A DNA stretch of 64,000 nt, taken from Bacteroides sp. UBA1773 (GTDB taxonomy: Bacteria; Bacteroidota; Bacteroidia; Bacteroidales; Bacteroidaceae). Every line of letters begins with the position of its first letter. Position 1 is the stretch's first letter. The DNA is taken from contig DCGR01000097.1 in the NCBI GenBank assembly GCA_002315285.1, forward strand, positions 2,447 through 66,446. The letters run 5' to 3'. Below are positions 1 through 64,000 of this stretch, piece by piece. The notes beneath the pieces were generated by a model, which was not told the DNA's origin, did no database searches, and saw only the letters and a list, made by a program, of their open reading frames with translations. Both the position numbers and the translations under genes were made by a program.

Positions 1-932
1 CCGGGCTTTGAAATGTTGATGCTTACCTGACCGCAATTGAGTGTGCGCACAAGTTCAGTGAAACTTCCGCGCTGGTCAACGTTCATCTTCAAATCAAAGA
101 TAGCCTTTTCCTTTGGCAGATAGCTCAGGTAGGTCGAGTACAGGCGCTTGGCAAAGCTGTCGGCTGGAATCTCGGGTATCATGAGTGTCCGGGGCATGTC
201 ATGAAACTGGTGTAGCAGGTCAACTATCTGACCAAGCTTCACGTGATGGGTGATTGGGGCGGCACAGTAGCGTCCGTCAGTCTGCAATACGGTGTCAACA
301 CCATCGAACTCGCAACGGTGCTCCTGACCTTTCAAGGCGCAAATCATTTCCTCGACCAGGTCATCGATGTAGAGCAGCTCCATGTCCACGCTGGGGTCGT
401 TGACCTGTATGGGCAGATCGTTGGCTATGTTGTTGCAGAAGGTGGCGACTGCACTGTTGTAGTTGGGACGGCACCATTTGCCGTAAAGATTCGGGAAACG
501 GTAGATTAGGATCTTGGCACCGGTCTCACGGCCGTACTGGAACATCAGCTCTTCGCCGGCCTTCTTGCTCTTGCCGTACTCGGAAGTTCCGAAACGGCCT
601 GTCAGAGTGGCCTGGATGGAGCTGCTGATCATGACCGGGCAACTGTTGCCGTATTTCTTCAGGGTGTTCAGCAGAACGGAGGCAAAGCCGAAGTTGCCCT
701 CCATAAACTCCTTGGGAACCTGAGGGCGGTTGACTCCGGCCAGATTGAAGACAAAGTCACACTCACGACACCACTGATCCAGCTGATCGGGTGTTGAGTC
801 GATGTCATATTTGTAGATTTCGGTTACAATAAGGTCACCGTAACACTTCGCCCTGCCGTCTTTGATGTTATTCAGTTGCGCACAAAGGTTCTTTCCGACA
901 AATCCCTTTGCTCCGGTTACAAGTATTTTCAT
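1..932 (-). CDS. CapF/FnlB-like bifunctional NAD(P)-dependent sugar reductase/epimerase (L-FucNAc-type pathway); 3' end lies outside the window
   Basis: The frame is open from the window edge to the ATG at 930-932, so it is absent from the track. The translation starts MKILVTGAKGFVGKNL (GxxGxxG), then FNLAGVNRP. The visible tail RGSFTELVRTLNCGQVSINISKPG looks like the cupin half of CapF-type enzymes. Confidence 0.7.
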   Translation of the reverse strand, partial: MKILVTGAKGFVGKNLCAQLNNIKDGRAKCYGDLIVTEIYKYDIDSTPDQLDQWCRECDFVFNLAGVNRPQVPKEFMEGNFGFASVLLNTLKKYGNSCPVMISSSIQATLTGRFGTSEYGKSKKAGEELMFQYGRETGAKILIYRFPNLYGKWCRPNYNSAVATFCNNIANDLPIQVNDPSVDMELLYIDDLVEEMICALKGQEHRCEFDGVDTVLQTDGRYCAAPITHHVKLGQIVDLLHQFHDMPRTLMIPEIPADSFAKRLYSTYLSYLPKEKAIFDLKMNVDQRGSFTELVRTLNCGQVSINISKP

Positions 933-1083
933 AGATAACACTTATTATACCATTCGGTAAATCTTCGTAATCTAATATGTCGGCAACGACCTTTCTGGTG
1001 TTCTGCAAATCTTGTCTCCAAATGTGTAGTACCATCAACATCATAAGGGCCATCGTTGCATTGAAGGATGTGGAAATGAGCCA

Positions 1084-2235
1084 TTAGCACTTGTAGTATC
1101 TCTTGTACCACTCAGCAAATGATCTAAGTCCATCTCTGAGCGAAGTACTCGGGCGGAATCCGAAATCACGCTCAAGGGCAGTAGTATCTGCATAAGTGGT
1201 GGGAACGTCACCAGCTTGCATAGGGACCAGTTCCTTATGACTCTCAAAGTCATAGTCATCGGGCAAAACTCCAGCACGAATAAGTTCCTCTTGAAGAATC
1301 TGCACGAAGTCTAGCAAGTTCATGGGCTTGGAGTTTCCTATATTATATATTTTATAAGGAGACAATGGCAGTCCATCTTCGCCAATCTTCCGTTCGGGTG
1401 CTTTATGTATCACCCTTTGAATACCCTCCACGATGTCGTCAATGTAGGTGAAGTCGCGCTGACAGTTGCCGTAGTTGAATATCTTGATGGGCTCACCTTT
1501 TATGAGTTTGTTAGTGAAGCCGAAGTAGGCCATATCGGGACGGCCGGCAGGACCATAGACGGTGAAGAAGCGCAGGCCTGTGGAAGGGATGCTGTAGAGT
1601 TTGCTATACGCATACGCCAAAAGTTCGTTCGACTTCTTGGTAGCAGCATACAGGCTGACAGGATTATCGACTTGATCGGACTCTGCAAACGGCACCTTCT
1701 TGTTGCCGCCATAGACGCTGGAGGAACTAGCGTAAACCAGATGCTGAACGCCAAGATAGGAAGCCCCTCCTAAATCCTCCCTTGTAGGGAGGACTTTATT
1801 TTCCCCTCTACGGGAGAGGGATAGGGGAAGGCTTCTTCGGCAGGCTTCGAGTATGTTGTAGAAACCGACCAGATTGCTCTCGACATAGACCTCTGGATTC
1901 TCGACGGAATACCGCACTCCATCCTGAGCCGCCAAGTTGACGACGATGTCGAAGTGATACTGTTCGAACAACTTATAGATTAGCTCCTTGTCCGCCAGAT
2001 TTCCCTTCACGAAGGTGTATTTGCTCTCTGGATGCCCGACCGCACATTTTTCGATTTGCTGCAAGCGCCATTCCTTCAACGACACATCGTAATAGCCATT
2101 GACGGAGTCGAAACCGACTATCTTAACTGGAGATTCGCTATTGAGCAGACTCAGCACGAGGTTGCTGCCGATGAATCCCGCAGAACCAGTAACAAGGATG
2201 GTCTTACCTGTAATATTCACATTATTTTGAAACAT
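1084..2235 (-). CDS. NAD-dependent NDP-sugar epimerase (UDP-glucuronate 4-epimerase-like), carrying a ~29-aa in-frame insertion
   Basis: KTILVTGSAGFIGSNLV Rossmann motif, HLVYASSSSVYG and YAATK catalytic motif. The track start at 2274 is TTG. The ATG at 2233-2235 (MFQNNVNITGKT) places the GxxGxxG at the usual distance from the N-terminus. Confidence 0.8.
   Translation of the reverse strand: MFQNNVNITGKTILVTGSAGFIGSNLVLSLLNSESPVKIVGFDSVNGYYDVSLKEWRLQQIEKCAVGHPESKYTFVKGNLADKELIYKLFEQYHFDIVVNLAAQDGVRYSVENPEVYVESNLVGFYNILEACRRSLPLSLSRRGENKVLPTREDLGGASYLGVQHLVYASSSSVYGGNKKVPFAESDQVDNPVSLYAATKKSNELLAYAYSKLYSIPSTGLRFFTVYGPAGRPDMAYFGFTNKLIKGEPIKIFNYGNCQRDFTYIDDIVEGIQRVIHKAPERKIGEDGLPLSPYKIYNIGNSKPMNLLDFVQILQEELIRAGVLPDDYDFESHKELVPMQAGDVPTTYADTTALERDFGFRPSTSLRDGLRSFAEWYKRYYKC
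1750..1836. repeat. GC-rich palindromic mini-element inserted in frame in the epimerase gene
   Basis: Two perfect hairpins: CCTCCCT-tgt-AGGGAGG (1776-1792) and CCCTCT-acggg-AGAGGG (1804-1820). They are flanked by imperfect inverted ends GAAGCC(CCTCCTA) at 1760-1772 and (TAGGGGAA)GGCTTC at 1822-1835. The element encodes RSLPLSLSRRGENKVLPTREDLGGASYLG between the conserved ILEACR and VQHLVYASS blocks. Confidence 0.6.
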
Positions 2236-2426
2236 ACGAATTGACAATTGCCTGTAATCAGTGTCAGTAATCAATTGTCAGTTGCCAGAAGTCAGCGGTT
2301 TTAGCAAATTGCGTGCCAAATTAGCGTATTCTGAACTTGTGGAACAAGCGTAACGCTCTATGTGATGAATCGAAAATTGAAATGGGTTATGATTGGGGGC
2401 TGCTTGGGCATGAGAATCCCCCTTCT

Positions 2427-4379
2427 TTATTGTTTCATCGCGTCGTGCATGTATTGACACACCTCGCTGAGTTGTGGAATGCGGTTGCGCCTACGGTCGA
2501 GAATGATGCCGAGTTGCTGACATAAGGGTTTCAAGAGGGCTTCAGTACGTGAATCATCGGTGATAATACGCTGAGGAATACGACCGGAAGATTTCGCCTT
2601 ATTAACATACTGAAGAAGAACGTCTCGCTCATAGTCGTCAGAGATTTCGCACAAATCAGAATTGCTGGTCATCAATGTGTTTTTGTCGACCGAAAACAGG
2701 GTGAGTGCCAGAAAAGCCTTCTCAGGTTCTGCTTCGTTGCCGATATATCCAGGGAAATGTAGAAGGCGTATGAACTCTGTGCCAATTTTCTGAAGGAGAC
2801 GAAGAGGTGTGATTTCGTCTTCGGACAATGTGACTGTTGTGAAGTTGTCAGTCAGACCTGGTAGTTTGGTACGCTCTACTTTGTAGCCTTCTGCTGTCTT
2901 TACCACGAGAGGCACTTCCTTCCCACCCTTTTCTGTGGCATACACGCGAGTTGTCTTGAATCCGAATTTTGTCAAGTCATCTGTATCCATAATCTGTTGA
3001 CTGAACCATACGATAGCTTCAAGCGCCTCTTTAATACGAGCAAGTTGTGTGTCATCGCTCGGCAATCTGGTTGGAACACAATGGGGACGAAAGATTTGCG
3101 GGAAAGGATAACCATGAGAACCTTCTATCTTCTGATCATGTGCCTCCGCCCATAGCTCAATCTGACGATACCGCTCGGGACGCATCATCCCATCCTCAGG
3201 GTCATCGAATATGACAGACATGTAGTCGGCCCAATAATGTAATTCCATTAATTCGAAACTTGGACATTGGACTTGGACACTCTTCGCCATAAATATGTAG
3301 GTTTGGAAACTGTCTGCTCCATCATAGAGTTGGACATCGAAGGTCTCACCTCCGTACCCCATGGTGGCAATATAGATTTCTGAACCATCCTGCATACGAA
3401 TGGCAAAAACATCAGAGTCGTCAAGATCCTCCCATAACTCGCTTTCACGAATTTTGAAAGAGAGGGAAATGATATCGTCATAAAGGGGAGACCATTTTGC
3501 GAGCTCTTCTTTTGCCATTGAATCAAGGTCGTGGCTTATCAGACGAGCACCGTTGGATGCATCCATTATTTCCTCGGCTGATTCATCATCGGTAAAACTG
3601 TCGCAGATATCAATACATTCGTACTTGTCAAAATATTCCGGATCATAATCCTTGTTCCAACCTGCCCATTCGAGCCGTTCTTTCTCATCGGAAGTCAGAC
3701 GTTTGCGAGACCTACGTTTTTCGAGAATATCGAGAAGTGCCTGATAGCCCCACACACCACCACAGTCCTCAGGAGGACAGGCTCCCTTGCCGCTCTTGAA
3801 GATTATTTCGTGGAGTTCATCTTCTTTATATTCCTCAATAGAAGAGAGGCGGATTTCATGCTCCCATGAGTCACCGAAGTCATACTCCCACTTAATGGAC
3901 TTGCCTCTCACGTTGAGAAGATCGGAAAGTTTATATTCCTCTTGAAAGAAAGTGTTGCCCCAGCTATCGTCACGGCAATACTGATAGTAAGGTACATAGT
4001 ACGCATCATGGGTGCCTACTATCTGATTGAGATGTTCATTCCACCATCCCATCAACCGCAACACCAGTTCAGTAAGATGGCGAAGGGAGATGTTTGAGGG
4101 ACAATCGAACTTACGCCAAATGGTAGGAGTAGTGCCCTTGAGCGCAACACGTATGGTGTACTTCTTGACTTCGTCAGAAGGAAGGAAATGAGGATAGTTC
4201 ACCTCGTCGTACTCGGGTTTTGAACTTCGCTTGCTTTTCTGTTTAGGTGTTTGCTTCTTAGAGATAGGGACAGTGATTATCTCAGAAATGAATTCTGAGA
4301 GTGCCTTTTCGGTTTCTTCGCGTGACTTGCCAGTCGTCTGCATGAACCGCTGCAAGAGGTCTTCGGGTATCTGTGGCAT
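2427..4379 (-). CDS. pRiA4b ORF-3 / MM3350-like domain protein with a ~350-aa uncharacterised C-terminal extension
   Basis: 650-aa ORF with an ATG start. Residues ~70-250 (YTIRVALKGTTPTIWRKFDCPSNISLRHLTELVLRLMGWWNEHL...WEYDFGDSWEHEI...GKGACPPEDCGGVWGY) match the signature I recall for the plasmid pRiA4b ORF-3 / IS1096 TnpR-passenger family. A GGGGG/CCCCC hairpin (2395-2422) follows the stop. Confidence 0.6.
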   Translation of the reverse strand: MPQIPEDLLQRFMQTTGKSREETEKALSEFISEIITVPISKKQTPKQKSKRSSKPEYDEVNYPHFLPSDEVKKYTIRVALKGTTPTIWRKFDCPSNISLRHLTELVLRLMGWWNEHLNQIVGTHDAYYVPYYQYCRDDSWGNTFFQEEYKLSDLLNVRGKSIKWEYDFGDSWEHEIRLSSIEEYKEDELHEIIFKSGKGACPPEDCGGVWGYQALLDILEKRRSRKRLTSDEKERLEWAGWNKDYDPEYFDKYECIDICDSFTDDESAEEIMDASNGARLISHDLDSMAKEELAKWSPLYDDIISLSFKIRESELWEDLDDSDVFAIRMQDGSEIYIATMGYGGETFDVQLYDGADSFQTYIFMAKSVQVQCPSFELMELHYWADYMSVIFDDPEDGMMRPERYRQIELWAEAHDQKIEGSHGYPFPQIFRPHCVPTRLPSDDTQLARIKEALEAIVWFSQQIMDTDDLTKFGFKTTRVYATEKGGKEVPLVVKTAEGYKVERTKLPGLTDNFTTVTLSEDEITPLRLLQKIGTEFIRLLHFPGYIGNEAEPEKAFLALTLFSVDKNTLMTSNSDLCEISDDYERDVLLQYVNKAKSSGRIPQRIITDDSRTEALLKPLCQQLGIILDRRRNRIPQLSEVCQYMHDAMKQ

Positions 4380-4429
4380 AATATTACTTTGAAATGGTAG
4401 GCAGCTTAATCCAAATCGCCATAACCAGT

Positions 4430-6334
4430 TTATTTATCGTATTCTTGGTATTCGCTGTTATGGCTCTTAAACTCTGGAACAATCCGTTTCATCAGTTTCA
4501 CCAAATCTGCAATCTGGCACGACCTCGACAACAAAGTGAGTTCGTCCACCGCTTTACATGCATCGGAATAACCGTACTCACGGACTTTTGCGATTCTGAT
4601 CTTGTCGTGTAACGTAGATTCCGTATTTTCCTGTTCGGCAAGTACTTCTTCGTAAAGTTTCTCCCCTGGTCGAAGACGCGTATATTCTATCTCAATGTCC
4701 TCACCGGCCCTCAATCCTGCAAGTTCTATCATCTTTTGAGCCAAATCGGCAATTCGCACTGGTTCTCCCATATCGAACACAAAAATCTTATTGTTAAGAC
4801 CCATTATGGCTGCCTCCATCACAAGACGGCACGCCTCAGGAATCGTCATGAAGAAACGTGTGATATCGGGATGGGTGACGGTAACAGGTCCACCATTTTC
4901 AATCTGCTCACGGAAGCGTAGAATTACGGAGCCGTTCGACCCAAGGACATTGCCAAAACGTGTGGTCACAAATCCCGTTTTGCCCACCACCTCACCTTTC
5001 GCTATTGCAAGACCTAGACTCTGCACATAGATTTCGGCAAGCCGTTTGCTACAACCCATAATGTTTGTAGGATTGACAGCCTTGTCGGTGGAAATCATCA
5101 CCATCATCTCCACTCCATATTCAACACTCTTGTCGGCTACTATCCTTGACCCATACACATTGGAAAGAACTGCTTCGCAAGGATTCTCCTCCATCAATGG
5201 TACATGCTTATAGGCCGCCGCATGAAACACCACTTGTGGATGCCAAGTACGAAATACATAATCAAGACTCTCAAGATGCCGAACATCGCCCATCACTGGA
5301 ACAAAATCCAGTTCTGGAAATCTCGCCTCAAGTTCAAGGCGCAAATTGTGCATCGGAGTTTCCGCATTATCGAACAGTACAAGCCGCTTCACCTCGAAGT
5401 TCGCCAACTGACGGCACAACTCGGAACCGATACTGCCTGCCGCACCTGTAACCATTACGACCTTTTCACAAAATCCTTTCTTGATTTTATTCTTAGAAAT
5501 CGTAATTTCAGGGCGTCCGAGCAGGTCTTCTATCTCTACTCCACGAACGATGCCTTTCTTATTATCACCACCGACCATCTCATCAATAGTTGGTGAAATG
5601 AGGATTTTGACATCATTGTCCACACAATACTTCACATATCCGTCCCTTTCTGCCTTGACATGGGCATCCGAAATGAAAAGAATGGCATAAAGGGAATATC
5701 TCTCGACCATTGACTTAAATTCCTCCTCTGTTTGACATGTTACTACAGGACAACCAACTAACTTGAGATTCCTGTGACCGGATTCGCGTGAGACAAAGCC
5801 TAACACATGGTAACGTTTTGAACTGCCAAGACGAGTTACGACCGCTATCGCCTCATCAGAAGTGCCAAATACAAGAATACGTTGCTTACGTACAACATCT
5901 TTCATCTTCATTTTAAAAAGGGTGTAAAAGTCAACCATCAGAAAACGAACCCCCAGCGTCAGGAACACTGTCAACAGGAAATCGACAATGACCGCAACGA
6001 CTATCGCAACATTGAGTGTGCACGTCAGCGCAATGAGTACTGTCAAAAGGACCTTCGTAACAAGTATCACCAAAATGTTTTGGCGGAAATCCCTAAAGGT
6101 GGCATATCGCACTACCACGTTATAACTCTTACAAACGATCATCATGACCATTGAGAAAACAACAGAACCACCCAACCACCATAAGGCAAATGAACCCGAA
6201 TAATAGTCAGTACGTGCCAAGAAGTTAAGCAACAACACCACCACGAACGATGACATCAATGAAATCATGAAATCCAAAACAAAAATTATTTTGGGATCCA
6301 CATGATCAGAAGCATATTTTGATATTATTCCCAT
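4430..6334 (-). CDS. CapD/WbpM/PglF-type membrane-anchored NDP-sugar (UDP-GlcNAc) 4,6-dehydratase
   Basis: The N-terminus has about 4 hydrophobic helices. Then VMVTGAAGSIGSEL, AAYKHVP and ISTDKAVNPTNIMGCSKR. The track start at 6373 is TTG; the first ATG is at 6332-6334. Confidence 0.85.
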   Translation of the reverse strand: MGIISKYASDHVDPKIIFVLDFMISLMSSFVVVLLLNFLARTDYYSGSFALWWLGGSVVFSMVMMIVCKSYNVVVRYATFRDFRQNILVILVTKVLLTVLIALTCTLNVAIVVAVIVDFLLTVFLTLGVRFLMVDFYTLFKMKMKDVVRKQRILVFGTSDEAIAVVTRLGSSKRYHVLGFVSRESGHRNLKLVGCPVVTCQTEEEFKSMVERYSLYAILFISDAHVKAERDGYVKYCVDNDVKILISPTIDEMVGGDNKKGIVRGVEIEDLLGRPEITISKNKIKKGFCEKVVMVTGAAGSIGSELCRQLANFEVKRLVLFDNAETPMHNLRLELEARFPELDFVPVMGDVRHLESLDYVFRTWHPQVVFHAAAYKHVPLMEENPCEAVLSNVYGSRIVADKSVEYGVEMMVMISTDKAVNPTNIMGCSKRLAEIYVQSLGLAIAKGEVVGKTGFVTTRFGNVLGSNGSVILRFREQIENGGPVTVTHPDITRFFMTIPEACRLVMEAAIMGLNNKIFVFDMGEPVRIADLAQKMIELAGLRAGEDIEIEYTRLRPGEKLYEEVLAEQENTESTLHDKIRIAKVREYGYSDACKAVDELTLLSRSCQIADLVKLMKRIVPEFKSHNSEYQEYDK

Positions 6335-6439
6335 ATTTCCAAGAAGGATTCTACCCCCCCTAAAAATTTGCAAATTATTGATTTTATGTAACTTACAAAC
6401 AACACCAAACTTATTTCATGAACATTATTGATTGTGCAT

Positions 6440-7246
6440 TTACCGACTGACGCTCCGGCTTGTGCATGAGGCCTTGCAAACCTGTTTGTGCTTTCGATCG
6501 ATTCCCCAAAGATTGCCTTGTGAATCAAGGGCTATGCCTTGTCCATTAAAAGGAATGTCGATGGTGTCTGTAAGCTGGAGTCGCATTCCATAGGGTGGAA
6601 AATCCAAGACAAAGAGTTTCTGGGCATCGTGCCCCGTACAATAGAATTTGCCATCGACAAACAATCCTCCTGACAGACTATTGGGATGGAGCTCGTCCAA
6701 AAGCTCCTTTGGAAGTATCCATCCTTGAAGACGGTGCCAATCATCGTCAAACTGCACTATCTGCGTCCAAGATGCGTCCTTTAGCATCTCTCCTCCTACA
6801 TTGTATCCGCTTCTGTCATAATGTGCAAAACAGACATACCAACAACCGACACCTCGTACCACCCAAGTGCATGAACCCGCATTGATGCCAAGACTGATGG
6901 TACGGACATGCTCCAGTGTCCGAGGATTGAACACTTCGATGGAACTTGCCATGGGCACATCCGGATAATTGGAATGGGAACAGTAGAGTAAACCGTCAAC
7001 AACAATGCCTCCATCAAAATGTTTGATGAGCCGCGCGTCGGATTCACTCCATGTAGTAACCGAGTCGCCCTTGAGCGTATATTTGGAGATGCTCTGATTG
7101 CCGATGGCATAGAAGCTTTCGGAATCGACCGCCACTCCCTGAATGGCATTGGAAGATGAGAATGTCTCAACGATATGATAATTCTGCGACATGACTTCTC
7201 CAGTTACAAGAGCGAAGGTACAGAAGAGTATAAACCTGATTTTCAT
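6440..7246 (-). CDS. Secreted hypothetical protein, beta-propeller-like
   Basis: The ATG at 7244-7246 gives the signal peptide MKIRFILFCTFALVTGEVMSQ. Repeated hydrophobic-strand/Gly-Asp patterns occur (IALDSQGNLWGIDR, GGIVVDGLLYC). No catalytic motif recognised. Confidence 0.5.
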   Translation of the reverse strand: MKIRFILFCTFALVTGEVMSQNYHIVETFSSSNAIQGVAVDSESFYAIGNQSISKYTLKGDSVTTWSESDARLIKHFDGGIVVDGLLYCSHSNYPDVPMASSIEVFNPRTLEHVRTISLGINAGSCTWVVRGVGCWYVCFAHYDRSGYNVGGEMLKDASWTQIVQFDDDWHRLQGWILPKELLDELHPNSLSGGLFVDGKFYCTGHDAQKLFVLDFPPYGMRLQLTDTIDIPFNGQGIALDSQGNLWGIDRKHKQVCKASCTSRSVSR

Positions 7247-7292
7247 AAGACATGCGTTATAATAAGGGAACAGATCCATAGACAAAACTAAC

Positions 7293-8459
7293 CTATTTCC
7301 CAAACGAATCTATCCTAAAATCCACAACATAAGGACGTTTATTGGCATCCTTTCCACGCTTCAAGAATACGATGAGTTCAACAACCGAACCAACCGAAGG
7401 TACAACCTGTTTTGACTGCAACAATTGTTCAGACAAATAGCCCATGGTATATGATGGCTCTGTGGTTCCCAGCTCTACCAGAGGCAGGCCATCGGTAAGT
7501 TCCCATGCACAATATTGCGGACTTGTATTGACTCGCGTGATTCGTACCTTACGATAGCCAAATAGCTGTGCCCCTTCTTCGACCGAATACACCTTATTTA
7601 TTAAGGCACTTTTGAAACGGCCATTTTGAGGAATGATAGGGATGAAACTAACATACTGACCTACAGCAGGACGAATGTTCGACTTTACAGCCACAAAATG
7701 GCATGAAGAATTGTCGAAAATGTGCACATGATCGTGATTAAAATCGATGTGTTCGACATAGCCTATCAATAATGGAAACAATTCGGGAATAGGACGAGGT
7801 TCCAATATGGCAGCCTCTGCCCGCCAAGTCTCATCTCGCAATCCAGCCTTGACATTTCGCAAAAGCACACGAAACAAGCGGTTCGGAATGTCAGCATAGC
7901 GCAAGCGACAAAAAGCAGTAAGTGTGTGTACCTCGGTAGTAATGTCCGTTCCATCAGCTGCGACCAAACGAGCAAACGTGATGGCACGTCCGCGTACTTC
8001 GGAAGTGAATACAGAGGTGACAATCATCGGGACGAAAGGTTCCGACAAAGAAAATCCCTTTTTGCGAATGAGCGGAGCAAGAACCATTTCCAATTCCTCA
8101 TCCAGCCGTTCGTCGGGGTGAAACAGCAAGGAATAAACGTATGCTTTGGACAACCGTTCCACCAATGAAGGATACGACTTTCCCGATGCATCAATATGGA
8201 CCTCACTATCTTCTTTCCGCAAATTCTCCAACCCCCATGCCTCGAGAAAAGGCACAAAGTGAAAATCCGGATACATTGTAGCCATTCTCACCGCCACCGA
8301 CAAGATAGCAGAATGTAACCGGGAGGGCCTTGGGATGTTAGATTCCATATAAGAAGCCAAGATTCGGCGTAACTCCACCGACGGCTGTTTCCCAATGCCT
8401 TCGTTAAGCGTTCGTAACGTGTCCCACCCATGAGACTGTTGTGATGAATCCATAAGCAT
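7293..8459 (-). CDS. Hypothetical cytoplasmic protein (388 aa), family not recognised
   Basis: Long ORF with an ATG start, lying 8 nt downstream of the preceding gene. No signal peptide or TM segment. A helical N-terminal third is followed by three strand-rich segments that look like small beta-barrels. Confidence 0.6.
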   Translation of the reverse strand: MLMDSSQQSHGWDTLRTLNEGIGKQPSVELRRILASYMESNIPRPSRLHSAILSVAVRMATMYPDFHFVPFLEAWGLENLRKEDSEVHIDASGKSYPSLVERLSKAYVYSLLFHPDERLDEELEMVLAPLIRKKGFSLSEPFVPMIVTSVFTSEVRGRAITFARLVAADGTDITTEVHTLTAFCRLRYADIPNRLFRVLLRNVKAGLRDETWRAEAAILEPRPIPELFPLLIGYVEHIDFNHDHVHIFDNSSCHFVAVKSNIRPAVGQYVSFIPIIPQNGRFKSALINKVYSVEEGAQLFGYRKVRITRVNTSPQYCAWELTDGLPLVELGTTEPSYTMGYLSEQLLQSKQVVPSVGSVVELIVFLKRGKDANKRPYVVDFRIDSFGK

Positions 8460-8467
8460 TAACGAAA

Positions 8468-9649
8468 TTACATGCCACTACGTCGGATACGCAGTTCTAT
8501 CGCCTCGGAATGGTTGTCACTAAATACTGTAGCATCATTCACCACACAAGCCAAATATCCACCAGCACCGGCACCCGACAATTTCCATGCCAACACATCG
8601 GGATCAACTGCCCAACGGTCGATATGGCTCTGAACCGTACCTTGTATCATAGCTGGAAACATTGCCACCTGAGCCTCGAACGAAGCTTGGAGATATTTGG
8701 CAAATCCATCGAGGCAAAGGCTCATGATGGATTGCCAACACTTGTCTGCCGCAACAGCAAGGGCTTGTACCTTGGCACGGGTAATGTCCTTCCCTTCCAC
8801 AATACTACAACCAATCGGACGGGCATCAATAGGAATAAGTGCCAGATGACTTTCGAGCCACCGAAGAACGGACTCGTCCTCACTACTCTCTATACGTTCG
8901 GGCCAGAAGTGATTGTCGTAATAATGGCGACAAAGACCTGGCACACAGATGCCGATGGCATCCTGCGCACCACTGATAATGCCATCCTCACGCTCAGGAT
9001 TATTCTCGAAACAGAACACCAAGCGGGCGAGAGTCTCGGGATTCATATTGGGAAGCTGATAAGGCCAAATACGTTTGATGTGGTTGCGTGTGGAAGTCGA
9101 TAATCCACAACGCTCGCGTATCTCGAACGATGGCTCAAGGGAAATGGTAATGGCCCAGCCAGGAGCATGACAGCTTACGTAAGGCTGGTCAATCCACGTG
9201 CCGGCAAGGTCGAGACGCGTAGGTATCTGGCAAGGGCTCTTCTTCAGGTCGGTAGAAGAACGAGCCTCCAATCCTTGCTGCGGGACACGCTCAAGGACAA
9301 CATACTCCATGCCACGCTCCTCACAAACCTTGCGTTTGGCATCACTTCCTCCATCGGAATTGACCACCAGAATGTCCGGACGGACAATGTCGAGTGTCGG
9401 CAAGAAATCAAGAATACCATCGCCTTGATTGATAAACGCCTCCTTGACATAACGAATGCTGCGTACCATGAACAGACGTTCCTGCTCGGAATATACGGTC
9501 TTATGATTCTTATAATGAAGAATGGTGCAATCGGAACCTATGCCTACATACAAATCGCCATACTGTGCAGCCTGACGGAAAAACTCCACATGACCAGAAT
9601 GAAGCAAGTCGTAACAACCCGACACAAATACTTTCTTTCGCTTTTCCAT
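8468..9649 (-). CDS. Fusion protein: cytidylyltransferase-fold nucleotidyltransferase (N-terminal) + fucokinase/HddA-like GHMP kinase (C-terminal)
   Basis: N-terminal motifs: VFVSGCYDLLHSGHVEFF (HxGH), SIRYVKEA, ERVPQQGLEARSSTD (RTxGISTT-like). C-terminal motifs: PTRLDLAGTWIDQP, SGAQDAIG, KLSGAGAGGYL. GHMP motif II is degenerate (ERCGLSTSTR). Confidence 0.7.
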   Translation of the reverse strand: MEKRKKVFVSGCYDLLHSGHVEFFRQAAQYGDLYVGIGSDCTILHYKNHKTVYSEQERLFMVRSIRYVKEAFINQGDGILDFLPTLDIVRPDILVVNSDGGSDAKRKVCEERGMEYVVLERVPQQGLEARSSTDLKKSPCQIPTRLDLAGTWIDQPYVSCHAPGWAITISLEPSFEIRERCGLSTSTRNHIKRIWPYQLPNMNPETLARLVFCFENNPEREDGIISGAQDAIGICVPGLCRHYYDNHFWPERIESSEDESVLRWLESHLALIPIDARPIGCSIVEGKDITRAKVQALAVAADKCWQSIMSLCLDGFAKYLQASFEAQVAMFPAMIQGTVQSHIDRWAVDPDVLAWKLSGAGAGGYLACVVNDATVFSDNHSEAIELRIRRSGM

Positions 9650-9666
9650 AATTTCTGTTTTTCATC

Positions 9667-11745
9667 TTATCGCCACTCCAGACGCAGGTTGTGAAGTTCG
9701 CTGTCGGCATGACGTGAACTACAATCAGTACGAGTCAGACTTATCCGATGCGATTTGCCTGCATGAAAGTCATCCTTGCCGAGAGTGAGCCTATATACGG
9801 TTTGGTCAGCAGCAACCCGAATCATCGATTCAAGCACGCGCTCGTTGCGGTTGTAGGAGCGCAATACGATTTGGTTCTCACCTTTCTTCAGAGTCACCAA
9901 TACCTTTTCTTCGCGATAAGAGCAACGGAAAGGATTGAGGTGTTTCATGACAGAAAGCCCATTCACAAACAAATCGACACCGTTTCCGGCTCCCACCTCC
10001 AACACGATGTCTTGCGTGCATGGTGAAGTGATGGTCTCCATCATGTACATGGTATCGAAAGGACGTCCCTCGATAGTGACACGCGACTGTGATGTCTCTG
10101 TCCACGGAATGACAACCTGTCCGTCTGGCATCTTCCCGGAAGAAAATGCTACTTCCTTCTCCATGGCGAAACCATGCCGAACCACACGACACCAACGACG
10201 TGCCGACTCCACGACGGGTGTGTAGCGTAGTTGCTGCGCATTGGTTTGTCCCAAGGTGCAACACCGTTCGTTGCCATCGACTACCACCGAAACAGCCTTT
10301 CCGGCATCACTGGCCGTAAACACAAAACCTGCCTGCTTGCCTTTGTGCTTGGTATCAATATTCCAACAATAACCCACTTCGCTACGTTCGTTGGAATAGT
10401 AGTCCTGACAATTATAACTGCTGACGGCTATACGGGTATTCATCAGCGTAGCATCTTCCGGCTGGATTGCACTGCCAAATTCAAGCCGCACGACTTGGAT
10501 ATCCCCCTCATACGCTTCAGGCAATAGTCTCACCACCAACTTGCCCCTCTGCTGCACTACTGTGGCTGGTCCAGACACTCCGACAAGCCTATCGGCCACC
10601 GAAGGTAAAGTAATCTCACCGGATTCAGGACGTACACCCGAGAGGATGAGATTCATCTTGTTGTCGTTGCGAGTAATTCCTCCCCAACTGAAGGGTTGCT
10701 GATAAGGACTCCCTTCGCAAGCGTATATCACATCGCCATTCAACCGAAGCCACGCACCTATCTCCTTGAGCACCTCTGCCTCCCAAGGAACCACCTCGCC
10801 CAAACCCGTAGGACCGATGTTGAGCAGATAATTGCCACCACCAGCCACTACACGTATCAGGCAGCAAAGCTTTTCGTGTGCTTTCGCATGTGCATCGCCA
10901 CGTTCCTGCCAACTGCGATACCCCCATGTGGCATCGAACATGGAAGCAGGACACTGCCAGGCCGTTTGAAGAGATGCCTCAGGATAAAAGTTATCGCCCA
11001 TGACAGCAAAGTCGTACTGCCCGTTGCCCAAGCGACCACTTACCATACACTCGGGTTGATGCTGATGTACCAGATCGTAAAGTTGCTTGCTTTGCTGTGG
11101 CGTCAGACTTCCCATGTCGAACCACAGTTCACTGATGTTCCCATAGTTGGTGACCAATTCACGAACCTGATTCAGATTCAACTGATGATGCACATCCGGA
11201 ATGACATTGGCATTATGACTGGTAATGCTTGACGCTCCAGGATGATGCCAGTCGATAAGAGAATAATACAAGCCAAAACTGATACCTCCACGATGGCACG
11301 CATCGGAGAGTTCGGCAATGAAATCACGGTGGCATCCCGCACTGTCGTAAGAGTTGAAAGTGGTAGTGGCTGTACGGAAAAGACAGAACCCATCGTGATG
11401 TTTTGAAGTGATCACAATGGAACGCATCCCCGCCTGCTTGGCCAATGCCACAATGGCATCGGCATCAAACCGTTCAGGATTGAACTGGTCGGCAAGTCGT
11501 TCATACACATCACCATAAATGCCAGCATGTGCCTGAATCTGTTCGCTATACCCCCGACTGATCTGCCGTCCATCCCATACTCCACCAAGCATGGAATACA
11601 AGCCGAAATGAATGAACATGGAATACTTGTTGTCATGCCAACTTTGGGCAGTGACCTGTTCAGACCGTACACCTGCCAACAAAACAGGACAACAAACCTG
11701 CGACACGCAAAGCAGGACAAACAATCTGATTATGGCTTTCTTCAT
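9667..11745 (-). CDS. Secreted alpha-L-fucosidase (GH29) with C-terminal beta-sandwich domains
   Basis: Signal peptide MKKAIIRLFVLLCVSQVCC. GH29 core: YSMFIHFGLYS...AKQAGMRSIVITSKHHDGFCLF...GLYYSLIDWHHP. The track start at 11748 is GTG; the ATG is at 11743-11745. Confidence 0.85.
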   Translation of the reverse strand: MKKAIIRLFVLLCVSQVCCPVLLAGVRSEQVTAQSWHDNKYSMFIHFGLYSMLGGVWDGRQISRGYSEQIQAHAGIYGDVYERLADQFNPERFDADAIVALAKQAGMRSIVITSKHHDGFCLFRTATTTFNSYDSAGCHRDFIAELSDACHRGGISFGLYYSLIDWHHPGASSITSHNANVIPDVHHQLNLNQVRELVTNYGNISELWFDMGSLTPQQSKQLYDLVHQHQPECMVSGRLGNGQYDFAVMGDNFYPEASLQTAWQCPASMFDATWGYRSWQERGDAHAKAHEKLCCLIRVVAGGGNYLLNIGPTGLGEVVPWEAEVLKEIGAWLRLNGDVIYACEGSPYQQPFSWGGITRNDNKMNLILSGVRPESGEITLPSVADRLVGVSGPATVVQQRGKLVVRLLPEAYEGDIQVVRLEFGSAIQPEDATLMNTRIAVSSYNCQDYYSNERSEVGYCWNIDTKHKGKQAGFVFTASDAGKAVSVVVDGNERCCTLGQTNAQQLRYTPVVESARRWCRVVRHGFAMEKEVAFSSGKMPDGQVVIPWTETSQSRVTIEGRPFDTMYMMETITSPCTQDIVLEVGAGNGVDLFVNGLSVMKHLNPFRCSYREEKVLVTLKKGENQIVLRSYNRNERVLESMIRVAADQTVYRLTLGKDDFHAGKSHRISLTRTDCSSRHADSELHNLRLEWR

Positions 11746-11775
11746 CACACTCGATTTTAAGCATTACTAAAGTTA

Positions 11776-12531
11776 TCAGTCGATATGCTTCAATATGTCG
11801 TCTATCCAATTACCACGTGCGAGAATAGTTCCGTCAGGATCAATGAGCACAAAGGCAGGGATGGCACGAACCCCATATTGCACAGTCGGAGAACCTTGAC
11901 GACCTCCCGTAAAGATTACCGGCCAAGTAATACCCAAATCCGACATGGCCTTGCGGGTGTCATCGACCGAATTTTCCCAAACTGCAACACCCACAATATC
12001 CACCTTTCCAGACTGATTCAATCCCAGTAAATGATTGCGTATGGCTTCTCGACAAGGACCACACCACGAAGCCCAGAAATCAACCAACGAGGGCTTGTCG
12101 CCTCCGACAAATGAACTCAGCCTCCGCATCTCACCCGTAAGCGGGTCGGTGCCCTCGATTTCCATATAAGTCTTGCCTGGCGCAGCAAGCGACTCATTTT
12201 TCACCGACTCGATTTTCACTTTTACCGTCTCATTATTGCGTATCATTTCAGAAGCCTTAGCATAAAGGACCAACGCCTCTTGAGAATCACAATAGCCAGA
12301 AATGAGCTGCACAAACAAGTCAAGTCCGACACTATCTTCCTTATGCGATGCATAGGCATCTAACAATAAAGCATGAAGCCTATCCATTTGCTCCTCGCGC
12401 GTGAGTGTAGAATCGGCAACAATCTCATCATACGCACAATTTATTTCTTCCAGACTCGACTGTGAATGGTTGCTTTTACAACTACTCACAAGGACAACCA
12501 ATACGACTATTACACAAACACATTTTTTCAT
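11776..12531 (-). CDS. TlpA-like thiol-disulfide oxidoreductase lipoprotein (thioredoxin fold)
   Basis: Lipoprotein signal MKKCVCVIVVLVVLVSSC. Active site FWASWCGPC. Confidence 0.8.
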   Translation of the reverse strand: MKKCVCVIVVLVVLVSSCKSNHSQSSLEEINCAYDEIVADSTLTREEQMDRLHALLLDAYASHKEDSVGLDLFVQLISGYCDSQEALVLYAKASEMIRNNETVKVKIESVKNESLAAPGKTYMEIEGTDPLTGEMRRLSSFVGGDKPSLVDFWASWCGPCREAIRNHLLGLNQSGKVDIVGVAVWENSVDDTRKAMSDLGITWPVIFTGGRQGSPTVQYGVRAIPAFVLIDPDGTILARGNWIDDILKHID

Positions 12532-12904
12532 ACTCTATCTCGTCTTGCACTGACTTTGAAGTGGCAAGTTGCCGTTCAATGATTTCAAAAACATTCTCTC
12601 ATGAAATATAAAAGCTTTGCTTTTGCTTGTCACACACCAAAAGATTTGCTGACAAACAAGACAAACAAACGCTGAAAGACATTGAGCACCAATCCTAACG
12701 CAATCTATTTCGATGCAAATATATATACAATCCAATAAATTTACAATTTTTTTCATCAAATTCGGCGCAATCAACTCAAAAATAACTTTTACAATCACTC
12801 ATGTCAATGTCTTTATGTCGCTCTCAACTCTTGTTACAAGCATGTTACATATACCATTCAATGCAAAGCCAACAATTACCTATTGTAGCTACGTGTCGGT
12901 TATG

Positions 12905-12990
12905 CAGCATAAAAGAAAATTTACTGGTCTCTCGTGAAAAATTAGAGTACAGTAAAATAATTTTCTGTACAGTAATTTTCACCGAGAGCC
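12905..12990 (-). terminator. Long imperfect hairpin followed by a T-rich tract; likely terminator of the korAB/kinase/nucleotidyltransferase transcript
   Basis: Outer arms are GGTCTCTCGTGAAAAATTA (12926-12944) and TAATTTTCACCGAGAGCC (12973-12990). The inner perfect stem is GTACAG/CTGTAC (12947-12952 / 12965-12970). On the minus strand the hairpin is followed by ATTTTCTTTTAT. Confidence 0.45.
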
Positions 12991-13071
12991 CAGTAATTTT
13001 CCAATCGTTCACACAACAACACGAAGCAAAAAATATGTGAACATGCACATAGTTCATACCTCGTACTGGCA

Positions 13072-13812
13072 TCAACCCACGACAATGCCCCTATACGTCT
13101 GCTGTACGAGCTGATAACTTGCCAAATTGCCGATATCGTACCGACAACCTGGCATTTGCATTGCATGGACCGTAGTCTGGGTACAAAGCCAAGCGATGTA
13201 GCTTCCAGGAGCATCAGTTCCGCAGCCGCTCTCGATGCCTTTCCTTACAAGACGAGCATCCTGACGCGTGTAATAGTAAAAAGGCGGACAGCACCAATGG
13301 CTGGCTGGAGCAGGAGACTTCTCCGTAAGCAACAACACACGGTCGGTGTCATCGACCGTAGCCACTCCTGACCTGAGGAGACGCTTCTCGTCGGACTCAT
13401 AATAGCGCATGATGGCTGAAGTGCCTTTTTGCTGGGCGTAAGCAATAAACTTGGTCAGGCTAAAATCAAGCACATTATCGCCTGCTATTACCAGCATGTC
13501 ATCGTAGAGATGCAAGCTTTCGATGGCATACAGAATGTCCTTTACGGCTCCCAAGCGGGTTTCATTAGTGGAAGTGCCATCATCGACTACCGTGATATGT
13601 TGTGTCTTTCTTAATGCCCATTCCGTAAAGTGATGGGCAAAGCGATGATTCGAAATAACTACATACTGATCGATGACGCCGGCCGTGTCAATGTCATCGA
13701 CCAACCAATCGAGTATGGTCTTGTCGCTTACCTTCAACAAAGGTTTGGGAAAATTTTCGGTTAAGGGATACAAACGGGTGGCATAACCAGCTGCCAATAT
13801 GATGCACTTCAT
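13072..13812 (-). CDS. Sugar-1-phosphate nucleotidyltransferase (NTP_transferase fold)
   Basis: N-terminal MKCIILAAGYATRLYPLTENFPKPLLKV (GxGTRL-type motif). 246 aa. Confidence 0.75.
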   Translation of the reverse strand: MKCIILAAGYATRLYPLTENFPKPLLKVSDKTILDWLVDDIDTAGVIDQYVVISNHRFAHHFTEWALRKTQHITVVDDGTSTNETRLGAVKDILYAIESLHLYDDMLVIAGDNVLDFSLTKFIAYAQQKGTSAIMRYYESDEKRLLRSGVATVDDTDRVLLLTEKSPAPASHWCCPPFYYYTRQDARLVRKGIESGCGTDAPGSYIAWLCTQTTVHAMQMPGCRYDIGNLASYQLVQQTYRGIVVG

Positions 13813-13847
13813 TACTTCATGTATAAAAAACAGTTCAACTGAAACGA

Positions 13848-15026
13848 TTACAAACGAAACTGTACGCCATCGGCACTGTGACAGATTATTGTCTGGTACT
13901 TATCAGACAAAGCAGGAAACTCCTTGAGATATGCTTCCGCAACCTTGGCAACAATCTCCTCACGATAATCAGGATTGATAAGTGAAACACAACAACCTTT
14001 GAAACCAGCACCGGAAAACCTGCCTCCATAAATTCCTTTTGTGCGTGTCAGAATGTCGTAGAGAGCCTTCAGTTCCGGACATCCGGTCTCCCAGTTGACA
14101 ATAGACGATTCACCGCTCAAGAACGAAAGTTGCCCATAGGTCTCGATGTCGCCTTGACGCCATGCTTCTGCAGCACGCTCAACCCGCTCTTGTTCAGTGT
14201 ACCAATGTTCCGCCCGCTTACGCCACGGTTCGGGCAATCGCGATTTATACGCCTCGAAGACATCGCGTGGCACATCGCGCAGATTCGTTTCATTGTACTT
14301 CCCATATTCAATACCCGCATAAGCCTTGAGGGCATAGGCAGCGCTACGGGCCTCATCGACACGCATATTGAGTTTAGAACCAGTAAGATTACGTTCCATA
14401 CCACTGAAAAAGATAACGATTTCGTAGGGTTTCATGTGATTACCTGTAGGAATCAACTCATAAGCATCATTCTGGGTATCTACAAAAAGCAAGTGATCTT
14501 TCTTCGCGAAAACTTCGCACGACTGATCGGAAACACCCACATTGACGCCTACATAACAACGCTCGGCAAACAATGCCATATGGATGAGTTCGGTAGATGA
14601 CAATTGTACATCGTTGACCTGAGCAAGCGCCTGCAAAAAGGAAATGGTCACCGCTGCCGATGAAGAAAGTCCGCCGATGGGCAGACTACCCTCAATCACC
14701 CCACAAAGTCCCATGTGCAACACATAGCGTTGACTCAAGGCTAATGTCGCTCCGCGCAAATAATCGGCCCAATCATCGACCTTACTCTCAGGGGTTTCCC
14801 TGATGTGCCACTGAGCTCGTTTTCCAAACTGTAGAGAGGTCAACTCAACAACACCATTCCGTTTAGGACTGTAGGCCAAATGGATGCCACGATCAAGTGC
14901 CAGACCTGTAGTCTTGCCCAATCCGTAGTCCGAATGTGCCCCTACAGGCATCACCCGTTGCGGACAAAAAGCCAACGAACCGGCCTCACGCCCATATATT
15001 TCGAGAAAGCGTTGCTGACAAAGCAT
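13848..15026 (-). CDS. Galactokinase-family GHMP sugar-1-kinase, specificity unknown
   Basis: PVGAHSDYG (GEHxDY-like), LPIGGLSSSAAV (motif II), GGRFSGAGFKGCC (motif III). Confidence 0.75.
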   Translation of the reverse strand: MLCQQRFLEIYGREAGSLAFCPQRVMPVGAHSDYGLGKTTGLALDRGIHLAYSPKRNGVVELTSLQFGKRAQWHIRETPESKVDDWADYLRGATLALSQRYVLHMGLCGVIEGSLPIGGLSSSAAVTISFLQALAQVNDVQLSSTELIHMALFAERCYVGVNVGVSDQSCEVFAKKDHLLFVDTQNDAYELIPTGNHMKPYEIVIFFSGMERNLTGSKLNMRVDEARSAAYALKAYAGIEYGKYNETNLRDVPRDVFEAYKSRLPEPWRKRAEHWYTEQERVERAAEAWRQGDIETYGQLSFLSGESSIVNWETGCPELKALYDILTRTKGIYGGRFSGAGFKGCCVSLINPDYREEIVAKVAEAYLKEFPALSDKYQTIICHSADGVQFRL

Positions 15027-15057
15027 GGTTATTCAATCTTTACATTCACCTTCAAGA

Positions 15058-15070
15058 ATCAACAGTTGAT
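15058..15070. promoter_or_regulatory. Perfect 6-1-6 palindrome ATCAAC-A-GTTGAT; candidate operator upstream of the kinase gene
   Basis: Lies 32 nt upstream of the ATG at 15026. A third half-site, GTTGAC, is at 15083-15088. A TGATGGAT/ATCCATCA hairpin (15067-15097) overlaps the korB stop. Confidence 0.25.
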
Positions 15071-15094
15071 GGATGTCTAAAAGTTGACAATCCA

Positions 15095-16099
15095 TCATTT
15101 CACTTCCCAAATGTCATTCGTGAGCAGTAACTCCCGGAAATTATGGTATTTCTTCTTACTGCTAACCTCCTCTATCTGTTCGTGCACTGCATCATTGTAA
15201 GTCATATCGTCCACATCACGGATAACGCCCAAAGCGACAGGGAAGTCTGGCCCTTCCATCAATGCCAGCTTCAACTGCAAGGTGTTGTCCTGACAGTGAG
15301 CATCATGTACCAGGATATCCTTCTCCGTAACACCGTTCTCGCCCAATCGCACAACCTTCAAGCCAAACCCATCCTGCATCAATCCAAATTCATGATTTTC
15401 ACCAAACAACATGGGTTTACCATGTTCGAGCACGATGGCATTCTTGGATCGCCCTTCCTTGGTATAGACCGATTCGTGGGTACCATCATTGAAAATGACA
15501 CAATTCTGAAGGATTTCACACACCGCTGCACCCTTATGCGCAGCCGCAGCCTTCAGTATCTCCACTGTGCCTACCGCATCAGTGGCTACCGCACGAGCAA
15601 AGAAACGTCCACGAGCGCCAAAACACAATTCCGCAGGACGAAAAGGGTCCTCCACTGTGCCGTATGGACTCGACTTACTGACAAAGCCACGAGGAGAGGT
15701 GGGTGAATACTGACCTTTGGTCAAACCATAGATACGGTTGTTCAGAAGAATCATGTTGATATCGACATTGCGACGGATAGCATGAATGAAGTGGTTGCCT
15801 CCAATGGCCAATCCATCGCCATCGCCACTGACCTGCCATACCGTAATGTCAGGATTGGCCACCTTGAACCCCGTTGAGATAGCAGCTGCACGACCATGAA
15901 TGGTTTGCATGGCGTAGGTATTCATATAATAAGGCAAACGACTGGAACATCCGATTCCGGAAATGACGGCAGTTTCGTGAGGAGCCACACCAATTTCCGC
16001 CATCGCCTTGTGGAGCGAAGCCAAGAAGAAATGGTCACCACAACCCGGACACCAACGAGGTTGCCCCTTCTTAAAATCTTTTGCTGTATAATTCGACAT
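15095..16099 (-). CDS. korB: 2-oxoglutarate/2-oxoacid:ferredoxin oxidoreductase, beta (TPP-binding) subunit
   Basis: WCPGCGDH N-terminal motif and GDGDGLAIGGNHF TPP motif. 334 aa. Confidence 0.85.
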   Translation of the reverse strand: MSNYTAKDFKKGQPRWCPGCGDHFFLASLHKAMAEIGVAPHETAVISGIGCSSRLPYYMNTYAMQTIHGRAAAISTGFKVANPDITVWQVSGDGDGLAIGGNHFIHAIRRNVDINMILLNNRIYGLTKGQYSPTSPRGFVSKSSPYGTVEDPFRPAELCFGARGRFFARAVATDAVGTVEILKAAAAHKGAAVCEILQNCVIFNDGTHESVYTKEGRSKNAIVLEHGKPMLFGENHEFGLMQDGFGLKVVRLGENGVTEKDILVHDAHCQDNTLQLKLALMEGPDFPVALGVIRDVDDMTYNDAVHEQIEEVSSKKKYHNFRELLLTNDIWEVK

Positions 16100-16135
16100 C
16101 GTAGAGTTATTTACTATTTGACTATTTACTGTTTA

Positions 16136-17980
16136 CTATTTCACCATTGACATGAACGATTCGACCAGTTCGGAGACTACAAAAGGTTGCCCCTTCACTT
16201 GATTGAACTGATAAGGCACAAAGCCATCGACTTTCATGCGCAAATAACCGGCAAACTGTCCTAAATTCTGCTCAGCGACAACCACCTTCGGATAACGACG
16301 AAGTGTCTCACACGTGTTCTTAGGCAGCGGATTCAGATATTGGAAATGAGCCAAGGCAACCTTTTTACCCGCCCTGTTCATTGTTTCCATAGCCGAATAC
16401 AAATGACCGAAAGTACCACCAAAACCAACAATCAGCAATTCAGCATCATCCTTACAACCATACACTTCGACATCGGGAACTTCAATTCTGGCTATCTTGT
16501 CGGCGCGCAAACGGCACATCATGTCGTGATTCTCTGGTTCTGTGGAAATAGCACCTGTCCGACCGTCCTTTTCCAATCCTCCCAAGATATGTGCAAACCC
16601 CTCCCTTCCAGGAACAGCCCAATAGCGTACCCCTGTCTGTTCGTTGCGCTGGTAAGGAGTGTAATGACCCTTCATTTCTTCGGGAGCATAAGGAGGTGTA
16701 ATGCTTGGGTAGTCCTTCAAATCGGGTAATCGCCATGCACTGGACCCATTGGCGACAAAAGCATCGGTAAGCAACACAACTGGTGTCATATGCTCAAGCG
16801 CCATCTTGCAAGCTGCAAAGGCAGCATCGAAACAATTTGTGGGACTAATGGCTGCAATCACTGGCATAGGACTTTCGCCATTGCGCCCGAATAGTGCCTG
16901 CAACAAATCGGTTTGTTCGCTCTTCGTAGGAAGACCTGTAGAAGGACCTCCACGTTGCACATCGACAACCACCAATGGCAACTCCTGAATGACAGCCAAG
17001 TTCATGGCCTCACTCTTCAGGCAAACACCAGGACCTGATGTGCTTGTCACCGCCAAGGCTCCTGCAAAGGCAGCACCTACAGCCGAAGCACAGCCCGCAA
17101 TTTCATCCTCGCATTGTACAGTAGTCACTCCCAACGACTTTTGCTTAGACAATTCGTGCAGAATGTCGGTAGCCGGAGTAATGGGATAAGAACCCAGATA
17201 GAGCCGCAAACCAGCTTTTTCAGCTGCAGCAATCAATCCGTATGCGGTGGCTTTGTTGCCACTAATGTCCATATACTTTCCGGGAACCTTGACCTTGGTC
17301 TCAATCTTATAGGTATGATTGACCGATGCATGGGTGTTGTGGCCATAATCGTAGCCTGCATGGATGACCTTGATGTTCGCTTCAGCAATGGCCGGTTTCT
17401 TCGCGAACTTTGCCCGCAGAAAACTTTCGGCCAAAGCAAGGTCACGATTGAAAAGCCAACATACAAGACCGAGTGCAAACATGTTACGGCACTTCAACAT
17501 AGACTTGTTGTCCATACCCGTATCGGCCAAGCAGTCCTTTACCATCTGAGAAATTGGCGCAGCTATCACATCTTGCCTGATACCCATTTCCTCAATAGGA
17601 TTATCGGTTGTGAAGGCAGCCTTGTCGAGGTCGGCTTTCTGGAAGCAATCCGTATCGATGATGATACATGCCGTTGATTTGGCGAACTTATATTGTGTCT
17701 TCAGTGCGGCGGCATTCATAGCCACCAACACATCGCACTTGTCGCCAGGAGTAAACACCTTGCCCGAGCCAACATGTATCTGGAATCCTGACACACCTGT
17801 GAGAGATCCTTGTGGAGCACGTATGTCAGCGGGATAATCGGGAAATGTGGAAATATCATTGCCTACAGTGGCTGATACATTCGAAAAAATGTTGCCAGCA
17901 AGTTGCATGCCGTCACCTGAATCGCCTGAGAAACGAACCACAACCTGATCCAATTCTTTGACTGTCATTTCTTCTGCCAT
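16136..17980 (-). CDS. korA: 2-oxoglutarate/2-oxoacid:ferredoxin oxidoreductase, alpha subunit
   Basis: 614 aa. Contains RFSGDSGDGMQLAG, GSYPITPATDILHEL and TSGPG. Lies directly upstream of korB. Confidence 0.85.
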   Translation of the reverse strand: MAEEMTVKELDQVVVRFSGDSGDGMQLAGNIFSNVSATVGNDISTFPDYPADIRAPQGSLTGVSGFQIHVGSGKVFTPGDKCDVLVAMNAAALKTQYKFAKSTACIIIDTDCFQKADLDKAAFTTDNPIEEMGIRQDVIAAPISQMVKDCLADTGMDNKSMLKCRNMFALGLVCWLFNRDLALAESFLRAKFAKKPAIAEANIKVIHAGYDYGHNTHASVNHTYKIETKVKVPGKYMDISGNKATAYGLIAAAEKAGLRLYLGSYPITPATDILHELSKQKSLGVTTVQCEDEIAGCASAVGAAFAGALAVTSTSGPGVCLKSEAMNLAVIQELPLVVVDVQRGGPSTGLPTKSEQTDLLQALFGRNGESPMPVIAAISPTNCFDAAFAACKMALEHMTPVVLLTDAFVANGSSAWRLPDLKDYPSITPPYAPEEMKGHYTPYQRNEQTGVRYWAVPGREGFAHILGGLEKDGRTGAISTEPENHDMMCRLRADKIARIEVPDVEVYGCKDDAELLIVGFGGTFGHLYSAMETMNRAGKKVALAHFQYLNPLPKNTCETLRRYPKVVVAEQNLGQFAGYLRMKVDGFVPYQFNQVKGQPFVVSELVESFMSMVK

Positions 17981-18130
17981 AATTATGCTATTTTTGTTTG
18001 CTTTATTTTATTAACGTGCAAATTTCGGAAAGTTATTTTTATCTGCAAAACAAAACACTCAAAAAAGCATTGTTACATAGCCGTTTCAATGTTTTTTCCG
18101 CAAAGCATCCCATTTTCACGAAAAAAGTAT

Positions 18131-18138
18131 TACCTTTG
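18131..18138 (+). promoter_or_regulatory. Bacteroides-type -7 box TACCTTTG for tRNA-Arg
   Basis: Matches TAnnTTTG, 29 nt upstream of the tRNA 5' end. Confidence 0.4.
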
Positions 18139-18167
18139 TACCGACTTGGAAAAACCAATCGGAACAA

Positions 18168-18239
18168 GGTCCCGTAGTTCAACGGATAGAACGGAAGTTT
18201 CCTAAACTTTTGATACGAGTTCGATTCTCGTCGGGACTA
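18168..18239 (+). tRNA. tRNA-Arg (anticodon CCT)
   Basis: Folds as a cloverleaf by hand: acceptor GGTCCCG/CGGGACT, D stem GTTC/GAAC, anticodon stem GAAGT/ACTTT with loop TTCCTAA, T arm ACGAG-TTCGATT-CTCGT, discriminator A. No encoded CCA. Confidence 0.85.
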
Positions 18240-18295
18240 CTTTCTCGCATAAACCCTTCCCCGAGTATCTCCAACCACCTTACAATGGAATAGCT

Positions 18296-19258
18296 CTATA
18301 CATATGTTTCCAAGAATTTCAAGGTTCCTTCGACTACCACACTTTGAGTCGTGGCGGGGAACAACACAGACTGCCCGGCATGGACCTGCATGGTGCAACC
18401 TGTTTCATCGGTGATTGACCCTTCGCCTTCCATGAATACATAAATCACAAATGAATCGAGTTCACTATAGTCCATTGTCATTGATTCCGTAAGATCGTAG
18501 AGAGAAGTGGTGAAATAAGGACATGAAACCAATTCAACAGGTTCATTCTTCACGGACACATAATGTGTACGATAATCATCAAGCACGGTATAGTCTATCG
18601 CATCCTTCGACAATTCGGTATGCAACTCTCTGGTGTTTCCATGTTCATCGACCCTATTGAAATCATAAATACGATAGGTGATGTTGGATGTCTGCTGAAT
18701 TTCCGCAATGAAGCAACCTTTTCCAATACTATGTATTCGTCCCGCGGGGAGGAAAAAGACATCGCCATTCTGAAGTGGATAATTGGTCAACGCATCGCAA
18801 ATGGTATTGGATTCTACCATTTGGGTATATTCCGCTGGAGTGATTCGCTTGTTCAATCCAGAACGCAGATGGGCTTTCCCATTGTTGTTGTCGATGACAT
18901 ACCACATTTCGGTTTTCCCCATCGAATTGTGACGATGTCTTGCCAGTTCGTCGTCAGGATGAACCTGAATGGACAAATCCTGTTTGGCATCAATGAACTT
19001 GACAAGCAAGGGAAAGCAATTGCCAAAGCGTTCATAATTTTCCTTGCCGACCAAATCGGCCTGATAAGTACGAACCAACTGGCTGAGGTTCATTCCCTTG
19101 TCAGGACCACTACTTACCACGGACTCATCACCAGGCACATCGGAAATTTCCCAACTTTCACCCACCTGGTTTTGTGAACAATCGAGCTGTTTAAAAGGAA
19201 TAATCTTGGCTCCACCCCATAGTGTGGATTTCAAGATAGGATTAAAAGTATAGAACAT
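18296..19258 (-). CDS. manA: Mannose-6-phosphate isomerase, class I
   Basis: MFYTFNPILKSTLWGGAKI..., QVHPDDELA, KTEMWYV, cupin core. The ATG at 19256-19258 avoids an overlap with trkH. Confidence 0.8.
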   Translation of the reverse strand: MFYTFNPILKSTLWGGAKIIPFKQLDCSQNQVGESWEISDVPGDESVVSSGPDKGMNLSQLVRTYQADLVGKENYERFGNCFPLLVKFIDAKQDLSIQVHPDDELARHRHNSMGKTEMWYVIDNNNGKAHLRSGLNKRITPAEYTQMVESNTICDALTNYPLQNGDVFFLPAGRIHSIGKGCFIAEIQQTSNITYRIYDFNRVDEHGNTRELHTELSKDAIDYTVLDDYRTHYVSVKNEPVELVSCPYFTTSLYDLTESMTMDYSELDSFVIYVFMEGEGSITDETGCTMQVHAGQSVLFPATTQSVVVEGTLKFLETYV

Positions 19259-19275
19259 AACAATATCAAGAATAA

Positions 19276-20730
19276 TCAACGTTTTGTCCAAAAAGTAGGT
19301 GATAACAAGAGCAATACACTAAATAGTTCCAAACGGCCTATCAACATCAGGAAAGAGCACAACCACTTCGCCGCTACCGAGATGGAACCCAAATCACTTA
19401 TCGGTCCATCGACTCCCAAAGCCGCCCCCACATTGCTGATGCAACACATTACCAAACCAAACGAATCACGATAATGGATGCCAAAAGCTATAAGAAGAAA
19501 CCAAGCACATGCCACTATGAAAATATACACAAACGTAAAGCCCAAGACCGCACTTCTGATGTCCTGTGAAATGACTTGTCCACTGATGCGAATGGGAAGT
19601 ACGGCATTGGGATGAAGAATGCGGCGGAACTGATTGCGTGTAGCCTTGACCATAATGGCCAAACGAATACACTTGATTCCACCCGAGGTAGATCCTGAAC
19701 AAGCTCCAAAAAACATGATCAGCGGAAGACAAGCCCATAACAACTGTGTCCAACGATGAAACTCCGCAGTCTCAAAGCCTGTGGTCGTAAGCACTGAGAT
19801 GACCTGGAAAAATGCCTGGCGGAAACTCTCTTCAAATGTGAAAGGAGACGTGAAGAATAATCCCAGGCCGATGAATGTTCCCAAAAACAAGACGATAAAG
19901 ATGTAATAGCGCACCTCAGTATTGCGCCAAAGCTTCCGGAAATCAAAACGGAAAAGCGAAAAGTACAGCAAAGTAAAATTGACTCCTGACAAGAACATGA
20001 ACGCCATGATGATGTATTCTATCAGTGGAGAATGGAATGCTGCCACGCTGGCATTGCAATTGGAGAATCCACCAGTAGCCGTAGTCGCCAACGCATGACA
20101 AACACTATCAAACCAATTCATGCCAGCCAAGCAAAGCAAACCGATTTCGACCAAAGTCAGAAGAAGATAAATCGACCATATCCAACGTGCAGTGACCTCA
20201 ATGCGCGGACTGATTTTCTGATATGACGTGCCTGTCGCCTCTGCCGCAAACAGTTTCATGCCTCCGACCCCAAACACCGGCAGAACAGCTATGGTAAAAA
20301 ACACGATGCCCAAACCACCTATCCACTGGGTAAGACAACGCCAAAACATCAACCCATGAGGCAAGATTTCAACATCTTTCAAAATAGTGGCACCAGTTGT
20401 CGTGAAACCAGACATCGTTTCGAAAAATGCATCAGTCACATTGGATATGTAACCACTTATCAGAAAAGGCAACATGCCAAATATGGAAAACAATATCCAA
20501 GCAACAACCACAATGAAATATCCGTCACGCCGTCCCAACCGTCGTTCCGCATTCCTACCCACAAACGAAAGAATGCCACCGACTACGGCAGTGGCGAGAG
20601 CAGACCAAAGGAAAGGCAGCATGTCAGTCTCGTGGAATGCATAGCCAAAGCACGAACAAACTGTCAGGATTCCCGCTTCAATGTAAAGCAAGAATCCCAT
20701 AATGCGGCATATCATTCGGACATTAATCAT
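19276..20730 (-). CDS. trkH: Trk-type potassium uptake protein, membrane subunit
   Basis: 484 aa, polytopic. Repeated selectivity-filter-like TTTGF/TATGG segments (MSGFTTTGAT, TTATGGFSN, LTTTGFETA). Confidence 0.85.
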   Translation of the reverse strand: MINVRMICRIMGFLLYIEAGILTVCSCFGYAFHETDMLPFLWSALATAVVGGILSFVGRNAERRLGRRDGYFIVVVAWILFSIFGMLPFLISGYISNVTDAFFETMSGFTTTGATILKDVEILPHGLMFWRCLTQWIGGLGIVFFTIAVLPVFGVGGMKLFAAEATGTSYQKISPRIEVTARWIWSIYLLLTLVEIGLLCLAGMNWFDSVCHALATTATGGFSNCNASVAAFHSPLIEYIIMAFMFLSGVNFTLLYFSLFRFDFRKLWRNTEVRYYIFIVLFLGTFIGLGLFFTSPFTFEESFRQAFFQVISVLTTTGFETAEFHRWTQLLWACLPLIMFFGACSGSTSGGIKCIRLAIMVKATRNQFRRILHPNAVLPIRISGQVISQDIRSAVLGFTFVYIFIVACAWFLLIAFGIHYRDSFGLVMCCISNVGAALGVDGPISDLGSISVAAKWLCSFLMLIGRLELFSVLLLLSPTFWTKR

Positions 20731-22070
20731 CAGCGGAAAAATCTTTCAGCCTTACCAATCATATTTTCCAAGCAAAACACCACCACATGATCACCAGCTT
20801 GAATCTGTGTGGCACCAGTAACCAACATACCCTTATCGTTGCGCAACATGCCTCCTATGGTAATTCCCTTGGGCAAACCCATCGACTTAATCGGATGTTT
20901 TGTGATATATGCTCCTTCCTTGACCACAAACTCTGCCACGTCGGCATTGGCAAATGTCAGACATTTCACATTCTCCACATCCGCATCGAGCATCATCTGG
21001 TAAATACAGCTTGCCGCTATCTTCTTCTTGTTGATGATGGTACTGATGTCCATGCTGTCGGCCATTGATATGTAATCCATGTTTTCCACCTCTGCCACCG
21101 TTTTCCCTGCACCTAACTGCTTTGCCGCCAAACAAGCCAGGATATTGGTCTCGGAGTTACCCGTAAGGGCGACAAAAGCCTGTGCATTCTTGATGTCCTC
21201 CTCTCTCAGGAAATCCATGTCACTGCCATCACCATTGATGATCAGAGTATCATCATCGCACTTCTCTGTCAGCCACTGACAACGCTCCAGGTCTTTTTCA
21301 ATGATCTTTATCCTCATCGACTCAGGAGCATACTGGGAAACGCGGACAGCTATGCGACTTCCGCCCATGATGAACACATTGCGCATTTCTGGATAATGAT
21401 CCTTCCCCACAAGTGTACGAATGCCAGGAACATGCTCCTTGGGGGTGGTAAAATATGCCATGTCATTTTCCCGCAACATGTCGCGCCCTCCTGGAATGAT
21501 AGTCTCATTGCCACGACGAATGGCCACCACATGGAAGGGAATGTCGCTATCTCCCAATTCACTAAGCGGAACATTCAGAATTTGGGAGTTTTCACGCATT
21601 TTCGTTCCAATAAGTACCAGTGTACCTCCACAAAACTCCCACCACTGACGAAGCCAAGTAGTGCGTATGGCATCCAACAATTCGCGTGCCGCCAACATTT
21701 CTGGATAAATAAGCGAATGTATCCCAAGTGTCTTCAAAAAATCGGCATTCTTCGGTATCAGATACTCAGGATTGTCAATTCGGGCAACCGTTTTCTTTGC
21801 ACCCAAATTATTGGCAAACATGCAAGCCGTGATGTTGCGGCTCTCCTCTGGCATTACAGCAACGAACAGGTCAGCATCCTCCACTCCCGCATTTTTCAAA
21901 GCAAAAATGGATGTCGGAGAATCCTTCACCGTCAACAAATCGAAATTGGAACTCAACTTCATCAACCGTTCCTCACTTTCATCAATCAAGGTGATGCTAT
22001 GACGTTCGCCTGAAAGCATCTTTGCCAAATGAGTCCCTACAGCTCCTGCCCCTGCTATGATTACCTTCAT
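20730..22070 (-). CDS. trkA: Trk system NAD-binding subunit
   Basis: The ATG at 22068-22070 gives [17 protein letters not shown] second Rossmann repeat is FIMGGSRIA. Shows ATGA-type overlap with the dxs stop and a 1-nt overlap with trkH. Confidence 0.85.
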
Positions 22071-23977
22071 GATCCCTTTATTTTTGATTCCATATATCTT
22101 ACTATGCCCATCACATCCAATCCACATAGTTTCCTAAGCTCAGACACGCTTCCATGAGCGACAAACTCGTCGGGCAGTCCCATCCGATAAATCACAGGAC
22201 AATAGCCCTTATCGACCATAAATTCCATCACTGCACTACCCATGCCCCCGTTCCGGACTCCATCCTCGATTGTAAACACCTTTCCATATCGCTGCCCTAT
22301 CTGACCCAGCATCGATTCGTCGAGCGGTTTCAAGAAACGGAGGTCATAATGTGCCACCGAAAGGCCTGTCGTGCGCTCAAGTTCCTCGATGGCCGCCGCT
22401 GCCACATGCCCTATCGGCCCGATGCTGATAAGCGCGGCATCATTGCCCGACTTCAGTTGCCGGCCTGTGCCTACAGGTATTTCCTCCAATGGACATTTCC
22501 AATCGACCGACGAACCTCTTCCCCGCGGATAACGGATCACAAAAGGGCCACGCCCGGCAAGCTGGGCCGTAAACATCAATCGTCGCAACTCCTGCTCATC
22601 GTAGGGTGAGGCAATGGTCAGATTGGGAATCGGACGCAGGAAAGCCATATCGAAAGCCCCATGATGCGTAGGACCATCCTCGCCTACCAATCCCGCACGG
22701 TCTATGCACAACACCACAGGCAAGCGTTGTATGGCGACATCATGTATCACATTGTCGTAAGCACGCTGCACAAACGAGGAATAAATGTTGCAGAAAGGCA
22801 AGAGTCCATCCTTTGCCATACCCCCGGAAAAGGTCACCGCATGTCCCTCGGCTATCCCCACATCGAACACCCGCTGTGGCATCGCCTGCATCATCACCTT
22901 CATGGAACAACCCGATGGCATGGCTGGAGTGACTCCTACAATGCGTTCGTTCTGCTTAGCCAATTCCAATAACGTCTCGCCAAAAACTTCCTGATAAAGG
23001 GGAGGAAGACCTTCGGTGCGCCGCACATACCGCTCACCCGTGTTCTTGTCGAAACATCCTGGAGCATGCCAAGTAGCAGGATCCTTCTCCGCAGCGGGAA
23101 AACCCTTCCCCTTAACCGTATGTATGTGGAGCAACTTAGGTCCTTCCATGTCCTTTATGTCACACAATATCCTTACGAGGTTTTTCACATCATGCCCATT
23201 CGATGGACCGAAATACCTGATGTTCAGACCTTCAAAAATATTGTGCTGATGCATCATCATGGCCTTGACGCTATTGTTGAAACGTATCAGGCGTTTCCGA
23301 CGATCGTCGGTCAGAATGCCAAAGGCACTGAACAACTTCGACAAGACATATCGGATGTCATTGTACTCCTTCGACGTGTGCAAATCGAGCAAATATTGCC
23401 TCAATCCACCCACGCAACGGTCGATAGCCATGTTGTTGTCGTTCAGAATAATCAGCAGATTGTTGGGTATGACAGACGCATTGTTCAACCCTTCGAAAGC
23501 CAGTCCGCCCCCCATTGAGCCATCGCCAATCACCACCACCACCTTACGGTCGTTCCTACCCTCTTGGGCAGCAGCCACAGCCATGCCCAACGCAGCCGAA
23601 ATGGAATTGGAGGCATGGCCAGCCGTAAAGCTATCGTATGGGCTCTCGTCGGGCGATGGGAAAGGGCGCAAGCCATTCAGCTTGCGGTTCGTACAAAACA
23701 CATCGCGTCGGCCTGTAAGTATCTTGTGTCCGTAAGCCTGATGCCCGACATCCCACACGATACGGTCATCAGGAGTATTGAACACATAATGCAATGCCAC
23801 CGTCAATTCCACCGTGCCCAAGTTAGATGCAAAATGTCCCGAATTGCGCGACAGCTCATCAATGATCTTTCGCCGCAATTCGTCACAGACCACCGGAAGC
23901 TCGTCCAAAGGGACCTTGCGCAAGTCGGCGGGTGAATCAATCGAAGACAGATACTTGTATATGTCGTCTTGTTCCAT
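22067..23977 (-). CDS. dxs: 1-deoxy-D-xylulose-5-phosphate synthase
   Basis: [50 protein letters not shown]. The ATG at 23975-23977 lies 22 nt from a -7 box, whereas the track start at 24010 (GTG) would lie upstream of that box. Confidence 0.9.
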
Positions 23978-23999
23978 CGTCACAAACACATTTAGCTTA

Positions 24000-24007
24000 C
24001 AAAAATA
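24000..24007 (-). promoter_or_regulatory. -7 box TATTTTTG (minus strand) for the dxs-trkA-trkH-manA operon
   Basis: CAAAAATA on the plus strand, 22 nt from the dxs ATG. Confidence 0.45.
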
Positions 24008-24029
24008 CACTTTTTATATGAAATGTCCG

Positions 24030-24037
24030 TATCTTTG
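24030..24037 (+). promoter_or_regulatory. -7 box TATCTTTG for the GSCFA / murF-alr genes
   Basis: Matches TAnnTTTG, 26 nt upstream of the ATG at 24064. Divergent from the dxs promoter. Confidence 0.45.
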
Positions 24038-24063
24038 CAGCACTTTTTAAGATTTGATAAGCA

Positions 24064-25041
24064 ATGGAGTTCAGGACAAAGGTAGAACCACAACGCAAGA
24101 CCATCCTCTTAGGGCACTCCGATAGCATATTGCTCATGGGGTCATGCTTTGCTGGAAATTTCGGCAACTTCCTTGCCGAAAACAAGTTCCAGTGTTGTTC
24201 CAATCCCTTTGGAACGCTTTACAACCCCCTATCGATTGCCGAGGCATTGCAACAACTCTATGGGCACAAATGCTATGACGTCACTGACCTGTTTCACGAC
24301 AACGGGTTATGGCATAGCTGGATGCACCATGGCTCATTTTCCACCACCAATGCCGATGAAACCCTCCAGCTCATCCGAAAGCGCATGGATGATGCCGACA
24401 TCAAGCACCGTAATGCCTTTGTCATTACCTTTGGTACCGCCTGGGTATATGAACGAAACGGAAAGATTGTAGGCAATTGTCATAAAATGCCCGAAGGCCA
24501 ATTCACTCACCGTATGCTTTCGGTGGATGAAATTGTCGCCCGATGGGAAACACTTCCTTTTCTGCATGACAACAACAGCAAAGTGATTTTCACCGTAAGC
24601 CCCATCCGACACCAACGAGATGGCTTTCATGCCAACCAACTGAGCAAAGCCACCTTGCTACTAGCCATCGACAAGCTTGTAAGCCACCGCACTCATTGTG
24701 TCTATTTCCCAGCGTATGAGATACTGTTGGATGAGCTTCGCGACTACCGTTTCTATGCCGAAGACATGCTGCATCCTTCATCCGTGACCCTCCAATACAT
24801 TTTGGAACGTTTCCAAGAGACCTTCTTTGACGCGTACACGCAGCAAGTGCTTGCTCAATGGCATTCATTACAGAAACTGTTGCAACACCGTCCCATCAAT
24901 CCACAGGCTCCCTCATGGCAACAATTCCTTAGCCAAACAATTCAAAAACTACACCAATTTCAGGATGAAAATCCCTTCATTCTTGTTGAAAACGAAATAC
25001 TGCAATGTCAAAACCAATTGAATCAATCTGCGAAACGATAA
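24064..25041 (+). CDS. GSCFA-family protein (SGNH-like, function unknown)
   Basis: Literal GSCFA motif in LLMGSCFAGNFG. 325 aa. Confidence 0.75.
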   Translation: MEFRTKVEPQRKTILLGHSDSILLMGSCFAGNFGNFLAENKFQCCSNPFGTLYNPLSIAEALQQLYGHKCYDVTDLFHDNGLWHSWMHHGSFSTTNADETLQLIRKRMDDADIKHRNAFVITFGTAWVYERNGKIVGNCHKMPEGQFTHRMLSVDEIVARWETLPFLHDNNSKVIFTVSPIRHQRDGFHANQLSKATLLLAIDKLVSHRTHCVYFPAYEILLDELRDYRFYAEDMLHPSSVTLQYILERFQETFFDAYTQQVLAQWHSLQKLLQHRPINPQAPSWQQFLSQTIQKLHQFQDENPFILVENEILQCQNQLNQSAKR

Positions 25042-27467
25042 AAGCCATCCGAACAGGCAACAATCCGACAAAAATCACTTGGCTACTTACCGACAGCCGC
25101 TCGTTGCTGTTTCCCGACGAGACCCTTTTTTTTGCCCTTCGAACCAAACGGAACGACGGACATAAATACATCACCGATTTGTACAGGAGAGGAATACGCA
25201 ACTTTGTAACACTCGACAATTCACTGGCTGCAAGTTGTCCAGACGCGAACTTTCTTGTAGTACCTGATGTGTTGCGCGCACTGCAAAAACTATCGGAACA
25301 GCACCGGAAAACGTTTCACATTCCCGTGATTGGAATCACCGGCAGCAATGGGAAGACCATAGTGAAAGAATGGCTATACCAACTGCTTTCGCCCGAAAAA
25401 GTCATTACACGTTCTCCGCTCAGCTACAACTCCCAAATAGGAGTGCCTCTTTCCGTATGGATGATGAATGAGCAAACCGAGCTTGCCATTTTCGAAGCAG
25501 GGATTTCGGGAATGAACGAGATGCAAACCCTGCAGCCCATCATCGACCCCGCCATAGGAATTATCACCAACATCGGAGGAGCTCACCAAGAAAACTTTTA
25601 CTCGCTACGTGACAAGTGCATGGAAAAGCTCTCCTTGTTCGAAAAGAGCGACATCATCATCTACAATGGCGATGACCCTCTCATCTCGGATTGTGTGGGG
25701 AAAACGCTGTTTGGAGCGAAGGAGATTGCCTGGTCTACGGAAAACACCGAAAGTCCCCTCTACATAAGCAAGATAGACAAAAGGACGGAAAGCACCACCA
25801 TCAGCTATCGTTACATCGGATTCCAAGGAAGCTACACCATCCCATTCATCGACAATGCCTCGGTGGAAAACTCCATCCACTGTCTTGCCGTCGCACTTTA
25901 CATGATGCTCTCACCTGAAACCATTGCCCAAAGGATGGAAAAGCTCGATCCCGTTGCCATGCGCCTGGAAGTGAAGGAAGGGAAAAACGGATGTACACTC
26001 ATCAACGACACCTACAATGCCGATCTGGCATCGCTAAGCATCGCACTCGAATTCATGAGCCGACGCAACCAAAAACAAAGGCAACAGCAAACGCTCATCC
26101 TCTCCGACCTGCTGCAAACAGGACAAAACAACAAAATACTATACCGGCAAGTCGCAGATCTCGTGAACTCCTGCCATATCGACAAGTTCATCGGAGTAGG
26201 CAGCCAAATCAGTTCCTTTTCCGGACTGTTCGACCAGGAGAAGCATTTCTTTCAGACAACCAGCGAGCTGCTGCAATCACCTCTGCTGGAACAACTACAG
26301 AATGAACTGGTACTGATCAAAGGTTCCCGCACCTTTCAATTCGACCATATTACCGATGCCATAGAGCTGAAAGTACACGAGACAATTCTGGAAGTGAACC
26401 TAAGCGCGCTGGTAGAAAACCTGAATTGGTATCGTAACCAGCTCAAGCCAAGCACACAGATCGTATGCATGGTAAAGGCTTCCGCCTATGGAGCAGGAGC
26501 CCTTGAAGTAGCGAAGACACTACAGGAACACCAAGTGGATTACCTCGCAGTGGCAGTAGCCGATGAAGGAGCAGATCTACGCAAAGCCGGCATCACTGCC
26601 AACATTATCGTAATGAATCCGGAAATGACCTCCTTCAAAACCATGTTCGACAATCTGCTCGAACCAGAGGTCTATAGTTTCCACATCCTCGAAGAACTCA
26701 TCAAAGCGGCCGAAAAAGAAGGAGCAAACAACATTCCGATACACATAAAAATCGACACAGGCATGCATCGTTTAGGATTCAGTGAAGATGACATTCCACA
26801 ACTCATAGTTCGCCTGCGTAGGCAAACAGCCGTATTCCCTCGTTCGGTATTCTCACACTTCGTAGGTTCGGATGGTGATGAATTTGATGCGTTCAGCAAA
26901 CAACAATTCGAATGTTTTGACCGCGCCTCAACAGCATTGCAACAAGCCTTTTCCCAACCCATCCTTCGACATATATGCAACACTGCAGGCATAGAACGCT
27001 TCCCATACAGACAACTTGACATGGTTCGCCTTGGGCTAGGCCTTTATGGGATAGACCCCTGTACCAACCAAGTACTTCATACTGTAAGCACACTGAAAAC
27101 CACCATTTTGCAAATTCACAACGTACCAAAAGGAGACTCCATAGGGTATAGCCGACGAAGCATCGTAGAACGCGATTCACGCATTGCCACAATCCCTATA
27201 GGATATGCTGACGGACTCAACAGACGATTGGGAAACCGAAATGCTTACTGCCTTGTGAATGGGAGAAAAGCCCCATACATAGGGAATATATGCATGGATG
27301 CATGCATGATTGATGTAACAGATATTGTATGTGATGAAGGAGATGAAGTTGAAATTTTTGGCAACAACCTACCTGTCACCGAACTGAGCCGCATTCTTGG
27401 CACAATACCATACGAAGTACTTACAAGCATCAGTACACGTGTAAAGCACGTGTACTATCAGAATTAA
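25005..27467 (+). CDS. Bifunctional UDP-MurNAc-tripeptide:D-Ala-D-Ala ligase (MurF-like) / alanine racemase
   Basis: N-terminal Mur ligase part: IGITGSNGKTIVKEW, NDTYNAD. C-terminal racemase part: VKASAYGAGA (PLP lysine), FHILEEL, IGYADG. Overlaps the GSCFA gene by 37 nt. Confidence 0.85.
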   Translation: MSKPIESICETIKAIRTGNNPTKITWLLTDSRSLLFPDETLFFALRTKRNDGHKYITDLYRRGIRNFVTLDNSLAASCPDANFLVVPDVLRALQKLSEQHRKTFHIPVIGITGSNGKTIVKEWLYQLLSPEKVITRSPLSYNSQIGVPLSVWMMNEQTELAIFEAGISGMNEMQTLQPIIDPAIGIITNIGGAHQENFYSLRDKCMEKLSLFEKSDIIIYNGDDPLISDCVGKTLFGAKEIAWSTENTESPLYISKIDKRTESTTISYRYIGFQGSYTIPFIDNASVENSIHCLAVALYMMLSPETIAQRMEKLDPVAMRLEVKEGKNGCTLINDTYNADLASLSIALEFMSRRNQKQRQQQTLILSDLLQTGQNNKILYRQVADLVNSCHIDKFIGVGSQISSFSGLFDQEKHFFQTTSELLQSPLLEQLQNELVLIKGSRTFQFDHITDAIELKVHETILEVNLSALVENLNWYRNQLKPSTQIVCMVKASAYGAGALEVAKTLQEHQVDYLAVAVADEGADLRKAGITANIIVMNPEMTSFKTMFDNLLEPEVYSFHILEELIKAAEKEGANNIPIHIKIDTGMHRLGFSEDDIPQLIVRLRRQTAVFPRSVFSHFVGSDGDEFDAFSKQQFECFDRASTALQQAFSQPILRHICNTAGIERFPYRQLDMVRLGLGLYGIDPCTNQVLHTVSTLKTTILQIHNVPKGDSIGYSRRSIVERDSRIATIPIGYADGLNRRLGNRNAYCLVNGRKAPYIGNICMDACMIDVTDIVCDEGDEVEIFGNNLPVTELSRILGTIPYEVLTSISTRVKHVYYQN

Positions 27468-27481
27468 TCCGTAAGCACCTT

Positions 27482-27558
27482 GTTCTCAAGCATTTTTAGG
27501 CTTAATGATGATTAAAAACATCTTGGTACGCCTTATTATTAAGGCATCACTTGAGAAC
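27482..27558. terminator. Nested hairpin at a convergent gene junction (candidate bidirectional terminator)
   Basis: The outer 9-bp stem is GTTCTCAAG (27482-27490) / CTTGAGAAC (27550-27558). The inner hairpin is GCCTTA-ttat-TAAGGC (27530-45). The 3' arm overlaps the stop codon at 27547-49. Confidence 0.4.
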
Positions 27559-29532
27559 GATAAGGCTTTGTCGCGACAGATTCAAATCGAGCCAAACAAC
27601 CAGACGATCGCCATTGTATGACACATGACGACCTACCGCATATTGAGTGGCTTTTAATGGTTGCCCATCAACACTGATTCCTTCTATATCACCACCCTTC
27701 CAACCATCAACTACGACACAAAGTCCACATACAGGTTGATCGGCAGAAGCTTCAACCCGCAAGTCCATACGACCAGATGCCTGATTGACACGATACGCCC
27801 GTTCTGTCAAATCATAAGTTATTTCTTGCTTTCCCAAATACATTTTAGGAGCACGAAGCCATGACTTTGCCAAAGGCAACAATCCAGCGGCATCCTGATT
27901 GGTACAACCACAAAGCATCAACTTGGTCATTTTGCCACTTACTTCATCTTTATAATAGGCTGCATTGTACTGGGTAGCTGTGTAAGTATGCGCGGGGCCA
28001 TCGGCCACAGTGGCATACCTCCCAATCACATAATCCTGTACCACAGGCCAATGATTTCTCCATGGAAAGGCAGAAAACGCCGACCACTTACCTGCATATC
28101 GGTCAATCTGTGGCCCCTCAGTACCATTTTCATTAGGGCCATCACGGTCATCAAGAATCAAAAAAGGATTCCATTGACTTTTCAGATATGTGACCTGAAT
28201 ATTGGCATGTGGAATGGAAGGTTCGTGTTGTGTTTGTTTTACATTCCAATCCCATCCGAATGTCTTGGCATTGCCATCCATGGCCGCTACAGACATGATT
28301 TTCGATCCATCAAGCACATCCTCCGGACGTTGGTAGGGATGCAACACCTGCAATGACTGACACCATTCGTACCAATCAGTCAAATTCGAACTCCAAACAT
28401 CCATCTTTCGAACTCCCACACCATCTGGATAGAAGATGTAGGTTTCTTCCGACCAATCACCCCATTGGGATTCCTCCTCTTGATAAGGGAATTGCTGGTT
28501 GACCCCAACCGGAGCATTGCGCCACAGCACAACTGTACGAGCCGGCGTATTCTCCAAAATACGTACACTCGAGAAATCGGCATGTTTGTCGCTCATCGAT
28601 TCGCAACAACCCCATTTTGTAACCTTCATACGTTCAACGAACTCATTCGACATCCAATTACCTTTCTCTGTCACAAAACAGGGTGCGTATGCTATGCCTC
28701 GCCAGAACACAACTCTGAAAGGACGCTGTTCACCAAATCCTACCACAACATCAGGAGTATCGCCGCGCCACTGCTCATCCCATTGCTTATAAAATTTCAG
28801 AGGAATATACCAAGAACCAAAAGCCAAAGCCTCTGTCGGTCCGCTGGGCAAGATACGAGGTTCGAACGATGGAGCTTCAGGCCGTCTGAATTGCTGGTCT
28901 AATACTTGTTGATAGGCTGCGATACCATCAGTAAGTTGTAACTCATCGAGAGCACCATCAAGAGAACTATAAATACGCACATCATCGTTCTCGTATTCGC
29001 TTACCGTACGAACGGGAGTACGTCCCACCCACATAGTCATACCCGCTGTAGGCACCGAACTGAGACTGATGGGATTTTGGGCCACTTCACGACCATTCAC
29101 CGCCAGACGTAAGGTCTTGCCAGCATCGAAAGAACAGGTCAACCGTGACCATTGCTGCAATTGGAGTGCCTGAGCGTATGTCGCTTCCCATTGGATCTTC
29201 CCATCGCCTACCCGAAAATGGACATGGCCACGTGCATCGATATAGAGTGAGAAACCCTGCAAAGTCGTATCGTTTTGTTTGCAAACGATGGGACATGGAC
29301 TCTTGGGGAAAGCCGCAGGACAAAACCACACATCGACCGTAAACGAGTTTTCTGGAGTCGGGGCTTGATTGGAAGGTATCACCAAACGTGAGGTAAAACC
29401 ATTGAAAAGCAACGCATCACCACTCACACCCTGTGTGATTTCGCAACGATCGGACTTGGGCTCCGTTCCCAAAGACCGATTAAAACCTAAAGTAAAAGGT
29501 AATAAAACCGACAAAATTAGTTCCGTAATCAT
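27547..29532 (-). CDS. Secreted LamG/concanavalin-A-like lectin domain protein with a ~440-aa uncharacterised C-terminal domain
   Basis: Hydrophobic N-terminus. LamG-like segment: GVSGDALLFNGFTSRLVIP...FTVDVWFCP...GFSLYIDARGHVHFRVG...WSRLTCSFDAGKTLRLAVNG. The remainder is rich in W/Y/D, with no motif recognised. Confidence 0.55.
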   Translation of the reverse strand: MITELILSVLLPFTLGFNRSLGTEPKSDRCEITQGVSGDALLFNGFTSRLVIPSNQAPTPENSFTVDVWFCPAAFPKSPCPIVCKQNDTTLQGFSLYIDARGHVHFRVGDGKIQWEATYAQALQLQQWSRLTCSFDAGKTLRLAVNGREVAQNPISLSSVPTAGMTMWVGRTPVRTVSEYENDDVRIYSSLDGALDELQLTDGIAAYQQVLDQQFRRPEAPSFEPRILPSGPTEALAFGSWYIPLKFYKQWDEQWRGDTPDVVVGFGEQRPFRVVFWRGIAYAPCFVTEKGNWMSNEFVERMKVTKWGCCESMSDKHADFSSVRILENTPARTVVLWRNAPVGVNQQFPYQEEESQWGDWSEETYIFYPDGVGVRKMDVWSSNLTDWYEWCQSLQVLHPYQRPEDVLDGSKIMSVAAMDGNAKTFGWDWNVKQTQHEPSIPHANIQVTYLKSQWNPFLILDDRDGPNENGTEGPQIDRYAGKWSAFSAFPWRNHWPVVQDYVIGRYATVADGPAHTYTATQYNAAYYKDEVSGKMTKLMLCGCTNQDAAGLLPLAKSWLRAPKMYLGKQEITYDLTERAYRVNQASGRMDLRVEASADQPVCGLCVVVDGWKGGDIEGISVDGQPLKATQYAVGRHVSYNGDRLVVWLDLNLSRQSLIVLK

Positions 29533-29628
29533 TCTAAAGAATTTTTATATATTCAACTTTTGAAAAAAGCAATACAATCCTCAGGCAAAAACAGTTTCAA
29601 AGAGAATCTGCCAAGGAATGTATAACGT

Positions 29629-30321
29629 CTAAAGTAACTTTTGAGGGAAGCTCATATTTGAGATGGTATTGAAGTGATGCAATGTATGGGTATCGCTACC
29701 CCGGTACGAGTACCATCCCTTTTGCTTGATATAACTCAGGATGCGCACGGATGCAGGTCCATAGGCTCCACTTAACGAAAGCAGATTTAACTGGAAAGTC
29801 GCGCCCATGTCATGATAGCGATCAAAAACCGACAACTCATCAGCCAAATACAAGTAACGCTCTGGGTGCGCTATTACTGGTTGAATGCCAGCCATCATCA
29901 GATTGAAAATGGTTTCCTCCATGGTACGGCTTCCGTAGTAATACGACATTTCAATCAAAACCTTTCCCGATTCTATTTGAAGCAACTCCTCAGGATTCCG
30001 GTGCTCGAAACCATCGACCACCATATACTCTCCTGCCAATGAAATTTGCAACGCATGGGAAAGAGTCGAGGGCAGTTCTGATAAGAACTTCTGGAAACGA
30101 CCCCGAATAAACCCCTCTGTATTGCTAGGATAAATTTCGGGGTTCATGTGAGGTGTAAGCACCACATCAGTAATTCCCACATCCTTCATGCGTTGCAGTA
30201 TCTGCACTGAAACATTCATGTCATCAACTCCATCGTCCACACCTGGAAGAAGATGGCAATGATAATCCTTCGAAAACGAAAGATTAGTAAAACACGCTTC
30301 TTTTTCCCGAAAAAAAATCAC
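29629..30321 (-). CDS. PHP-family (CpsB/YwqE-type) protein-tyrosine phosphatase
   Basis: DYHCHLLPGVDDG N-terminal metal motif, TPH, AHPERY, GSDTH. 4-nt overlap with the upstream kinase gene. Confidence 0.8.
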   Translation of the reverse strand: MIFFREKEACFTNLSFSKDYHCHLLPGVDDGVDDMNVSVQILQRMKDVGITDVVLTPHMNPEIYPSNTEGFIRGRFQKFLSELPSTLSHALQISLAGEYMVVDGFEHRNPEELLQIESGKVLIEMSYYYGSRTMEETIFNLMMAGIQPVIAHPERYLYLADELSVFDRYHDMGATFQLNLLSLSGAYGPASVRILSYIKQKGWYSYRGSDTHTLHHFNTISNMSFPQKLL

Positions 30322-32873
30322 TTCGCAACTTCGTTTACTTGAGCAGACCGAGACTTTCTCGATTTGTGATGAGGTTTCTTGCCATCCACCGATTCACCGT
30401 AACAGTAGCCGTAACCATATCCATAACCGTAACCATAGCCGTAACTCTTACCATAGCCATAGCCATAGCCCTTCCCATAACCATATTTAAAGGATTTCGA
30501 CTTGAAATTGACCGCATTAAGTACGATTTTAGGATTTACGATATTCGCATTTGCAAACAACTGCTTGATTTCAGGTAACATCCTCAATGGTGTATAAGAA
30601 GAACGTACCACATACAATGTTAAATCGACAAACTTGTTGACAAGCAAAGCATCGGATACAGGCATCATAGGAGCCGTATCACAAATCACATAGTCGTAAT
30701 GATTCCTACAGTAATCGATCAAGTCACCAATACGGTTGGTCGAAAGCAATTCCGTCGGATTAGGTGGAACAGTTCCCGATACCGCGATATCCAAATTAGG
30801 ACAAGCATCAATTTTTTGGAAGATGTCAGCAGCCTCACACTTGTTAATGAGATAACCGACAATAGAATGGCGTGTATGGGTTTCAAGACTAGGAAGGAAC
30901 AGCTTCAAGGCCGGATTTCTCAAATCGATTCCCAACAAAACTACCTTCTTATCCATATGTGAAATGGATATGGCCAGATTCACCGCTATGTTTGACTTGC
31001 CTTCACCAGGGATAGAACTCGTCACCTGAATGACCTTTCCTTCCAAAAATTTCAGATTACTACGCAACATTCGGAATGACTCTGTCTTGATGTCGCGGTC
31101 TGAAACACTGTTGATGACACTGGCATCTTCGAATTTAGGAATATTGGCCAAAATGGGGTCTGGCAAGACTCTCTCGACATCATCCTTCGACAAGACATTG
31201 GTACGCAACTGATTGGAACTCAACACAACAGCAGGGGGGAAACAAAATCCCAAAACCAAAGCAAAGAGCAATATCGACATGCTTTTTGGTTTGATTGGAG
31301 CACTCTGCCCATGCGCAGGTTCGATTACCCTTGCATTGTCCGACACATTGTACATTGAAATCTGCGCTTCTTCCTTCTTTTGTTGCAAAAGGGTGAACAA
31401 CGGCTCAATGATTTTCTGCTTACGCTCGATTTGTGTCAAATCATATTGCTGTGTAGGAATTTCAGAAATAGTGGCCTTGCTTTTCTTCAACACATTGTTT
31501 ATCTCACCTTCTCGAAGACCATACACCTTTTCCAAATTGTCGATAGATACGATAATCCCATTTCTTCCGTCCCTTAGAATCAGGTTAAGGTTCTTCACGC
31601 GTGGGTTATTGACAGAGGAGTTGGCAATCATCCTGTTTCGTTCAGCCACTTGTTGGTTATACGATGTGATGGCCGAATTCAAATTGGCATCCGACAGTCC
31701 TATGTTAGAAGGGATTACATCATAATCACCCTCACTCATCCTATCCAATTCAGATTTTATCATCTTCAGAATGTTCTGCTGCAAACGGATGTCAGTCAAC
31801 TGCTTTTCATATTCCTTATCGGAGGACAAAGCCAGTTGCGACTGAGCCTCGATATTCACCAAGGTACGCGATGTCTGGTATTGCTGATAAGATGTCTCGA
31901 CCATTCCCAACTCCTGAGCGATGTCTGCGATACGGCCATCCATGAACTTAATCGAATTCAGAACCGCCGCATTCTGGTATAAACGTGATTCCTCATTGTA
32001 TTTTTTAACCAAAGTATTCAGGATGTCATCCGCCCTTTCCCTTTTGGAGTCCAGAAAGGTGAGCGTTATCACATCGGTTCTGCTCATTCGCATAGATCCT
32101 GCTTCGACAGAAGCCATAAGACTATTTGAATATGCTGTTGCACAAGAAGCAACATTCATCCACGAAACCTTATATCGCGAATTGACTGACATGCCATCGG
32201 AAATTATTCGTGAAATGACGACAGAAAATCCGTTAAAGACAATCTTATCACCATAGCCATATATTTCATTCTCGCCAAACTTAATCTTCTGTTGACCAGA
32301 AGCCATCATCAAATCCAATGAACAGATTCTAAACGTTTCTGCACTGACAGGAATAAACTCTAACGAAAAAGAAACCGGACGACTTTTTTCCGAATAAAAA
32401 GAATCGAAAGCAATATCGGCCACAAAAGGATTGTCCTTGTAGAATTCGTATTGCCTATACGACAAATAACGTTTTACCCACTTACCATCCAATTGGGACA
32501 TTGGGACACGATATTCATAATAACGAATATTCAAAAACAAATCCTCAACCACCTTCTTCATCAAACTTGGGCTCCGAAATATGAAAATCTCGTTATCAAT
32601 CTTTGATGTCTGCTCCATACCTGCGATGTCAGACAACAAACTGATTCCTCCCTTATTCGATTTTTCGTTCGTCAAGATTACCTGAGTCTGTCGTTCATAA
32701 ATCGGAGTTGTCAATTTCACATATAAAAAAGCCAAACAAAAAGCGACAAAACAAGAACAAACTATCCAATATCGCAGTTTCCACAAAAAGATAAGGATAC
32801 TACTCAAATCAAAATCGTTGGGTGTACCCTGGGCATTCGAATTTAATGTTGATGTATGGTTTGAAATATTCAT
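30318..32873 (-). CDS. wzc: Wzc/GumC-type polysaccharide co-polymerase fused to a BY tyrosine autokinase
   Basis: N-terminal TM segment, long coiled periplasmic region and second TM segment. Walker A is SSIPGEGKSNIAVNLA and Walker B is YDYVICDTAPM. C-terminal Tyr cluster. Confidence 0.85.
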   Translation of the reverse strand: MNISNHTSTLNSNAQGTPNDFDLSSILIFLWKLRYWIVCSCFVAFCLAFLYVKLTTPIYERQTQVILTNEKSNKGGISLLSDIAGMEQTSKIDNEIFIFRSPSLMKKVVEDLFLNIRYYEYRVPMSQLDGKWVKRYLSYRQYEFYKDNPFVADIAFDSFYSEKSRPVSFSLEFIPVSAETFRICSLDLMMASGQQKIKFGENEIYGYGDKIVFNGFSVVISRIISDGMSVNSRYKVSWMNVASCATAYSNSLMASVEAGSMRMSRTDVITLTFLDSKRERADDILNTLVKKYNEESRLYQNAAVLNSIKFMDGRIADIAQELGMVETSYQQYQTSRTLVNIEAQSQLALSSDKEYEKQLTDIRLQQNILKMIKSELDRMSEGDYDVIPSNIGLSDANLNSAITSYNQQVAERNRMIANSSVNNPRVKNLNLILRDGRNGIIVSIDNLEKVYGLREGEINNVLKKSKATISEIPTQQYDLTQIERKQKIIEPLFTLLQQKKEEAQISMYNVSDNARVIEPAHGQSAPIKPKSMSILLFALVLGFCFPPAVVLSSNQLRTNVLSKDDVERVLPDPILANIPKFEDASVINSVSDRDIKTESFRMLRSNLKFLEGKVIQVTSSIPGEGKSNIAVNLAISISHMDKKVVLLGIDLRNPALKLFLPSLETHTRHSIVGYLINKCEAADIFQKIDACPNLDIAVSGTVPPNPTELLSTNRIGDLIDYCRNHYDYVICDTAPMMPVSDALLVNKFVDLTLYVVRSSYTPLRMLPEIKQLFANANIVNPKIVLNAVNFKSKSFKYGYGKGYGYGYGKSYGYGYGYGYGYGYCYGESVDGKKPHHKSRKSRSAQVNEVAK
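30396..30488 (-). repeat. Coding (Gly-Tyr)n repeat: 13 tyrosines in 31 residues at the Wzc C-terminus
   Basis: KYGYGKGYGYGYGKSYGYGYGYGYGYGYCYG. It is encoded by varied GGN-TAY hexamers, and only ATAGCC x3 is an exact DNA repeat. Confidence 0.9.
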
Positions 32874-32889
32874 GAAAGAAAGCGAATTG

Positions 32890-33675
32890 TTACAATTTCA
32901 AAATAAGAGTGATCACTGCGACCATAGAAGTTACCGAACTCAACAACACGCTCCAAATGCCTGTGTTGGTTGTGGCTGCAGACACACGTTGTGCCGAGGG
33001 TGGTACATAAAGCACATCATTCTGCTGCATGAAGAAATAATCCTCGTTCATGATTTCGGCCGACTTCAAATCAATTCTATGATATGTGTTCTTGCCATTT
33101 ACCTCACGAATCAGAATGATATTTTCACGTTTTGCCGTCAAGGCCAAATCGCCAGCCCGTCCCAACGCTTGGAAAATGTTGATCTTCTCAGAATCCATCG
33201 AATATGTTCCTGGAGCTTTCACCTCGCCCAAGACCGTAATCTTATAGTTCCTGAACGCCACATACACAATCGGATTCTTTACATCCTTGCTAATTTCAGT
33301 GGTAAGATATGCTACCAAATCGGAACGTGTCATGCCTTCGACCTTGATTTTACCCAATATAGGAAAATCTATCTCTCCATTGATATCAACCAAATATGGC
33401 AGAGTCATACGCTCTGGATCATAACTTCCACCACCCATTGTATTGTCATGTAATGTAAGATTGTAGGGCATGACAACCTGCTTGTCTGGGCCCGACACGA
33501 TAATGTTCAACAAGTCGTCCTTTTTTATCCTCGCTTCATAACGAGTAGTAATTTCTTTCAATTGTACTTCGTCGATATCTTGCATATACACGATTTTCTT
33601 TGCAGACTTACAAGCCGTCAAAAGAAAAACGAATGCCACCAAATAAAGCACTTTTGTTTGTATAATAAATCTCAT
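32890..33675 (-). CDS. wza: Wza-type outer-membrane polysaccharide export protein
   Basis: Lipoprotein-like signal (LLTAC). Poly_export-like segment DLLNIIVSGPD and SLBB-like segments. C-terminal hydrophobic helix. Confidence 0.8.
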   Translation of the reverse strand: MRFIIQTKVLYLVAFVFLLTACKSAKKIVYMQDIDEVQLKEITTRYEARIKKDDLLNIIVSGPDKQVVMPYNLTLHDNTMGGGSYDPERMTLPYLVDINGEIDFPILGKIKVEGMTRSDLVAYLTTEISKDVKNPIVYVAFRNYKITVLGEVKAPGTYSMDSEKINIFQALGRAGDLALTAKRENIILIREVNGKNTYHRIDLKSAEIMNEDYFFMQQNDVLYVPPSAQRVSAATTNTGIWSVLLSSVTSMVAVITLILKL

Positions 33676-33697
33676 TCTACCTGTTTTTTATTTTCCG

Positions 33698-33705
33698 CAA
33701 ATATA
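33698..33705 (-). promoter_or_regulatory. -7 box TATATTTG (minus strand) for wza-wzc-phosphatase
   Basis: CAAATATA on the plus strand, 22 nt from the wza ATG. Confidence 0.45.
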
Positions 33706-33766
33706 CAAAATTATTTAGAAACCGTCAGTGTATCCAATAGATTCTTAAAAATTTCATAGGAAAAGA

Positions 33767-36658
33767 CTATTGTCCAATATGATTCAGCAGGCGATTGAAA
33801 ATCTCATTCTGACCCAATAATTCAGGAACACCAATGATATACATGCGACGGCGAGATCGAGTCAAAGCCACATTCAACTTCCGGTCGATGACAATCCCGT
33901 TCTCTTCCGTCACATTCGGAAGGAATCGAAGCTGACAGGCATAATTCACACAAAACGAATAGATGATGATATCCCGTTCACTACCCTGATACCGTTCAAC
34001 CGTATCTACTGTAACAAGGCTCAATTGTTTGTTCCCCGTTTCCTGCAATTTCATTTTTATCAGCGCTATTTGGCTTCGGTATGGAGCGATAATCCCTAAT
34101 GTGCGTGTCGGATCAAAACAATCCTCGTTGTCTTTGTAAACCTGCATTGCCAAATCAACAGCAATTTGTGCTTCCTGCAAATTAATCTTACCTGTCTGAC
34201 TACTTGTATCAGGAACGGATGGCATGAAGAACACCGCCCGCTGCACAGCTTCTTGTTGATGTGGCAATCCCAGTGACTCCAACCTCCCTCCATAAAAAGC
34301 CAAGTTCGAAAATGATGCCACTGCCGGATGCATCCGACCCTGCCGGAAAAGCATATCAACATAAGGAGAATATTCCTCGTTCAAATGTTTCTTATACAAA
34401 CGTTCAAATAAGGAATCTCGAAGGTTACGCAAGCCTATTTTTCGCAAATTTTCATCAGTCACCATACTCTGCTCAACATTTTGCGCAACGACTGCAGGCA
34501 ACTGCTTGTAATCGCCTATCATCACTATCTTTGCAATGGCATCCTGCCCATCAGGATTCTTTGTGCACAACAATCCCAAAAGTTGTGACTCCAATATCTG
34601 CGTAGCCTCATCCACAATAGCCACATCGAAATGCTTCATTTTCAGTAAATCCACCTTAGAAGACATTGTAGTAAGAGTACCAACAAAAATCCTACAACCT
34701 GCAAGACATGCCCGTACTTCCATACGACTTCTACACTGCGAAAGTCTATGTTCCATCAAATGAGCGCGATAAGCTTCATCGCACGACAATTCATTTCCAC
34801 AACGGATATAATCAGGATGAAAATCTATCCGTTCCAAGGCATGACAAATCTCATCGACCGCTCTGTTGGTGTAAGCTATTAAAAGAATCTGCGAATCTGT
34901 TTCCTGATAAAATCGTTCTACCATCCTACGTAAGGCACATGACGTCTTCCCCGTTCCGGGAGGTCCAACCAACAAAAAATAGTCCTTGGCTGCCAAAGCC
35001 TTCTGAGCCACACAATCGAAAACCGAATCAGGATTTTGTCGTGTTTCGTCAGACAATGCCTTACAGTCGGCCTGGCACAAGCTTGTTCCCGGATTCCGCA
35101 ATCCCAAAAGCAGATCCCTCCGATCCTGGTTCGCATATAAGAAGGAGCCCAATCCTGCAAACACATTTCGGAAAGTAGTATCCGAGACATCGTGTTCCAC
35201 AGCGTAACGACTATCCAAAGACAATACTGCCACATTACGCTGCGCTGCACGAAGACGTATAGACACTTCTGAAGTACTAATTTTTTCTATATTCCCCTTG
35301 ATTACCATGTGATTGGTTGCATGATCTTCCATAGAATTGCGTTCATACAACACAACCATATCGCCTTGTCGGAAATTCGAAGGATAACAATCAGGCGTAT
35401 CAGGTAACAACAAACACACAAAAGGGTGTTCCGAATCAGAAATCCGATTCTCCTTTATACGCAAGTCACACAATATTTCACCTTTTTCCTTCTTCTCATC
35501 CAAATCCGACAACCACATAGCAGATGAACCGCTTCGTCCTTCAATGGCCTGGAAACCTGTTTTAGATAGGAATAGTTCGTATGAAACAAAGTTGAACAGG
35601 GCAAAGAAATATGAACGTTCCAATGCAGTAAGAACACGTAACGCATCAGTGAACTGCATGATGGGCACTCGCAAATATTGATTCCAATAACGGCCCCGCA
35701 GATCATTCTCATTCAAGCAATCGGTTGTAATGGAATCGAAAATGCTTTCAGTGAACGACAAAGAGTGATTTCTAATAAACCCATATTGAAGCGATACAAT
35801 GCGGTTACGGACCATCATCACCTTCTGCATTTGAAGTTTTGACGCCTTAGCCCCATACAACATCGGGTAACAGGTATATAACAGGAATGGCTGTACCTCA
35901 CGTGCATCTTTCCCCATGCCATACTCCAAAACAGCGAGGTAAAGCAGCATCTGCACCTGATTGTTGCGTTTGGGAATAGGGTGTAAATGTCCGTATTCAT
36001 CCGCCTTTCCAGACTTCATTTCTATGAAACGGCTCATGTCACGCTGCATGTAGTCCAGCCGCCCTTGTATGCCCAATGTTTCACAGATGTAGGCAGGTTC
36101 CAAGACTGCGTCCTGCACATCAAAACCATTTTGAGGGAAATCGACATCAATGATATGCCGAAGATTATTAAAATGAGATCTACAGCTTTCAAAAAAGGAA
36201 TGCTCCGTCTGTGGCTCACCCAATTCCTCGTTTGCAGATAATTCTACCATATACTGACGAAAAGCTGTCCGCATACATTCCTGATAGGAAGGCTGTCCGT
36301 GAATCAGCTCATCAAGGAACAAATTCACCATATTACCCAACAAGATAGGCAACGAACTCGTCATCGGACGGAACTGCGCCAACAGATAGTTTGCCGGGTG
36401 TTCACCATATTCCTTGAAACTTTCGGCAAGCGCACTGATGTCCAACAAATAATCTGGTTCCAAAACAATCAATGCCGGCAGCAACATCTCATCCGCTTCC
36501 GTCACATCGACCAAATTCAATTGCGCCCCTTTCCACAACAACGCTGGAAGGGCCGAAAATGAAACCGGACATTTCACCAAAAAAGAAACTTCCTGCACAT
36601 TATGCACATGCAGGAAGATACCTTCAATTTCATCAACCGTTACCCTAAAATTTGTCAT
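33767..36658 (-). CDS. RecB-family PD-(D/E)xK nuclease domain + Upf1/Dna2-like SF1 helicase (963 aa)
   Basis: Nuclease motifs: GIQGRLDY, FIEMKSGK, QVQMLLYLAV (QxxxY). Helicase motifs: LLVGPPGTGKTS (Walker A), VAIVDEATQ (II), MIGDYKQLP, VERYQGSERDIIIYS, NVALTRSRRRMYIIG. Confidence 0.8.
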   Translation of the reverse strand: MTNFRVTVDEIEGIFLHVHNVQEVSFLVKCPVSFSALPALLWKGAQLNLVDVTEADEMLLPALIVLEPDYLLDISALAESFKEYGEHPANYLLAQFRPMTSSLPILLGNMVNLFLDELIHGQPSYQECMRTAFRQYMVELSANEELGEPQTEHSFFESCRSHFNNLRHIIDVDFPQNGFDVQDAVLEPAYICETLGIQGRLDYMQRDMSRFIEMKSGKADEYGHLHPIPKRNNQVQMLLYLAVLEYGMGKDAREVQPFLLYTCYPMLYGAKASKLQMQKVMMVRNRIVSLQYGFIRNHSLSFTESIFDSITTDCLNENDLRGRYWNQYLRVPIMQFTDALRVLTALERSYFFALFNFVSYELFLSKTGFQAIEGRSGSSAMWLSDLDEKKEKGEILCDLRIKENRISDSEHPFVCLLLPDTPDCYPSNFRQGDMVVLYERNSMEDHATNHMVIKGNIEKISTSEVSIRLRAAQRNVAVLSLDSRYAVEHDVSDTTFRNVFAGLGSFLYANQDRRDLLLGLRNPGTSLCQADCKALSDETRQNPDSVFDCVAQKALAAKDYFLLVGPPGTGKTSCALRRMVERFYQETDSQILLIAYTNRAVDEICHALERIDFHPDYIRCGNELSCDEAYRAHLMEHRLSQCRSRMEVRACLAGCRIFVGTLTTMSSKVDLLKMKHFDVAIVDEATQILESQLLGLLCTKNPDGQDAIAKIVMIGDYKQLPAVVAQNVEQSMVTDENLRKIGLRNLRDSLFERLYKKHLNEEYSPYVDMLFRQGRMHPAVASFSNLAFYGGRLESLGLPHQQEAVQRAVFFMPSVPDTSSQTGKINLQEAQIAVDLAMQVYKDNEDCFDPTRTLGIIAPYRSQIALIKMKLQETGNKQLSLVTVDTVERYQGSERDIIIYSFCVNYACQLRFLPNVTEENGIVIDRKLNVALTRSRRRMYIIGVPELLGQNEIFNRLLNHIGQ

Positions 36659-37350
36659 TTGTTCATGTATTCCCGTACCTGATTGGCAATACTCTCCATT
36701 CCCTTCACGGAAGGGTGACCACTTATCTTGTCAATGTCATGCAACACGATGCAATCAATCCCATAATGCCGGCAAACGGAAAGGACCGACTCATTGATTT
36801 CCTCTTTCAGCCCATCGTTCAGCATGAAATAGATTTTCACATTCGGATAATAATCAATCAGGTTCTCCAAAAGGAAAGCCACGGCTGGACGGAACGAATA
36901 CAAGTCATTACGCAGATAATTCTGATATTTGTATTCTCCGATTGGCGATCCAGCCCATGAGTCGTTCGTGCCACCAAACACCAATATGATATCGGGATTG
37001 CCAAGTGCCGTAAGACGAGTCACGAAAGAGCGATCGCTGTAATCAGAAAAGGAGGAGGAACCTTCCTTCCTATACCCAGAAAAACAAATCGTCGAGCCAG
37101 AAAAAGAATTATTCACTTCAAGCTTATAGCCATTCTCTTTCACAAACTTGTGCCACCATGTCTGACGGACAGAATTGACATCGGTGCGTTTCGGATCCGG
37201 CTTTGCCCAATACCATACAGCATTTGTGTCGGGTTCGAGATAACCTTGGAAGGTGGAATACGAATCGCCCAGAATCGAAACCGACAGATGCTGAGCTGTC
37301 ATACTCACAGACCAGCCACACAACAAAAACAGGACAAGTAGTTTTTTCAT
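36655..37350 (-). CDS. Secreted SGNH/GDSL-family hydrolase
   Basis: The ATG at 37348-37350 gives the signal peptide MKKLLVLFLLCGWSVSMTAQ. ILGDSYS (catalytic Ser block) and GGTNDSW. ATGA overlaps with both neighbours. Confidence 0.75.
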   Translation of the reverse strand: MKKLLVLFLLCGWSVSMTAQHLSVSILGDSYSTFQGYLEPDTNAVWYWAKPDPKRTDVNSVRQTWWHKFVKENGYKLEVNNSFSGSTICFSGYRKEGSSSFSDYSDRSFVTRLTALGNPDIILVFGGTNDSWAGSPIGEYKYQNYLRNDLYSFRPAVAFLLENLIDYYPNVKIYFMLNDGLKEEINESVLSVCRHYGIDCIVLHDIDKISGHPSVKGMESIANQVREYMNK

Positions 37351-37865
37351 TTCTTCAAAAACGTATCGCGCATGGGCGAGAACGTGTCTATCAATAGACC
37401 CTCCTCCAAACACACACAGCCGTGTTCTACATCAGGAAGTTTGAACAACACATCACCTTCCTTCACGATTTTCTTTTCACCATTGATTGTAAATTCGAAT
37501 TCCCCCTTCGCCACATACGTAGCCTGAGTGTGAGGATGGTGATGCAGCGAACCTATTTCTCCTTTGTCGAAACGCACCTTCACCATCATCAAGTCCTTTC
37601 CGTATGCCATCACTTGACGTTCCACACCGCCGCCTGCATCTTCCCATTCCACATCATCGGCAAAAATAAAAGGTGCGCTATGTACTTCTTCGGCACAAGA
37701 TGTAGCCTCATGACTGCGAGCACACTGCTTGTCACATTTCGCCCCTTCACACTGATGTTCCGTACAGGACTGTTCCCCGCACTCAGTTCCATTTTCCTTT
37801 TGCTCCTTGCAACTTGACAAGAACAAAGGTGTGGCCAATACACACAATACAATCAACTTTTTCAT
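37347..37865 (-). CDS. Lipoprotein with a Cys-rich linker and a cupin_2 domain
   Basis: The ATG at 37863-37865 gives MKKLIVLCVLATPLFLSSC. The linker is ECGEQSCTEHQCEGAKCDKQCARSHEATSC. Cupin core: GSLHHHPHTQATYV...LPDVEHG. Confidence 0.7.
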   Translation of the reverse strand: MKKLIVLCVLATPLFLSSCKEQKENGTECGEQSCTEHQCEGAKCDKQCARSHEATSCAEEVHSAPFIFADDVEWEDAGGGVERQVMAYGKDLMMVKVRFDKGEIGSLHHHPHTQATYVAKGEFEFTINGEKKIVKEGDVLFKLPDVEHGCVCLEEGLLIDTFSPMRDTFLKK

Positions 37866-37915
37866 ATTTCCATTTCTCCTATTTTGTTTGCACTTCATGA
37901 CAACAGCACCTTCGC

Positions 37916-39718
37916 CTAATCCTTGTTTGCGCGTTTACGATCGAGCGCGTCGAGAAGAATTTTGCGCATACGCATCGACTTGGGCGTAACCTCCACATAC
38001 TCGTCTTCCTTAATGTATTCCAACGCCTCTTCCAGCGAGAAAACCACAGGAGGAATGATGCGGGCCTTCTCGTCGGCACCGGACGCACGCATATTGGTGA
38101 GTTGCTTGCTCTTGGTGACATTGACCACCAAATCCTTCTCGTGTACATGCTCTCCCACCACCTGTCCACCGTAAACCTCATCCTGCGGATAGATGAAAAA
38201 CTTGCCCCTGTCCTGCAAATGGTCGATGGCGTAAGCATAAGCGGTACCACTCTCCATCGCCACCATAGAACCATTGGTGCGACGCTCTATATCACCCTTG
38301 AACGGCTGATACTCCTTGAATCTATGGGCCATGATCGCCTCGCCTTGCGATGCTGTAAGGATATTCGTACGCAGACCTATAATGCCACGCGAAGGCATAT
38401 CAAACTGTATGGTCACCCTATCACCTTGGCTCTCCATTGAAGTCATCTCGCCTTTCCGACGGGTAACCAAATCAATCATCTTGCTTGCAAACTCTTCGGG
38501 AACATTAATAGTCAGTTCCTCTATCGGTTCGCAACGCACACCATCGATATCCTTGAAGATCACCTGCGGCTGACCTACCTGAAGTTCATATCCCTCACGA
38601 CGCATTGTCTCAATCAACACCGATAAATGTAGCACACCACGCCCACTTACAATCCATTTGTTCTCCTCGCCATCAAGAGGTTTCACACGCAAAGCCAGAT
38701 TCTTATCCAACTCTCGTTGCAAACGTTCATGAATATGGCGTGAAGTCACAAATTTCCCCTCACGACCAAAGAACGGAGAATCATTGATCGTGAACAACAT
38801 GCTCATCGTAGGTTCATCAACGGCAATCGGAGGCAAAGCTTCCGGATGCTCCAAGTCACAGATGGAATCACCTATCTCAAAATGCTCCAATCCAATAATA
38901 GCACAAATGTCACCAGAGGAGACTTGATTGGTCCGATGATGTCCCATGCCCTCGAAGGTGTGAAGCTCTTTTATCTTTGCCTTTTCTGAGCTACCATCAC
39001 GATGTACAATGGTCACGTTCATGCCATCGGCTAGTGTGCCACGATGTACACGTCCCACAGCGATACGTCCTGTATAGCTGGAGTAGTCAAGCGAAGTAAT
39101 CAGCATCTGAGGAGTCCCCTCCAAGTATTTAGGGGCAGGTATTGTGTTCAGAATCTCATCAAGCAAATACGTAATATCCTGGGCCGGTGTCTTCCAGTCG
39201 GGTCCCATCCAATTGTTCTTGGCCGATCCATACACCACAGGAAAATCCAATTGGTCTTCCGTAGCGTTGAGCGCGAACATCAGGTCGAACACCATCTCAT
39301 AGACCTCTTCCGGACGGCAGTTGGGCTTATCGACCTTATTGACGACAACCACAGGCTTCAATCCTATTTCAAGGGCCTTCTGCAGGACAAAGCGTGTTTG
39401 GGGCATCGATCCCTCAAAAGCATCGACCAGCAAGATGCAACCATCGGCCATGTTGAGCACCCGCTCCACCTCGCCACCGAAGTCGGAGTGCCCCGGAGTG
39501 TCGATGATGTTTATCTTTACACCTTTATAAATAATGGAAACATTCTTCGACAAAATCGTGATTCCACGTTCCCTTTCCAAATCATTATTATCGAGCATCA
39601 ACTCTCCACCAGCCTGATTGTTCCGAAACAAATGTCCCGCCAACATCATCTTATCCACCAAAGTAGTTTTACCATGATCCACATGGGCAATAATCGCAAT
39701 GTTTCTGATATCCTGCAT
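37916..39718 (-). CDS. typA: Translational GTPase TypA/BipA
   Basis: The ATG at 39716-39718 gives [36 protein letters not shown] and NKVD follow. A -7 box 21 nt upstream excludes the TTG start at 39742. Confidence 0.9.
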
Positions 39719-39739
39719 ATAATTTACTGTAATCCGCCG

Positions 39740-39747
39740 CAAAGTTA
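39740..39747 (-). promoter_or_regulatory. -7 box TAACTTTG (minus strand) for typA
   Basis: CAAAGTTA on the plus strand. Confidence 0.45.
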
Positions 39748-39790
39748 GGAAAAAAAGTTGTAAAAGACTTTGTGAACAAAAAATAATATA

Positions 39791-39798
39791 TATCTTTG
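39791..39798 (+). promoter_or_regulatory. -7 box TATCTTTG (with TTTG at 39769-39772) for rpsO
   Basis: Matches TAnnTTTG with an 18-nt spacer from TTTG. 40 nt upstream of the ATG. Confidence 0.5.
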
Positions 39799-39838
39799 CA
39801 CCCGCAAATCGAATTTATACACTATTAAAAAAGTTTTT

Positions 39839-40108
39839 ATGTATTTAGATGCAGCAAAGAAAAAGGAAATCTTTGAAAAGTACGGAAAGTCCAACACTGA
39901 TACTGGCTCACCAGAAGCCCAGATAGCATTGTTTTCCTACCGTATTTCTCACCTGACTGAGCACCTGAAGCTCAACAGAAAAGATTATAGTACAGAGAGA
40001 GCCTTGACAATGTTGGTAGGCAAGCGGCGTTCACTGCTCAACTACCTGAAGGAACGTGATATCAACCGTTACCGCGAAATCGTCAAGAATCTCGGATTGC
40101 GTAAGTAA
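39839..40108 (+). CDS. rpsO: 30S ribosomal protein S15
   Basis: 89 aa. Contains GSPEAQIALFSYRISHLTEHLKLNRKDYSTERAL. Confidence 0.95.
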   Translation: MYLDAAKKKEIFEKYGKSNTDTGSPEAQIALFSYRISHLTEHLKLNRKDYSTERALTMLVGKRRSLLNYLKERDINRYREIVKNLGLRK

Positions 40109-40130
40109 TCACTCCTTACTGATTATCGAA

Positions 40131-40168
40131 AAGGAGGTAAATGCCCATGGGTGTTTGCCTCCTTTTTC
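40131..40168 (+). terminator. Rho-independent terminator of rpsO
   Basis: AAGGAGG...CCCATGGG...CCTCCTT long stem followed by TTTTT. Confidence 0.7.
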
Positions 40169-40285
40169 GTTTGCAGGCTGAAATTTTCCCCATCGTTTAG
40201 CATCAACAACATCGAGACCGCACGAAAATCGTGCAAAAAAGGAAAAGATATTTCCAAAAAACATTGCATCTATCTCATTTTTGTG

Positions 40286-40293
40286 TACTTTTG
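40286..40293 (+). promoter_or_regulatory. -7 box TACTTTTG for tamB
   Basis: Lies inside the track ORF (TTG start at 40281) and 20 nt upstream of the ATG at 40314. Confidence 0.4.
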
Positions 40294-40313
40294 ACCGTTC
40301 AATTTTGGTTGTC

Positions 40314-43300
40314 ATGACAAAACAGAAGCCTATGCAAAAACGCCTGACAAGGATTGTCGGTTGGATTGTTGCAACACCAACCATCCTGTTTTTGGTGATG
40401 ACCTTTCTCGTGTATTTGCCTCCAATACAACAACGGCTCATTGCGGCCGCAACCCAAGCCATAGCCCAAAGCACCGGCTTCCACATACAGATACAACACG
40501 TCGCCTTGCAATTCCCATTAGGCCTTTCCGTCAAGGAAACCAGCATCCAATCCCCACAAGGAGACACTTTGGCACAGGCCGATGACATCGGAATAGACAT
40601 CCAGTTGGTTCCCCTGCTATGGAAAGAGATCGCGATAGACGGAATTTACGTAAGCGGCCTGCGCATCGACACGCAAGACCATATTCCCAATCTGCACCTA
40701 TCTGCACTGGTTGGCGAGATTTTCCTCGACAGCCACGGAATAGACATTGCCAACGAAACGGCCACGATCAACAGAATCTCCTTGTCTGATGCCGACCTGT
40801 CGGTTGCCTACACCGACTCGGCCGCCACAAAGGGAAACACCGACACCACATCGCTCCAACTCCCATGGAAACTGTTGGTAGAAAATGTGGACATCAACGA
40901 TGCCAACATCAAATTCCAGATGCTACCCGATTCGGTCGCCATAGCTTCGGACATCCGACACCTATCATTACGACATGGCATGGCCGACATGAACAACAGC
41001 ACCTATTCGCTCCGCAGCATCAACCTGACGAAAACCTCCCTGACGACCGATCTTGACCATCAACCGCCACACGAGGGATTCGATGGGAACCACATTTGGC
41101 TGTCCGACATCAGCCTCTCCTTCGATTCACTCCGCTACCAAGGACGCAACATCACCGCACTCATCAACCAGTGTGCTTTTTCCGAACGATCCGGACTACG
41201 CTTGCGATCCACCAAAGGGAGCATCACATCCGACAGCACCCACATCACGATTCCCCGCCTCAACCTTTCCACAGACAACTCCATCCTGCAAATGGAAGGA
41301 AGCATCGACTGGAACGCGTTGCAAGAGAGCCGCACTGGCAGGCTTCGCACACACATCCATAGCAAAATAGGAAAGAAGGACCTTCAAATCATCACGCACC
41401 GGACTGATACACTCTTTCAGCAACACTTTCCAGACAAACCTCTTCAACTGGATATCAATGTTGCCGGCAACCTTGACCAACTGACAATCCAGAATTGCAA
41501 TGTAACCTTAACCGATGCTTTCGACATTGAACTGGATGGCTGTTTCCACCACATCACCGATTCACTATTGCGAACCGCCGGCTTATCCTGCCATTTCCGA
41601 GCACACGACATGACATTCCTTACGCCACTCACGCAGGGACAATTAGCCATTCCACAGACAACACACTTGGAAGCAAATTGTGAGTTGATGCGAGATGACC
41701 TGAATGCAACAGCACAACTCTTCCGTCATGCTTCCGACAGCGTACCCAGTGCGTCCCTCAGCGCAGCCTACTCTCTCTCCAACCATACCTACCATGTCAA
41801 TGCCGAAACCAACAGTCTCGACCTTCACGACTTTCTGCCCGCCGACTCAATTTTCCATATCAACACTGAACTACATGCCTACGGACAATATTTTAACCCC
41901 TTCTCTCCCTACACATCACTACACGCCACAGCACAACTTGAACGACTTGAATATGGCTTAACCACCCTTTCACACTCCCTGTTCAAAGCGGATTTTGAGG
42001 AACACCAATTCAACATCCGACTCGACTCCGACAACAACCTACTCAAGGCTGACGCACAACTCCAAGGCTACATCCACCCCGATGATGCCACAGCCAAACT
42101 CACGCTCAACATCAACAATCTTGATTGGCAGGCACTACATCTCACACCACAACCCATCCGTTCGCAACACACACTGAACTTCGACCTGCAAAGCAATCTG
42201 CGTGAGTACCATACGCTCAACCTATCACTTACAGACAACATCATCACCAACCGACGCCGGCCACAAAAGGCAAAGGACTTGTCAATTCATTTCCACACCA
42301 ACACAGACAGTACACAAGCACAACTTTCAACTGGTGATTTGAATATTGACTTTACAGCCAAAGAATATGCTTTCCGACTCTCCGAACAATTCACTACATT
42401 GCTGAATACCATCCAACAACAATGGAGTTCCAAACATCTCAGCCAATCGAATCTACGCGAACTTTTACCCAATGTTTCGCTCAGCATCACCTCTGGCAAA
42501 GAGAACCTTATTTACAATCTATTGTCAATCAATGGATTCAAATATGACAGTATGCGATTTCAAATTAATGCCGATGCGATGCAAGGGTTAAACAGTTCAT
42601 TTAGGATACTCGGACTTCAGTCCGATAGTGTTGCCATAGACACACTCTACATGAACATCCTACAAGACACTACAGCCATCCACCTGCAAAGTGGCGCAAT
42701 CAAAAACAAGTCACGGGACACCAACGCCTTTAACGCAAAACTAATGGGTGGCATCAACGACAAATCCGGACAACTCTTACTCGAATACCTAAACGCACAA
42801 AACCAACAAGGCATCTATCTTGGCCTACAAGCCGATCTGCGGCAAAAAGGCATACGCCTGCATTTCTTCCCTGAACAACCCACAATCATGTACCATCCTT
42901 TCACGTTCAACAAGCGAAATACCATCTATCTGTCTGACAGAGGACGTATCTACGGTAATGTACAGCTACACGATGAATCGGGGTCAGGTCTGGACTTCCA
43001 CACTCATTTCACTGATTCCGTTACAAAGCAAGATGCCACGCTGGCCCTACAAAACATCAACTTGCATGAAATACGCAACATCTATCCTTTCATTCCACAT
43101 CTCGAAGGAATCTTCGGCACAGAACTTCACTACATCGACACTGGCACAACCCAATCGCTCAATGCCGATTGCTCCATCCGCGACTTCGTGTATGAGAACA
43201 CACCGCTTGGCACCTGGGAGTTTGGTGGAACCTATCTGCCAAACAAACAAGGCGAACACTTCATCGACGCATACGTACAACAAAACAACAAAGAGATTCT

Positions 43301-44906
43301 GACCCTACAAGGCACCTATAAGGAAGGAAAGCGAGACAGCCTAAAAGCGGAAGTCAACCTCGACCATTTTCCTTTGGACATCGTCAATCCATTCATTCCC
43401 GATGCCACGCTGGCGATGCAAGGAAACATCAACGGCACACTCTACATGAACAGTCCAACAGACTTGCCACTGCTTAACGGCATGTTGGCGATGAACAATG
43501 TAGCAGTAGACATCCCCTCTGCATCCGCCCACTTCGCTTTCTGCAACAATCCACTACAGATGACCAATAGCCGCATCCTATTCGACGACTACAAGATCTA
43601 CACACACAACAAAAATCCATTCACAATCAGCGGCAATGTCGATTTGCATGATGTGGGACAAACAAGCCTCGACCTACATCTGAAAACAAGCAATTATGAA
43701 CTAATCAACGCCAAGAAAAAACGTAATGCCATGCTTTACGGAAAACTACTTGTAGATTTGGATGCTACGCTCAAAGGTAATCTGGACAAGCTTTCACTTC
43801 AAGGACGCATGAATGTACTTGGCAAATCCGATTTCACCTATGTGCTTGCCAATTCCCCCCTACAAGTGGAAGACCGTTTAGGCGAACTAGTCACCTTCAC
43901 CGACTTCAGCCAAGACCAATATGCGGAGGAGGAAGATGATTCGCTCACGCTCAACAATTCACTAAGCGGATTTGACATTCTCATGACACTCCACATCGAC
44001 CAAGCAGTTAGAGCACGCATCAACCTTACCTCCGATGGCTCAAACTACATGATGCTCGAGGGAGGTGGAGACCTGTCGTTCCAATACACTCCACAAGGAG
44101 AGATGCTACTCAACGGACGCTACGCACTTATCAGCGGTGAACTAAAATATGACATACCCATCATCCCGCTTCGGACATTTAATATCAAGAATGGAAGCTA
44201 CGTGCAATGGAATGGGCCTGTTCTCAATCCCACGCTCAACATCACAGCTACCGAACGGACACGATCCTCAGTCGGCACTCGAGGTCAAACACCACGCATG
44301 GTAGCATTCGATGTAGGATTGCAGCTCAAGAATCAGTTGCAAAATCTTGACATGGCATTTGTCCTTTCCGCTCCAGAGGATGCTTCCGTGCAAGACCAAA
44401 TAAAATCGATGAGTGCAGAGGAACAAAACAAGATAGCCGTGACCATGTTGGTCACAGGAATTTATCTGGCCGAAGGGAACACCAGCGGCACATTCAATGC
44501 CTCCAATACGCTTAACGCATTCCTGCAAAACCAAATTTCGAACATTGCCGGACAGACCATGGAAATGAACTTCGATATGAACGATCGCACAACCGAAGCT
44601 GGGACACAAACGGATTATAATTTCCAATTTGCAAAACGATTTTGGAACAACCGCTTCCGCATAGCCCTTGGAGGTACCGTTTCCACAGGAAACGTAGTCG
44701 CCAACAAGCAGACTTTCATCAATAATGTTTCCGTTGAATATCGCCTTGACAACAGCGGAACCCGCAACATAAAACTCTTCTACGACAAAAATTACCAAAG
44801 CATTCTCGAAGGTGAAATAACTGAAATGGGCTTAGGTGTTTTACTCCGTAAGAAAGTGACAAATTTAGGTGAACTATTCATTTTCAAACAACACCAATCC
44901 CAATGA
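40314..44906 (+). CDS. tamB: Translocation and assembly module protein TamB (DUF490-type C-terminus)
   Basis: About 1530 aa. N-terminal TM anchor (IVGWIVATPTILFLVMTFLVYL), long beta-rich repeat body and conserved C-terminal block (NFQFAKRFWNNRFRIALGG...VEYRL). Overlaps the next gene by 4 nt. Confidence 0.75.
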   Translation: MTKQKPMQKRLTRIVGWIVATPTILFLVMTFLVYLPPIQQRLIAAATQAIAQSTGFHIQIQHVALQFPLGLSVKETSIQSPQGDTLAQADDIGIDIQLVPLLWKEIAIDGIYVSGLRIDTQDHIPNLHLSALVGEIFLDSHGIDIANETATINRISLSDADLSVAYTDSAATKGNTDTTSLQLPWKLLVENVDINDANIKFQMLPDSVAIASDIRHLSLRHGMADMNNSTYSLRSINLTKTSLTTDLDHQPPHEGFDGNHIWLSDISLSFDSLRYQGRNITALINQCAFSERSGLRLRSTKGSITSDSTHITIPRLNLSTDNSILQMEGSIDWNALQESRTGRLRTHIHSKIGKKDLQIITHRTDTLFQQHFPDKPLQLDINVAGNLDQLTIQNCNVTLTDAFDIELDGCFHHITDSLLRTAGLSCHFRAHDMTFLTPLTQGQLAIPQTTHLEANCELMRDDLNATAQLFRHASDSVPSASLSAAYSLSNHTYHVNAETNSLDLHDFLPADSIFHINTELHAYGQYFNPFSPYTSLHATAQLERLEYGLTTLSHSLFKADFEEHQFNIRLDSDNNLLKADAQLQGYIHPDDATAKLTLNINNLDWQALHLTPQPIRSQHTLNFDLQSNLREYHTLNLSLTDNIITNRRRPQKAKDLSIHFHTNTDSTQAQLSTGDLNIDFTAKEYAFRLSEQFTTLLNTIQQQWSSKHLSQSNLRELLPNVSLSITSGKENLIYNLLSINGFKYDSMRFQINADAMQGLNSSFRILGLQSDSVAIDTLYMNILQDTTAIHLQSGAIKNKSRDTNAFNAKLMGGINDKSGQLLLEYLNAQNQQGIYLGLQADLRQKGIRLHFFPEQPTIMYHPFTFNKRNTIYLSDRGRIYGNVQLHDESGSGLDFHTHFTDSVTKQDATLALQNINLHEIRNIYPFIPHLEGIFGTELHYIDTGTTQSLNADCSIRDFVYENTPLGTWEFGGTYLPNKQGEHFIDAYVQQNNKEILTLQGTYKEGKRDSLKAEVNLDHFPLDIVNPFIPDATLAMQGNINGTLYMNSPTDLPLLNGMLAMNNVAVDIPSASAHFAFCNNPLQMTNSRILFDDYKIYTHNKNPFTISGNVDLHDVGQTSLDLHLKTSNYELINAKKKRNAMLYGKLLVDLDATLKGNLDKLSLQGRMNVLGKSDFTYVLANSPLQVEDRLGELVTFTDFSQDQYAEEEDDSLTLNNSLSGFDILMTLHIDQAVRARINLTSDGSNYMMLEGGGDLSFQYTPQGEMLLNGRYALISGELKYDIPIIPLRTFNIKNGSYVQWNGPVLNPTLNITATERTRSSVGTRGQTPRMVAFDVGLQLKNQLQNLDMAFVLSAPEDASVQDQIKSMSAEEQNKIAVTMLVTGIYLAEGNTSGTFNASNTLNAFLQNQISNIAGQTMEMNFDMNDRTTEAGTQTDYNFQFAKRFWNNRFRIALGGTVSTGNVVANKQTFINNVSVEYRLDNSGTRNIKLFYDKNYQSILEGEITEMGLGVLLRKKVTNLGELFIFKQHQSQ

Positions 44907-47260
44907 TTCAAATCCGCCCACATATCATCACCCATTTGTACAATCATTGCTCTGTTGCCATTTTATTTGTGCTAACGTTGACATGGGCAGCATGTTCTAC
45001 AACCAATCATCTACCAGAAGGAGAAAAACTCTACGTAGGTATAGACAAATGGGAACAAACGGGCCAACTTGGAGACACCCCTACTGCCACCACAGCCCAA
45101 GCCGAAGTAGAAGCTGCCCTATCCTATCCGCCCAATGGCTCTTTTTTAGGAAGCAGTACCCTACGTTCTCCGCTCAACATCGGATTATGGATATACAACG
45201 GATTTGAACGCTATAGCGACAAGAATGGTTTTGGACGATGGATCTTCGATAAGTTCGGTTCTACTCCCGTACTCGTTTCGACTGTCAACCCCAGCACACG
45301 AGCGACTATCGCCACCAATCTCATGCACGATTATGGCTATTTCAACGGGAGTATCACTTCAAGGCAAATACCACAAAAGAATCCCCGCAAGGTAAGAATC
45401 CATTACTCACTCAACTGGGGAAATCCATTTTTCATCGACTCGCTAGCCTATCTCAAGTTTCCCCATGATGCCGACACGCTCATTCAAAACAGCATGTCAC
45501 AATCGCTTGTCCGAAGAGGTGACCAATTCAATGTTGTCACACTCAACGAAGAACGCACACGTATCAGTGACTTATTGCGAAACAATGGCTACTACTACTT
45601 CAGCCCCTCGTATCTCACCTATCGTGCCGACACTCTCATGCATCCAGGTTTTGTTAACCTTCAGTTGCTCACCACCCAGAACCTACCTCAACAAGCCAAA
45701 CGCCGATACCATATCGGTCGCACCTCTCTTTATCTCTTCGACCCACAACACACCACGCACACTGACTCTCTCAAAATGCGTTCCATGACCATCTACTATA
45801 ACGGCAAAAAGCCAGGAATCCGTCCTGGAGTAATACTCAAACGTCTATTCTACAAACAAGGTGAACTTTATTCTGCCGACCGTCAATCCCTATCCCAACA
45901 ACTATTAGCTCGTTTAGGAGTATTCCAATACACTCAATTCCAGTATGTTCCATCCGATTCCGCCACGACTTGCGATACACTCAACGTTCGTATCAATGCC
46001 GTGTTCGACAAACCCTACGATGCTGAACTGGAGTTCAACCTCACCAATAAAAGCAACCGACAAATGGGACCAGGAGCCATCTTCACGCTTAATCGAAAAA
46101 ACTTCTTACGAACAGGTGCCACCCTATCCTGGCAAGTAAAAGGATCTTACGAATGGCAAACACATTCCACCACAGAAGGCGATAGATCCATCATGAATTC
46201 CTTCGATTTCGGCACCTCCGTGGCACTTGAACATCCACGCATCGTACTCCCATGGAAAAACAACACGCTCAAACGGGCACGCTATCCGCAAAGCACACAA
46301 ACGAAACTGAATGCCGACCTGCTCAACCGCGCTGGTTATTTCCAAATGTTATCCTTTGGAGGTTCGCTGACCTACCATTTCAGTACCAACCGACTCGTTC
46401 GGCACACAATCACGCCCTTCAGCCTCACATACAACACACTACTTCATACCACCGCAAAATACGACTCCATCATAGCTACCAATCGGAATCTTGCCCTCAG
46501 CATGGCCGACAAATTCATACCTGCTATCAGCTATACATTCACCTACGACAATTCACCCAATAAGCGCCGCCACAAATTATGGTGGGAAACAACTATAAAA
46601 TCATCGGGCAACATCACCTCACTACTCTATGCCGCTTGCGGAAAAAGTTTTTCAGAAACCAACAAAACCCTGTTTGGCACACCCTACGCACAGTTTCTCA
46701 AACTCACCTCAGAGTTACGTACCCTACTAAAAATCAACGACAACCACCATGTAGCGTTACGCTTGTCAGGTGGCATCATCTACTCATACGGCAACCAAGA
46801 AATAACACCATACACCGAGCAATTTTATGTAGGTGGAGCCAACAGCATCCGAGCCTTCACCGTACGGTCCATCGGTCCAGGCCGCTACCACCCAAAGGCA
46901 GATGAACGATATGGCTATCTTGACGAGACAGGAGATGTGAAACTCGAATTCAATGCCGAATATCGTTTCCACATCATCAGCGGCCTCAATGGTGCCTTTT
47001 TCCTCGATGCAGGCAATGTGTGGAAACTGCGTGACGATCCATCCATGCCCGGTAGCCAAATCACTATTCGCAATTTCGCAAACAGCATCGCCACCGGCAC
47101 GGGAACCGGACTACGCTACGATCTCGATTTCCTGGTACTTCGCTTAGACCTTGGTATAGCTCTGCACATGCCCTATGATACGGGGAAAAACAGCTACTAC
47201 AATGTACCCAAGTTTTCCGATGGTCTGGGACTTCATTTTGCCATTGGTTATCCGTTCTGA
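44903..47260 (+). CDS. BamA/TamA-family outer-membrane protein
   Basis: 785 aa with a lipoprotein-like N-terminus (LTWAAC). The C-terminal 16-strand barrel signature ends ...GLHFAIGYPF. FYVGGANSIRAF motif. Confidence 0.75.
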   Translation: MIQIRPHIITHLYNHCSVAILFVLTLTWAACSTTNHLPEGEKLYVGIDKWEQTGQLGDTPTATTAQAEVEAALSYPPNGSFLGSSTLRSPLNIGLWIYNGFERYSDKNGFGRWIFDKFGSTPVLVSTVNPSTRATIATNLMHDYGYFNGSITSRQIPQKNPRKVRIHYSLNWGNPFFIDSLAYLKFPHDADTLIQNSMSQSLVRRGDQFNVVTLNEERTRISDLLRNNGYYYFSPSYLTYRADTLMHPGFVNLQLLTTQNLPQQAKRRYHIGRTSLYLFDPQHTTHTDSLKMRSMTIYYNGKKPGIRPGVILKRLFYKQGELYSADRQSLSQQLLARLGVFQYTQFQYVPSDSATTCDTLNVRINAVFDKPYDAELEFNLTNKSNRQMGPGAIFTLNRKNFLRTGATLSWQVKGSYEWQTHSTTEGDRSIMNSFDFGTSVALEHPRIVLPWKNNTLKRARYPQSTQTKLNADLLNRAGYFQMLSFGGSLTYHFSTNRLVRHTITPFSLTYNTLLHTTAKYDSIIATNRNLALSMADKFIPAISYTFTYDNSPNKRRHKLWWETTIKSSGNITSLLYAACGKSFSETNKTLFGTPYAQFLKLTSELRTLLKINDNHHVALRLSGGIIYSYGNQEITPYTEQFYVGGANSIRAFTVRSIGPGRYHPKADERYGYLDETGDVKLEFNAEYRFHIISGLNGAFFLDAGNVWKLRDDPSMPGSQITIRNFANSIATGTGTGLRYDLDFLVLRLDLGIALHMPYDTGKNSYYNVPKFSDGLGLHFAIGYPF

Positions 47261-47357
47261 TACAGTTTGTTCACGTTACAAACCTCCCGTTCTATCGAAA
47301 ACACCACATTTAGTGTTTTTTTACTATTTGCCTACACCATTTCAGCAAAAGATGTGC

Positions 47358-47365
47358 TACCTTTG
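47358..47365 (+). promoter_or_regulatory. -7 box TACCTTTG
   Basis: 27 nt upstream of the ATG at 47393. Confidence 0.4.
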
Positions 47366-47392
47366 CCGTTGAAAATTTAAAAACTTCATAGA

Positions 47393-48307
47393 ATGAAACC
47401 CACATTGTTTTTGCTTGCTGCCGGCATGGGCAGTCGTTACGGTGGTTTGAAACAACTGGATGGACTAGGACCCAACGGCGAAACCATCATGGACTATAGT
47501 ATCCATGATGCCATCAAGGCTGGTTTTGGGAAACTCGTATTCGTAATCCGCAAGGATTTCGAACAGGACTTCCGTGACAAGATCATTTCAAAATACGAAG
47601 ATCACATACCCTGTGAGCTTGTGTTCCAAAGCATCCACGACTTGCCTGAAGGCTTTACCTGTCCCGAAGGTCGCACTAAGCCATGGGGTACAAACCACGC
47701 TGTCATGATGGGAGCTGATGTCATCAAAGAACCATTTGCCGTCATCAACTGTGATGATTTCTATGGTACCGACTCATTTCGAGTGATGGGAGAATTCTTG
47801 GCAAATCTACCAGAAGGATCCACTAATACTTACGCCATGGTAGGTTTTCGGGTTGGCAATACCCTTAGTGAAAGTGGCACTGTGAGCAGAGGTGTCTGCG
47901 GAACCAGTTCTGGACGTATGCTTGCTTCAGTCGTTGAACGCACCAAGATACAACGCATTGATGGCGAAGTGAAATATCTCGATGATGACAACACCACATG
48001 GGTAACTATTTCAGAGAATACACCCGTCAGCATGAATTTCTGGGGATTTACCCCCGACTATTTCGCCTACAGCACCGATTATTTCAAGCGTTTCCTCAGC
48101 AATCCGAAAAACATCGAGAACTTAAAAGCCGAGTTCTTCATCCCACTCATGGTCGATGAACTTATCCACAACAATACCGCAACCTGCGAAGTGCTCGACA
48201 CAACCAGCAAGTGGTTTGGTGTCACATACCCAGAGGACCGCCAAGATGTTGTCAATAAAATCAAAGCTTTGGTTGATGAAGGTGCTTACCCAAAACATTT
48301 GTTCTGA
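47393..48307 (+). CDS. Nucleotidyltransferase-family protein (sugar-phosphate NT-like)
   Basis: LLAAGMGSRYGGLKQL N-terminal glycine-rich loop. 304 aa. Confidence 0.6.
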   Translation: MKPTLFLLAAGMGSRYGGLKQLDGLGPNGETIMDYSIHDAIKAGFGKLVFVIRKDFEQDFRDKIISKYEDHIPCELVFQSIHDLPEGFTCPEGRTKPWGTNHAVMMGADVIKEPFAVINCDDFYGTDSFRVMGEFLANLPEGSTNTYAMVGFRVGNTLSESGTVSRGVCGTSSGRMLASVVERTKIQRIDGEVKYLDDDNTTWVTISENTPVSMNFWGFTPDYFAYSTDYFKRFLSNPKNIENLKAEFFIPLMVDELIHNNTATCEVLDTTSKWFGVTYPEDRQDVVNKIKALVDEGAYPKHLF

Positions 48308-48320
48308 TTTACCACTCTAT

Positions 48321-48363
48321 CCGCATGACTTCCTTTGTATCTGATGTCTTGTAAGTCATGCGG
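48321..48363. other. Perfect 11-bp-stem hairpin CCGCATGACTT / AAGTCATGCGG with a 21-nt loop
   Basis: Seen directly, 14 nt after the stop at 48307. No T-tract follows. Confidence 0.5.
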
Positions 48364-48395
48364 ACACATTCATTAATTCTCAATACACTCCAATC

Positions 48396-49067
48396 ATGGT
48401 TTTCTTACTCTTTATCGGTATAGCCCTGCTGAGTTTCCTTATCCAAAGCAACTTGCAGAGCAAGTTCAAACGTTATAGTCGCATTCCGCTTTCCAATGGG
48501 ATGACCGGACGCGAAGTAGCCGAACTCATGTTGAGCCAGAATGGTATCAACGATGTAAGTGTCACAAGTACCCCAGGTCGCCTTACTGACCACTACAACC
48601 CTGCAAGCCATACCGTAAACCTCAGTGAGGATGTGTATAACACCTGTAGTGTTGCAGCAGCAGCAGTTGCTGCCCACGAATGTGGCCATGCCCTGCAACA
48701 CCAACTTGGTTATGCGCCACTACGTATGCGTTCCGCTCTGGTACCAGTAGTACAATTCTCATCGAACATTGTCAGTTGGATTCTATTAGGAGGTATTCTC
48801 TTAATCAACACCTTCCCGCAACTCCTCTTATTTGGTATCTGTTTATTCGCGCTCACTACTCTATTCAGCATCATCACCCTACCCATCGAGATTAATGCCT
48901 CCATGAGAGCACTTCAGTGGCTCAACGAAGCGGGAATCACCGATTCACACAACCACCCGCAAGCTCAAAGCGCATTGCGCTCAGCAGCCTATACTTATGT
49001 AGTGGCTGCACTTAGCTCGCTTGCCACTCTCATTTATTACGTACTTATCTATACCAACCGACGATAA
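48396..49067 (+). CDS. Membrane zinc metallopeptidase (YugP-like)
   Basis: HExxH motif in AAHECGHALQH. TM segments at both ends. Confidence 0.75.
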   Translation: MVFLLFIGIALLSFLIQSNLQSKFKRYSRIPLSNGMTGREVAELMLSQNGINDVSVTSTPGRLTDHYNPASHTVNLSEDVYNTCSVAAAAVAAHECGHALQHQLGYAPLRMRSALVPVVQFSSNIVSWILLGGILLINTFPQLLLFGICLFALTTLFSIITLPIEINASMRALQWLNEAGITDSHNHPQAQSALRSAAYTYVVAALSSLATLIYYVLIYTNRR

Positions 49068-49133
49068 TTTCACTTTTTTATCCAGAAAAGCAGAAAAAGA
49101 AACAAAAAAATTTGCACGTACAGAAAAAAGCAG

Positions 49134-49141
49134 TAACTTTG
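49134..49141 (+). promoter_or_regulatory. -7 box TAACTTTG (TTTG at about 49111-49114) for tRNA-Gln
   Basis: 29 nt upstream of the tRNA 5' end. Confidence 0.45.
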
Positions 49142-49170
49142 CGCTGTCTTAAGGATAAGGCATTCGGAAT

Positions 49171-49244
49171 TGGAGTATGGTGTAATGGTAACACTACAGA
49201 TTCTGGTCCTGTCATTCCAGGTTCGAATCCTGGTACTCCAACCA
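49171..49244 (+). tRNA. tRNA-Gln (anticodon CTG), CCA encoded
   Basis: Acceptor TGGAGTA/TACTCCA (U1-A72), D arm GTGT-AATGGTA-ACAC, anticodon loop TTCTGGT, T arm CCAGG-TTCGAAT-CCTGG, then A-CCA. Confidence 0.85.
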
Positions 49245-49247
49245 CAC

Positions 49248-49281
49248 AACCACTGATTCAAGAATCAGTGGTTGTTCTTTT
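49248..49281 (+). terminator. Rho-independent terminator after tRNA-Gln
   Basis: AACCACTGATT / AATCAGTGGTT stem followed by GTTCTTTTC. Confidence 0.65.
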
Positions 49282-49363
49282 CCCAGTAAATGTCTCTACT
49301 CCCTATATAAAACTGGGCTGAAAAAGAAATCGCTAATCGCTTTCTTTTACCGAATTAATATAT

Positions 49364-49371
49364 TACTTTTG
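49364..49371 (+). promoter_or_regulatory. -7 box TACTTTTG for ade
   Basis: 63 nt upstream of the ATG at 49435. Confidence 0.35.
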
Positions 49372-49434
49372 CATTATTAAACGGAAACAAAATGTCTGCA
49401 CCTACTTGGACAGGAATAAAAACAATGAGACTAA

Positions 49435-51132
49435 ATGGAAACAACCAAACACAAACAGAATACAATCTACAAAGGTCATATAGTAGATGTTATTAAACGT
49501 GAGATCTTCGATGGAGAGATTCATGTATCAAAAGGTGTCATCAGCCATATCGAGCACTGTGCCAACACAACAGCCGATGCTCCTTATTTCCTTCCTGGAT
49601 TCATCGATAGCCATGTACACATCGAAAGCAGCATGATGCTACCAACCGAATTTGCACAGATTGTAGAAGAGTTTGGCACCATTGGTGTCGTAGCCGATCC
49701 CCATGAAATAGCCAACGTATTGGGTGTCGATGGTGTAGATTTCATGATTCGGATGAGTCGCAAAACCGATTTCAACTTCTGTTTCGGTGCACCCAGTTGT
49801 GTACCCAGCTGCAATAGAGATATTGAAACAAGCGGAGCTGTACTCACTAGTCAAGAAATTGATGAATTGATGGAACGACATGACATCAGTTTACTGTCGG
49901 AAATGATGAATTTCCCTGGTGTACTAAATAATGACGAGGAAGTGATGAAAAAAATCAACTCCGCCCTACAACACGGTAAACCTGTCGATGGACATGCGCC
50001 AGGATTGACTGGTGAAGCACGACGTAGGTATGCTGCAGCAGGTATCAGCACTGATCACGAATGCTCCACCCTTGAGGAAGGACGTGAATGTCTGGAATGT
50101 GGTATGAACCTACTCATTCGAGAGGGAGCTGCCGCACGAAACTATGAGGCACTCATTCCACTTATTAAAGAATACCCCAATCGCGTGATGTTCTGTACAG
50201 ACGACAGCCACGCAGTGAAAGGACATATTAACACTATTGTGTTCAAAGCTTTGAAGGAAGGATACGACCTATGGAGCGTATTACAAGCAGCTTGTATCAA
50301 TCCACAACGCCATTATCATCTCAACTGGGGATTGCTACAGCCCAACGATCCCGCTACTTTTATCGCCCTTGATAGTCTGCAAGGAAACGCAAAGGTAATA
50401 GCAACCTATATAAAAGGCACTGAGGTTTTTCACCGCAATTCACAACTATTGGCCATCAAAGCCCAAATGCATTCAGCAGAACGACAAATGGCAATGCTCG
50501 ATGAGTATCCCAATCGTTTTGTAGCACAACCCATCACGACTGATGACATCCAGTTCCAACTGAAAGCAGGCGATACAGCCCATATCATAACTGCTACCGA
50601 CGGTAGTTTAATAACCGGGCACGATGAAGTATCTATCAGTGGAAATCCTATGGATGATGTGCGATGCTACCCTTGGAATGAAGTACAAAAGATAGTAGTA
50701 CTTGACCGTTATACCGAAAATGCACATCCCGTAGTAGGACTCATCAGGGGATTCGGCATCACCGATGGCGCTATGGCTGCCTCTATAGCTCACGACTGCC
50801 ACAATATAGTGGCCATAGGCTCCTCAGACGAATACCTTGTACAAGCCATCAATCGCATTATTGAAATGCGAGGTGGTGTGATTGCACTGGCTGGCGATGA
50901 ACAAACCGAACTGGCCCTACCAATTGCAGGTCTCATGTCTCCTCTCAACGGACATTTCATAAGCTATCGTTGCCACGAATTGTTAGGTACCATCCACCGT
51001 GCGGGGTGCACAATGCTATCGCCATTCATTACCATGAATTTCATGTGTCTGCCTGTCATCCCACATCTGAAACTTACCGACAAAGGACTATGGAACACAG
51101 ACACTTGGCAATTCATTCCAAGCCATGCCTAA
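49435..51132 (+). CDS. ade: Adenine deaminase
   Basis: 565 aa. LPGFIDSHVHIESSMM metal motif, DGHAPG, STDHE, CTDD. Confidence 0.8.
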   Translation: METTKHKQNTIYKGHIVDVIKREIFDGEIHVSKGVISHIEHCANTTADAPYFLPGFIDSHVHIESSMMLPTEFAQIVEEFGTIGVVADPHEIANVLGVDGVDFMIRMSRKTDFNFCFGAPSCVPSCNRDIETSGAVLTSQEIDELMERHDISLLSEMMNFPGVLNNDEEVMKKINSALQHGKPVDGHAPGLTGEARRRYAAAGISTDHECSTLEEGRECLECGMNLLIREGAAARNYEALIPLIKEYPNRVMFCTDDSHAVKGHINTIVFKALKEGYDLWSVLQAACINPQRHYHLNWGLLQPNDPATFIALDSLQGNAKVIATYIKGTEVFHRNSQLLAIKAQMHSAERQMAMLDEYPNRFVAQPITTDDIQFQLKAGDTAHIITATDGSLITGHDEVSISGNPMDDVRCYPWNEVQKIVVLDRYTENAHPVVGLIRGFGITDGAMAASIAHDCHNIVAIGSSDEYLVQAINRIIEMRGGVIALAGDEQTELALPIAGLMSPLNGHFISYRCHELLGTIHRAGCTMLSPFITMNFMCLPVIPHLKLTDKGLWNTDTWQFIPSHA

Positions 51133-51159
51133 TCCTTTTCCGTTCTGCAAAACACTCTG

Positions 51160-51924
51160 TTATGCAATCACCAAAGTGCCCTTTCCCAGATTGTCGGCAC
51201 TACAAATGACAACACGTCCTACACCTGCTTCAATGGCACAGAACGCATTCTGAAGTTTGGGTATCATACCTCCCTGTATGATACCTTGCTCCACATATTC
51301 TACAAACTGTTCCTTAGACAAAGTTGGAATGACACTACTATCATCATCCTCGCGAAGCAACACACCTGGTTTTTCAAAACAATAGGTGAGAGTAACGTCG
51401 AAGTACGAAGCCAATGCTTTGGCTGTTTCACCAGCTATGGTATCGGCATTCGTATTGAGCAATGAGCCTACGCCATCATGGGTAAGTGGTGCCATGACGG
51501 GAACTACGCCCTGACGGATGAGCAAGGCAAGCATTGAAGCATCAACGTGAGTGACATCTCCCACAAAGCCATAATCCACATCTTTCACCGGACGGCGTAT
51601 CGAACGAATAACATCCATATCGGCACCCGTCAATCCCAAAGCATTGATGCCAAGAGCCTGCAAACAAGCCACGATGGTCTTGTTCACCAAGCCAGCATAC
51701 ACCATTGTAACCACACGAAGCATGTCGGCATCAGTCACGCGCCGCCCATTCACCATACGGCTCTCCATTCCCAAGCGTGTAGCTAATGCAGTAGCCGAAC
51801 GACCACCTCCATGAACGAGTAACTTGTTTCCTTCGATACGTTTGAAACAATCAAGCAACCGCTGCAACGATTGTTCCTCCTCTACTATCTTGCCTCCTAC
51901 CTTGATGATTGTAAGTTTATCCAT
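51160..51924 (-). CDS. argB: Acetylglutamate kinase
   Basis: IIKVGGK, LVHGGG, NTNADT motifs. 254 aa. Confidence 0.8.
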   Translation of the reverse strand: MDKLTIIKVGGKIVEEEQSLQRLLDCFKRIEGNKLLVHGGGRSATALATRLGMESRMVNGRRVTDADMLRVVTMVYAGLVNKTIVACLQALGINALGLTGADMDVIRSIRRPVKDVDYGFVGDVTHVDASMLALLIRQGVVPVMAPLTHDGVGSLLNTNADTIAGETAKALASYFDVTLTYCFEKPGVLLREDDDSSVIPTLSKEQFVEYVEQGIIQGGMIPKLQNAFCAIEAGVGRVVICSADNLGKGTLVIA

Positions 51925-52447
51925 TTTGTAACAACTGATGTAAAAAATTCACAGAATGTGCTATCTGTACCCTATCTTCCAAGTCATCGCCCCGGAAAGA
52001 AAGTTTGGCCTGTTTGTAATAATCAAGCCGTTGAGAAAGCTGTTGTAATATGAATTGGCGAAGCTCTGTATCGGCCATACCGACAAGCAAAGGGCGACGA
52101 GTATGGCTCACAATAAGCCTACGAAACAGTACCTCCATTGAAGTGTCAAGAAAGACAGTCGATCCCTGTCGGTTCATATACTCCATATTGTCGGAAAAAC
52201 AAGGAGTGCCACCACCCGCCGCAACCACAACATCCTCAAACTCACCCACCTCACGCAACATGGCACTCTCAATACGACGAAACCCAACTTCTCCCTCTTC
52301 TTCAAAGATAGTACTTATCGACTTGCAACGACGTGCCTCGATATATTTATCAAGATCGACAAACTGCAACCCCTGTGCTTTGGCGTATGCCCTGCCCAAT
52401 GTGGTCTTGCCCGACCCCATGTAGCCTATCAGAAACAAGCGAATCAT
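51917..52447 (-). CDS. aroK: Shikimate kinase
   Basis: LIGYMGSGKTTLGR P-loop, FRRIE, GGG. 176 aa. Confidence 0.85.
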   Translation of the reverse strand: MIRLFLIGYMGSGKTTLGRAYAKAQGLQFVDLDKYIEARRCKSISTIFEEEGEVGFRRIESAMLREVGEFEDVVVAAGGGTPCFSDNMEYMNRQGSTVFLDTSMEVLFRRLIVSHTRRPLLVGMADTELRQFILQQLSQRLDYYKQAKLSFRGDDLEDRVQIAHSVNFLHQLLQNG

Positions 52448-54780
52448 TTCTTGCTTGTTCCACGCGCCTTCTTCACCGTCTTCTTAGCCTTCACTGGGGT
52501 ATCAGCCACAATCTTCATACACACATCCTCGGTAAGATCTTGTGGAACCATATTGGAAGGAATCTTATAGTTCTGCTTCTGATAGCAAATGTAAGGACCA
52601 TATCGACCATTCAGTACCTGCAAGTCAGGATTCGAAGAAAATGTTTTGATTGTTTTCTTGTCGATAGCCTCCTGACGGTCTTGAAGAATCCTGATAGCTT
52701 CATCCATGGTCACAGTAAGAGGATTAATACCTTTAGGTACGGAAGCAAGTAAGTCCTTGAAGCGTATATAGGGGCCGAAACGTCCAGCAGCCACCGTTAT
52801 GTCATTTCCTCCCATCGTGCCGACCACACGGGGCAATTTGAACGAATCCAAAGCCTTTTCAAGAGTAATCTCCTCCATATTCACACCCTTGGGGAACTGC
52901 GCAAAACGAGGTTTCTCATCGTCAGTGGCATTGCCCAGCTGAAGCACAGGACCGAAACGTCCAATCTTGGCATATAGAGGTTTCCCAGATGCAGGATCAT
53001 GCCCCACAAGACGCTCCCCCACACGATGTTCACTCTTACTATGTGTAGCTGTTTCAACCAAAGGCTCAAAATCTTTGTAGAAATCCTTGATTACGTTTAT
53101 CCATTCTATCTCGCCTTCAGCTACATCATCGAATTTCTTTTCGACATCGGCTGTAAAGTTATAATTTAATATTTCAGGGAAATTCATCATCAAGAAATCA
53201 TTCACCACGACACCCACATCAGTAGGAATCAGGCGATTTTTCTCCTTCCCCGTTTCTTCGTTTTTCTGCATGTCCGAAAGAGAGCCATCGACCGCAAGCG
53301 TAATAATTTCATATTGGCGTTTCACTCCGTCCTTATTGCCTTTTTCCACATAGCCACGCTGCTGTATGGTTGAGATAGTAGGAGCGTAAGTGGAAGGACG
53401 CCCGATGCCAAGCGCTTCCATTTCCTTTACCAATGTAGCCTCATTGTAGCGGGGACGGCTTTGTGAGAACCGTTGGGTGGCTACCACCTCCCTGCGTTGC
53501 AACTTCTCGCCTAAGGCAAGAGCTGGAAGTTGGTGGCTATCGTCGTCAGATGTCTGTTCGTCGTCAGAAGATTCCCGATACACTTTCAGAAAGCCATCGA
53601 AAGTGATTACTTCTCCATTCGCCACGAAATTCTCATTGCCATTGCTCATCTTGATGGTCACCGACGTTTTTTCCACATCGGCATCAGCCATTTGTGAAGC
53701 GATGGTGCGTTTCCATATCAACTCATAAAGACGCTTCTCGGGAACTGTACCCGTAACCGTGTCATTTGCCATATCGGTAGGACGAATTGCCTCATGAGCC
53801 TCTTGAGCACCTTTCGACTTGGTTGTAAACTGGCGGGTCTTGACATATTCATCGCCCATCCTCTCTGCAATCACCTCCCGGCTGGCATTCAACGCCAATT
53901 GGGATAGGTTGACAGAGTCTGTACGCATATAAGTAATCTTGCCACTTTCGTAAAGGTGTTGCGCGACCGACATGGTTTGTGTAACCGAAAAACCCAGTTT
54001 ACGTGCAGCCTCTTGTTGCAAGGTGGAAGTAGTGAAAGGAGGGGCAGGACACTTTTTCAACGGACGAGTGATAATATCGCCTACCTCGTACTTTGACTGT
54101 GCGCATACGTCCAAGAAGTTCCTTGCCTCATCGGAAGTTTTGAAACGCAAGGGAAGTTCGGCCTTTAGCTCCGTTCCACTCGAAGTGACAAACACGGCAG
54201 TAACCCTATACGACGACTCGCTGACAAAGTTCTTTACCTCACGTTCGCGTTCCACAATCAGCCTGACCGCCACGGATTGCACACGTCCTGCAGAAAGAGC
54301 CGGTTTCACTTTTTTCCACAACACGGGAGAGAGTTCAAAACCCACCAGACGGTCGAGTACCCGACGCGCCTGCTGCGCATTCACCAGATTGTAATCTATT
54401 TCGCGTGGTTGTTCTATTGCCTTTAAGATGGCGGGCTTTGTGATTTCGTGGAAAACAATTCGTCGCGTATTCTCAGGTTTCAATTCAAGAACCTCGAACA
54501 AGTGCCACGAAATTGCCTCCCCTTCACGGTCCTCATCGGAAGCCAACCACACCATCTCGGCTTGCCTGGCTTTTTCCTTCAGTTCGCTGACCAGTTTTTG
54601 CTTATCCTCAGGAATTTCGTAATTAGGTTGGAAATCATGCAGAATATCGATGCCACATTCATTCTTTTTCAAGTCACGAATATGCCCGTAACTCGACAAC
54701 ACCTTATAATCAGCACCCAAGAATTTCTCTATCGTCTTGGCTTTTGCAGGAGACTCAACAATGACCAGATTCTTTTGCAT
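52444..54780 (-). CDS. topA: DNA topoisomerase I
   Basis: LVIVESPAKAKTIEKFLG, Toprim DEDREGE, active-site region ITYMRTDS. C-terminal basic tail. Confidence 0.9.
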   Translation of the reverse strand: MQKNLVIVESPAKAKTIEKFLGADYKVLSSYGHIRDLKKNECGIDILHDFQPNYEIPEDKQKLVSELKEKARQAEMVWLASDEDREGEAISWHLFEVLELKPENTRRIVFHEITKPAILKAIEQPREIDYNLVNAQQARRVLDRLVGFELSPVLWKKVKPALSAGRVQSVAVRLIVEREREVKNFVSESSYRVTAVFVTSSGTELKAELPLRFKTSDEARNFLDVCAQSKYEVGDIITRPLKKCPAPPFTTSTLQQEAARKLGFSVTQTMSVAQHLYESGKITYMRTDSVNLSQLALNASREVIAERMGDEYVKTRQFTTKSKGAQEAHEAIRPTDMANDTVTGTVPEKRLYELIWKRTIASQMADADVEKTSVTIKMSNGNENFVANGEVITFDGFLKVYRESSDDEQTSDDDSHQLPALALGEKLQRREVVATQRFSQSRPRYNEATLVKEMEALGIGRPSTYAPTISTIQQRGYVEKGNKDGVKRQYEIITLAVDGSLSDMQKNEETGKEKNRLIPTDVGVVVNDFLMMNFPEILNYNFTADVEKKFDDVAEGEIEWINVIKDFYKDFEPLVETATHSKSEHRVGERLVGHDPASGKPLYAKIGRFGPVLQLGNATDDEKPRFAQFPKGVNMEEITLEKALDSFKLPRVVGTMGGNDITVAAGRFGPYIRFKDLLASVPKGINPLTVTMDEAIRILQDRQEAIDKKTIKTFSSNPDLQVLNGRYGPYICYQKQNYKIPSNMVPQDLTEDVCMKIVADTPVKAKKTVKKARGTSKK

Positions 54781-54807
54781 ATAACTATGTCTTCAAAAAT
54801 TTGGCTG

Positions 54808-54815
54808 CAAAGTTA
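54808..54815 (-). promoter_or_regulatory. -7 box TAACTTTG (minus strand) for topA-aroK-argB
   Basis: CAAAGTTA on the plus strand, 27 nt from the topA ATG. Confidence 0.45.
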
Positions 54816-54916
54816 ATGCAAAAATACAAACTGCAAAAACATTCATATTAATGAGGTGCATTTTTTATCCAAAATTATTTTTCATGTCAGATTGTTAGCG
54901 ATTCGAAAAAAATGAT

Positions 54917-54924
54917 TACTTTTG
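54917..54924 (+). promoter_or_regulatory. -7 box TACTTTTG for the Lrp-family gene
   Basis: 29 nt upstream of the ATG at 54954. Confidence 0.4.
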
Positions 54925-54953
54925 CTGACAAAATGTAACAAATAGACAGCTAT

Positions 54954-55418
54954 ATGGAAAAAATTGATGAACTTGATCGTCAAATACTGGAAATTATCTC
55001 ACAAAACGCCCGCATTCCCTTCAAAGATGTAGCCGACGTATGTGGCGTGTCGAGAGCCGCAATCCACCAGCGTGTGCAAAAACTCATTGACATAGGTGTC
55101 ATCACTGGATCAAAATACTGCATCAACCCCAAAAGCCTGGGATTCAACACCTGCACCTATGTTGGCATCAAACTGGAAAAGGGTTCCATGTACAAACAAG
55201 TGGTGGCGGCACTCGCCAAAATTCCGGAAATAGTGGAATGTCATTTCACGACAGGTCCCTACACCATGATTACAAAACTCTACTCACGCGACAACGAGCA
55301 TCTGATGGAACTGCTCAACAACAAAATACAGGAGATTCCTGGCGTAAGCGCCACCGAAACACTCATCTCGCTCGAGCAAAGCATCAAAAAAGAGATGCCC
55401 ATCCCCACTGCCCTATAA
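54954..55418 (+). CDS. Lrp/AsnC-family transcriptional regulator
   Basis: LDELDRQILEIISQNARIPFKDVADVCGVSRAAIHQRVQKL HTH, followed by a RAM-like C-terminus. Confidence 0.85.
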   Translation: MEKIDELDRQILEIISQNARIPFKDVADVCGVSRAAIHQRVQKLIDIGVITGSKYCINPKSLGFNTCTYVGIKLEKGSMYKQVVAALAKIPEIVECHFTTGPYTMITKLYSRDNEHLMELLNNKIQEIPGVSATETLISLEQSIKKEMPIPTAL

Positions 55419-55430
55419 ACGACAACTGAC

Positions 55431-55769
55431 ATGGAATGGCTTAACGAATATCATTTAGGAGGCATTGTCATAGGAATCTGCACTTTTCTCATCATCGGAA
55501 TGTTTCACCCCATAGTAATAAAAGCTGAATACCATTGGGGGATGCGTTGCCGATGGTGGTTCGCACTGTTGGGCATGGGAGGCATGATAGGATCGGTAAT
55601 GGCCGACAACATCCTGCTACAAACACTGCTGGGCGTTTTCTCATTCTCTTCGTTCTGGTCGGTGAAGGAAATTACCGAACAGCACGACAGGGTGCTGAAA
55701 GGGTGGTTCCCTATGAATCCCAAACGGAAGTCGGATTATGAACCAAAACAAGACAATCATGCCATCTGA
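55431..55769 (+). CDS. Small membrane protein (DUF4491-like)
   Basis: 112 aa with three hydrophobic helices. The family name is from memory only. Confidence 0.5.
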   Translation: MEWLNEYHLGGIVIGICTFLIIGMFHPIVIKAEYHWGMRCRWWFALLGMGGMIGSVMADNILLQTLLGVFSFSSFWSVKEITEQHDRVLKGWFPMNPKRKSDYEPKQDNHAI

Positions 55770-56547
55770 CAATCGGATGAACACTTGCAAGCATCTCGAC
55801 GGCAACAGTCTGTTGCCAACCAGGCCTTTGATTGGCCTGACCGGTAACTTCGTAGATGGCTGTTGCTCATTGGCCTCAGCCTACTACACTTCCGTGCTGA
55901 AGGCAGGGGGAGTCCCTCTCGTTATCCCGCCAACTGGCAACGATGAAATCATAGCACACATACTCGGATTCCTTGACGGCATAGTGCTGACAGGCGGTGC
56001 CGACCTGAACCCATTATTGATAGGCGAAGAACCCATTCCGCAGCTACGAGGCATCAATGCGGAACGCGATAGCCATGAGTTGCTGGTCACACGTATGGCC
56101 GCCGACCTGCACATCCCCATTTTAGGAATCTGTCGGGGAATACAAGTCATTGGGGCGGCTTTCGGAGGATTGCTCTATCAGGACATATATACGCAACACC
56201 ATGGAACAACATGCAAACACGACCAGAATGCCGACCGCTGGGTGGCGACCCACACCGTCGAGCTCTTGTCTGGAAGCCAGCTATACAATTTGTTCCAGAC
56301 AACAAGGCTTGCCGTCAATTCGTTTCACCACCAAGCGGTAAAGACACCTCCCCAAGGATTCATGGTGTCAGCTACCGCGCCCGATGGCATCATTGAAGCC
56401 ATGGAGAGCGTAAATGACCATCAGATACTGGCAGTGCAATGGCATCCCGAATGTTTCATCATGCACAACGACGAAAGCATGATGCCCATCTTCCATTGGC
56501 TCATAAAGGAAGCCTCATCGCATAAAGAACAACAAATAAGTAACTGA
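55738..56547 (+). CDS. Class-I glutamine amidotransferase-like hydrolase (peptidase C26 / PuuD-like)
   Basis: GICRGIQV nucleophile elbow and VQWHPE His motif. The start is uncertain: alternative ATGs at 55759 and 55777 would reduce the overlap with the upstream gene. Confidence 0.7.
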   Translation: MNQNKTIMPSDNRMNTCKHLDGNSLLPTRPLIGLTGNFVDGCCSLASAYYTSVLKAGGVPLVIPPTGNDEIIAHILGFLDGIVLTGGADLNPLLIGEEPIPQLRGINAERDSHELLVTRMAADLHIPILGICRGIQVIGAAFGGLLYQDIYTQHHGTTCKHDQNADRWVATHTVELLSGSQLYNLFQTTRLAVNSFHHQAVKTPPQGFMVSATAPDGIIEAMESVNDHQILAVQWHPECFIMHNDESMMPIFHWLIKEASSHKEQQISN

Positions 56548-56550
56548 GTC

Positions 56551-57552
56551 ATGACAAACAAGTTAAAAACCTCCTTCGTGACAGTGATGCTTCTGCTGAC
56601 AACCGTGGCTTGTGGAAACACCTCACAAAAGCAAATTGCCGACAACGAAACCGATCCAGAACCGACAATCCCCACATTCAACGCCGATAGCGCATACCAT
56701 CATGTGGCCACACAAGCCAATTTCGGTCCGCGTGTGCCCAACACCGAAGTTCACTGGCAATGTGCCGCCTTTCTCGCAAACCAATTAGAGAGATACGGAG
56801 CCAAGGTGACACGTCAGGAAACGACACTCCTCGCATGGGACGGCACCCCACTACGTGCCTGCAACATCATCGGTGCATACCGCCCTGAACTGAAAAAAAG
56901 AGTGCTCCTATGTGCACACTGGGACAGTCGCCCATACGCTGACAACGACCCCGATGCGAAAAACCACAAAACCCCCATCCTAGGTGTCAATGATGGAGCC
57001 AGCGGTGTTGGAGTATTACTTGAAGTAGCGCGCCAGTTACAAGCACAGTCACCCACAATCGGTATCGACATCATATTCTTCGATGCCGAAGATTACGGCA
57101 TCCCACAATGGTGGGAAGGCAAATACAAAAATCACACCTGGTGCCTCGGCTCACAATACTGGAGCCGCCACCCACACACACCAAACTACAATGCCCGATA
57201 CGGCATACTGCTCGACATGGTAGGCGGCAAGAACGCCACCTTCTTCTATGAAGGCTACTCGCAACGGACAGCAGCCTCCGCCATGAAGAAAATATGGAAG
57301 CATGCACGGAGACTGGGATTCGAGCAGTTCTTCATCGACAAGCCAGGCGACGAAGTCACCGACGACCATGTGTATGTAAACGACATCACACATATTCCGT
57401 GTGTCGATATCATCAACTGCGACCCCACTTCAAAAAGGTCCTCGTTTGGTGAAACCTGGCATACCGTCAACGACAATCTTCAACAGATTGACCGCGCCAC
57501 GCTTCACGCCGTTGGACAAACTCTATTAAACGTTATCTACCGAGAAAAATGA
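56551..57552 (+). CDS. M28-fold lipoprotein, probably glutaminyl-peptide cyclotransferase (type II QC)
   Basis: Lipoprotein signal LLLTTVAC. CAHWDSRPYAD, GVNDGASGVGVLLE and FFDAED motifs. Confidence 0.65.
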   Translation: MTNKLKTSFVTVMLLLTTVACGNTSQKQIADNETDPEPTIPTFNADSAYHHVATQANFGPRVPNTEVHWQCAAFLANQLERYGAKVTRQETTLLAWDGTPLRACNIIGAYRPELKKRVLLCAHWDSRPYADNDPDAKNHKTPILGVNDGASGVGVLLEVARQLQAQSPTIGIDIIFFDAEDYGIPQWWEGKYKNHTWCLGSQYWSRHPHTPNYNARYGILLDMVGGKNATFFYEGYSQRTAASAMKKIWKHARRLGFEQFFIDKPGDEVTDDHVYVNDITHIPCVDIINCDPTSKRSSFGETWHTVNDNLQQIDRATLHAVGQTLLNVIYREK

Positions 57553-57980
57553 AATCCATAAACGAACTACAAGACGAAGTTATCGAGGAGTTTTCCGACT
57601 TCGATGATTGGATGGACAAATACCAGTTGCTCATCGACCTCGGCAGCGAGCAGCAACCTCTTCCTGCCGAATACAAGACCGATGAGAACCTCATTGATGG
57701 CTGTCAAAGCCGCGTGTGGCTACATGCCGACCTTCAGAATGGCAAGTTGGTGTTCCAGGCCGAGAGCGATGCCCTGATTGTGAAAGGCATTGTCAGCCTG
57801 CTCATCAAGGTCGTATCGGGCCACACTCCCAACGAAATCCTTGACACCGACCTTTATTTCATCGAACGTGTCGGACTGAAAGAACACCTCTCGCCCACCC
57901 GAAGCAACGGACTGGCATCGATGGTAAAAAAGATGAGGATTTACGCTTTAGCCTACAAGACCAAAGAGGAACAGCAATAG
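57549..57980 (+). CDS. sufE: SufE-family sulfur acceptor protein
   Basis: DGCQSRVWL active-site Cys motif. 143 aa. Confidence 0.8.
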   Translation: MKSINELQDEVIEEFSDFDDWMDKYQLLIDLGSEQQPLPAEYKTDENLIDGCQSRVWLHADLQNGKLVFQAESDALIVKGIVSLLIKVVSGHTPNEILDTDLYFIERVGLKEHLSPTRSNGLASMVKKMRIYALAYKTKEEQQ

Positions 57981-58092
57981 CAACTCCCATAAACCAGTCT
58001 CGCCCTTGGAGTTTGTCCTTTGTCGATGGGTCATAAAACATGCAGGAGATCAATTTGCCTTCCTTTTATTTGCTTATCCGCATAAGTTGAGC

Positions 58093-58100
58093 TAATTTTG
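58093..58100 (+). promoter_or_regulatory. -7 box TAATTTTG (TTTG at 58069-58072) only 5 nt upstream of the ruvB ATG
   Basis: Matches TAnnTTTG with a 20-nt spacer from TTTG. Confidence 0.4.
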
Positions 58101-58105
58101 CACGC

Positions 58106-59131
58106 ATGGAAGATATCAACATTCGTGAACATCAACTCAGCAGCAAAGAGCGGGACTTCGAGAACGCACTCCGCCCCCTGGCATTCGGTGACTTTGCCGG
58201 ACAGGAACAAGTGGTGAACAACCTGCGCATTTTCGTGAAGGCTGCCCGCCTGCGCGCCGAAGCTCTCGACCACGTGCTTCTGCACGGCCCTCCCGGACTG
58301 GGAAAGACCACACTGAGCAACATCATCGCCAATGAGTTGGGAGTGGGGTTCAAGGTCACCTCCGGTCCTGTGCTCGACAAGCCAGGCGATCTGGCCGGAC
58401 TGCTCACCAGCCTGGAGCCCAACGACGTGCTTTTCATCGACGAGATTCACCGACTGAGCCCCATTGTGGAAGAGTATCTGTACTCCGCCATGGAGGATTA
58501 TCGCATCGACATCATGATTGACAAGGGACCCTCTGCACGTAGCATACAACTCGAACTGAGTCCCTTCACTTTGGTTGGCGCCACTACACGCAGCGGACTG
58601 CTCACCGCACCACTCCGCGCCCGCTTTGGCATCAACCTCCATTTGGAGTACTACGACGACAAGGTGCTCAGTGGCATCGTCACCCGCTCGGCGAACATCC
58701 TCAATATCCCCATCGATGCACAGGCATCCGACGAAATCGCACGCCGCAGCCGCGGAACGCCTCGTATCGCCAACGCGTTGCTACGCCGTGTCCGCGATTT
58801 TGCCCAAGTGAAAGGCTCCGGACGTATCGACCTCGACATCACGCGCTTTGCCCTTGAAGCACTCAACATCGACCGCTATGGCCTCGACGAGATTGACAAC
58901 AAGTTGCTATGCACCATCATAGACAAGTTTGGCGGTGGACCCGTGGGACTTTCCACCATAGCCACTGCTCTGGGCGAGGATGCGGGCACAGTGGAAGAAG
59001 TGTATGAACCGTTCCTCATCAAGGAAGGATTCCTCAAACGTACGCCACGCGGTCGTGAGGTCACCGAATTGGCTTATAAGCATTTAGGAAGAAGCATTTT
59101 TAAGAACCGACAAGGCGACTTGTTTGGATAA
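58106..59131 (+). CDS. ruvB: Holliday junction branch migration helicase RuvB
   Basis: [57 protein letters not shown]. Confidence 0.95.
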
Positions 59132-59140
59132 AGTCATAAT

Positions 59141-60562
59141 ATGAGCAAATTGGCATCGTTGGCCAAGGACACTGCCATCTATGGACTGAGCAGCATCGTT
59201 GGCCGTTTCTTGAACTACTGGTTAGTGCCGCTCTACACCCGCGTCATGCCCGCCAACGAAGGCGGATATGGAGTAGTGACCGAAGTGTATGCTTGGACCG
59301 CCTTTTGGCTGGTCATACTGACCTTCGGCATGGAAACCACCTTTTTCCGATTCGCCAACAAGGAAGAAGGCCAATCGCCACAGGTCTATGCCACCACACT
59401 GAAACTTGTGGGAGGTGTATGCCTGCTGTTCGTTGCTTTGGGACTGTGCTTCCTGCAACCCATTTCTGGAGCAATGGGCTATGCCAACCACCCATGGTGG
59501 ATAGGACTGATGATGATGGTCGTAGCCATGGATTCTTTCCAGTGCATCCCATTCGCCTATTTGCGCTTTCGGAAACGTCCCTGGCATTTCGCATCGCTCA
59601 AGCTACTCGGCATCGTAGTAAACATCGTGGCCAACCTCATCTACTACGTGTGTATGGGAGGACGCGACATCGGCATGGTGTTTGTCATCAACTTCGGATG
59701 CACCGCCCTTACCATGATTCTGTTGCTACCACAGCTCCATTTTCACGAACCGTTCGACAAGTCACTCGTCCGCCACATGCTCCGCTACTCGTTTCCTCTC
59801 CTGCTACTTGGCATGGCCGGCATACTGAACCAAGTGGCCGACAAGATGATTTTCAAGCACATCTATCCCAGCACCGATGGCGAGATTCAACTGGGCATCT
59901 ATGGAGCTGCCACTAAGATAGCCATGATCATGGCCATGCTCACACAAGCCTTCCGCTATGCCTACGAGCCCTTCGTGTTTGGCCGCTCACACGACACCGA
60001 CAAGAACCTCATGTATGCCAACACCATGAAGTATTTCGTCATCTTCACCCTGCTGGCTTTCCTCACCGTAGTGTGCTACATCGACATTCTGAAGTACATC
60101 ATCGATTCACACTACTGGGAGGGGCTCAAGGTTGTCCCCATCGTAATGGCAGCCGAAATCATGATGGGCGTTTATTTCAACCTCTCATTTTGGTACAAGC
60201 TCACCGATGAGACCCACTGGGGAGCCGTGTTCAGCTTCGTGGGTTGTGCTGTTCTCATTATCGTCAACCTCGTGTTCGTACCCCGTTACGGCTACATGGC
60301 ATGTGCCTGGGCCGGTTGCTGTGGTTATGCCTCCGCCATGTTGCTCAGTTACTTCGTGGGGCAGCAACGCTACCCCATACCCTACCCGCTCAAGCAGATA
60401 GGCCTCTATGCGGTGCTGGCAGCAGCTATCCACACCACCACCACTCTGTTGCCGCCCATGAGTCTGTGGCTTGCACTGATTGTCAACACCCTACTGCTAT
60501 GTGGTTTTGCTGCCGTAGTGGTACGACGTGAATTTTGGTATGTATTACGTAAAAAGAAATGA
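59141..60562 (+). CDS. MOP-superfamily polysaccharide/oligosaccharide flippase (Wzx-like)
   Basis: 473 aa with about 12-14 TM helices and the typical N-terminus AKDTAIYGLSSIVGRFLNY. Confidence 0.65.
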   Translation: MSKLASLAKDTAIYGLSSIVGRFLNYWLVPLYTRVMPANEGGYGVVTEVYAWTAFWLVILTFGMETTFFRFANKEEGQSPQVYATTLKLVGGVCLLFVALGLCFLQPISGAMGYANHPWWIGLMMMVVAMDSFQCIPFAYLRFRKRPWHFASLKLLGIVVNIVANLIYYVCMGGRDIGMVFVINFGCTALTMILLLPQLHFHEPFDKSLVRHMLRYSFPLLLLGMAGILNQVADKMIFKHIYPSTDGEIQLGIYGAATKIAMIMAMLTQAFRYAYEPFVFGRSHDTDKNLMYANTMKYFVIFTLLAFLTVVCYIDILKYIIDSHYWEGLKVVPIVMAAEIMMGVYFNLSFWYKLTDETHWGAVFSFVGCAVLIIVNLVFVPRYGYMACAWAGCCGYASAMLLSYFVGQQRYPIPYPLKQIGLYAVLAAAIHTTTTLLPPMSLWLALIVNTLLLCGFAAVVVRREFWYVLRKKK

Positions 60563-61110
60563 AACACATAGGAATATTTTGTTCCGCATCGGGAATCCTC
60601 GACGAAGTCTATAAGACCACAACCTCGAAACTGGGCACCTGGATAGGCCAGCAAGGCATGACACTTATCTACGGTGGTAGCAACGTGGGACTCATGGAAA
60701 TCATGGCCAGTGCCGCCCACCAAGCCGGTGCCAAAGTGGTAGGTGTTTATCCACGCTTCATGCTCGACCGCAACCAACCATCGCAACATGTCACCGAATG
60801 TATTCTCACTGATAATCTGAGCGAACGCAAGGACATCATGTGCGAGCGTGCCGACGTGCTTGTGGCGTTGCCCGGAGGCTTGGGTACACTCGATGAAGTG
60901 TTCCACACCATCGCCGGTTACATTCTAAGCCGCCACTCCAAGCAAGTCATCTTCTTCAACCAAGGCGGATTCTACAACCATCTGCTGGCTTTCCTCGACC
61001 AACTCGACCAACAGCATTTCACCCGTATGCCGCAACACGAGTATTGCACCGTAGCCAACACCCTCGACGAACTTTTTGCGCTACTCTCGCCCACCGCTCA
61101 TGAACACTGA
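60559..61110 (+). CDS. LOG-family (TIGR00730-type) Rossmann-fold nucleotide-binding protein
   Basis: YGGSNVGLMEIMA and LPGGLGTLDEVFH motifs. Confidence 0.75.
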   Translation: MKHIGIFCSASGILDEVYKTTTSKLGTWIGQQGMTLIYGGSNVGLMEIMASAAHQAGAKVVGVYPRFMLDRNQPSQHVTECILTDNLSERKDIMCERADVLVALPGGLGTLDEVFHTIAGYILSRHSKQVIFFNQGGFYNHLLAFLDQLDQQHFTRMPQHEYCTVANTLDELFALLSPTAHEH

Positions 61111-62179
61111 TCGCATTCTCGTAGGCATAAGTGGAGGCATCGACAGTACCGCAACCTGTCTCATGCTACAGCAACAAGGTTTTGAGGTCGTGGGCATGAC
61201 CATGCTCACCACTCCTCAAGCCGATGCCCGCGATGCCATAGACGTGGCGTGCAAGCTCTCCATCGAACATCATGTAGTCGATGTACGACAAGAATTTCAC
61301 GACACCATCATCGATTATTTCATACGCGAATACCTGCAAGGGCGCACTCCAAACCCTTGCGCCCGTTGCAACCCGCTTTTCAAGGAACGCCTACTATGCG
61401 AATGGGCCGACCACACACACTGCCAGCGTATGGCCACCGGACACTATTGCCGCTTGCAACGCATCGACGGGCAATGGCATGTGCGTCAAGGAGTCGATGC
61501 CACCAAGGACCAGTCGTATTTCCTTTGGCAACTTCCACAACACATGCTCAGCCGACTGCTCTTTCCGCTCGGCGAACTCACCAAACAACAAGTACGCCAA
61601 TATCTGGAAGAAAAAGGATTCGAAGCGAAAGCCCATGAAGGCGAAAGCATGGAGGTGTGCTTCATCCCTACCGACTATCGCGACTTCCTGCGTCGGGAAT
61701 GTCCCGACATCGACCAGCGCATCGGTCCGGGCCGGTTTGTCAACAAGCAAGGCGTAGCCATAGGCACCCACGAAGGTTTCCCATTCTACACCGTTGGCCA
61801 GCGCAAAGGCCTACACATAGCCTTGGGCGAACCTGCCTACGTACTACGGATCAATGCGGAGAAAAACACTGTCATGTTGGGCACGGCCGCCGACCTCGAA
61901 GCGTCCTTCATGGTGTGCCAACCTCCACAGGGGCACACTGAGCTCATCCTACACCATCCCCGACTCACCGTACGCATCCGCTACCGCAGCCAAGCACTGC
62001 CCTGCCACACACGACTGCTCCCCGACGGCCGTCTCCTCGTGCGTTTCCTCACACCCGCCTCAGCCATCACCCCCGGACAGTCGGCAGTGTTCTACGCCGA
62101 TGACTGCGTGCTGGGTGGAGCCTACATAGACTCACAACGAGGCATACTCAAATTAGCATCTGAAAACAACGACCTATGA
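61100..62179 (+). CDS. mnmA: tRNA 2-thiouridine(34) synthase
   Basis: The ATG at 61100 gives MNTDRILVGISGGIDST (PP-loop). NPCARCN and KDQSYFLW follow. Confidence 0.85.
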   Translation: MNTDRILVGISGGIDSTATCLMLQQQGFEVVGMTMLTTPQADARDAIDVACKLSIEHHVVDVRQEFHDTIIDYFIREYLQGRTPNPCARCNPLFKERLLCEWADHTHCQRMATGHYCRLQRIDGQWHVRQGVDATKDQSYFLWQLPQHMLSRLLFPLGELTKQQVRQYLEEKGFEAKAHEGESMEVCFIPTDYRDFLRRECPDIDQRIGPGRFVNKQGVAIGTHEGFPFYTVGQRKGLHIALGEPAYVLRINAEKNTVMLGTAADLEASFMVCQPPQGHTELILHHPRLTVRIRYRSQALPCHTRLLPDGRLLVRFLTPASAITPGQSAVFYADDCVLGGAYIDSQRGILKLASENNDL

Positions 62180-63402
62180 ACGAACTTCCAAATACACATA
62201 CCCTCCCCAACGGGCTACGCATCATCCACTACCCTACCTCCTCGCCCGTAGCCTATTGCGGCTATGCTGTCGATGCCGGCACACGCGACGAAGCCCCCGA
62301 CGAGCAAGGCATGGCCCACTTCGTGGAACACCTCATCTTCAAGGGCACCACCCGACGCCATGCCTGGCACATCCTCAACCGAATGGAAAACGTAGGCGGC
62401 GACCTCAACGCATTCACCAACAAGGAGGAGACCATCATCTACAGTGCTTTCCTTTGCGAACATTTCCTACGCGCCACCGAACTGCTCACCGACATCGTGT
62501 TCCATAGCACCTTCCCGCAACACGAGATAGAGAAGGAAGTGGAGGTCATCGTAGAGGAAATCGAAAGCTACGAAGACTCCCCGTCCGAACTCATCTTCGA
62601 CGACTTCGAAGAACTCCTCTTTCCCAACCACCCGCTTGGCCGCAACATCCTGGGCCGACCTGAGCAGCTCCGCACTTACAACACCTCCGATGCGCTACGT
62701 TTCACACAACGTTACTATGTGCCACAAAACATGGCGTTCTTCGTCTATGGCAACATCTCTTTCAAGAAGATTGTCCGAACGATCGAGGCCAACATCTCCG
62801 ACCTGCCTGCATCACCACTCGCTTCAAAGCGTCAGCCACCACTGCCCTACACACCAGGCCACGCCATCGCCCATCGCGACACTCACCAAGCTCACGTCAT
62901 GATAGGCTGCCGAGGCTACGACGCACACGATAGCCGACGCACCCCACTCTACCTGCTCAACAACATCCTTGGAGGCCCTGGAATGAACAGCTGGCTCAAC
63001 GTGTCGCTACGCGAGAAACGCGGACTGGTGTATAACGTCGAAGCCAATCTCAACGCCTACACAGACACTGGCGTGTTCAGCATCTACTTCGGATGCGACA
63101 CACACGACACTGACCAATGCATGTCACTCGTAAGCAAAGAACTACAACGACTGCGCGAGAAACCACTCAGCGATGTCCGTCTGCGAGCCGCCAAGAAACA
63201 AATCATCGGACAAATCGGAGTGGCTGGCGACAACACCGAGAACATAGCCCTCGACATGGGCAAGACCTTTCTCCACTATGGTCGCTACGACAGTCAGGCC
63301 GAAGTGTTCCGACGCATCAACAACATCACCTCCCGGCAACTGTGGGAAGTGAGCAACGAACTCCTTTCTTCCGACAACCTCTCCACGCTCATCTACCGAT
63401 AG
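62176..63402 (+). CDS. M16-family (pitrilysin-like) zinc peptidase
   Basis: Inverted zinc motif GMAHFVEHLIFKGT (HxxEH). 408 aa. Confidence 0.8.
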   Translation: MNELPNTHTLPNGLRIIHYPTSSPVAYCGYAVDAGTRDEAPDEQGMAHFVEHLIFKGTTRRHAWHILNRMENVGGDLNAFTNKEETIIYSAFLCEHFLRATELLTDIVFHSTFPQHEIEKEVEVIVEEIESYEDSPSELIFDDFEELLFPNHPLGRNILGRPEQLRTYNTSDALRFTQRYYVPQNMAFFVYGNISFKKIVRTIEANISDLPASPLASKRQPPLPYTPGHAIAHRDTHQAHVMIGCRGYDAHDSRRTPLYLLNNILGGPGMNSWLNVSLREKRGLVYNVEANLNAYTDTGVFSIYFGCDTHDTDQCMSLVSKELQRLREKPLSDVRLRAAKKQIIGQIGVAGDNTENIALDMGKTFLHYGRYDSQAEVFRRINNITSRQLWEVSNELLSSDNLSTLIYR

Positions 63403-63449
63403 CATTCTGATGAATACCGACAACAAACCATCAATAACAATAAAAAATC

Positions 63450-64000
63450 ATGACAAAGAAAATCCTATTACTCGGATCGGGCGAACTCGGCAAGGAGTTC
63501 GTCATTGCCTGCAAGCGCAAAGGACAGTATGTCGTTGCTTGCGACTCGTATGCCGGTGCACCTGCCATGCAGGTGGCCGACGATTGTGAAGTGTTCAGCA
63601 TGCTCGACGGCGATGCCCTCGAGGCCGCCGTGAAGAAGCATCAACCCGACATCATCGTGCCCGAAATCGAAGCCATCCGCACCGAACGCCTCTACGATTT
63701 CGAGAAGCAAGGCATCCAGGTAGTACCCTCGGCACGCGCTGTCAACTTCACCATGAACCGCAAGGCCATCCGCGACCTCGCCGCCAAGGAACTCGGACTC
63801 AAGACCGCCCGCTACTTCTATGCCAAGTCGCTCGACGAACTCCGAGAAGCCGCCCGAAAGATAGGCTTCCCCTGCGTGGTGAAACCCCTCATGTCGTCAT
63901 CGGGCAAGGGACAGTCGGTTGTGAGGAACGCCGATGAACTGCAACAGGCATGGGAGTACGGATGCAGCGGCAGCCGTGGCGACATTGCCGAAATGATCAT
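63450..64000 (+). CDS. purT: Formate-dependent phosphoribosylglycinamide formyltransferase; 3' end outside the window
   Basis: ATG at 63450. [25 protein letters not shown]..., [19 protein letters not shown]-grasp motif. The frame stays open to the window edge. Confidence 0.8.

Follow-up and report, generated by a model that had tools for sequence, protein, structure and literature searches.

Does a secreted fucosidase encoded beside a sugar-activating enzyme mark a route by which a gut bacterium salvages fucose, and do the genes around the pair belong to that route? The question is raised by a 64 000-nucleotide stretch of Bacteroides sp. UBA1773 DNA (the window), where a GH29 alpha-L-fucosidase gene adjoins one for a fusion of a nucleotidyltransferase and a GHMP-family kinase (CT::GHMP). 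A sequence-only reading had proposed a harvest-to-surface operon, in which a released deoxyhexose is re-activated and built into the cell's own glycan. This was likened to the logic of Fkp, the bifunctional L-fucokinase/GDP-L-fucose pyrophosphorylase of Bacteroides fragilis (PDB 5yys, 9iip, 9iit), carried out with different parts. The analysis below leads us to favour, with fair confidence, a narrower reading: a genus-specific, five-gene neighbourhood for fucose release and activation, centred on CT::GHMP as a probable non-orthologous replacement for Fkp.

Organization of the locus

The gaps of 17, 8 and 46 nt given previously for four genes on one strand matched exactly on re-measurement. These genes, all on the minus strand, encode the fucosidase (9667..11745, 692 aa; PF01120 at residues 33-339, E 1.9e-67), CT::GHMP (8468..9649, 393 aa), a predicted cytoplasmic protein of 388 aa (7293..8459) and a secreted five-bladed beta-propeller (6440..7246, 268 aa). 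The next gap, from the propeller stop to a CapD-type dehydratase gene on the same strand, is likewise 105 nt (6335..6439) to the ATG at 6334, or 66 nt to a TTG at 6373. The run does not begin with the fucosidase, as had been supposed; a minus-strand gene for a TlpA/thioredoxin-like lipoprotein (11776..12531, 251 aa; Pfam Redoxin, AhpC-TSA and Thioredoxin_8; lipobox LVSSC and a WCGPC motif) was overlooked. Because this gene ends only 30 nt before the fucosidase ATG and is kept in the same position, at 67% identity, in a second genome of the genus (the sister genome), we define the run as five genes starting after a 540-nt intergenic region (12532..13071, minus strand). This region is a candidate promoter for the run, with -7 box matches at 12777-12784 (TATTTTTG) and 12716-12723 (TATATTTG), both consensus matches only.

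We infer that the five genes are probably co-transcribed as one unit. The first four were said to be free of hairpin terminators and -7 boxes. The former part stood, as a terminator scan found no intergenic terminator-like hairpins within the run; the latter did not, as an exact Bacteroidetes -7 box (TAnnTTTG), TAGTTTTG, lies on the minus strand at 7283-7290, in the 46-nt gap 5' of the propeller gene. This box is weak, since no -33 TTTG was found at the proper spacing and the sister genome has no conserved counterpart. The gaps within the sister unit are also short (19-46 nt), with 27 nt rather than 17 nt between GH29 and CT::GHMP. The order of the five genes is kept in that genome alone and in none of the 82 other CT::GHMP loci, an outcome that the sequence-only reading had itself counted as adverse.

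Only two of the five genes, those for GH29 and CT::GHMP, share a pathway. The fucosidase has an N-terminal signal peptide, and of the solved structures, those nearest to it are GH29 fucosidases, AlfC and the Bifidobacterium asteroides enzyme among them; its C-terminal region of approximately 350 aa had no Pfam match and belongs to no known family. The idea that every member serves the pathway is not supported for the 388-aa protein, which matched nothing in Pfam or NCBIfam. Its AlphaFold2 model (pLDDT 95.1) begins with a helical domain and continues into tandem OB/cold-shock-like barrels, the best Foldseek matches being the LEF-3 ssDNA-binding protein, Unr CSD456, AIM2 HIN and RPA. The model suggests a probable role in binding nucleic acid or some other ligand; neither the model and its matches nor the unrelated gene contexts of its approximately 70 homologous clusters show any sign of a sugar enzyme. 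The propeller (AlphaFold2 pLDDT 91.1) belongs to a family common across Bacteroidota that is without a Pfam model. Foldseek matched it to papaya glutaminyl cyclase (TM 0.63-0.67) and to NHL and olfactomedin propellers, and profile searches to NHL/Pizza propellers. One homologue, 70% identical, has GH95, GH43, GH78, GH28 and GH106 genes around it, while others adjoin an ECF sigma factor, in contexts unrelated to the present locus.

Fucose genes accompany CT::GHMP in other genomes

We examined five genes either side of CT::GHMP homologues (64-86% identical) at 84 loci. The permease FucP was found in 35, a RhaM-type mutarotase in 31, Gmd in 24 and Fcl in 21, with at least one of the four in 59 loci. 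The genes typically run Gmd-Fcl-CT::GHMP-FucP-mutarotase, next to GT2, DegT, PglC, ManC and CapD genes. Other lineages show FucP-CT::GHMP-mutarotase-GH29-...-GH29 or AKR-amidohydrolase-FucP-ADH-CT::GHMP-(mutarotase)-GH2-GH29. Fucose-module operons of other Bacteroidales (among them L118, L097/L106, L073, L116 and, from Segatella copri H-2632, L108) encode the same CT::GHMP at 64-81% identity and sometimes, like the present locus, a GH29 on the same strand. They differ from it in having FucP and the mutarotase beside CT::GHMP, often with gmd/fcl, where the present locus has the TlpA-like lipoprotein, the OB-fold protein and the propeller. Most of these relatives are from the rumen or the guts of herbivores, and the 'host-derived' origin given to the deoxyhexose was an assumption.

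GH29 itself accounts for eight of the 1293 neighbourhood ORFs, in seven of the 84 loci. This enrichment is only about twofold, so the pairing with CT::GHMP seen here could be coincidental. The fucosidase would then be one of six nutritional GH29 enzymes in this genome, supplying fucose to catabolism through FucI, and the run a mixed unit or several separate ones. Such a chance grouping would fit the mixed functions (thiol-disulfide lipoprotein, OB-fold protein, propeller), the restriction of the order to one genus and the location of FucI-FucP on another contig (C56). Against it, GH29 lies on the same strand and within four genes of CT::GHMP in six of the seven loci, and these six represent about five lineages with differing arrangements; the two genes are closely spaced both here and in the sister genome; and fucose is the sugar common to both enzymes. 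We consider chance grouping unlikely, though it deserves some weight.

CT::GHMP is a probable fucose-activating enzyme

CT::GHMP comprises an N-terminal HxGH nucleotidyltransferase (PF01467, residues 9-136) and a compact C-terminal GHMP anomeric sugar kinase, with the GHMP motifs in the C-terminal half. When the C-terminal sequence was searched singly against the structure database, the only solved structure matched was the Fkp C-terminal domain; profile searches matched the kinase half to Fkp and to the heptose kinases HddA/WcbL, and the N-terminal half to ECT, TagD and RfaE-like enzymes. The fucose-binding residues of Fkp are Arg592, Trp599, Asp601, Glu751, Gly759, Gln761 and Asp762 (PMC11982464). 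Their counterparts in CT::GHMP (Arg145, Trp152, Asp154, Glu215, Gly227, Gln229 and Asp230) are invariant in all eight aligned sequences. Motif III is GAGAGG here and GAGGGG in most aligned copies, a difference that we count against our main reading. Elsewhere, fusions of RhaM with CT::GHMP and of Gmd with the kinase half occur. CT::GHMP is a probable L-fucose kinase/fucose-1-phosphate nucleotidyltransferase.

Like Fkp, CT::GHMP pairs a predicted anomeric fucokinase of the GHMP family with a nucleotidyltransferase in one polypeptide, keeps the kinase residues for fucose binding and catalysis and is linked genomically to fucose and polysaccharide genes. The nucleotidyltransferase is N-terminal in both. 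CT::GHMP is much the smaller (393 versus about 950 aa), lacks the linker and beta-helix, and has an HxGH cytidylyltransferase-like fold in place of the PF07959 pyrophosphorylase of Fkp. The distributions of the two are complementary: among 201 genomes of the family, CT::GHMP is present in 40, Fkp (PF07959) in 80 and both in none (hypergeometric P = 6.7e-11, ignoring phylogenetic relatedness). In the four genera that hold both systems, CT::GHMP occurs in 15 species and Fkp in 16, never in the same one, which lessens the problem of relatedness, though only in part. Fkp logic with different parts is thus well supported by the usual neighbours (FucP, mutarotase, gmd and fcl), the exclusion of Fkp and the invariant fucose residues, together with the presence of GH29 nearby in several lineages.

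Characterized HxGH enzymes among our matches use CTP or ATP and none uses GTP, so the case for GDP-fucose as the product comes only from the gmd/fcl link and the Fkp exclusion; this pathway logic points to GDP-L-fucose formation. By analogy, the enzyme may also accept L-galactose or D-arabinose, a promiscuity reported for some Fkp enzymes.

A different sugar altogether, either D-glycero-D-manno-heptose or a 6-deoxy or related sugar (for instance L-rhamnose, L-galactose or D-arabinose), would leave the fucosidase irrelevant. The heptose version would make CT::GHMP an HldE-like enzyme with a GHMP kinase, and draws on HldE/RfaE, a bifunctional heptose kinase/heptose-1-phosphate adenylyltransferase in which a sugar kinase is likewise fused to an HxGH nucleotidyltransferase acting on a beta-sugar-1-phosphate. 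HddA/WcbL are among the best matches of the kinase half, the N-terminal domain is similar to RfaE domain II (TIGR02199, 50.6 bits, far below the cut-off), the mutarotase often found nearby is of the L-rhamnose family and the present genome encodes a GmhA-like SIS protein (198.6 bits, just below the cut-off). However, HldE carries a ribokinase-like kinase at its N-terminus, and CT::GHMP a GHMP-type one at its C-terminus. GmhA and GmhB are required in the HldE pathway, yet neither they nor HddC are neighbours of CT::GHMP, which is found beside FucP and gmd/fcl; GmhA is absent from four of eight CT::GHMP genomes, including ones 94% and 98% complete, and the GmhA-like gene here adjoins GH2 and ROK-kinase genes rather than heptose genes. 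Both the Trp whose counterpart in Fkp stacks against C4-C6 of fucose and the sugar-binding motif G-x-Q-D are invariant, and the exclusion of Fkp is perfect in our sample, so another substrate appears improbable.

Downstream sugar genes belong to a different pathway

The families assigned downstream were confirmed, all on the minus strand: a membrane-anchored CapD/PglF/WbpM-type NDP-sugar 4,6-dehydratase (4430..6334; PF02719, E 3.9e-112) and, in a block at 3..2274, an SDR NDP-sugar epimerase (1084-2274) and an FnlB/WbcJ-type reductase (start at 941, running off the window). The direct succession of CapD and epimerase was not, as a 650-aa pRiA4b-ORF3/DUF7309/DUF6930 protein (2427..4379), with a paralogue on contig C35, is encoded between them. 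Beyond the window, the contig continues with FnlA and then a WecB-type 2-epimerase. These genes match UDP-L-FucNAc-type families (FnlA/FnlB/FnlC, CapE/F/G) and CapD/PglF dehydratases, whose pathways start from UDP-GlcNAc, involve no free fucose and have no biochemical link to GH29 or CT::GHMP. By family they would make UDP-6-deoxy-L-HexNAc-type sugars, not fucose, and we take the CapD, epimerase and FnlB genes to be neighbours only, outside the fucose pathway.

The fate of the activated sugar we infer rather than observe. The present genome (79% complete) yielded no GT11 or other fucosyltransferase that could serve as its sink, and no Fkp, gmd, fcl or mutarotase; given that completeness, these absences are provisional. 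A 98% complete genome (G022) has CT::GHMP and a GT11 fucosyltransferase, with neither gmd nor Fkp.

A single transcript from fucosidase to FnlB, carrying scavenged deoxyhexose into surface polysaccharide, would suit the shared strand, the lack of terminator-like hairpins between genes, the frequent position of CT::GHMP at the edge of polysaccharide loci and the CapD-type genes within five genes of it in 10 of the 84 loci, sometimes directly adjacent. Against this, the 105-nt gap ahead of CapD holds a second -7 box match, TAAGTTTG (6406-6413, minus strand), and also a palindrome, AATTTGCAAATT; in the sister genome, a related motif, TTTGCAAATTTT, lies 3' of the stop codon of the propeller gene. 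There a 222-nt gap containing the palindrome GTCCTGTACAGGAC separates the unit from glycogen-type and other unrelated genes, and CapD was not found downstream, so the operon as proposed is not conserved. With the order limited to one genus, the sugar genes interrupted and drawing on UDP-GlcNAc, the 388-aa protein and propeller in unrelated contexts elsewhere, and no capsule-operon leader gene, of the UpxY type or otherwise, among those scanned, the full operon is very improbable.

A probable compact replacement for Fkp

In the fucose release-and-activation reading, the exported GH29 would free L-fucose from fucosylated glycans, and the sugar would enter through the FucP permease, encoded elsewhere beside fucI. 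The GHMP half of CT::GHMP would then phosphorylate the anomeric hydroxyl of beta-L-fucose, and the HxGH half would couple the resulting fucose-1-phosphate to a nucleotide. It is these two proposed steps, kinase and nucleotidyltransferase, that would let CT::GHMP stand in for Fkp as a compact, non-orthologous substitute. In place of Fkp, free fucose is thus most likely activated by a two-domain enzyme that is small and unstudied.

The CT::GHMP fusion of the window, a 393-aa protein, is probably, on strong comparative evidence from sequence, a compact, non-orthologous replacement for Fkp, the bifunctional L-fucokinase/GDP-L-fucose pyrophosphorylase of Bacteroides fragilis. The sequence-only reading had suggested the logic of Fkp carried out by different parts, and this was supported by gene context, by the absence of any co-occurrence with Fkp in 201 genomes and by invariant fucose-site residues. 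The same reading had placed the fusion in an operon leading from fucose harvest to the cell surface. At that level the reading is only partly supported: the gene layout is real, but the gene order is limited to the genus, the adjoining CapD gene is not kept, and the link to UDP-HexNAc genes is unsupported.

Gene organization around the fucosidase

Every gene in positions 1–20730 of the window is on the minus strand. The first five genes of the run, in transcription order, encode a TlpA/thioredoxin-like lipoprotein (11776–12531), a GH29 alpha-L-fucosidase with a signal peptide (9667–11745), the CT::GHMP fusion (8468–9649), a 388-aa protein without a family match (7293–8459) and a 268-aa secreted propeller protein (6440–7246). 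They are followed by a membrane-anchored CapD/PglF-type dehydratase (4430–6334), a 650-aa pRiA4-ORF3/DUF7309/DUF6930 protein (2427–4379), an SDR epimerase (1084–2274) and an FnlB/WbcJ-type reductase starting at 941. Successive gaps measure 30, 17, 8 and 46 nt, then 105 (or 66) nt; on re-check, all but the first were identical to the values reported earlier, the 30 nt separating the fucosidase ATG from the stop of the thioredoxin-like gene, which that account did not include. It had also described the run as continuing into the CapD, epimerase and reductase genes; the shared strand holds, but the pRiA4-type gene splits the downstream sugar genes. The N-terminal domain of this pRiA4-type protein has a 43%-identical paralogue on another contig (C35, 18562–19218).

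The catalytic domain of the fucosidase (PF01120, residues 33–339, E 1.9e-67, 228.6 bits) matched 48 solved GH29 homologues (best E 1.2e-63), while its C-terminal half gave no Pfam or NCBIfam match, even at E up to 10. A second kinase-plus-pyrophosphorylase pair, a GalK-family GHMP kinase and a 246-aa NTP_transferase (13072–15026), lies 540 nt upstream of the five-gene run. Homologues of this pair immediately adjoin an epimerase and CT::GHMP in one locus from another genome (L065) and within 8 kb of CT::GHMP in a second (L048), so sugar-activation genes tend to cluster in these genomes.

Conservation and predicted transcription of the five-gene unit

CT::GHMP loci were collected from the window, eight regions of related genomes and 80 further loci (one genome per species), giving 89; five yielded no single CT::GHMP ORF in the ORF call and 84 were used. 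Among these, the order thioredoxin–GH29–CT::GHMP–388-aa–propeller is kept only in a sister genome of the same genus (G001, locus L031), whose unit proteins are 67–86% identical to those of the window and are separated by gaps of 19–46 nt. In that genome the unit is closed off by a 222-nt gap holding a palindrome, GTCCTGTACAGGAC, and a T-run, beyond which lie unrelated genes rather than CapD. In none of the remaining 82 loci does a homologue of the thioredoxin-like protein, the 388-aa protein or the propeller lie within roughly 10 kb of CT::GHMP. Conservation of the gene order, which had been suggested as a check in related genomes, thus reaches one sister species and no further, close to the outcome that the sequence-only reading had itself named as refuting it (an order confined to the strain). 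The proposed operon is a genus-specific arrangement.

Sigma-70 promoter scans are uninformative for Bacteroidota, and the terminator part of the scan alone was used. It found no terminator-like hairpin in any intergenic gap of the run, in agreement with the earlier observation that none was seen between the first four genes. The accompanying statement that no −7 box was seen between these genes does not hold: an exact TAnnTTTG box, TAGTTTTG, occupies 7283–7290 in the 46-nt gap, and a second TAnnTTTG match precedes CapD at 6406–6413. The box at 7283–7290 has no −33 TTTG at the right distance, and the sister genome does not keep it, so we do not claim an internal promoter before the propeller gene. 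The five genes probably form a single predicted transcript starting in the 540 nt that precede the thioredoxin-like gene. Co-transcription of GH29, CT::GHMP and the 388-aa gene is predicted with high confidence, its extension to the propeller gene is likely, and read-through from the unit into CapD seems doubtful.

Two intergenic features were seen in both genomes. A palindromic motif, AATTTGCAAATT / TTTGCAAATTTT, lies 3′ of the propeller stop in the window (6385–6396) and in L031 (approx. 6960–6975), where the downstream genes differ, and might mark a conserved 3′ boundary or serve as a binding site. Motifs CCAGTAAATTTT / AAAATTACTGG flank a GTACAG/CTGTAC palindrome in intergenic DNA upstream of the unit in the window (12926–12990) and downstream of it in L031 (6830–6900), and may constitute a repeated intergenic element.

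Downstream sugar genes and the rest of the genome

The full harvest-to-surface operon, in which the fucosidase and kinase would serve the adjoining surface-polysaccharide genes, draws on the shared strand and short gaps. The nature of those genes was revealed by the start of the window's contig (C42, bases 1–3387), left of the window, where the epimerase of the window is succeeded by an FnlB-like reductase (406 aa), FnlA (TIGR04130, 494 bits) and a WecB-type 2-epimerase. A reductase followed by FnlA and a WecB-type 2-epimerase identifies the downstream genes as a UDP-6-deoxy-L-HexNAc-type pathway, and by sequence the contig end is predicted to hold a complete UDP-L-FucNAc-type gene set. A functional tie between the unit and these UDP-HexNAc genes is unsupported. 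No UpxY/UpxZ leaders, glycosyltransferases or flippase/polymerase genes were found among the genes scanned (window 1–15026 and C42 bases 1–3500), a scan that reaches as far as the contig end, 2.4 kb outside the window.

Searches of the window's genome (79% complete) found no Fkp/PF07959, gmd, fcl, RhaM-type mutarotase or GT11. GT11, the only fucosyltransferase family searched for, was absent from the sister genome as well. The window's genome encodes FucI–FucP (contig C56, 34238–37350) and six GH29 enzymes, which suggests that fucose is released and imported, and could then be either catabolized or activated.

The 388-aa protein and the secreted propeller

For the 388-aa protein, about 70 clusters of homologues (31–71% identity) were found, in unrelated contexts, either beside BlaR-type M56 peptidase genes or with an SDR epimerase, a thioesterase and Dus. 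Pfam and NCBIfam scans (E up to 10) and a PDB sequence search gave no match. Its AlphaFold2 model (pLDDT 95.1) shows a helical domain at the N terminus and, after it, tandem OB/cold-shock-like barrels, and the best Foldseek matches were ssDNA- or RNA-binding arrays such as those of LEF-3, Unr CSD456, AIM2 HIN and RPA; nothing in the model suggests a sugar enzyme.

The 268-aa secreted protein, whose family occurs throughout Bacteroidota, likewise had no Pfam or NCBIfam match at E up to 10. It was modelled (pLDDT 91.1) as a five-bladed propeller, nearest to plant-type glutaminyl cyclase, NHL and olfactomedin propellers. A 70%-identical homologue (loci L127–L131) lies inside a GH3/GH95/GH43/GH78/GH28/GH106 pectin-type cluster, and other homologues are found 3′ of an ECF sigma factor. 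In L127–L131 the homologue overlaps the GH43 stop, and the cluster is similar to loci for the breakdown of pectin (rhamnogalacturonan). The propeller could act in the periplasm as a glycan-related enzyme or a binding protein, and its family may represent an undescribed carbohydrate-active protein, although the evidence does not support a tie to fucose.

Sequence features of the CT::GHMP fusion

Pfam and NCBIfam scans assign the N terminus of CT::GHMP only to PF01467 (residues 9–136), in contrast to the PF07959 domain of Fkp, and the HxGH motif (HSGH) and R-S-S-T segment of this nucleotidyltransferase fold are present. GHMP motifs I–III lie in the C-terminal 250 residues; motif III (residues 358–364) reads GAGAGG in the window, and GAGGGG in most aligned copies, including that of the sister genome. 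In profile searches the N-terminal half matched ethanolamine-phosphate cytidylyltransferase, an RfaE-like protein and TagD, and the C-terminal half matched the HddA/WcbL heptose kinases and Fkp. When the C-terminal sequence was searched singly, the only solved structure matched was the Fkp C-terminal domain, motif I aligning as PTRLDLAGTWIDQP versus PVRIDMAGGWTDTP.

Residues for fucose binding and catalysis in the Fkp crystal structure are Arg592, Trp599, Asp601, Thr602, Glu751, Gly759, Gln761 and Asp762 (PMC11982464). Seven of these have equivalents in CT::GHMP (Arg145, Trp152, Asp154, Glu215, Gly227, Gln229 and Asp230, respectively, omitting Thr602), all invariant in an eight-sequence alignment spanning 28–86% identity; the equivalent of Thr602 is Gln155. 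Alignment with the Fkp of a related genome by hhalign paired the G-x-Q-D segments (SGAQD with GGWQD) at 98.5% probability. What CT::GHMP appears to share with Fkp is therefore the GHMP fucokinase domain with its fucose-site residues.

These residues bear on the possibility that CT::GHMP acts on another sugar, for which the heptose kinase matches might be cited. The kinase is GHMP-type and not the ribokinase-like domain of HldE, and the fusion scores far below the HldE/RfaE cut-offs (TIGR02199, 50.6 bits against 181.5; PRK11316, 30 against 521). Heptose was set aside as an unlikely substrate: GmhA is missing from four of eight CT::GHMP genomes, and the GmhA-like gene here has a GH2/ROK context. 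Additional support for a fucose role comes from predicted metagenome fusions of a RhaM mutarotase with CT::GHMP (593 aa, P0320) and of Gmd with the kinase half (601 aa, P0319). Two further predicted proteins join GT2 to the kinase half (667 aa, P0397) and a PNP_UDP_1 phosphorylase-superfamily domain to CT::GHMP (655 aa, P0336).

Genomic neighbours of CT::GHMP

All ORFs of the 84 loci were clustered, and recurrent clusters were identified by Pfam and sub-clustering. Within five genes of CT::GHMP we found a FucP-type MFS permease in 35 loci, a RhaM-family mutarotase in 31, GDP-mannose 4,6-dehydratase (Gmd) in 24 and GDP-fucose synthase (Fcl) in 21, with at least one of the four in 59. The common order is Gmd–Fcl–CT::GHMP–FucP–mutarotase, mostly bordering a polysaccharide locus that contains GT2, DegT, PglC-like, ManC and CapD genes; 10 of the 84 loci have a CapD-type gene no more than five genes away.

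GH29 is near CT::GHMP in seven loci, in six of them on the same strand and at most four genes away. One of these loci, L118, has the order FucP–CT::GHMP–mutarotase–GH29–x–GH29, and two others, L097 and L106, share aldo-keto reductase–amidohydrolase–FucP–Zn-dehydrogenase–CT::GHMP–(mutarotase)–GH2–GH29. The latter two each form a single same-strand predicted operon (L097, 5812–15564; L106, 5541–16157) whose Amidohydro_2 protein is lactonase-like, and appear to combine genes for non-phosphorylative fucose catabolism, salvage and harvest in one unit. Relative to its density in the window's genome, GH29 is enriched near CT::GHMP only about twofold, which is not significant alone and would suit pure chance adjacency of fucosidase and kinase; the recurrent same-strand arrangements weigh against chance.

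Distribution of CT::GHMP relative to Fkp

In a sample of 201 genomes of the family (199 with a completeness of 90% or more), CT::GHMP was found in 40 (a fifth, Segatella copri among them) and Fkp, counted as PF07959 in a frame of approximately 950 aa, in 80; none had both (hypergeometric P 6.7e-11, a statistic that ignores relatedness). Four genera hold both systems, never in one species, with CT::GHMP versus Fkp species counts of 1 versus 3 (g2), 5 versus 7 (g10), 2 versus 2 (g13) and 7 versus 4 (g16). Two enzymes able to replace each other would be expected to show such within-genus exclusion. A genome from outside the family (G054) carries Fkp plus a 40%-identical relative of CT::GHMP.

The gmd gene is missing from four of eight CT::GHMP genomes, including ones 94% and 98% complete. 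One genome, G022 (98% complete), encodes a GT11 fucosyltransferase (contig C7, 3287–3763) and CT::GHMP (contig C32, 18417–19547) but neither gmd nor Fkp, which leaves CT::GHMP as the only candidate source of the fucosyltransferase donor and makes this genome a natural test case for salvage-only fucosylation. The CT::GHMP family comprises at least 8000 clusters at 90% identity in metagenomes, annotated at source only as 'adenylyltransferase/cytidyltransferase family protein'. Searches of the open full-text literature, including a 2025 Fkp phylogeny paper, found no account of a cytidylyltransferase-fold analogue of Fkp.

Proposed route and implications

In the route that we propose, the exported GH29 would free L-fucose, FucP, encoded elsewhere in the genome, would import it, the GHMP half of CT::GHMP would form beta-L-fucose-1-phosphate and the HxGH half would convert this to a nucleotide-fucose. 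Linkage to gmd/fcl and exclusion of Fkp point to GDP-fucose as the product, although the HxGH family members matched by CT::GHMP use CTP or ATP. It is conceivable, if improbable, that in this genus, where neither gmd/fcl nor Fkp was seen, the GH29-linked CT::GHMP is the sole route to activated fucose, so that surface fucosylation relies wholly on scavenged fucose, and that the HxGH domain makes another nucleotide-fucose, such as CDP- or ADP-L-fucose, instead of GDP-fucose. If true, a non-GDP nucleotide-fucose would represent a new activated form of fucose, served by transferases of its own.

In the textbook account, gut Bacteroides use Fkp to salvage fucose for display on their surface, and the same enzyme is the one normally chosen to make GDP-fucose in vitro. 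A 390-residue enzyme with another nucleotidyltransferase fold appears to stand in for it. If confirmed, CT::GHMP as an Fkp replacement would offer a far smaller catalyst for making nucleotide-fucose, pose the question of the nucleotide that an HxGH-fold enzyme joins to fucose, and explain fucose salvage in Prevotella-type bacteria that have no Fkp.

Follow-up and report, generated by a model that had tools for sequence, protein, structure and literature searches.

A compact two-domain protein of gut and rumen Bacteroidales as a probable bifunctional enzyme of L-fucose salvage

Can a single polypeptide of 393 residues both phosphorylate a sugar and attach it to a nucleotide, as proposed for an open reading frame (ORF) in which a cytidylyltransferase-like domain is followed by a candidate GHMP kinase domain? 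The ORF lies within the window, the 64-kb stretch of DNA analysed here, where 393 codons and a stop codon run from an ATG start to a TAA stop. All seven motifs quoted in the original prediction are found in it, and its strand, which that prediction did not give, is minus. Since public data contain a protein identical to its product as well as many homologues, the ORF represents a real gene and not a chance reading frame. Judging from its domains, conserved residues and gene context, we consider it likely that the gene encodes a compact bifunctional L-fucokinase / fucose-1-phosphate nucleotidylyltransferase that serves L-fucose salvage. The overall layout is as follows:

8468..9649, minus strand: whole ORF, putative bifunctional L-fucokinase / fucose-1-phosphate nucleotidylyltransferase (translation and homologues)
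9242..9649, minus strand: residues 1–136, cytidylyltransferase-like (HIGH-motif) nucleotidyltransferase domain (PF01467, TIGR00125, PDB sequence matches, Foldseek)
9227..9241, minus strand: linker KSPCQ joining both domains, of low pLDDT (56 for the block of residues 131–140)
8471..9226, minus strand: residues 142–393, putative mini-GHMP sugar-1-kinase domain (family profile against PDB, Foldseek)

The combination of domains had been thought unusual, but at least 8000 homologous 90%-identity clusters were retrieved for the 393-aa protein, and relatives at ~70–81% identity are encoded by at least 576 species-level genomes, with identity staying at 70–80% from one family to another. The architecture is common, and occurs in gut and rumen Bacteroidales. 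In the alignment of 141 relatives, the identity of close relatives amounts to 89% in the N-terminal domain and 77% in the C-terminal domain, and both domains are under purifying selection. Public annotation of the family reads 'adenylyltransferase/cytidyltransferase family protein' and nothing more.

The N-terminal domain is matched by PF01467 over residues 9–136 (Pfam search; E 1.6e-14, 54.7 bits against a cut-off of 21) and by TIGR00125 (52.8 bits, cut-off 27.7), and its PDB sequence matches comprise ECT (60 bits), TagD (40 bits), Fom1 and 3glv. The rfaE_dom_II model also matches, at 50.6 bits against an equivalog cut-off of 181.5. In the MSA-based AlphaFold (AF2) model of the protein (pLDDT 88.3, compared with only 33 for a single-sequence run), the Rossmann-like α/β fold of TagD and HldC is present; Foldseek matches the domain to 5x3d, 3glv, 5xf2, 2b7l and 1coz (TMt 0.67–0.85), with Fom1-CyTase, HldC and TagD as the closest folds. 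Pfam, NCBIfam and structure thus agree on the TagD/CCT/HldE-domain-II fold that had been predicted from the segments LLHSGHVEFF (residues 15–24), SIRYVKEA (residues 64–71) and EARSSTD (residues 128–134). Two motifs stand out:

9590..9601, minus strand: HxGH motif H17-S-G-H20, the nucleotide α-phosphate/transition-state site of the fold (H17 and H20 in 141 of 141 relatives)
9248..9289, minus strand: RVPQQGLEARSSTD, expanded RTEGISTT motif (R121...R130-S131-x-T133; relatives' alignment)

Within the latter, R121, R130 and S131 are kept in all 141 relatives and T133 in 138, with the RTEGISTT motif expanded in the family to RxPxxGLxxRS(S/T)T; R58 is likewise invariant. The HxGH, RYV-type and (R)STT-type motifs are shared with TagD, CCT, ECT and the cytidylyltransferase domain of Fom1, which provide the best sequence and fold matches to residues 1–136. 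These enzymes, in contrast, use CTP with phospho-alcohols or phosphonates and carry no GHMP fusion. The gene context described below and the fucose-type pocket of the kinase led us to reject a phospholipid head-group or phosphonate role, of the ECT or Fom1 type, as the main reading of the N-terminal domain.

Assignment of the C-terminal domain needed profile and structure evidence, because the Pfam GHMP models miss the 393-aa protein: neither PF00288 nor PF08544 matches at E ≤ 0.01, and NCBIfam gives nothing significant for this domain, which no curated model detects. Two relatives (P0147 and P0173) do attain the threshold of PF08544, with 29–31 bits, and many further relatives carry PF08544. 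When the family profile (A1) was compared with the PDB, the best match was the GHMP fucokinase domain of Fkp (9iip, 3.3e-15), followed by HddA (3k85, 7.9e-12), WcbL (1.8e-8) and mevalonate kinase (1e-7). Foldseek assigns a probability of 1.00 to 4usk, 9iip, 4n3o, 3k85, 1vis and 1s4e, and the AF2 model displays a two-lobe GHMP fold with a shortened N-lobe. The placement in the fucokinase/HddA branch of GHMP kinases is therefore upheld by profile and fold even where the Pfam models fail. Motifs I and II are separated by ~60–85 residues fewer than in HddA and Fkp (profile alignment), and the deletion of this segment is the unusual feature of the kinase half, within which the following elements can be aligned:

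9182..9223, minus strand: PTRLDLAGTWIDQP, GHMP motif I / sugar pocket, residues 143–156 (aligned to Fkp 590–621)
9086..9115, minus strand: ERCGLSTSTR, variant GHMP motif II (phosphate-binding loop), residues 179–188 (aligned to HddA SGLGTSS)
8951..8974, minus strand: SGAQDAIG, with G227, Q229 and D230 equivalent to Fkp G759, Q761 and D762, the proposed general base (alignment; invariant in relatives)
8552..8584, minus strand: KLSGAGAGGYL, GHMP motif III, with A360 equivalent to Fkp A900 (alignment; relatives' conservation)

In addition, R145, W152, D154 and Q155 of motif I correspond to R592, W599, D601 and T602 of Fkp and are invariant in the 141 sequences, as are G227, Q229 and D230 (GAQDAIG, residues 227–233) and A360. 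Roles of the Fkp residues in fucose binding and catalysis have been described, and the D762A mutant is inactive (PMC11982464). In the alignment, the fucose-contact and phosphoryl-transfer positions of Fkp are all retained in the C-terminal domain, in 141 of 141 relatives. The motif III pattern K356-x-S-G-A-G-(G/A)-G-G-Y is invariant in the relatives; within SGAGAGGYL (residues 358–366), A362 is a change peculiar to the 393-aa protein, since this position is Gly in 140 of the 141 relatives. Motif II had been described as degenerate, and its sequence is indeed non-canonical: the family form R-(S/C)-G-(L/M)-(A/S)-T-S-T-R keeps the Gly and the Ser/Thr pair of PxGSGLGSS but has Ala or Ser in place of the second Gly. 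However, decay is not what the relatives suggest. Because G182, S186 and R188 are present in all 141 and T187 in 138 of them, motif II is better described as a family-specific P-loop variant.

A close functional parallel is Fkp of Bacteroides fragilis (PDB 5yys, 9iip, 9iit), where the same two proposed reactions reside in one polypeptide. Fkp, with 949 aa, consists of an N-terminal NTP_transferase (Rossmann-like, GT-A-type) pyrophosphorylase, a β-helix and a full-size kinase, whereas the 393-aa protein combines an unrelated HxGH nucleotidyltransferase fold with a kinase that is shorter by ~85 residues between motifs I and II. The Fkp equivalog NF009948 scores 16.7 bits, where its cut-off is 721, and matches residues 323–373 only, and the Pfam search found no PF00483-type domain. 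HldC and HldE domain II use a cytidylyltransferase-like fold to nucleotidylate a sugar-1-phosphate, as proposed here for the N-terminal domain, and the C-terminal domain has close relatives in HddA and WcbL, which are anomeric or heptose kinases of the GHMP type. HldE differs in that a PfkB kinase precedes the transferase, i.e. in the opposite order and with another kinase fold; its model NF008454 matches only the transferase part (30 bits, cut-off 521), and no PfkB domain was found in the Pfam search. HddA, in turn, partners the NTP_transferase-fold HddC rather than an HxGH domain, and where heptokinases have GGGTD the sugar pocket of the 393-aa protein contains the Fkp-type Trp. With both models far below their cut-offs, the original prediction that the protein is built like neither Fkp nor HldE stands. 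It lies outside the Fkp family, having another nucleotidyltransferase fold and a truncated kinase, and most likely is Fkp-like in function.

A connection to fucose emerges from the neighbourhoods of relatives, which were examined up to ~10 kb to either side. Of 80 species-level loci, 64 have gmd, fcl, fucP, manC or the gene for a RhaM-type mutarotase no more than 3 kb away, typically in the orders gmd-fcl-target-fucP-rhaM or target-rhaM-manC (target denoting the gene under study), with a median of 2 nt between the stop of fcl and the start of the target. The neighbours are identified at equivalog level (FucP 589 bits, Gmd 566 bits). Glycosyltransferases, Wzy-like proteins, WbpM and PMI also recur in these neighbourhoods; neither the catabolic genes for FucI, FucK and FucA nor a separate fucokinase does. 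Fusions link the same functions covalently, namely rhaM with CTP_transf and the C-terminal domain, and Gmd with the C-terminal domain, the latter as a 43-member cluster on many contigs. A distant family member also has an adjacent rhaM. These GDP-fucose neighbourhoods and Rosetta-stone fusions strongly back the two-step sugar activation envisaged at the outset. The remaining 16 of the 80 loci have no fucose-related neighbour, and several distant members (Anaerolineae-type L081/L082; L118) likewise have none, their contexts being uninformative. In some members the fusion partner is a GT2, a TcdA/B-like glycosyltransferase or a PNP_UDP domain, and the specificity of these members may differ.

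In the window itself, the gene directly upstream on the same strand, separated by a 17-nt gap, encodes a fucosidase:

9667..11748, minus strand: GH29 alpha-L-fucosidase (PF01120, E 1.9e-67)

Its product is the likely source of free L-fucose in this genome. Between the GH29 gene and the ORF, no terminator-like site rises above background. Scans of the gene's surroundings for promoters and terminators, in which Bacteroidota promoters are not covered, likewise gave background values and are uninformative as to the transcription unit. Neither Fkp nor fucose catabolic genes were found elsewhere in the 64 kb. The two downstream genes (388 aa and 287 aa) have no family matches, and were left out of the system because they are not conserved neighbours in relatives. 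Large ORFs of the window encode a helicase, a Wzz-type tyrosine kinase, TamB, Omp85, a topoisomerase and similar proteins.

The architecture already appears in the literature as Amuc_1591 of Akkermansia muciniphila, a 'putative fucose-nucleotidyltransferase' (Lakey et al., Gut Microbes, June 2026; PMC13313206), loss of which confers resistance to the fucose analogue D-arabinose, while L-fucose restores growth. Like the 393-aa protein, it has a PF01467 domain at the N-terminus and a short GHMP-like one after it, and the functional hypothesis is shared. BLASTP aligns the two at 36% identity over residues 5–156 (E 2e-29), a stretch that crosses the domain junction and reaches GHMP motif I, and the A3 profile aligns Amuc_1591 residues 2–192 at 126.8 bits. 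For the C-terminal domain, hhalign gives a weak match (93.4% probability, E 2.4e-7, 190 columns); neither BLASTP nor HMMER produces a continuous C-domain alignment past motif II, HMMER aligning motifs I–II and III only. Amuc_1591 is thus a distant relative, shorter (363 aa), with Fkp-like GWQD and GGGYGGY where the family of the 393-aa protein has SGxQD and GAGGGGY, and differs further in its Verrucomicrobiota origin and murJ operon context. Since the function of Amuc_1591 was proposed from genetics and modelling only (PMC13313206), the family comes close to an already characterised one, which would have refuted the original prediction, but does not amount to it.

We propose that the mini-GHMP domain would bind β-L-fucose in a counterpart of the Fkp pocket, as the conserved residues suggest. 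The γ-phosphate of ATP would then be transferred to O1 of fucose, with D230 acting as general base and R145, the variant P-loop (residues 180–188) and motif III (residues 358–365) holding the phosphates and Mg2+, to yield β-L-fucose-1-phosphate. In a second step, as fold and motifs suggest, the N-terminal HxGH domain would join fucose-1-phosphate and an NTP to form NDP-β-L-fucose and pyrophosphate, and the activated fucose would pass to fucosyltransferases and on to surface glycans. Free fucose would be provided here by the adjacent GH29 fucosidase, and in most relatives through an adjacent FucP permease and a RhaM-type mutarotase, the latter supplying the β anomer. Several features weigh against the proposal: the kinase has lost ~60–85 residues of the canonical GHMP N-lobe, the Pfam GHMP models fail to score the 393-aa protein, A362 takes the place of the usual Gly in motif III, and fucose-related neighbours are absent from 16 of 80 loci and from several distant members.

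The gmd-fcl-manC context favours GDP-L-fucose as the product, most probably with GTP as the nucleotide. The PF01467 enzymes characterised so far depend, to our knowledge, on CTP or ATP, and we know of none that uses GTP; a GDP-fucose product would therefore require a specificity undocumented for this fold, and the N-terminal domain may be the first GTP-dependent sugar-1-phosphate guanylyltransferase of the cytidylyltransferase-like superfamily. That the same two steps instead use CTP or ATP and lead to CDP- or ADP-L-fucose is a serious if rather unlikely alternative: the best scores of the N-terminal domain are to CTP/ATP-dependent enzymes (ECT 60, TagD 40 and rfaE domain II 50.6 bits), and Fom1-CyTase, HldC and TagD lead its Foldseek matches, but gmd, fcl and manC surround the gene in many species, the C-terminal domain is also fused to Gmd, and the fucosyltransferases known to us take GDP-fucose. 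If it were true, the product would be a fucose donor never described, and would imply fucosyltransferases that accept such a donor.

Whether fucose is the substrate at all can be asked of the same data. We regard it as improbable that the fucose context is incidental and that the true substrate is another sugar or a phospho-alcohol, such as L-galactose, D-arabinose, a heptose, a further 6-deoxyhexose or a head group of the glycerol/ethanolamine type. The heptose kinases HddA and WcbL do rank among the GHMP relatives, the relatives of the N-terminal domain act on glycerol-3-phosphate, phosphoethanolamine and heptose-1-phosphate, and the GT2, TcdA/B-like and PNP_UDP fusions and the loci without fucose genes would fit. 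Against this, the equivalent of the Fkp-specific W599, which stacks on fucose C4–C6, is conserved (W152) together with those of D601 and Q761; FucP and Gmd (589 and 566 bits) are neighbours, a GH29 fucosidase is encoded upstream, and L-fucose rescues Akkermansia growth (PMC13313206). About as improbable is that the C-terminal domain is a non-catalytic binder of sugar or sugar-phosphate, so that the protein would act solely as a fucose-1-phosphate nucleotidyltransferase and another protein would perform the kinase step: the truncated N-lobe and non-canonical motif II would be compatible with this, as would the Akkermansia authors' description of the domain as substrate-binding and the literal sense of 'fucose-nucleotidyltransferase' (PMC13313206), but D230, R145, motif III and the Ser/Thr of the P-loop do not vary among 141 sequences, the domain commonly stands alone (25 of 72 full-length representatives), and no separate fucokinase recurs nearby.

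A bifunctional L-fucokinase / fucose-1-phosphate nucleotidylyltransferase of this size would bear on several problems. It would exemplify non-homologous replacement of a nucleotidyltransferase module, would show how small a GHMP kinase core can be and might widen the nucleotide range of HxGH enzymes, while the Akkermansia D-arabinose-toxicity gene becomes part of a large family in which its role can be tested. Chemoenzymatic synthesis of GDP-fucose and its analogues at present relies mainly on Fkp, and a 393-aa enzyme would be attractive for this purpose if it performs both steps. In Bacteroidota, capsule, LPS and general O-glycosylation depend on the supply of GDP-fucose, which also affects gut colonisation, and fucose salvage has so far been attributed to the 949-aa Fkp. 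Because the family carries only a generic annotation, the fucose salvage capacity of rumen and gut Bacteroidales has probably been overlooked in metabolic reconstructions. If the enzyme is GTP-dependent, thousands of gut and rumen Bacteroidales would make GDP-L-fucose by a 393-aa route that evolved independently.

The fusion protein is encoded by the following open reading frame (ORF):

8468..9649, minus strand: target ORF, 393 aa, ATG start, TAA stop

This ORF is a real gene, since an identical copy of the protein is already in public data, homologues form at least 8000 clusters (the best 120 of these at 80–100% identity), and a scan that took one genome for each GTDB species confirmed at least 576 relatives, the best 80 of which are 69–81% identical to the target. 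Nearly all of these species-level relatives come from uncultured Bacteroidales/Prevotellaceae/Rikenellaceae-type MAGs of rumen, horse and human gut.

The N-terminal domain matches PF01467 (CTP_transf_like, Pfam) at residues 9–136 (E 1.6e-14) and scores above threshold for the generic domain TIGR00125 (NCBIfam), with sub-threshold NCBIfam likeness to HldE domain II, archaeal PPAT and TagD. Its sequence matches in the PDB are human ECT, TagD, the Fom1 cytidylyltransferase domain, Thermoplasma 3glv, CCT and HldC. Within the family alignment of 141 sequences (A3), His17, His20, Arg58, Arg121, Arg130 and Ser131 are invariant and Lys47 and Thr133 nearly so, and the RTEGISTT motif takes the expanded form RxPxxGLxxRS(S/T)T.

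The C-terminal domain of the window protein is detected by no curated model and has no Pfam match; the NCBIfam Fkp model reaches only residues 323–373 (16.7 bits), and several relatives reach the PF08544 threshold. An exhaustive phmmer search with residues 135–393 against 1.84 billion representatives returned 555 homologous clusters at E<=1e-3. Among 72 representatives having the complete C-domain, 41 also possess the N-domain, 25 stand alone at ~240 aa and six are fused to another partner. Profile A1, which combines 23 standalone relatives with the C-domain of the window protein, was searched against the PDB.

Matches of profile A1 in the PDB
Fkp fucokinase domain: E 3.3e-15
B. thetaiotaomicron HddA-type kinase 3k85: E 7.9e-12
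WcbL: E 1.8e-8
Mevalonate kinases: E 1e-7

In the A1 alignments, the interval between motifs I and II lacks ~60 residues relative to HddA (39–100) and ~85 relative to Fkp, and we classify the domain, by its sequence, as a 'mini' GHMP kinase. Foldseek searches of the PDB with an AlphaFold model built with an MSA (pLDDT 88.3, pTM 0.70) retrieve cytidylyltransferases for the N-domain (probability 1.00) and WcbL, Fkp 9iip, 4n3o and 3k85 for the C-domain (all probability 1.00). Thus, the two folds proposed in the original prediction are both borne out, the cytidylyltransferase type by PF01467, TIGR00125, the PDB sequence matches and Foldseek, and the fucokinase/HddA-branch GHMP kinase by the A1 matches and Foldseek; every motif quoted there lies at its expected position when window coordinates are re-derived for each.

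In the 2025 structure paper on Fkp, Arg592 and Asp762 contact O1, with Asp762 acting as general base (D762A is inactive), Trp599 stacks on C4–C6 of fucose, Asp601 and Thr602 contact O3 and O4, Gly759 and Gln761 also contact the sugar, Ser719 and Ser720 bind Mg2+, and Gly717 and Ala900 contact phosphate (PMC11982464). HMM alignment equates Arg145 of the target with Arg592, Asp230 with Asp762, Trp152 with Trp599, Asp154 with Asp601, Gln155 with Thr602, Gly227 with Gly759, Gln229 with Gln761 and Ala360 with Ala900, while Ser186 and Thr187 would correspond to Ser719 and Ser720 by motif analogy with HddA. The 141 sequences of A3 share all of these target residues, except Thr187 (138 of 141, the remainder Ser); the position equivalent to Gly717 is Ala or Ser family-wide. 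Given this conservation, motif II, which was described as degenerate and does depart from the canonical form, is a fixed variant rather than a decayed motif, and the kinase machinery looks intact. We note that Ala362 (codon 8564..8566, minus strand) occupies the fourth position of motif III (SGAGAGGY) in the target, a position that is Gly in 140 of 141 relatives.

On the same strand, 17 nt separate the target from the GH29 alpha-L-fucosidase gene upstream of it, and the next ORF begins 8 nt downstream of the target. ORFs from 80 related loci were clustered.

Recurrent neighbours in the 80 loci
RhaM-family mutarotase, 107 aa (PF05336, 96 bits): 40
FucP (TIGR00885, 589 bits): 36
Gmd (TIGR01472, 566 bits): 31
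Fcl-type GDP-fucose synthase (epimerase family; median end-to-target gap 2 nt): 31
ManC-type guanylyltransferase: 14

At least one of gmd, fcl, fucP, rhaM and manC is found inside 3 kb of the target in 64 of the 80 loci, the commonest orders being TARGET-fucP-rhaM, gmd-fcl-TARGET-fucP-rhaM and TARGET-rhaM-manC; glycosyltransferases, Wzy-like proteins, WbpM, a LegC-like aminotransferase and PMI are rarer neighbours. No recurrent FucI/FucK/FucA set was found among the neighbours in these loci, and the context is therefore anabolic. Around distant members (44–52% identical to the target; Anaerolineae, Dysgonomonas and Prevotellaceae are among the source names) the fucose signal is thinner: RhaM adjoins once, an Fe-ADH (FucO family) adjoins the homologue in two contigs (L083:9817-10986, Anaerolineae-type; L117:4817-5974, Dysgonomonas), possibly pointing to fucose/lactaldehyde metabolism, and the remaining contexts are uninformative. 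Directly after the target are two tightly spaced/overlapping ORFs:

7293..8459, minus strand: 388-aa ORF
6440..7303, minus strand: 287-aa ORF

Neither has a Pfam match, none of the 80 loci has an equivalent of either next to the target, and the 388-aa ORF has no NCBIfam match.

GH29 is a retaining family and thus releases alpha-L-fucose. In the salvage route that we infer, fucose freed by GH29 or brought in by FucP would be equilibrated to the beta anomer by the RhaM-type mutarotase, phosphorylated at O1 by the mini-GHMP domain and then nucleotidylated by the HxGH domain. The gene context argues for GTP as the nucleotide and GDP-fucose as the product; against GTP, the only precedents for the HxGH fold that we know of use CTP or ATP.

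Rosetta-stone fusions unite RhaM, CTP_transf and the C-domain (representatives P0137, P0334, P0352 and P0373) or Gmd and the C-domain (P0123, whose cluster has 43 members and occurs on many contigs). The recurrent P0123 protein (L087:6001-7806, 601 aa) consists of GDP-mannose 4,6-dehydratase plus the mini-GHMP and has no cytidylyltransferase domain. An fcl-like gene adjoins it, and the surrounding polysaccharide locus additionally codes for a GHMP_N+NTP_transferase fusion. In representatives P0142, P0161, P0183 and P0147, the mini-GHMP is joined to GT2, TcdA/TcdB-like glycosyltransferases or a GT1-like domain, and this set also includes a PNP_UDP_1 + CTP_transf + GHMP protein. Such varied partners suggest that the mini-GHMP is part of a wider modular family, possibly with other substrates.

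Other features of the window are:

13848..15026, minus strand: galactokinase-like GHMP kinase (PF00288, PF10509, PF08544)
13072..13812, minus strand: NTP_transferase (PF00483), directly after this kinase
2427..4379, minus strand: PRiA4_ORF3 + DUF7309 + DUF6930 protein, 650 aa, between the WbpM-like and epimerase genes
~1745..1835, minus strand: in-frame insert of ~26–31 aa (RSLPLSLSRRGENKVLPTREDLGGASYLGVQ) in the UDP-GlcA-4-epimerase-like ORF 1084..2274

The first two, ~3.4 kb upstream of the GH29 fucosidase, make up a second sugar-salvage pair that is separate from the target; all NCBIfam galactokinase models score the kinase under their cut-offs (196–204 bits). The insert is missing from the epimerase homologue L049:6877-7947, and its DNA folds into a nested set of hairpins (-43 kcal/mol, z -1.9). 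Searching metagenome contigs with a degenerate pattern brought up 27 G/C-hairpin repeats of similar type, several in one genome (Ga0208244), which by inspection of their flanks appear mostly non-coding. The insert resembles a small mobile repeat of palindromic type that has entered a coding gene and kept its reading frame.

For the CTP_transf-like + mini-GHMP architecture, full-text literature searches found Lakey et al. (Gut Microbes, June 2026) alone; a 2025 phylogenetic survey of FKP proteins contains none of six terms by which it could be recognised, 'cytidyl' and 'adenylyltransferase' among them. Lakey et al. isolated Akkermansia mutants resistant to D-arabinose, every one of which carried a mutation in Amuc_1591, and showed rescue by L-fucose; they model Amuc_1591 as a cytidylyltransferase-like N-domain and a fucokinase-like C-domain, proposing a 'fucose-nucleotidyltransferase' from genetics and modelling (PMC13313206). 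The Amuc_1591 sequence, taken from the supplement of that paper, is 36% identical to the target over residues 5–156, across the domain junction into motif I; profile A3 aligns its residues 2–192 (126.8 bits), and hhalign aligns the remaining C-domain with the target family at 93% probability. These matches indicate that the two fusions are homologous, but distant.

The window protein belongs to neither the Fkp nor the HldE family, since their defining models and domains do not fit it, and it plausibly works like Fkp. The original prediction of a two-step sugar-activating fusion proves essentially right in both observation and interpretation, with the strong fucose/GDP-fucose gene context and the conserved Fkp catalytic contacts now added to it, together with the truncated GHMP core, the large family and a recently published distant member. 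We classify the protein as a diverged, very widespread member of a putative enzyme kind that has only just been described.
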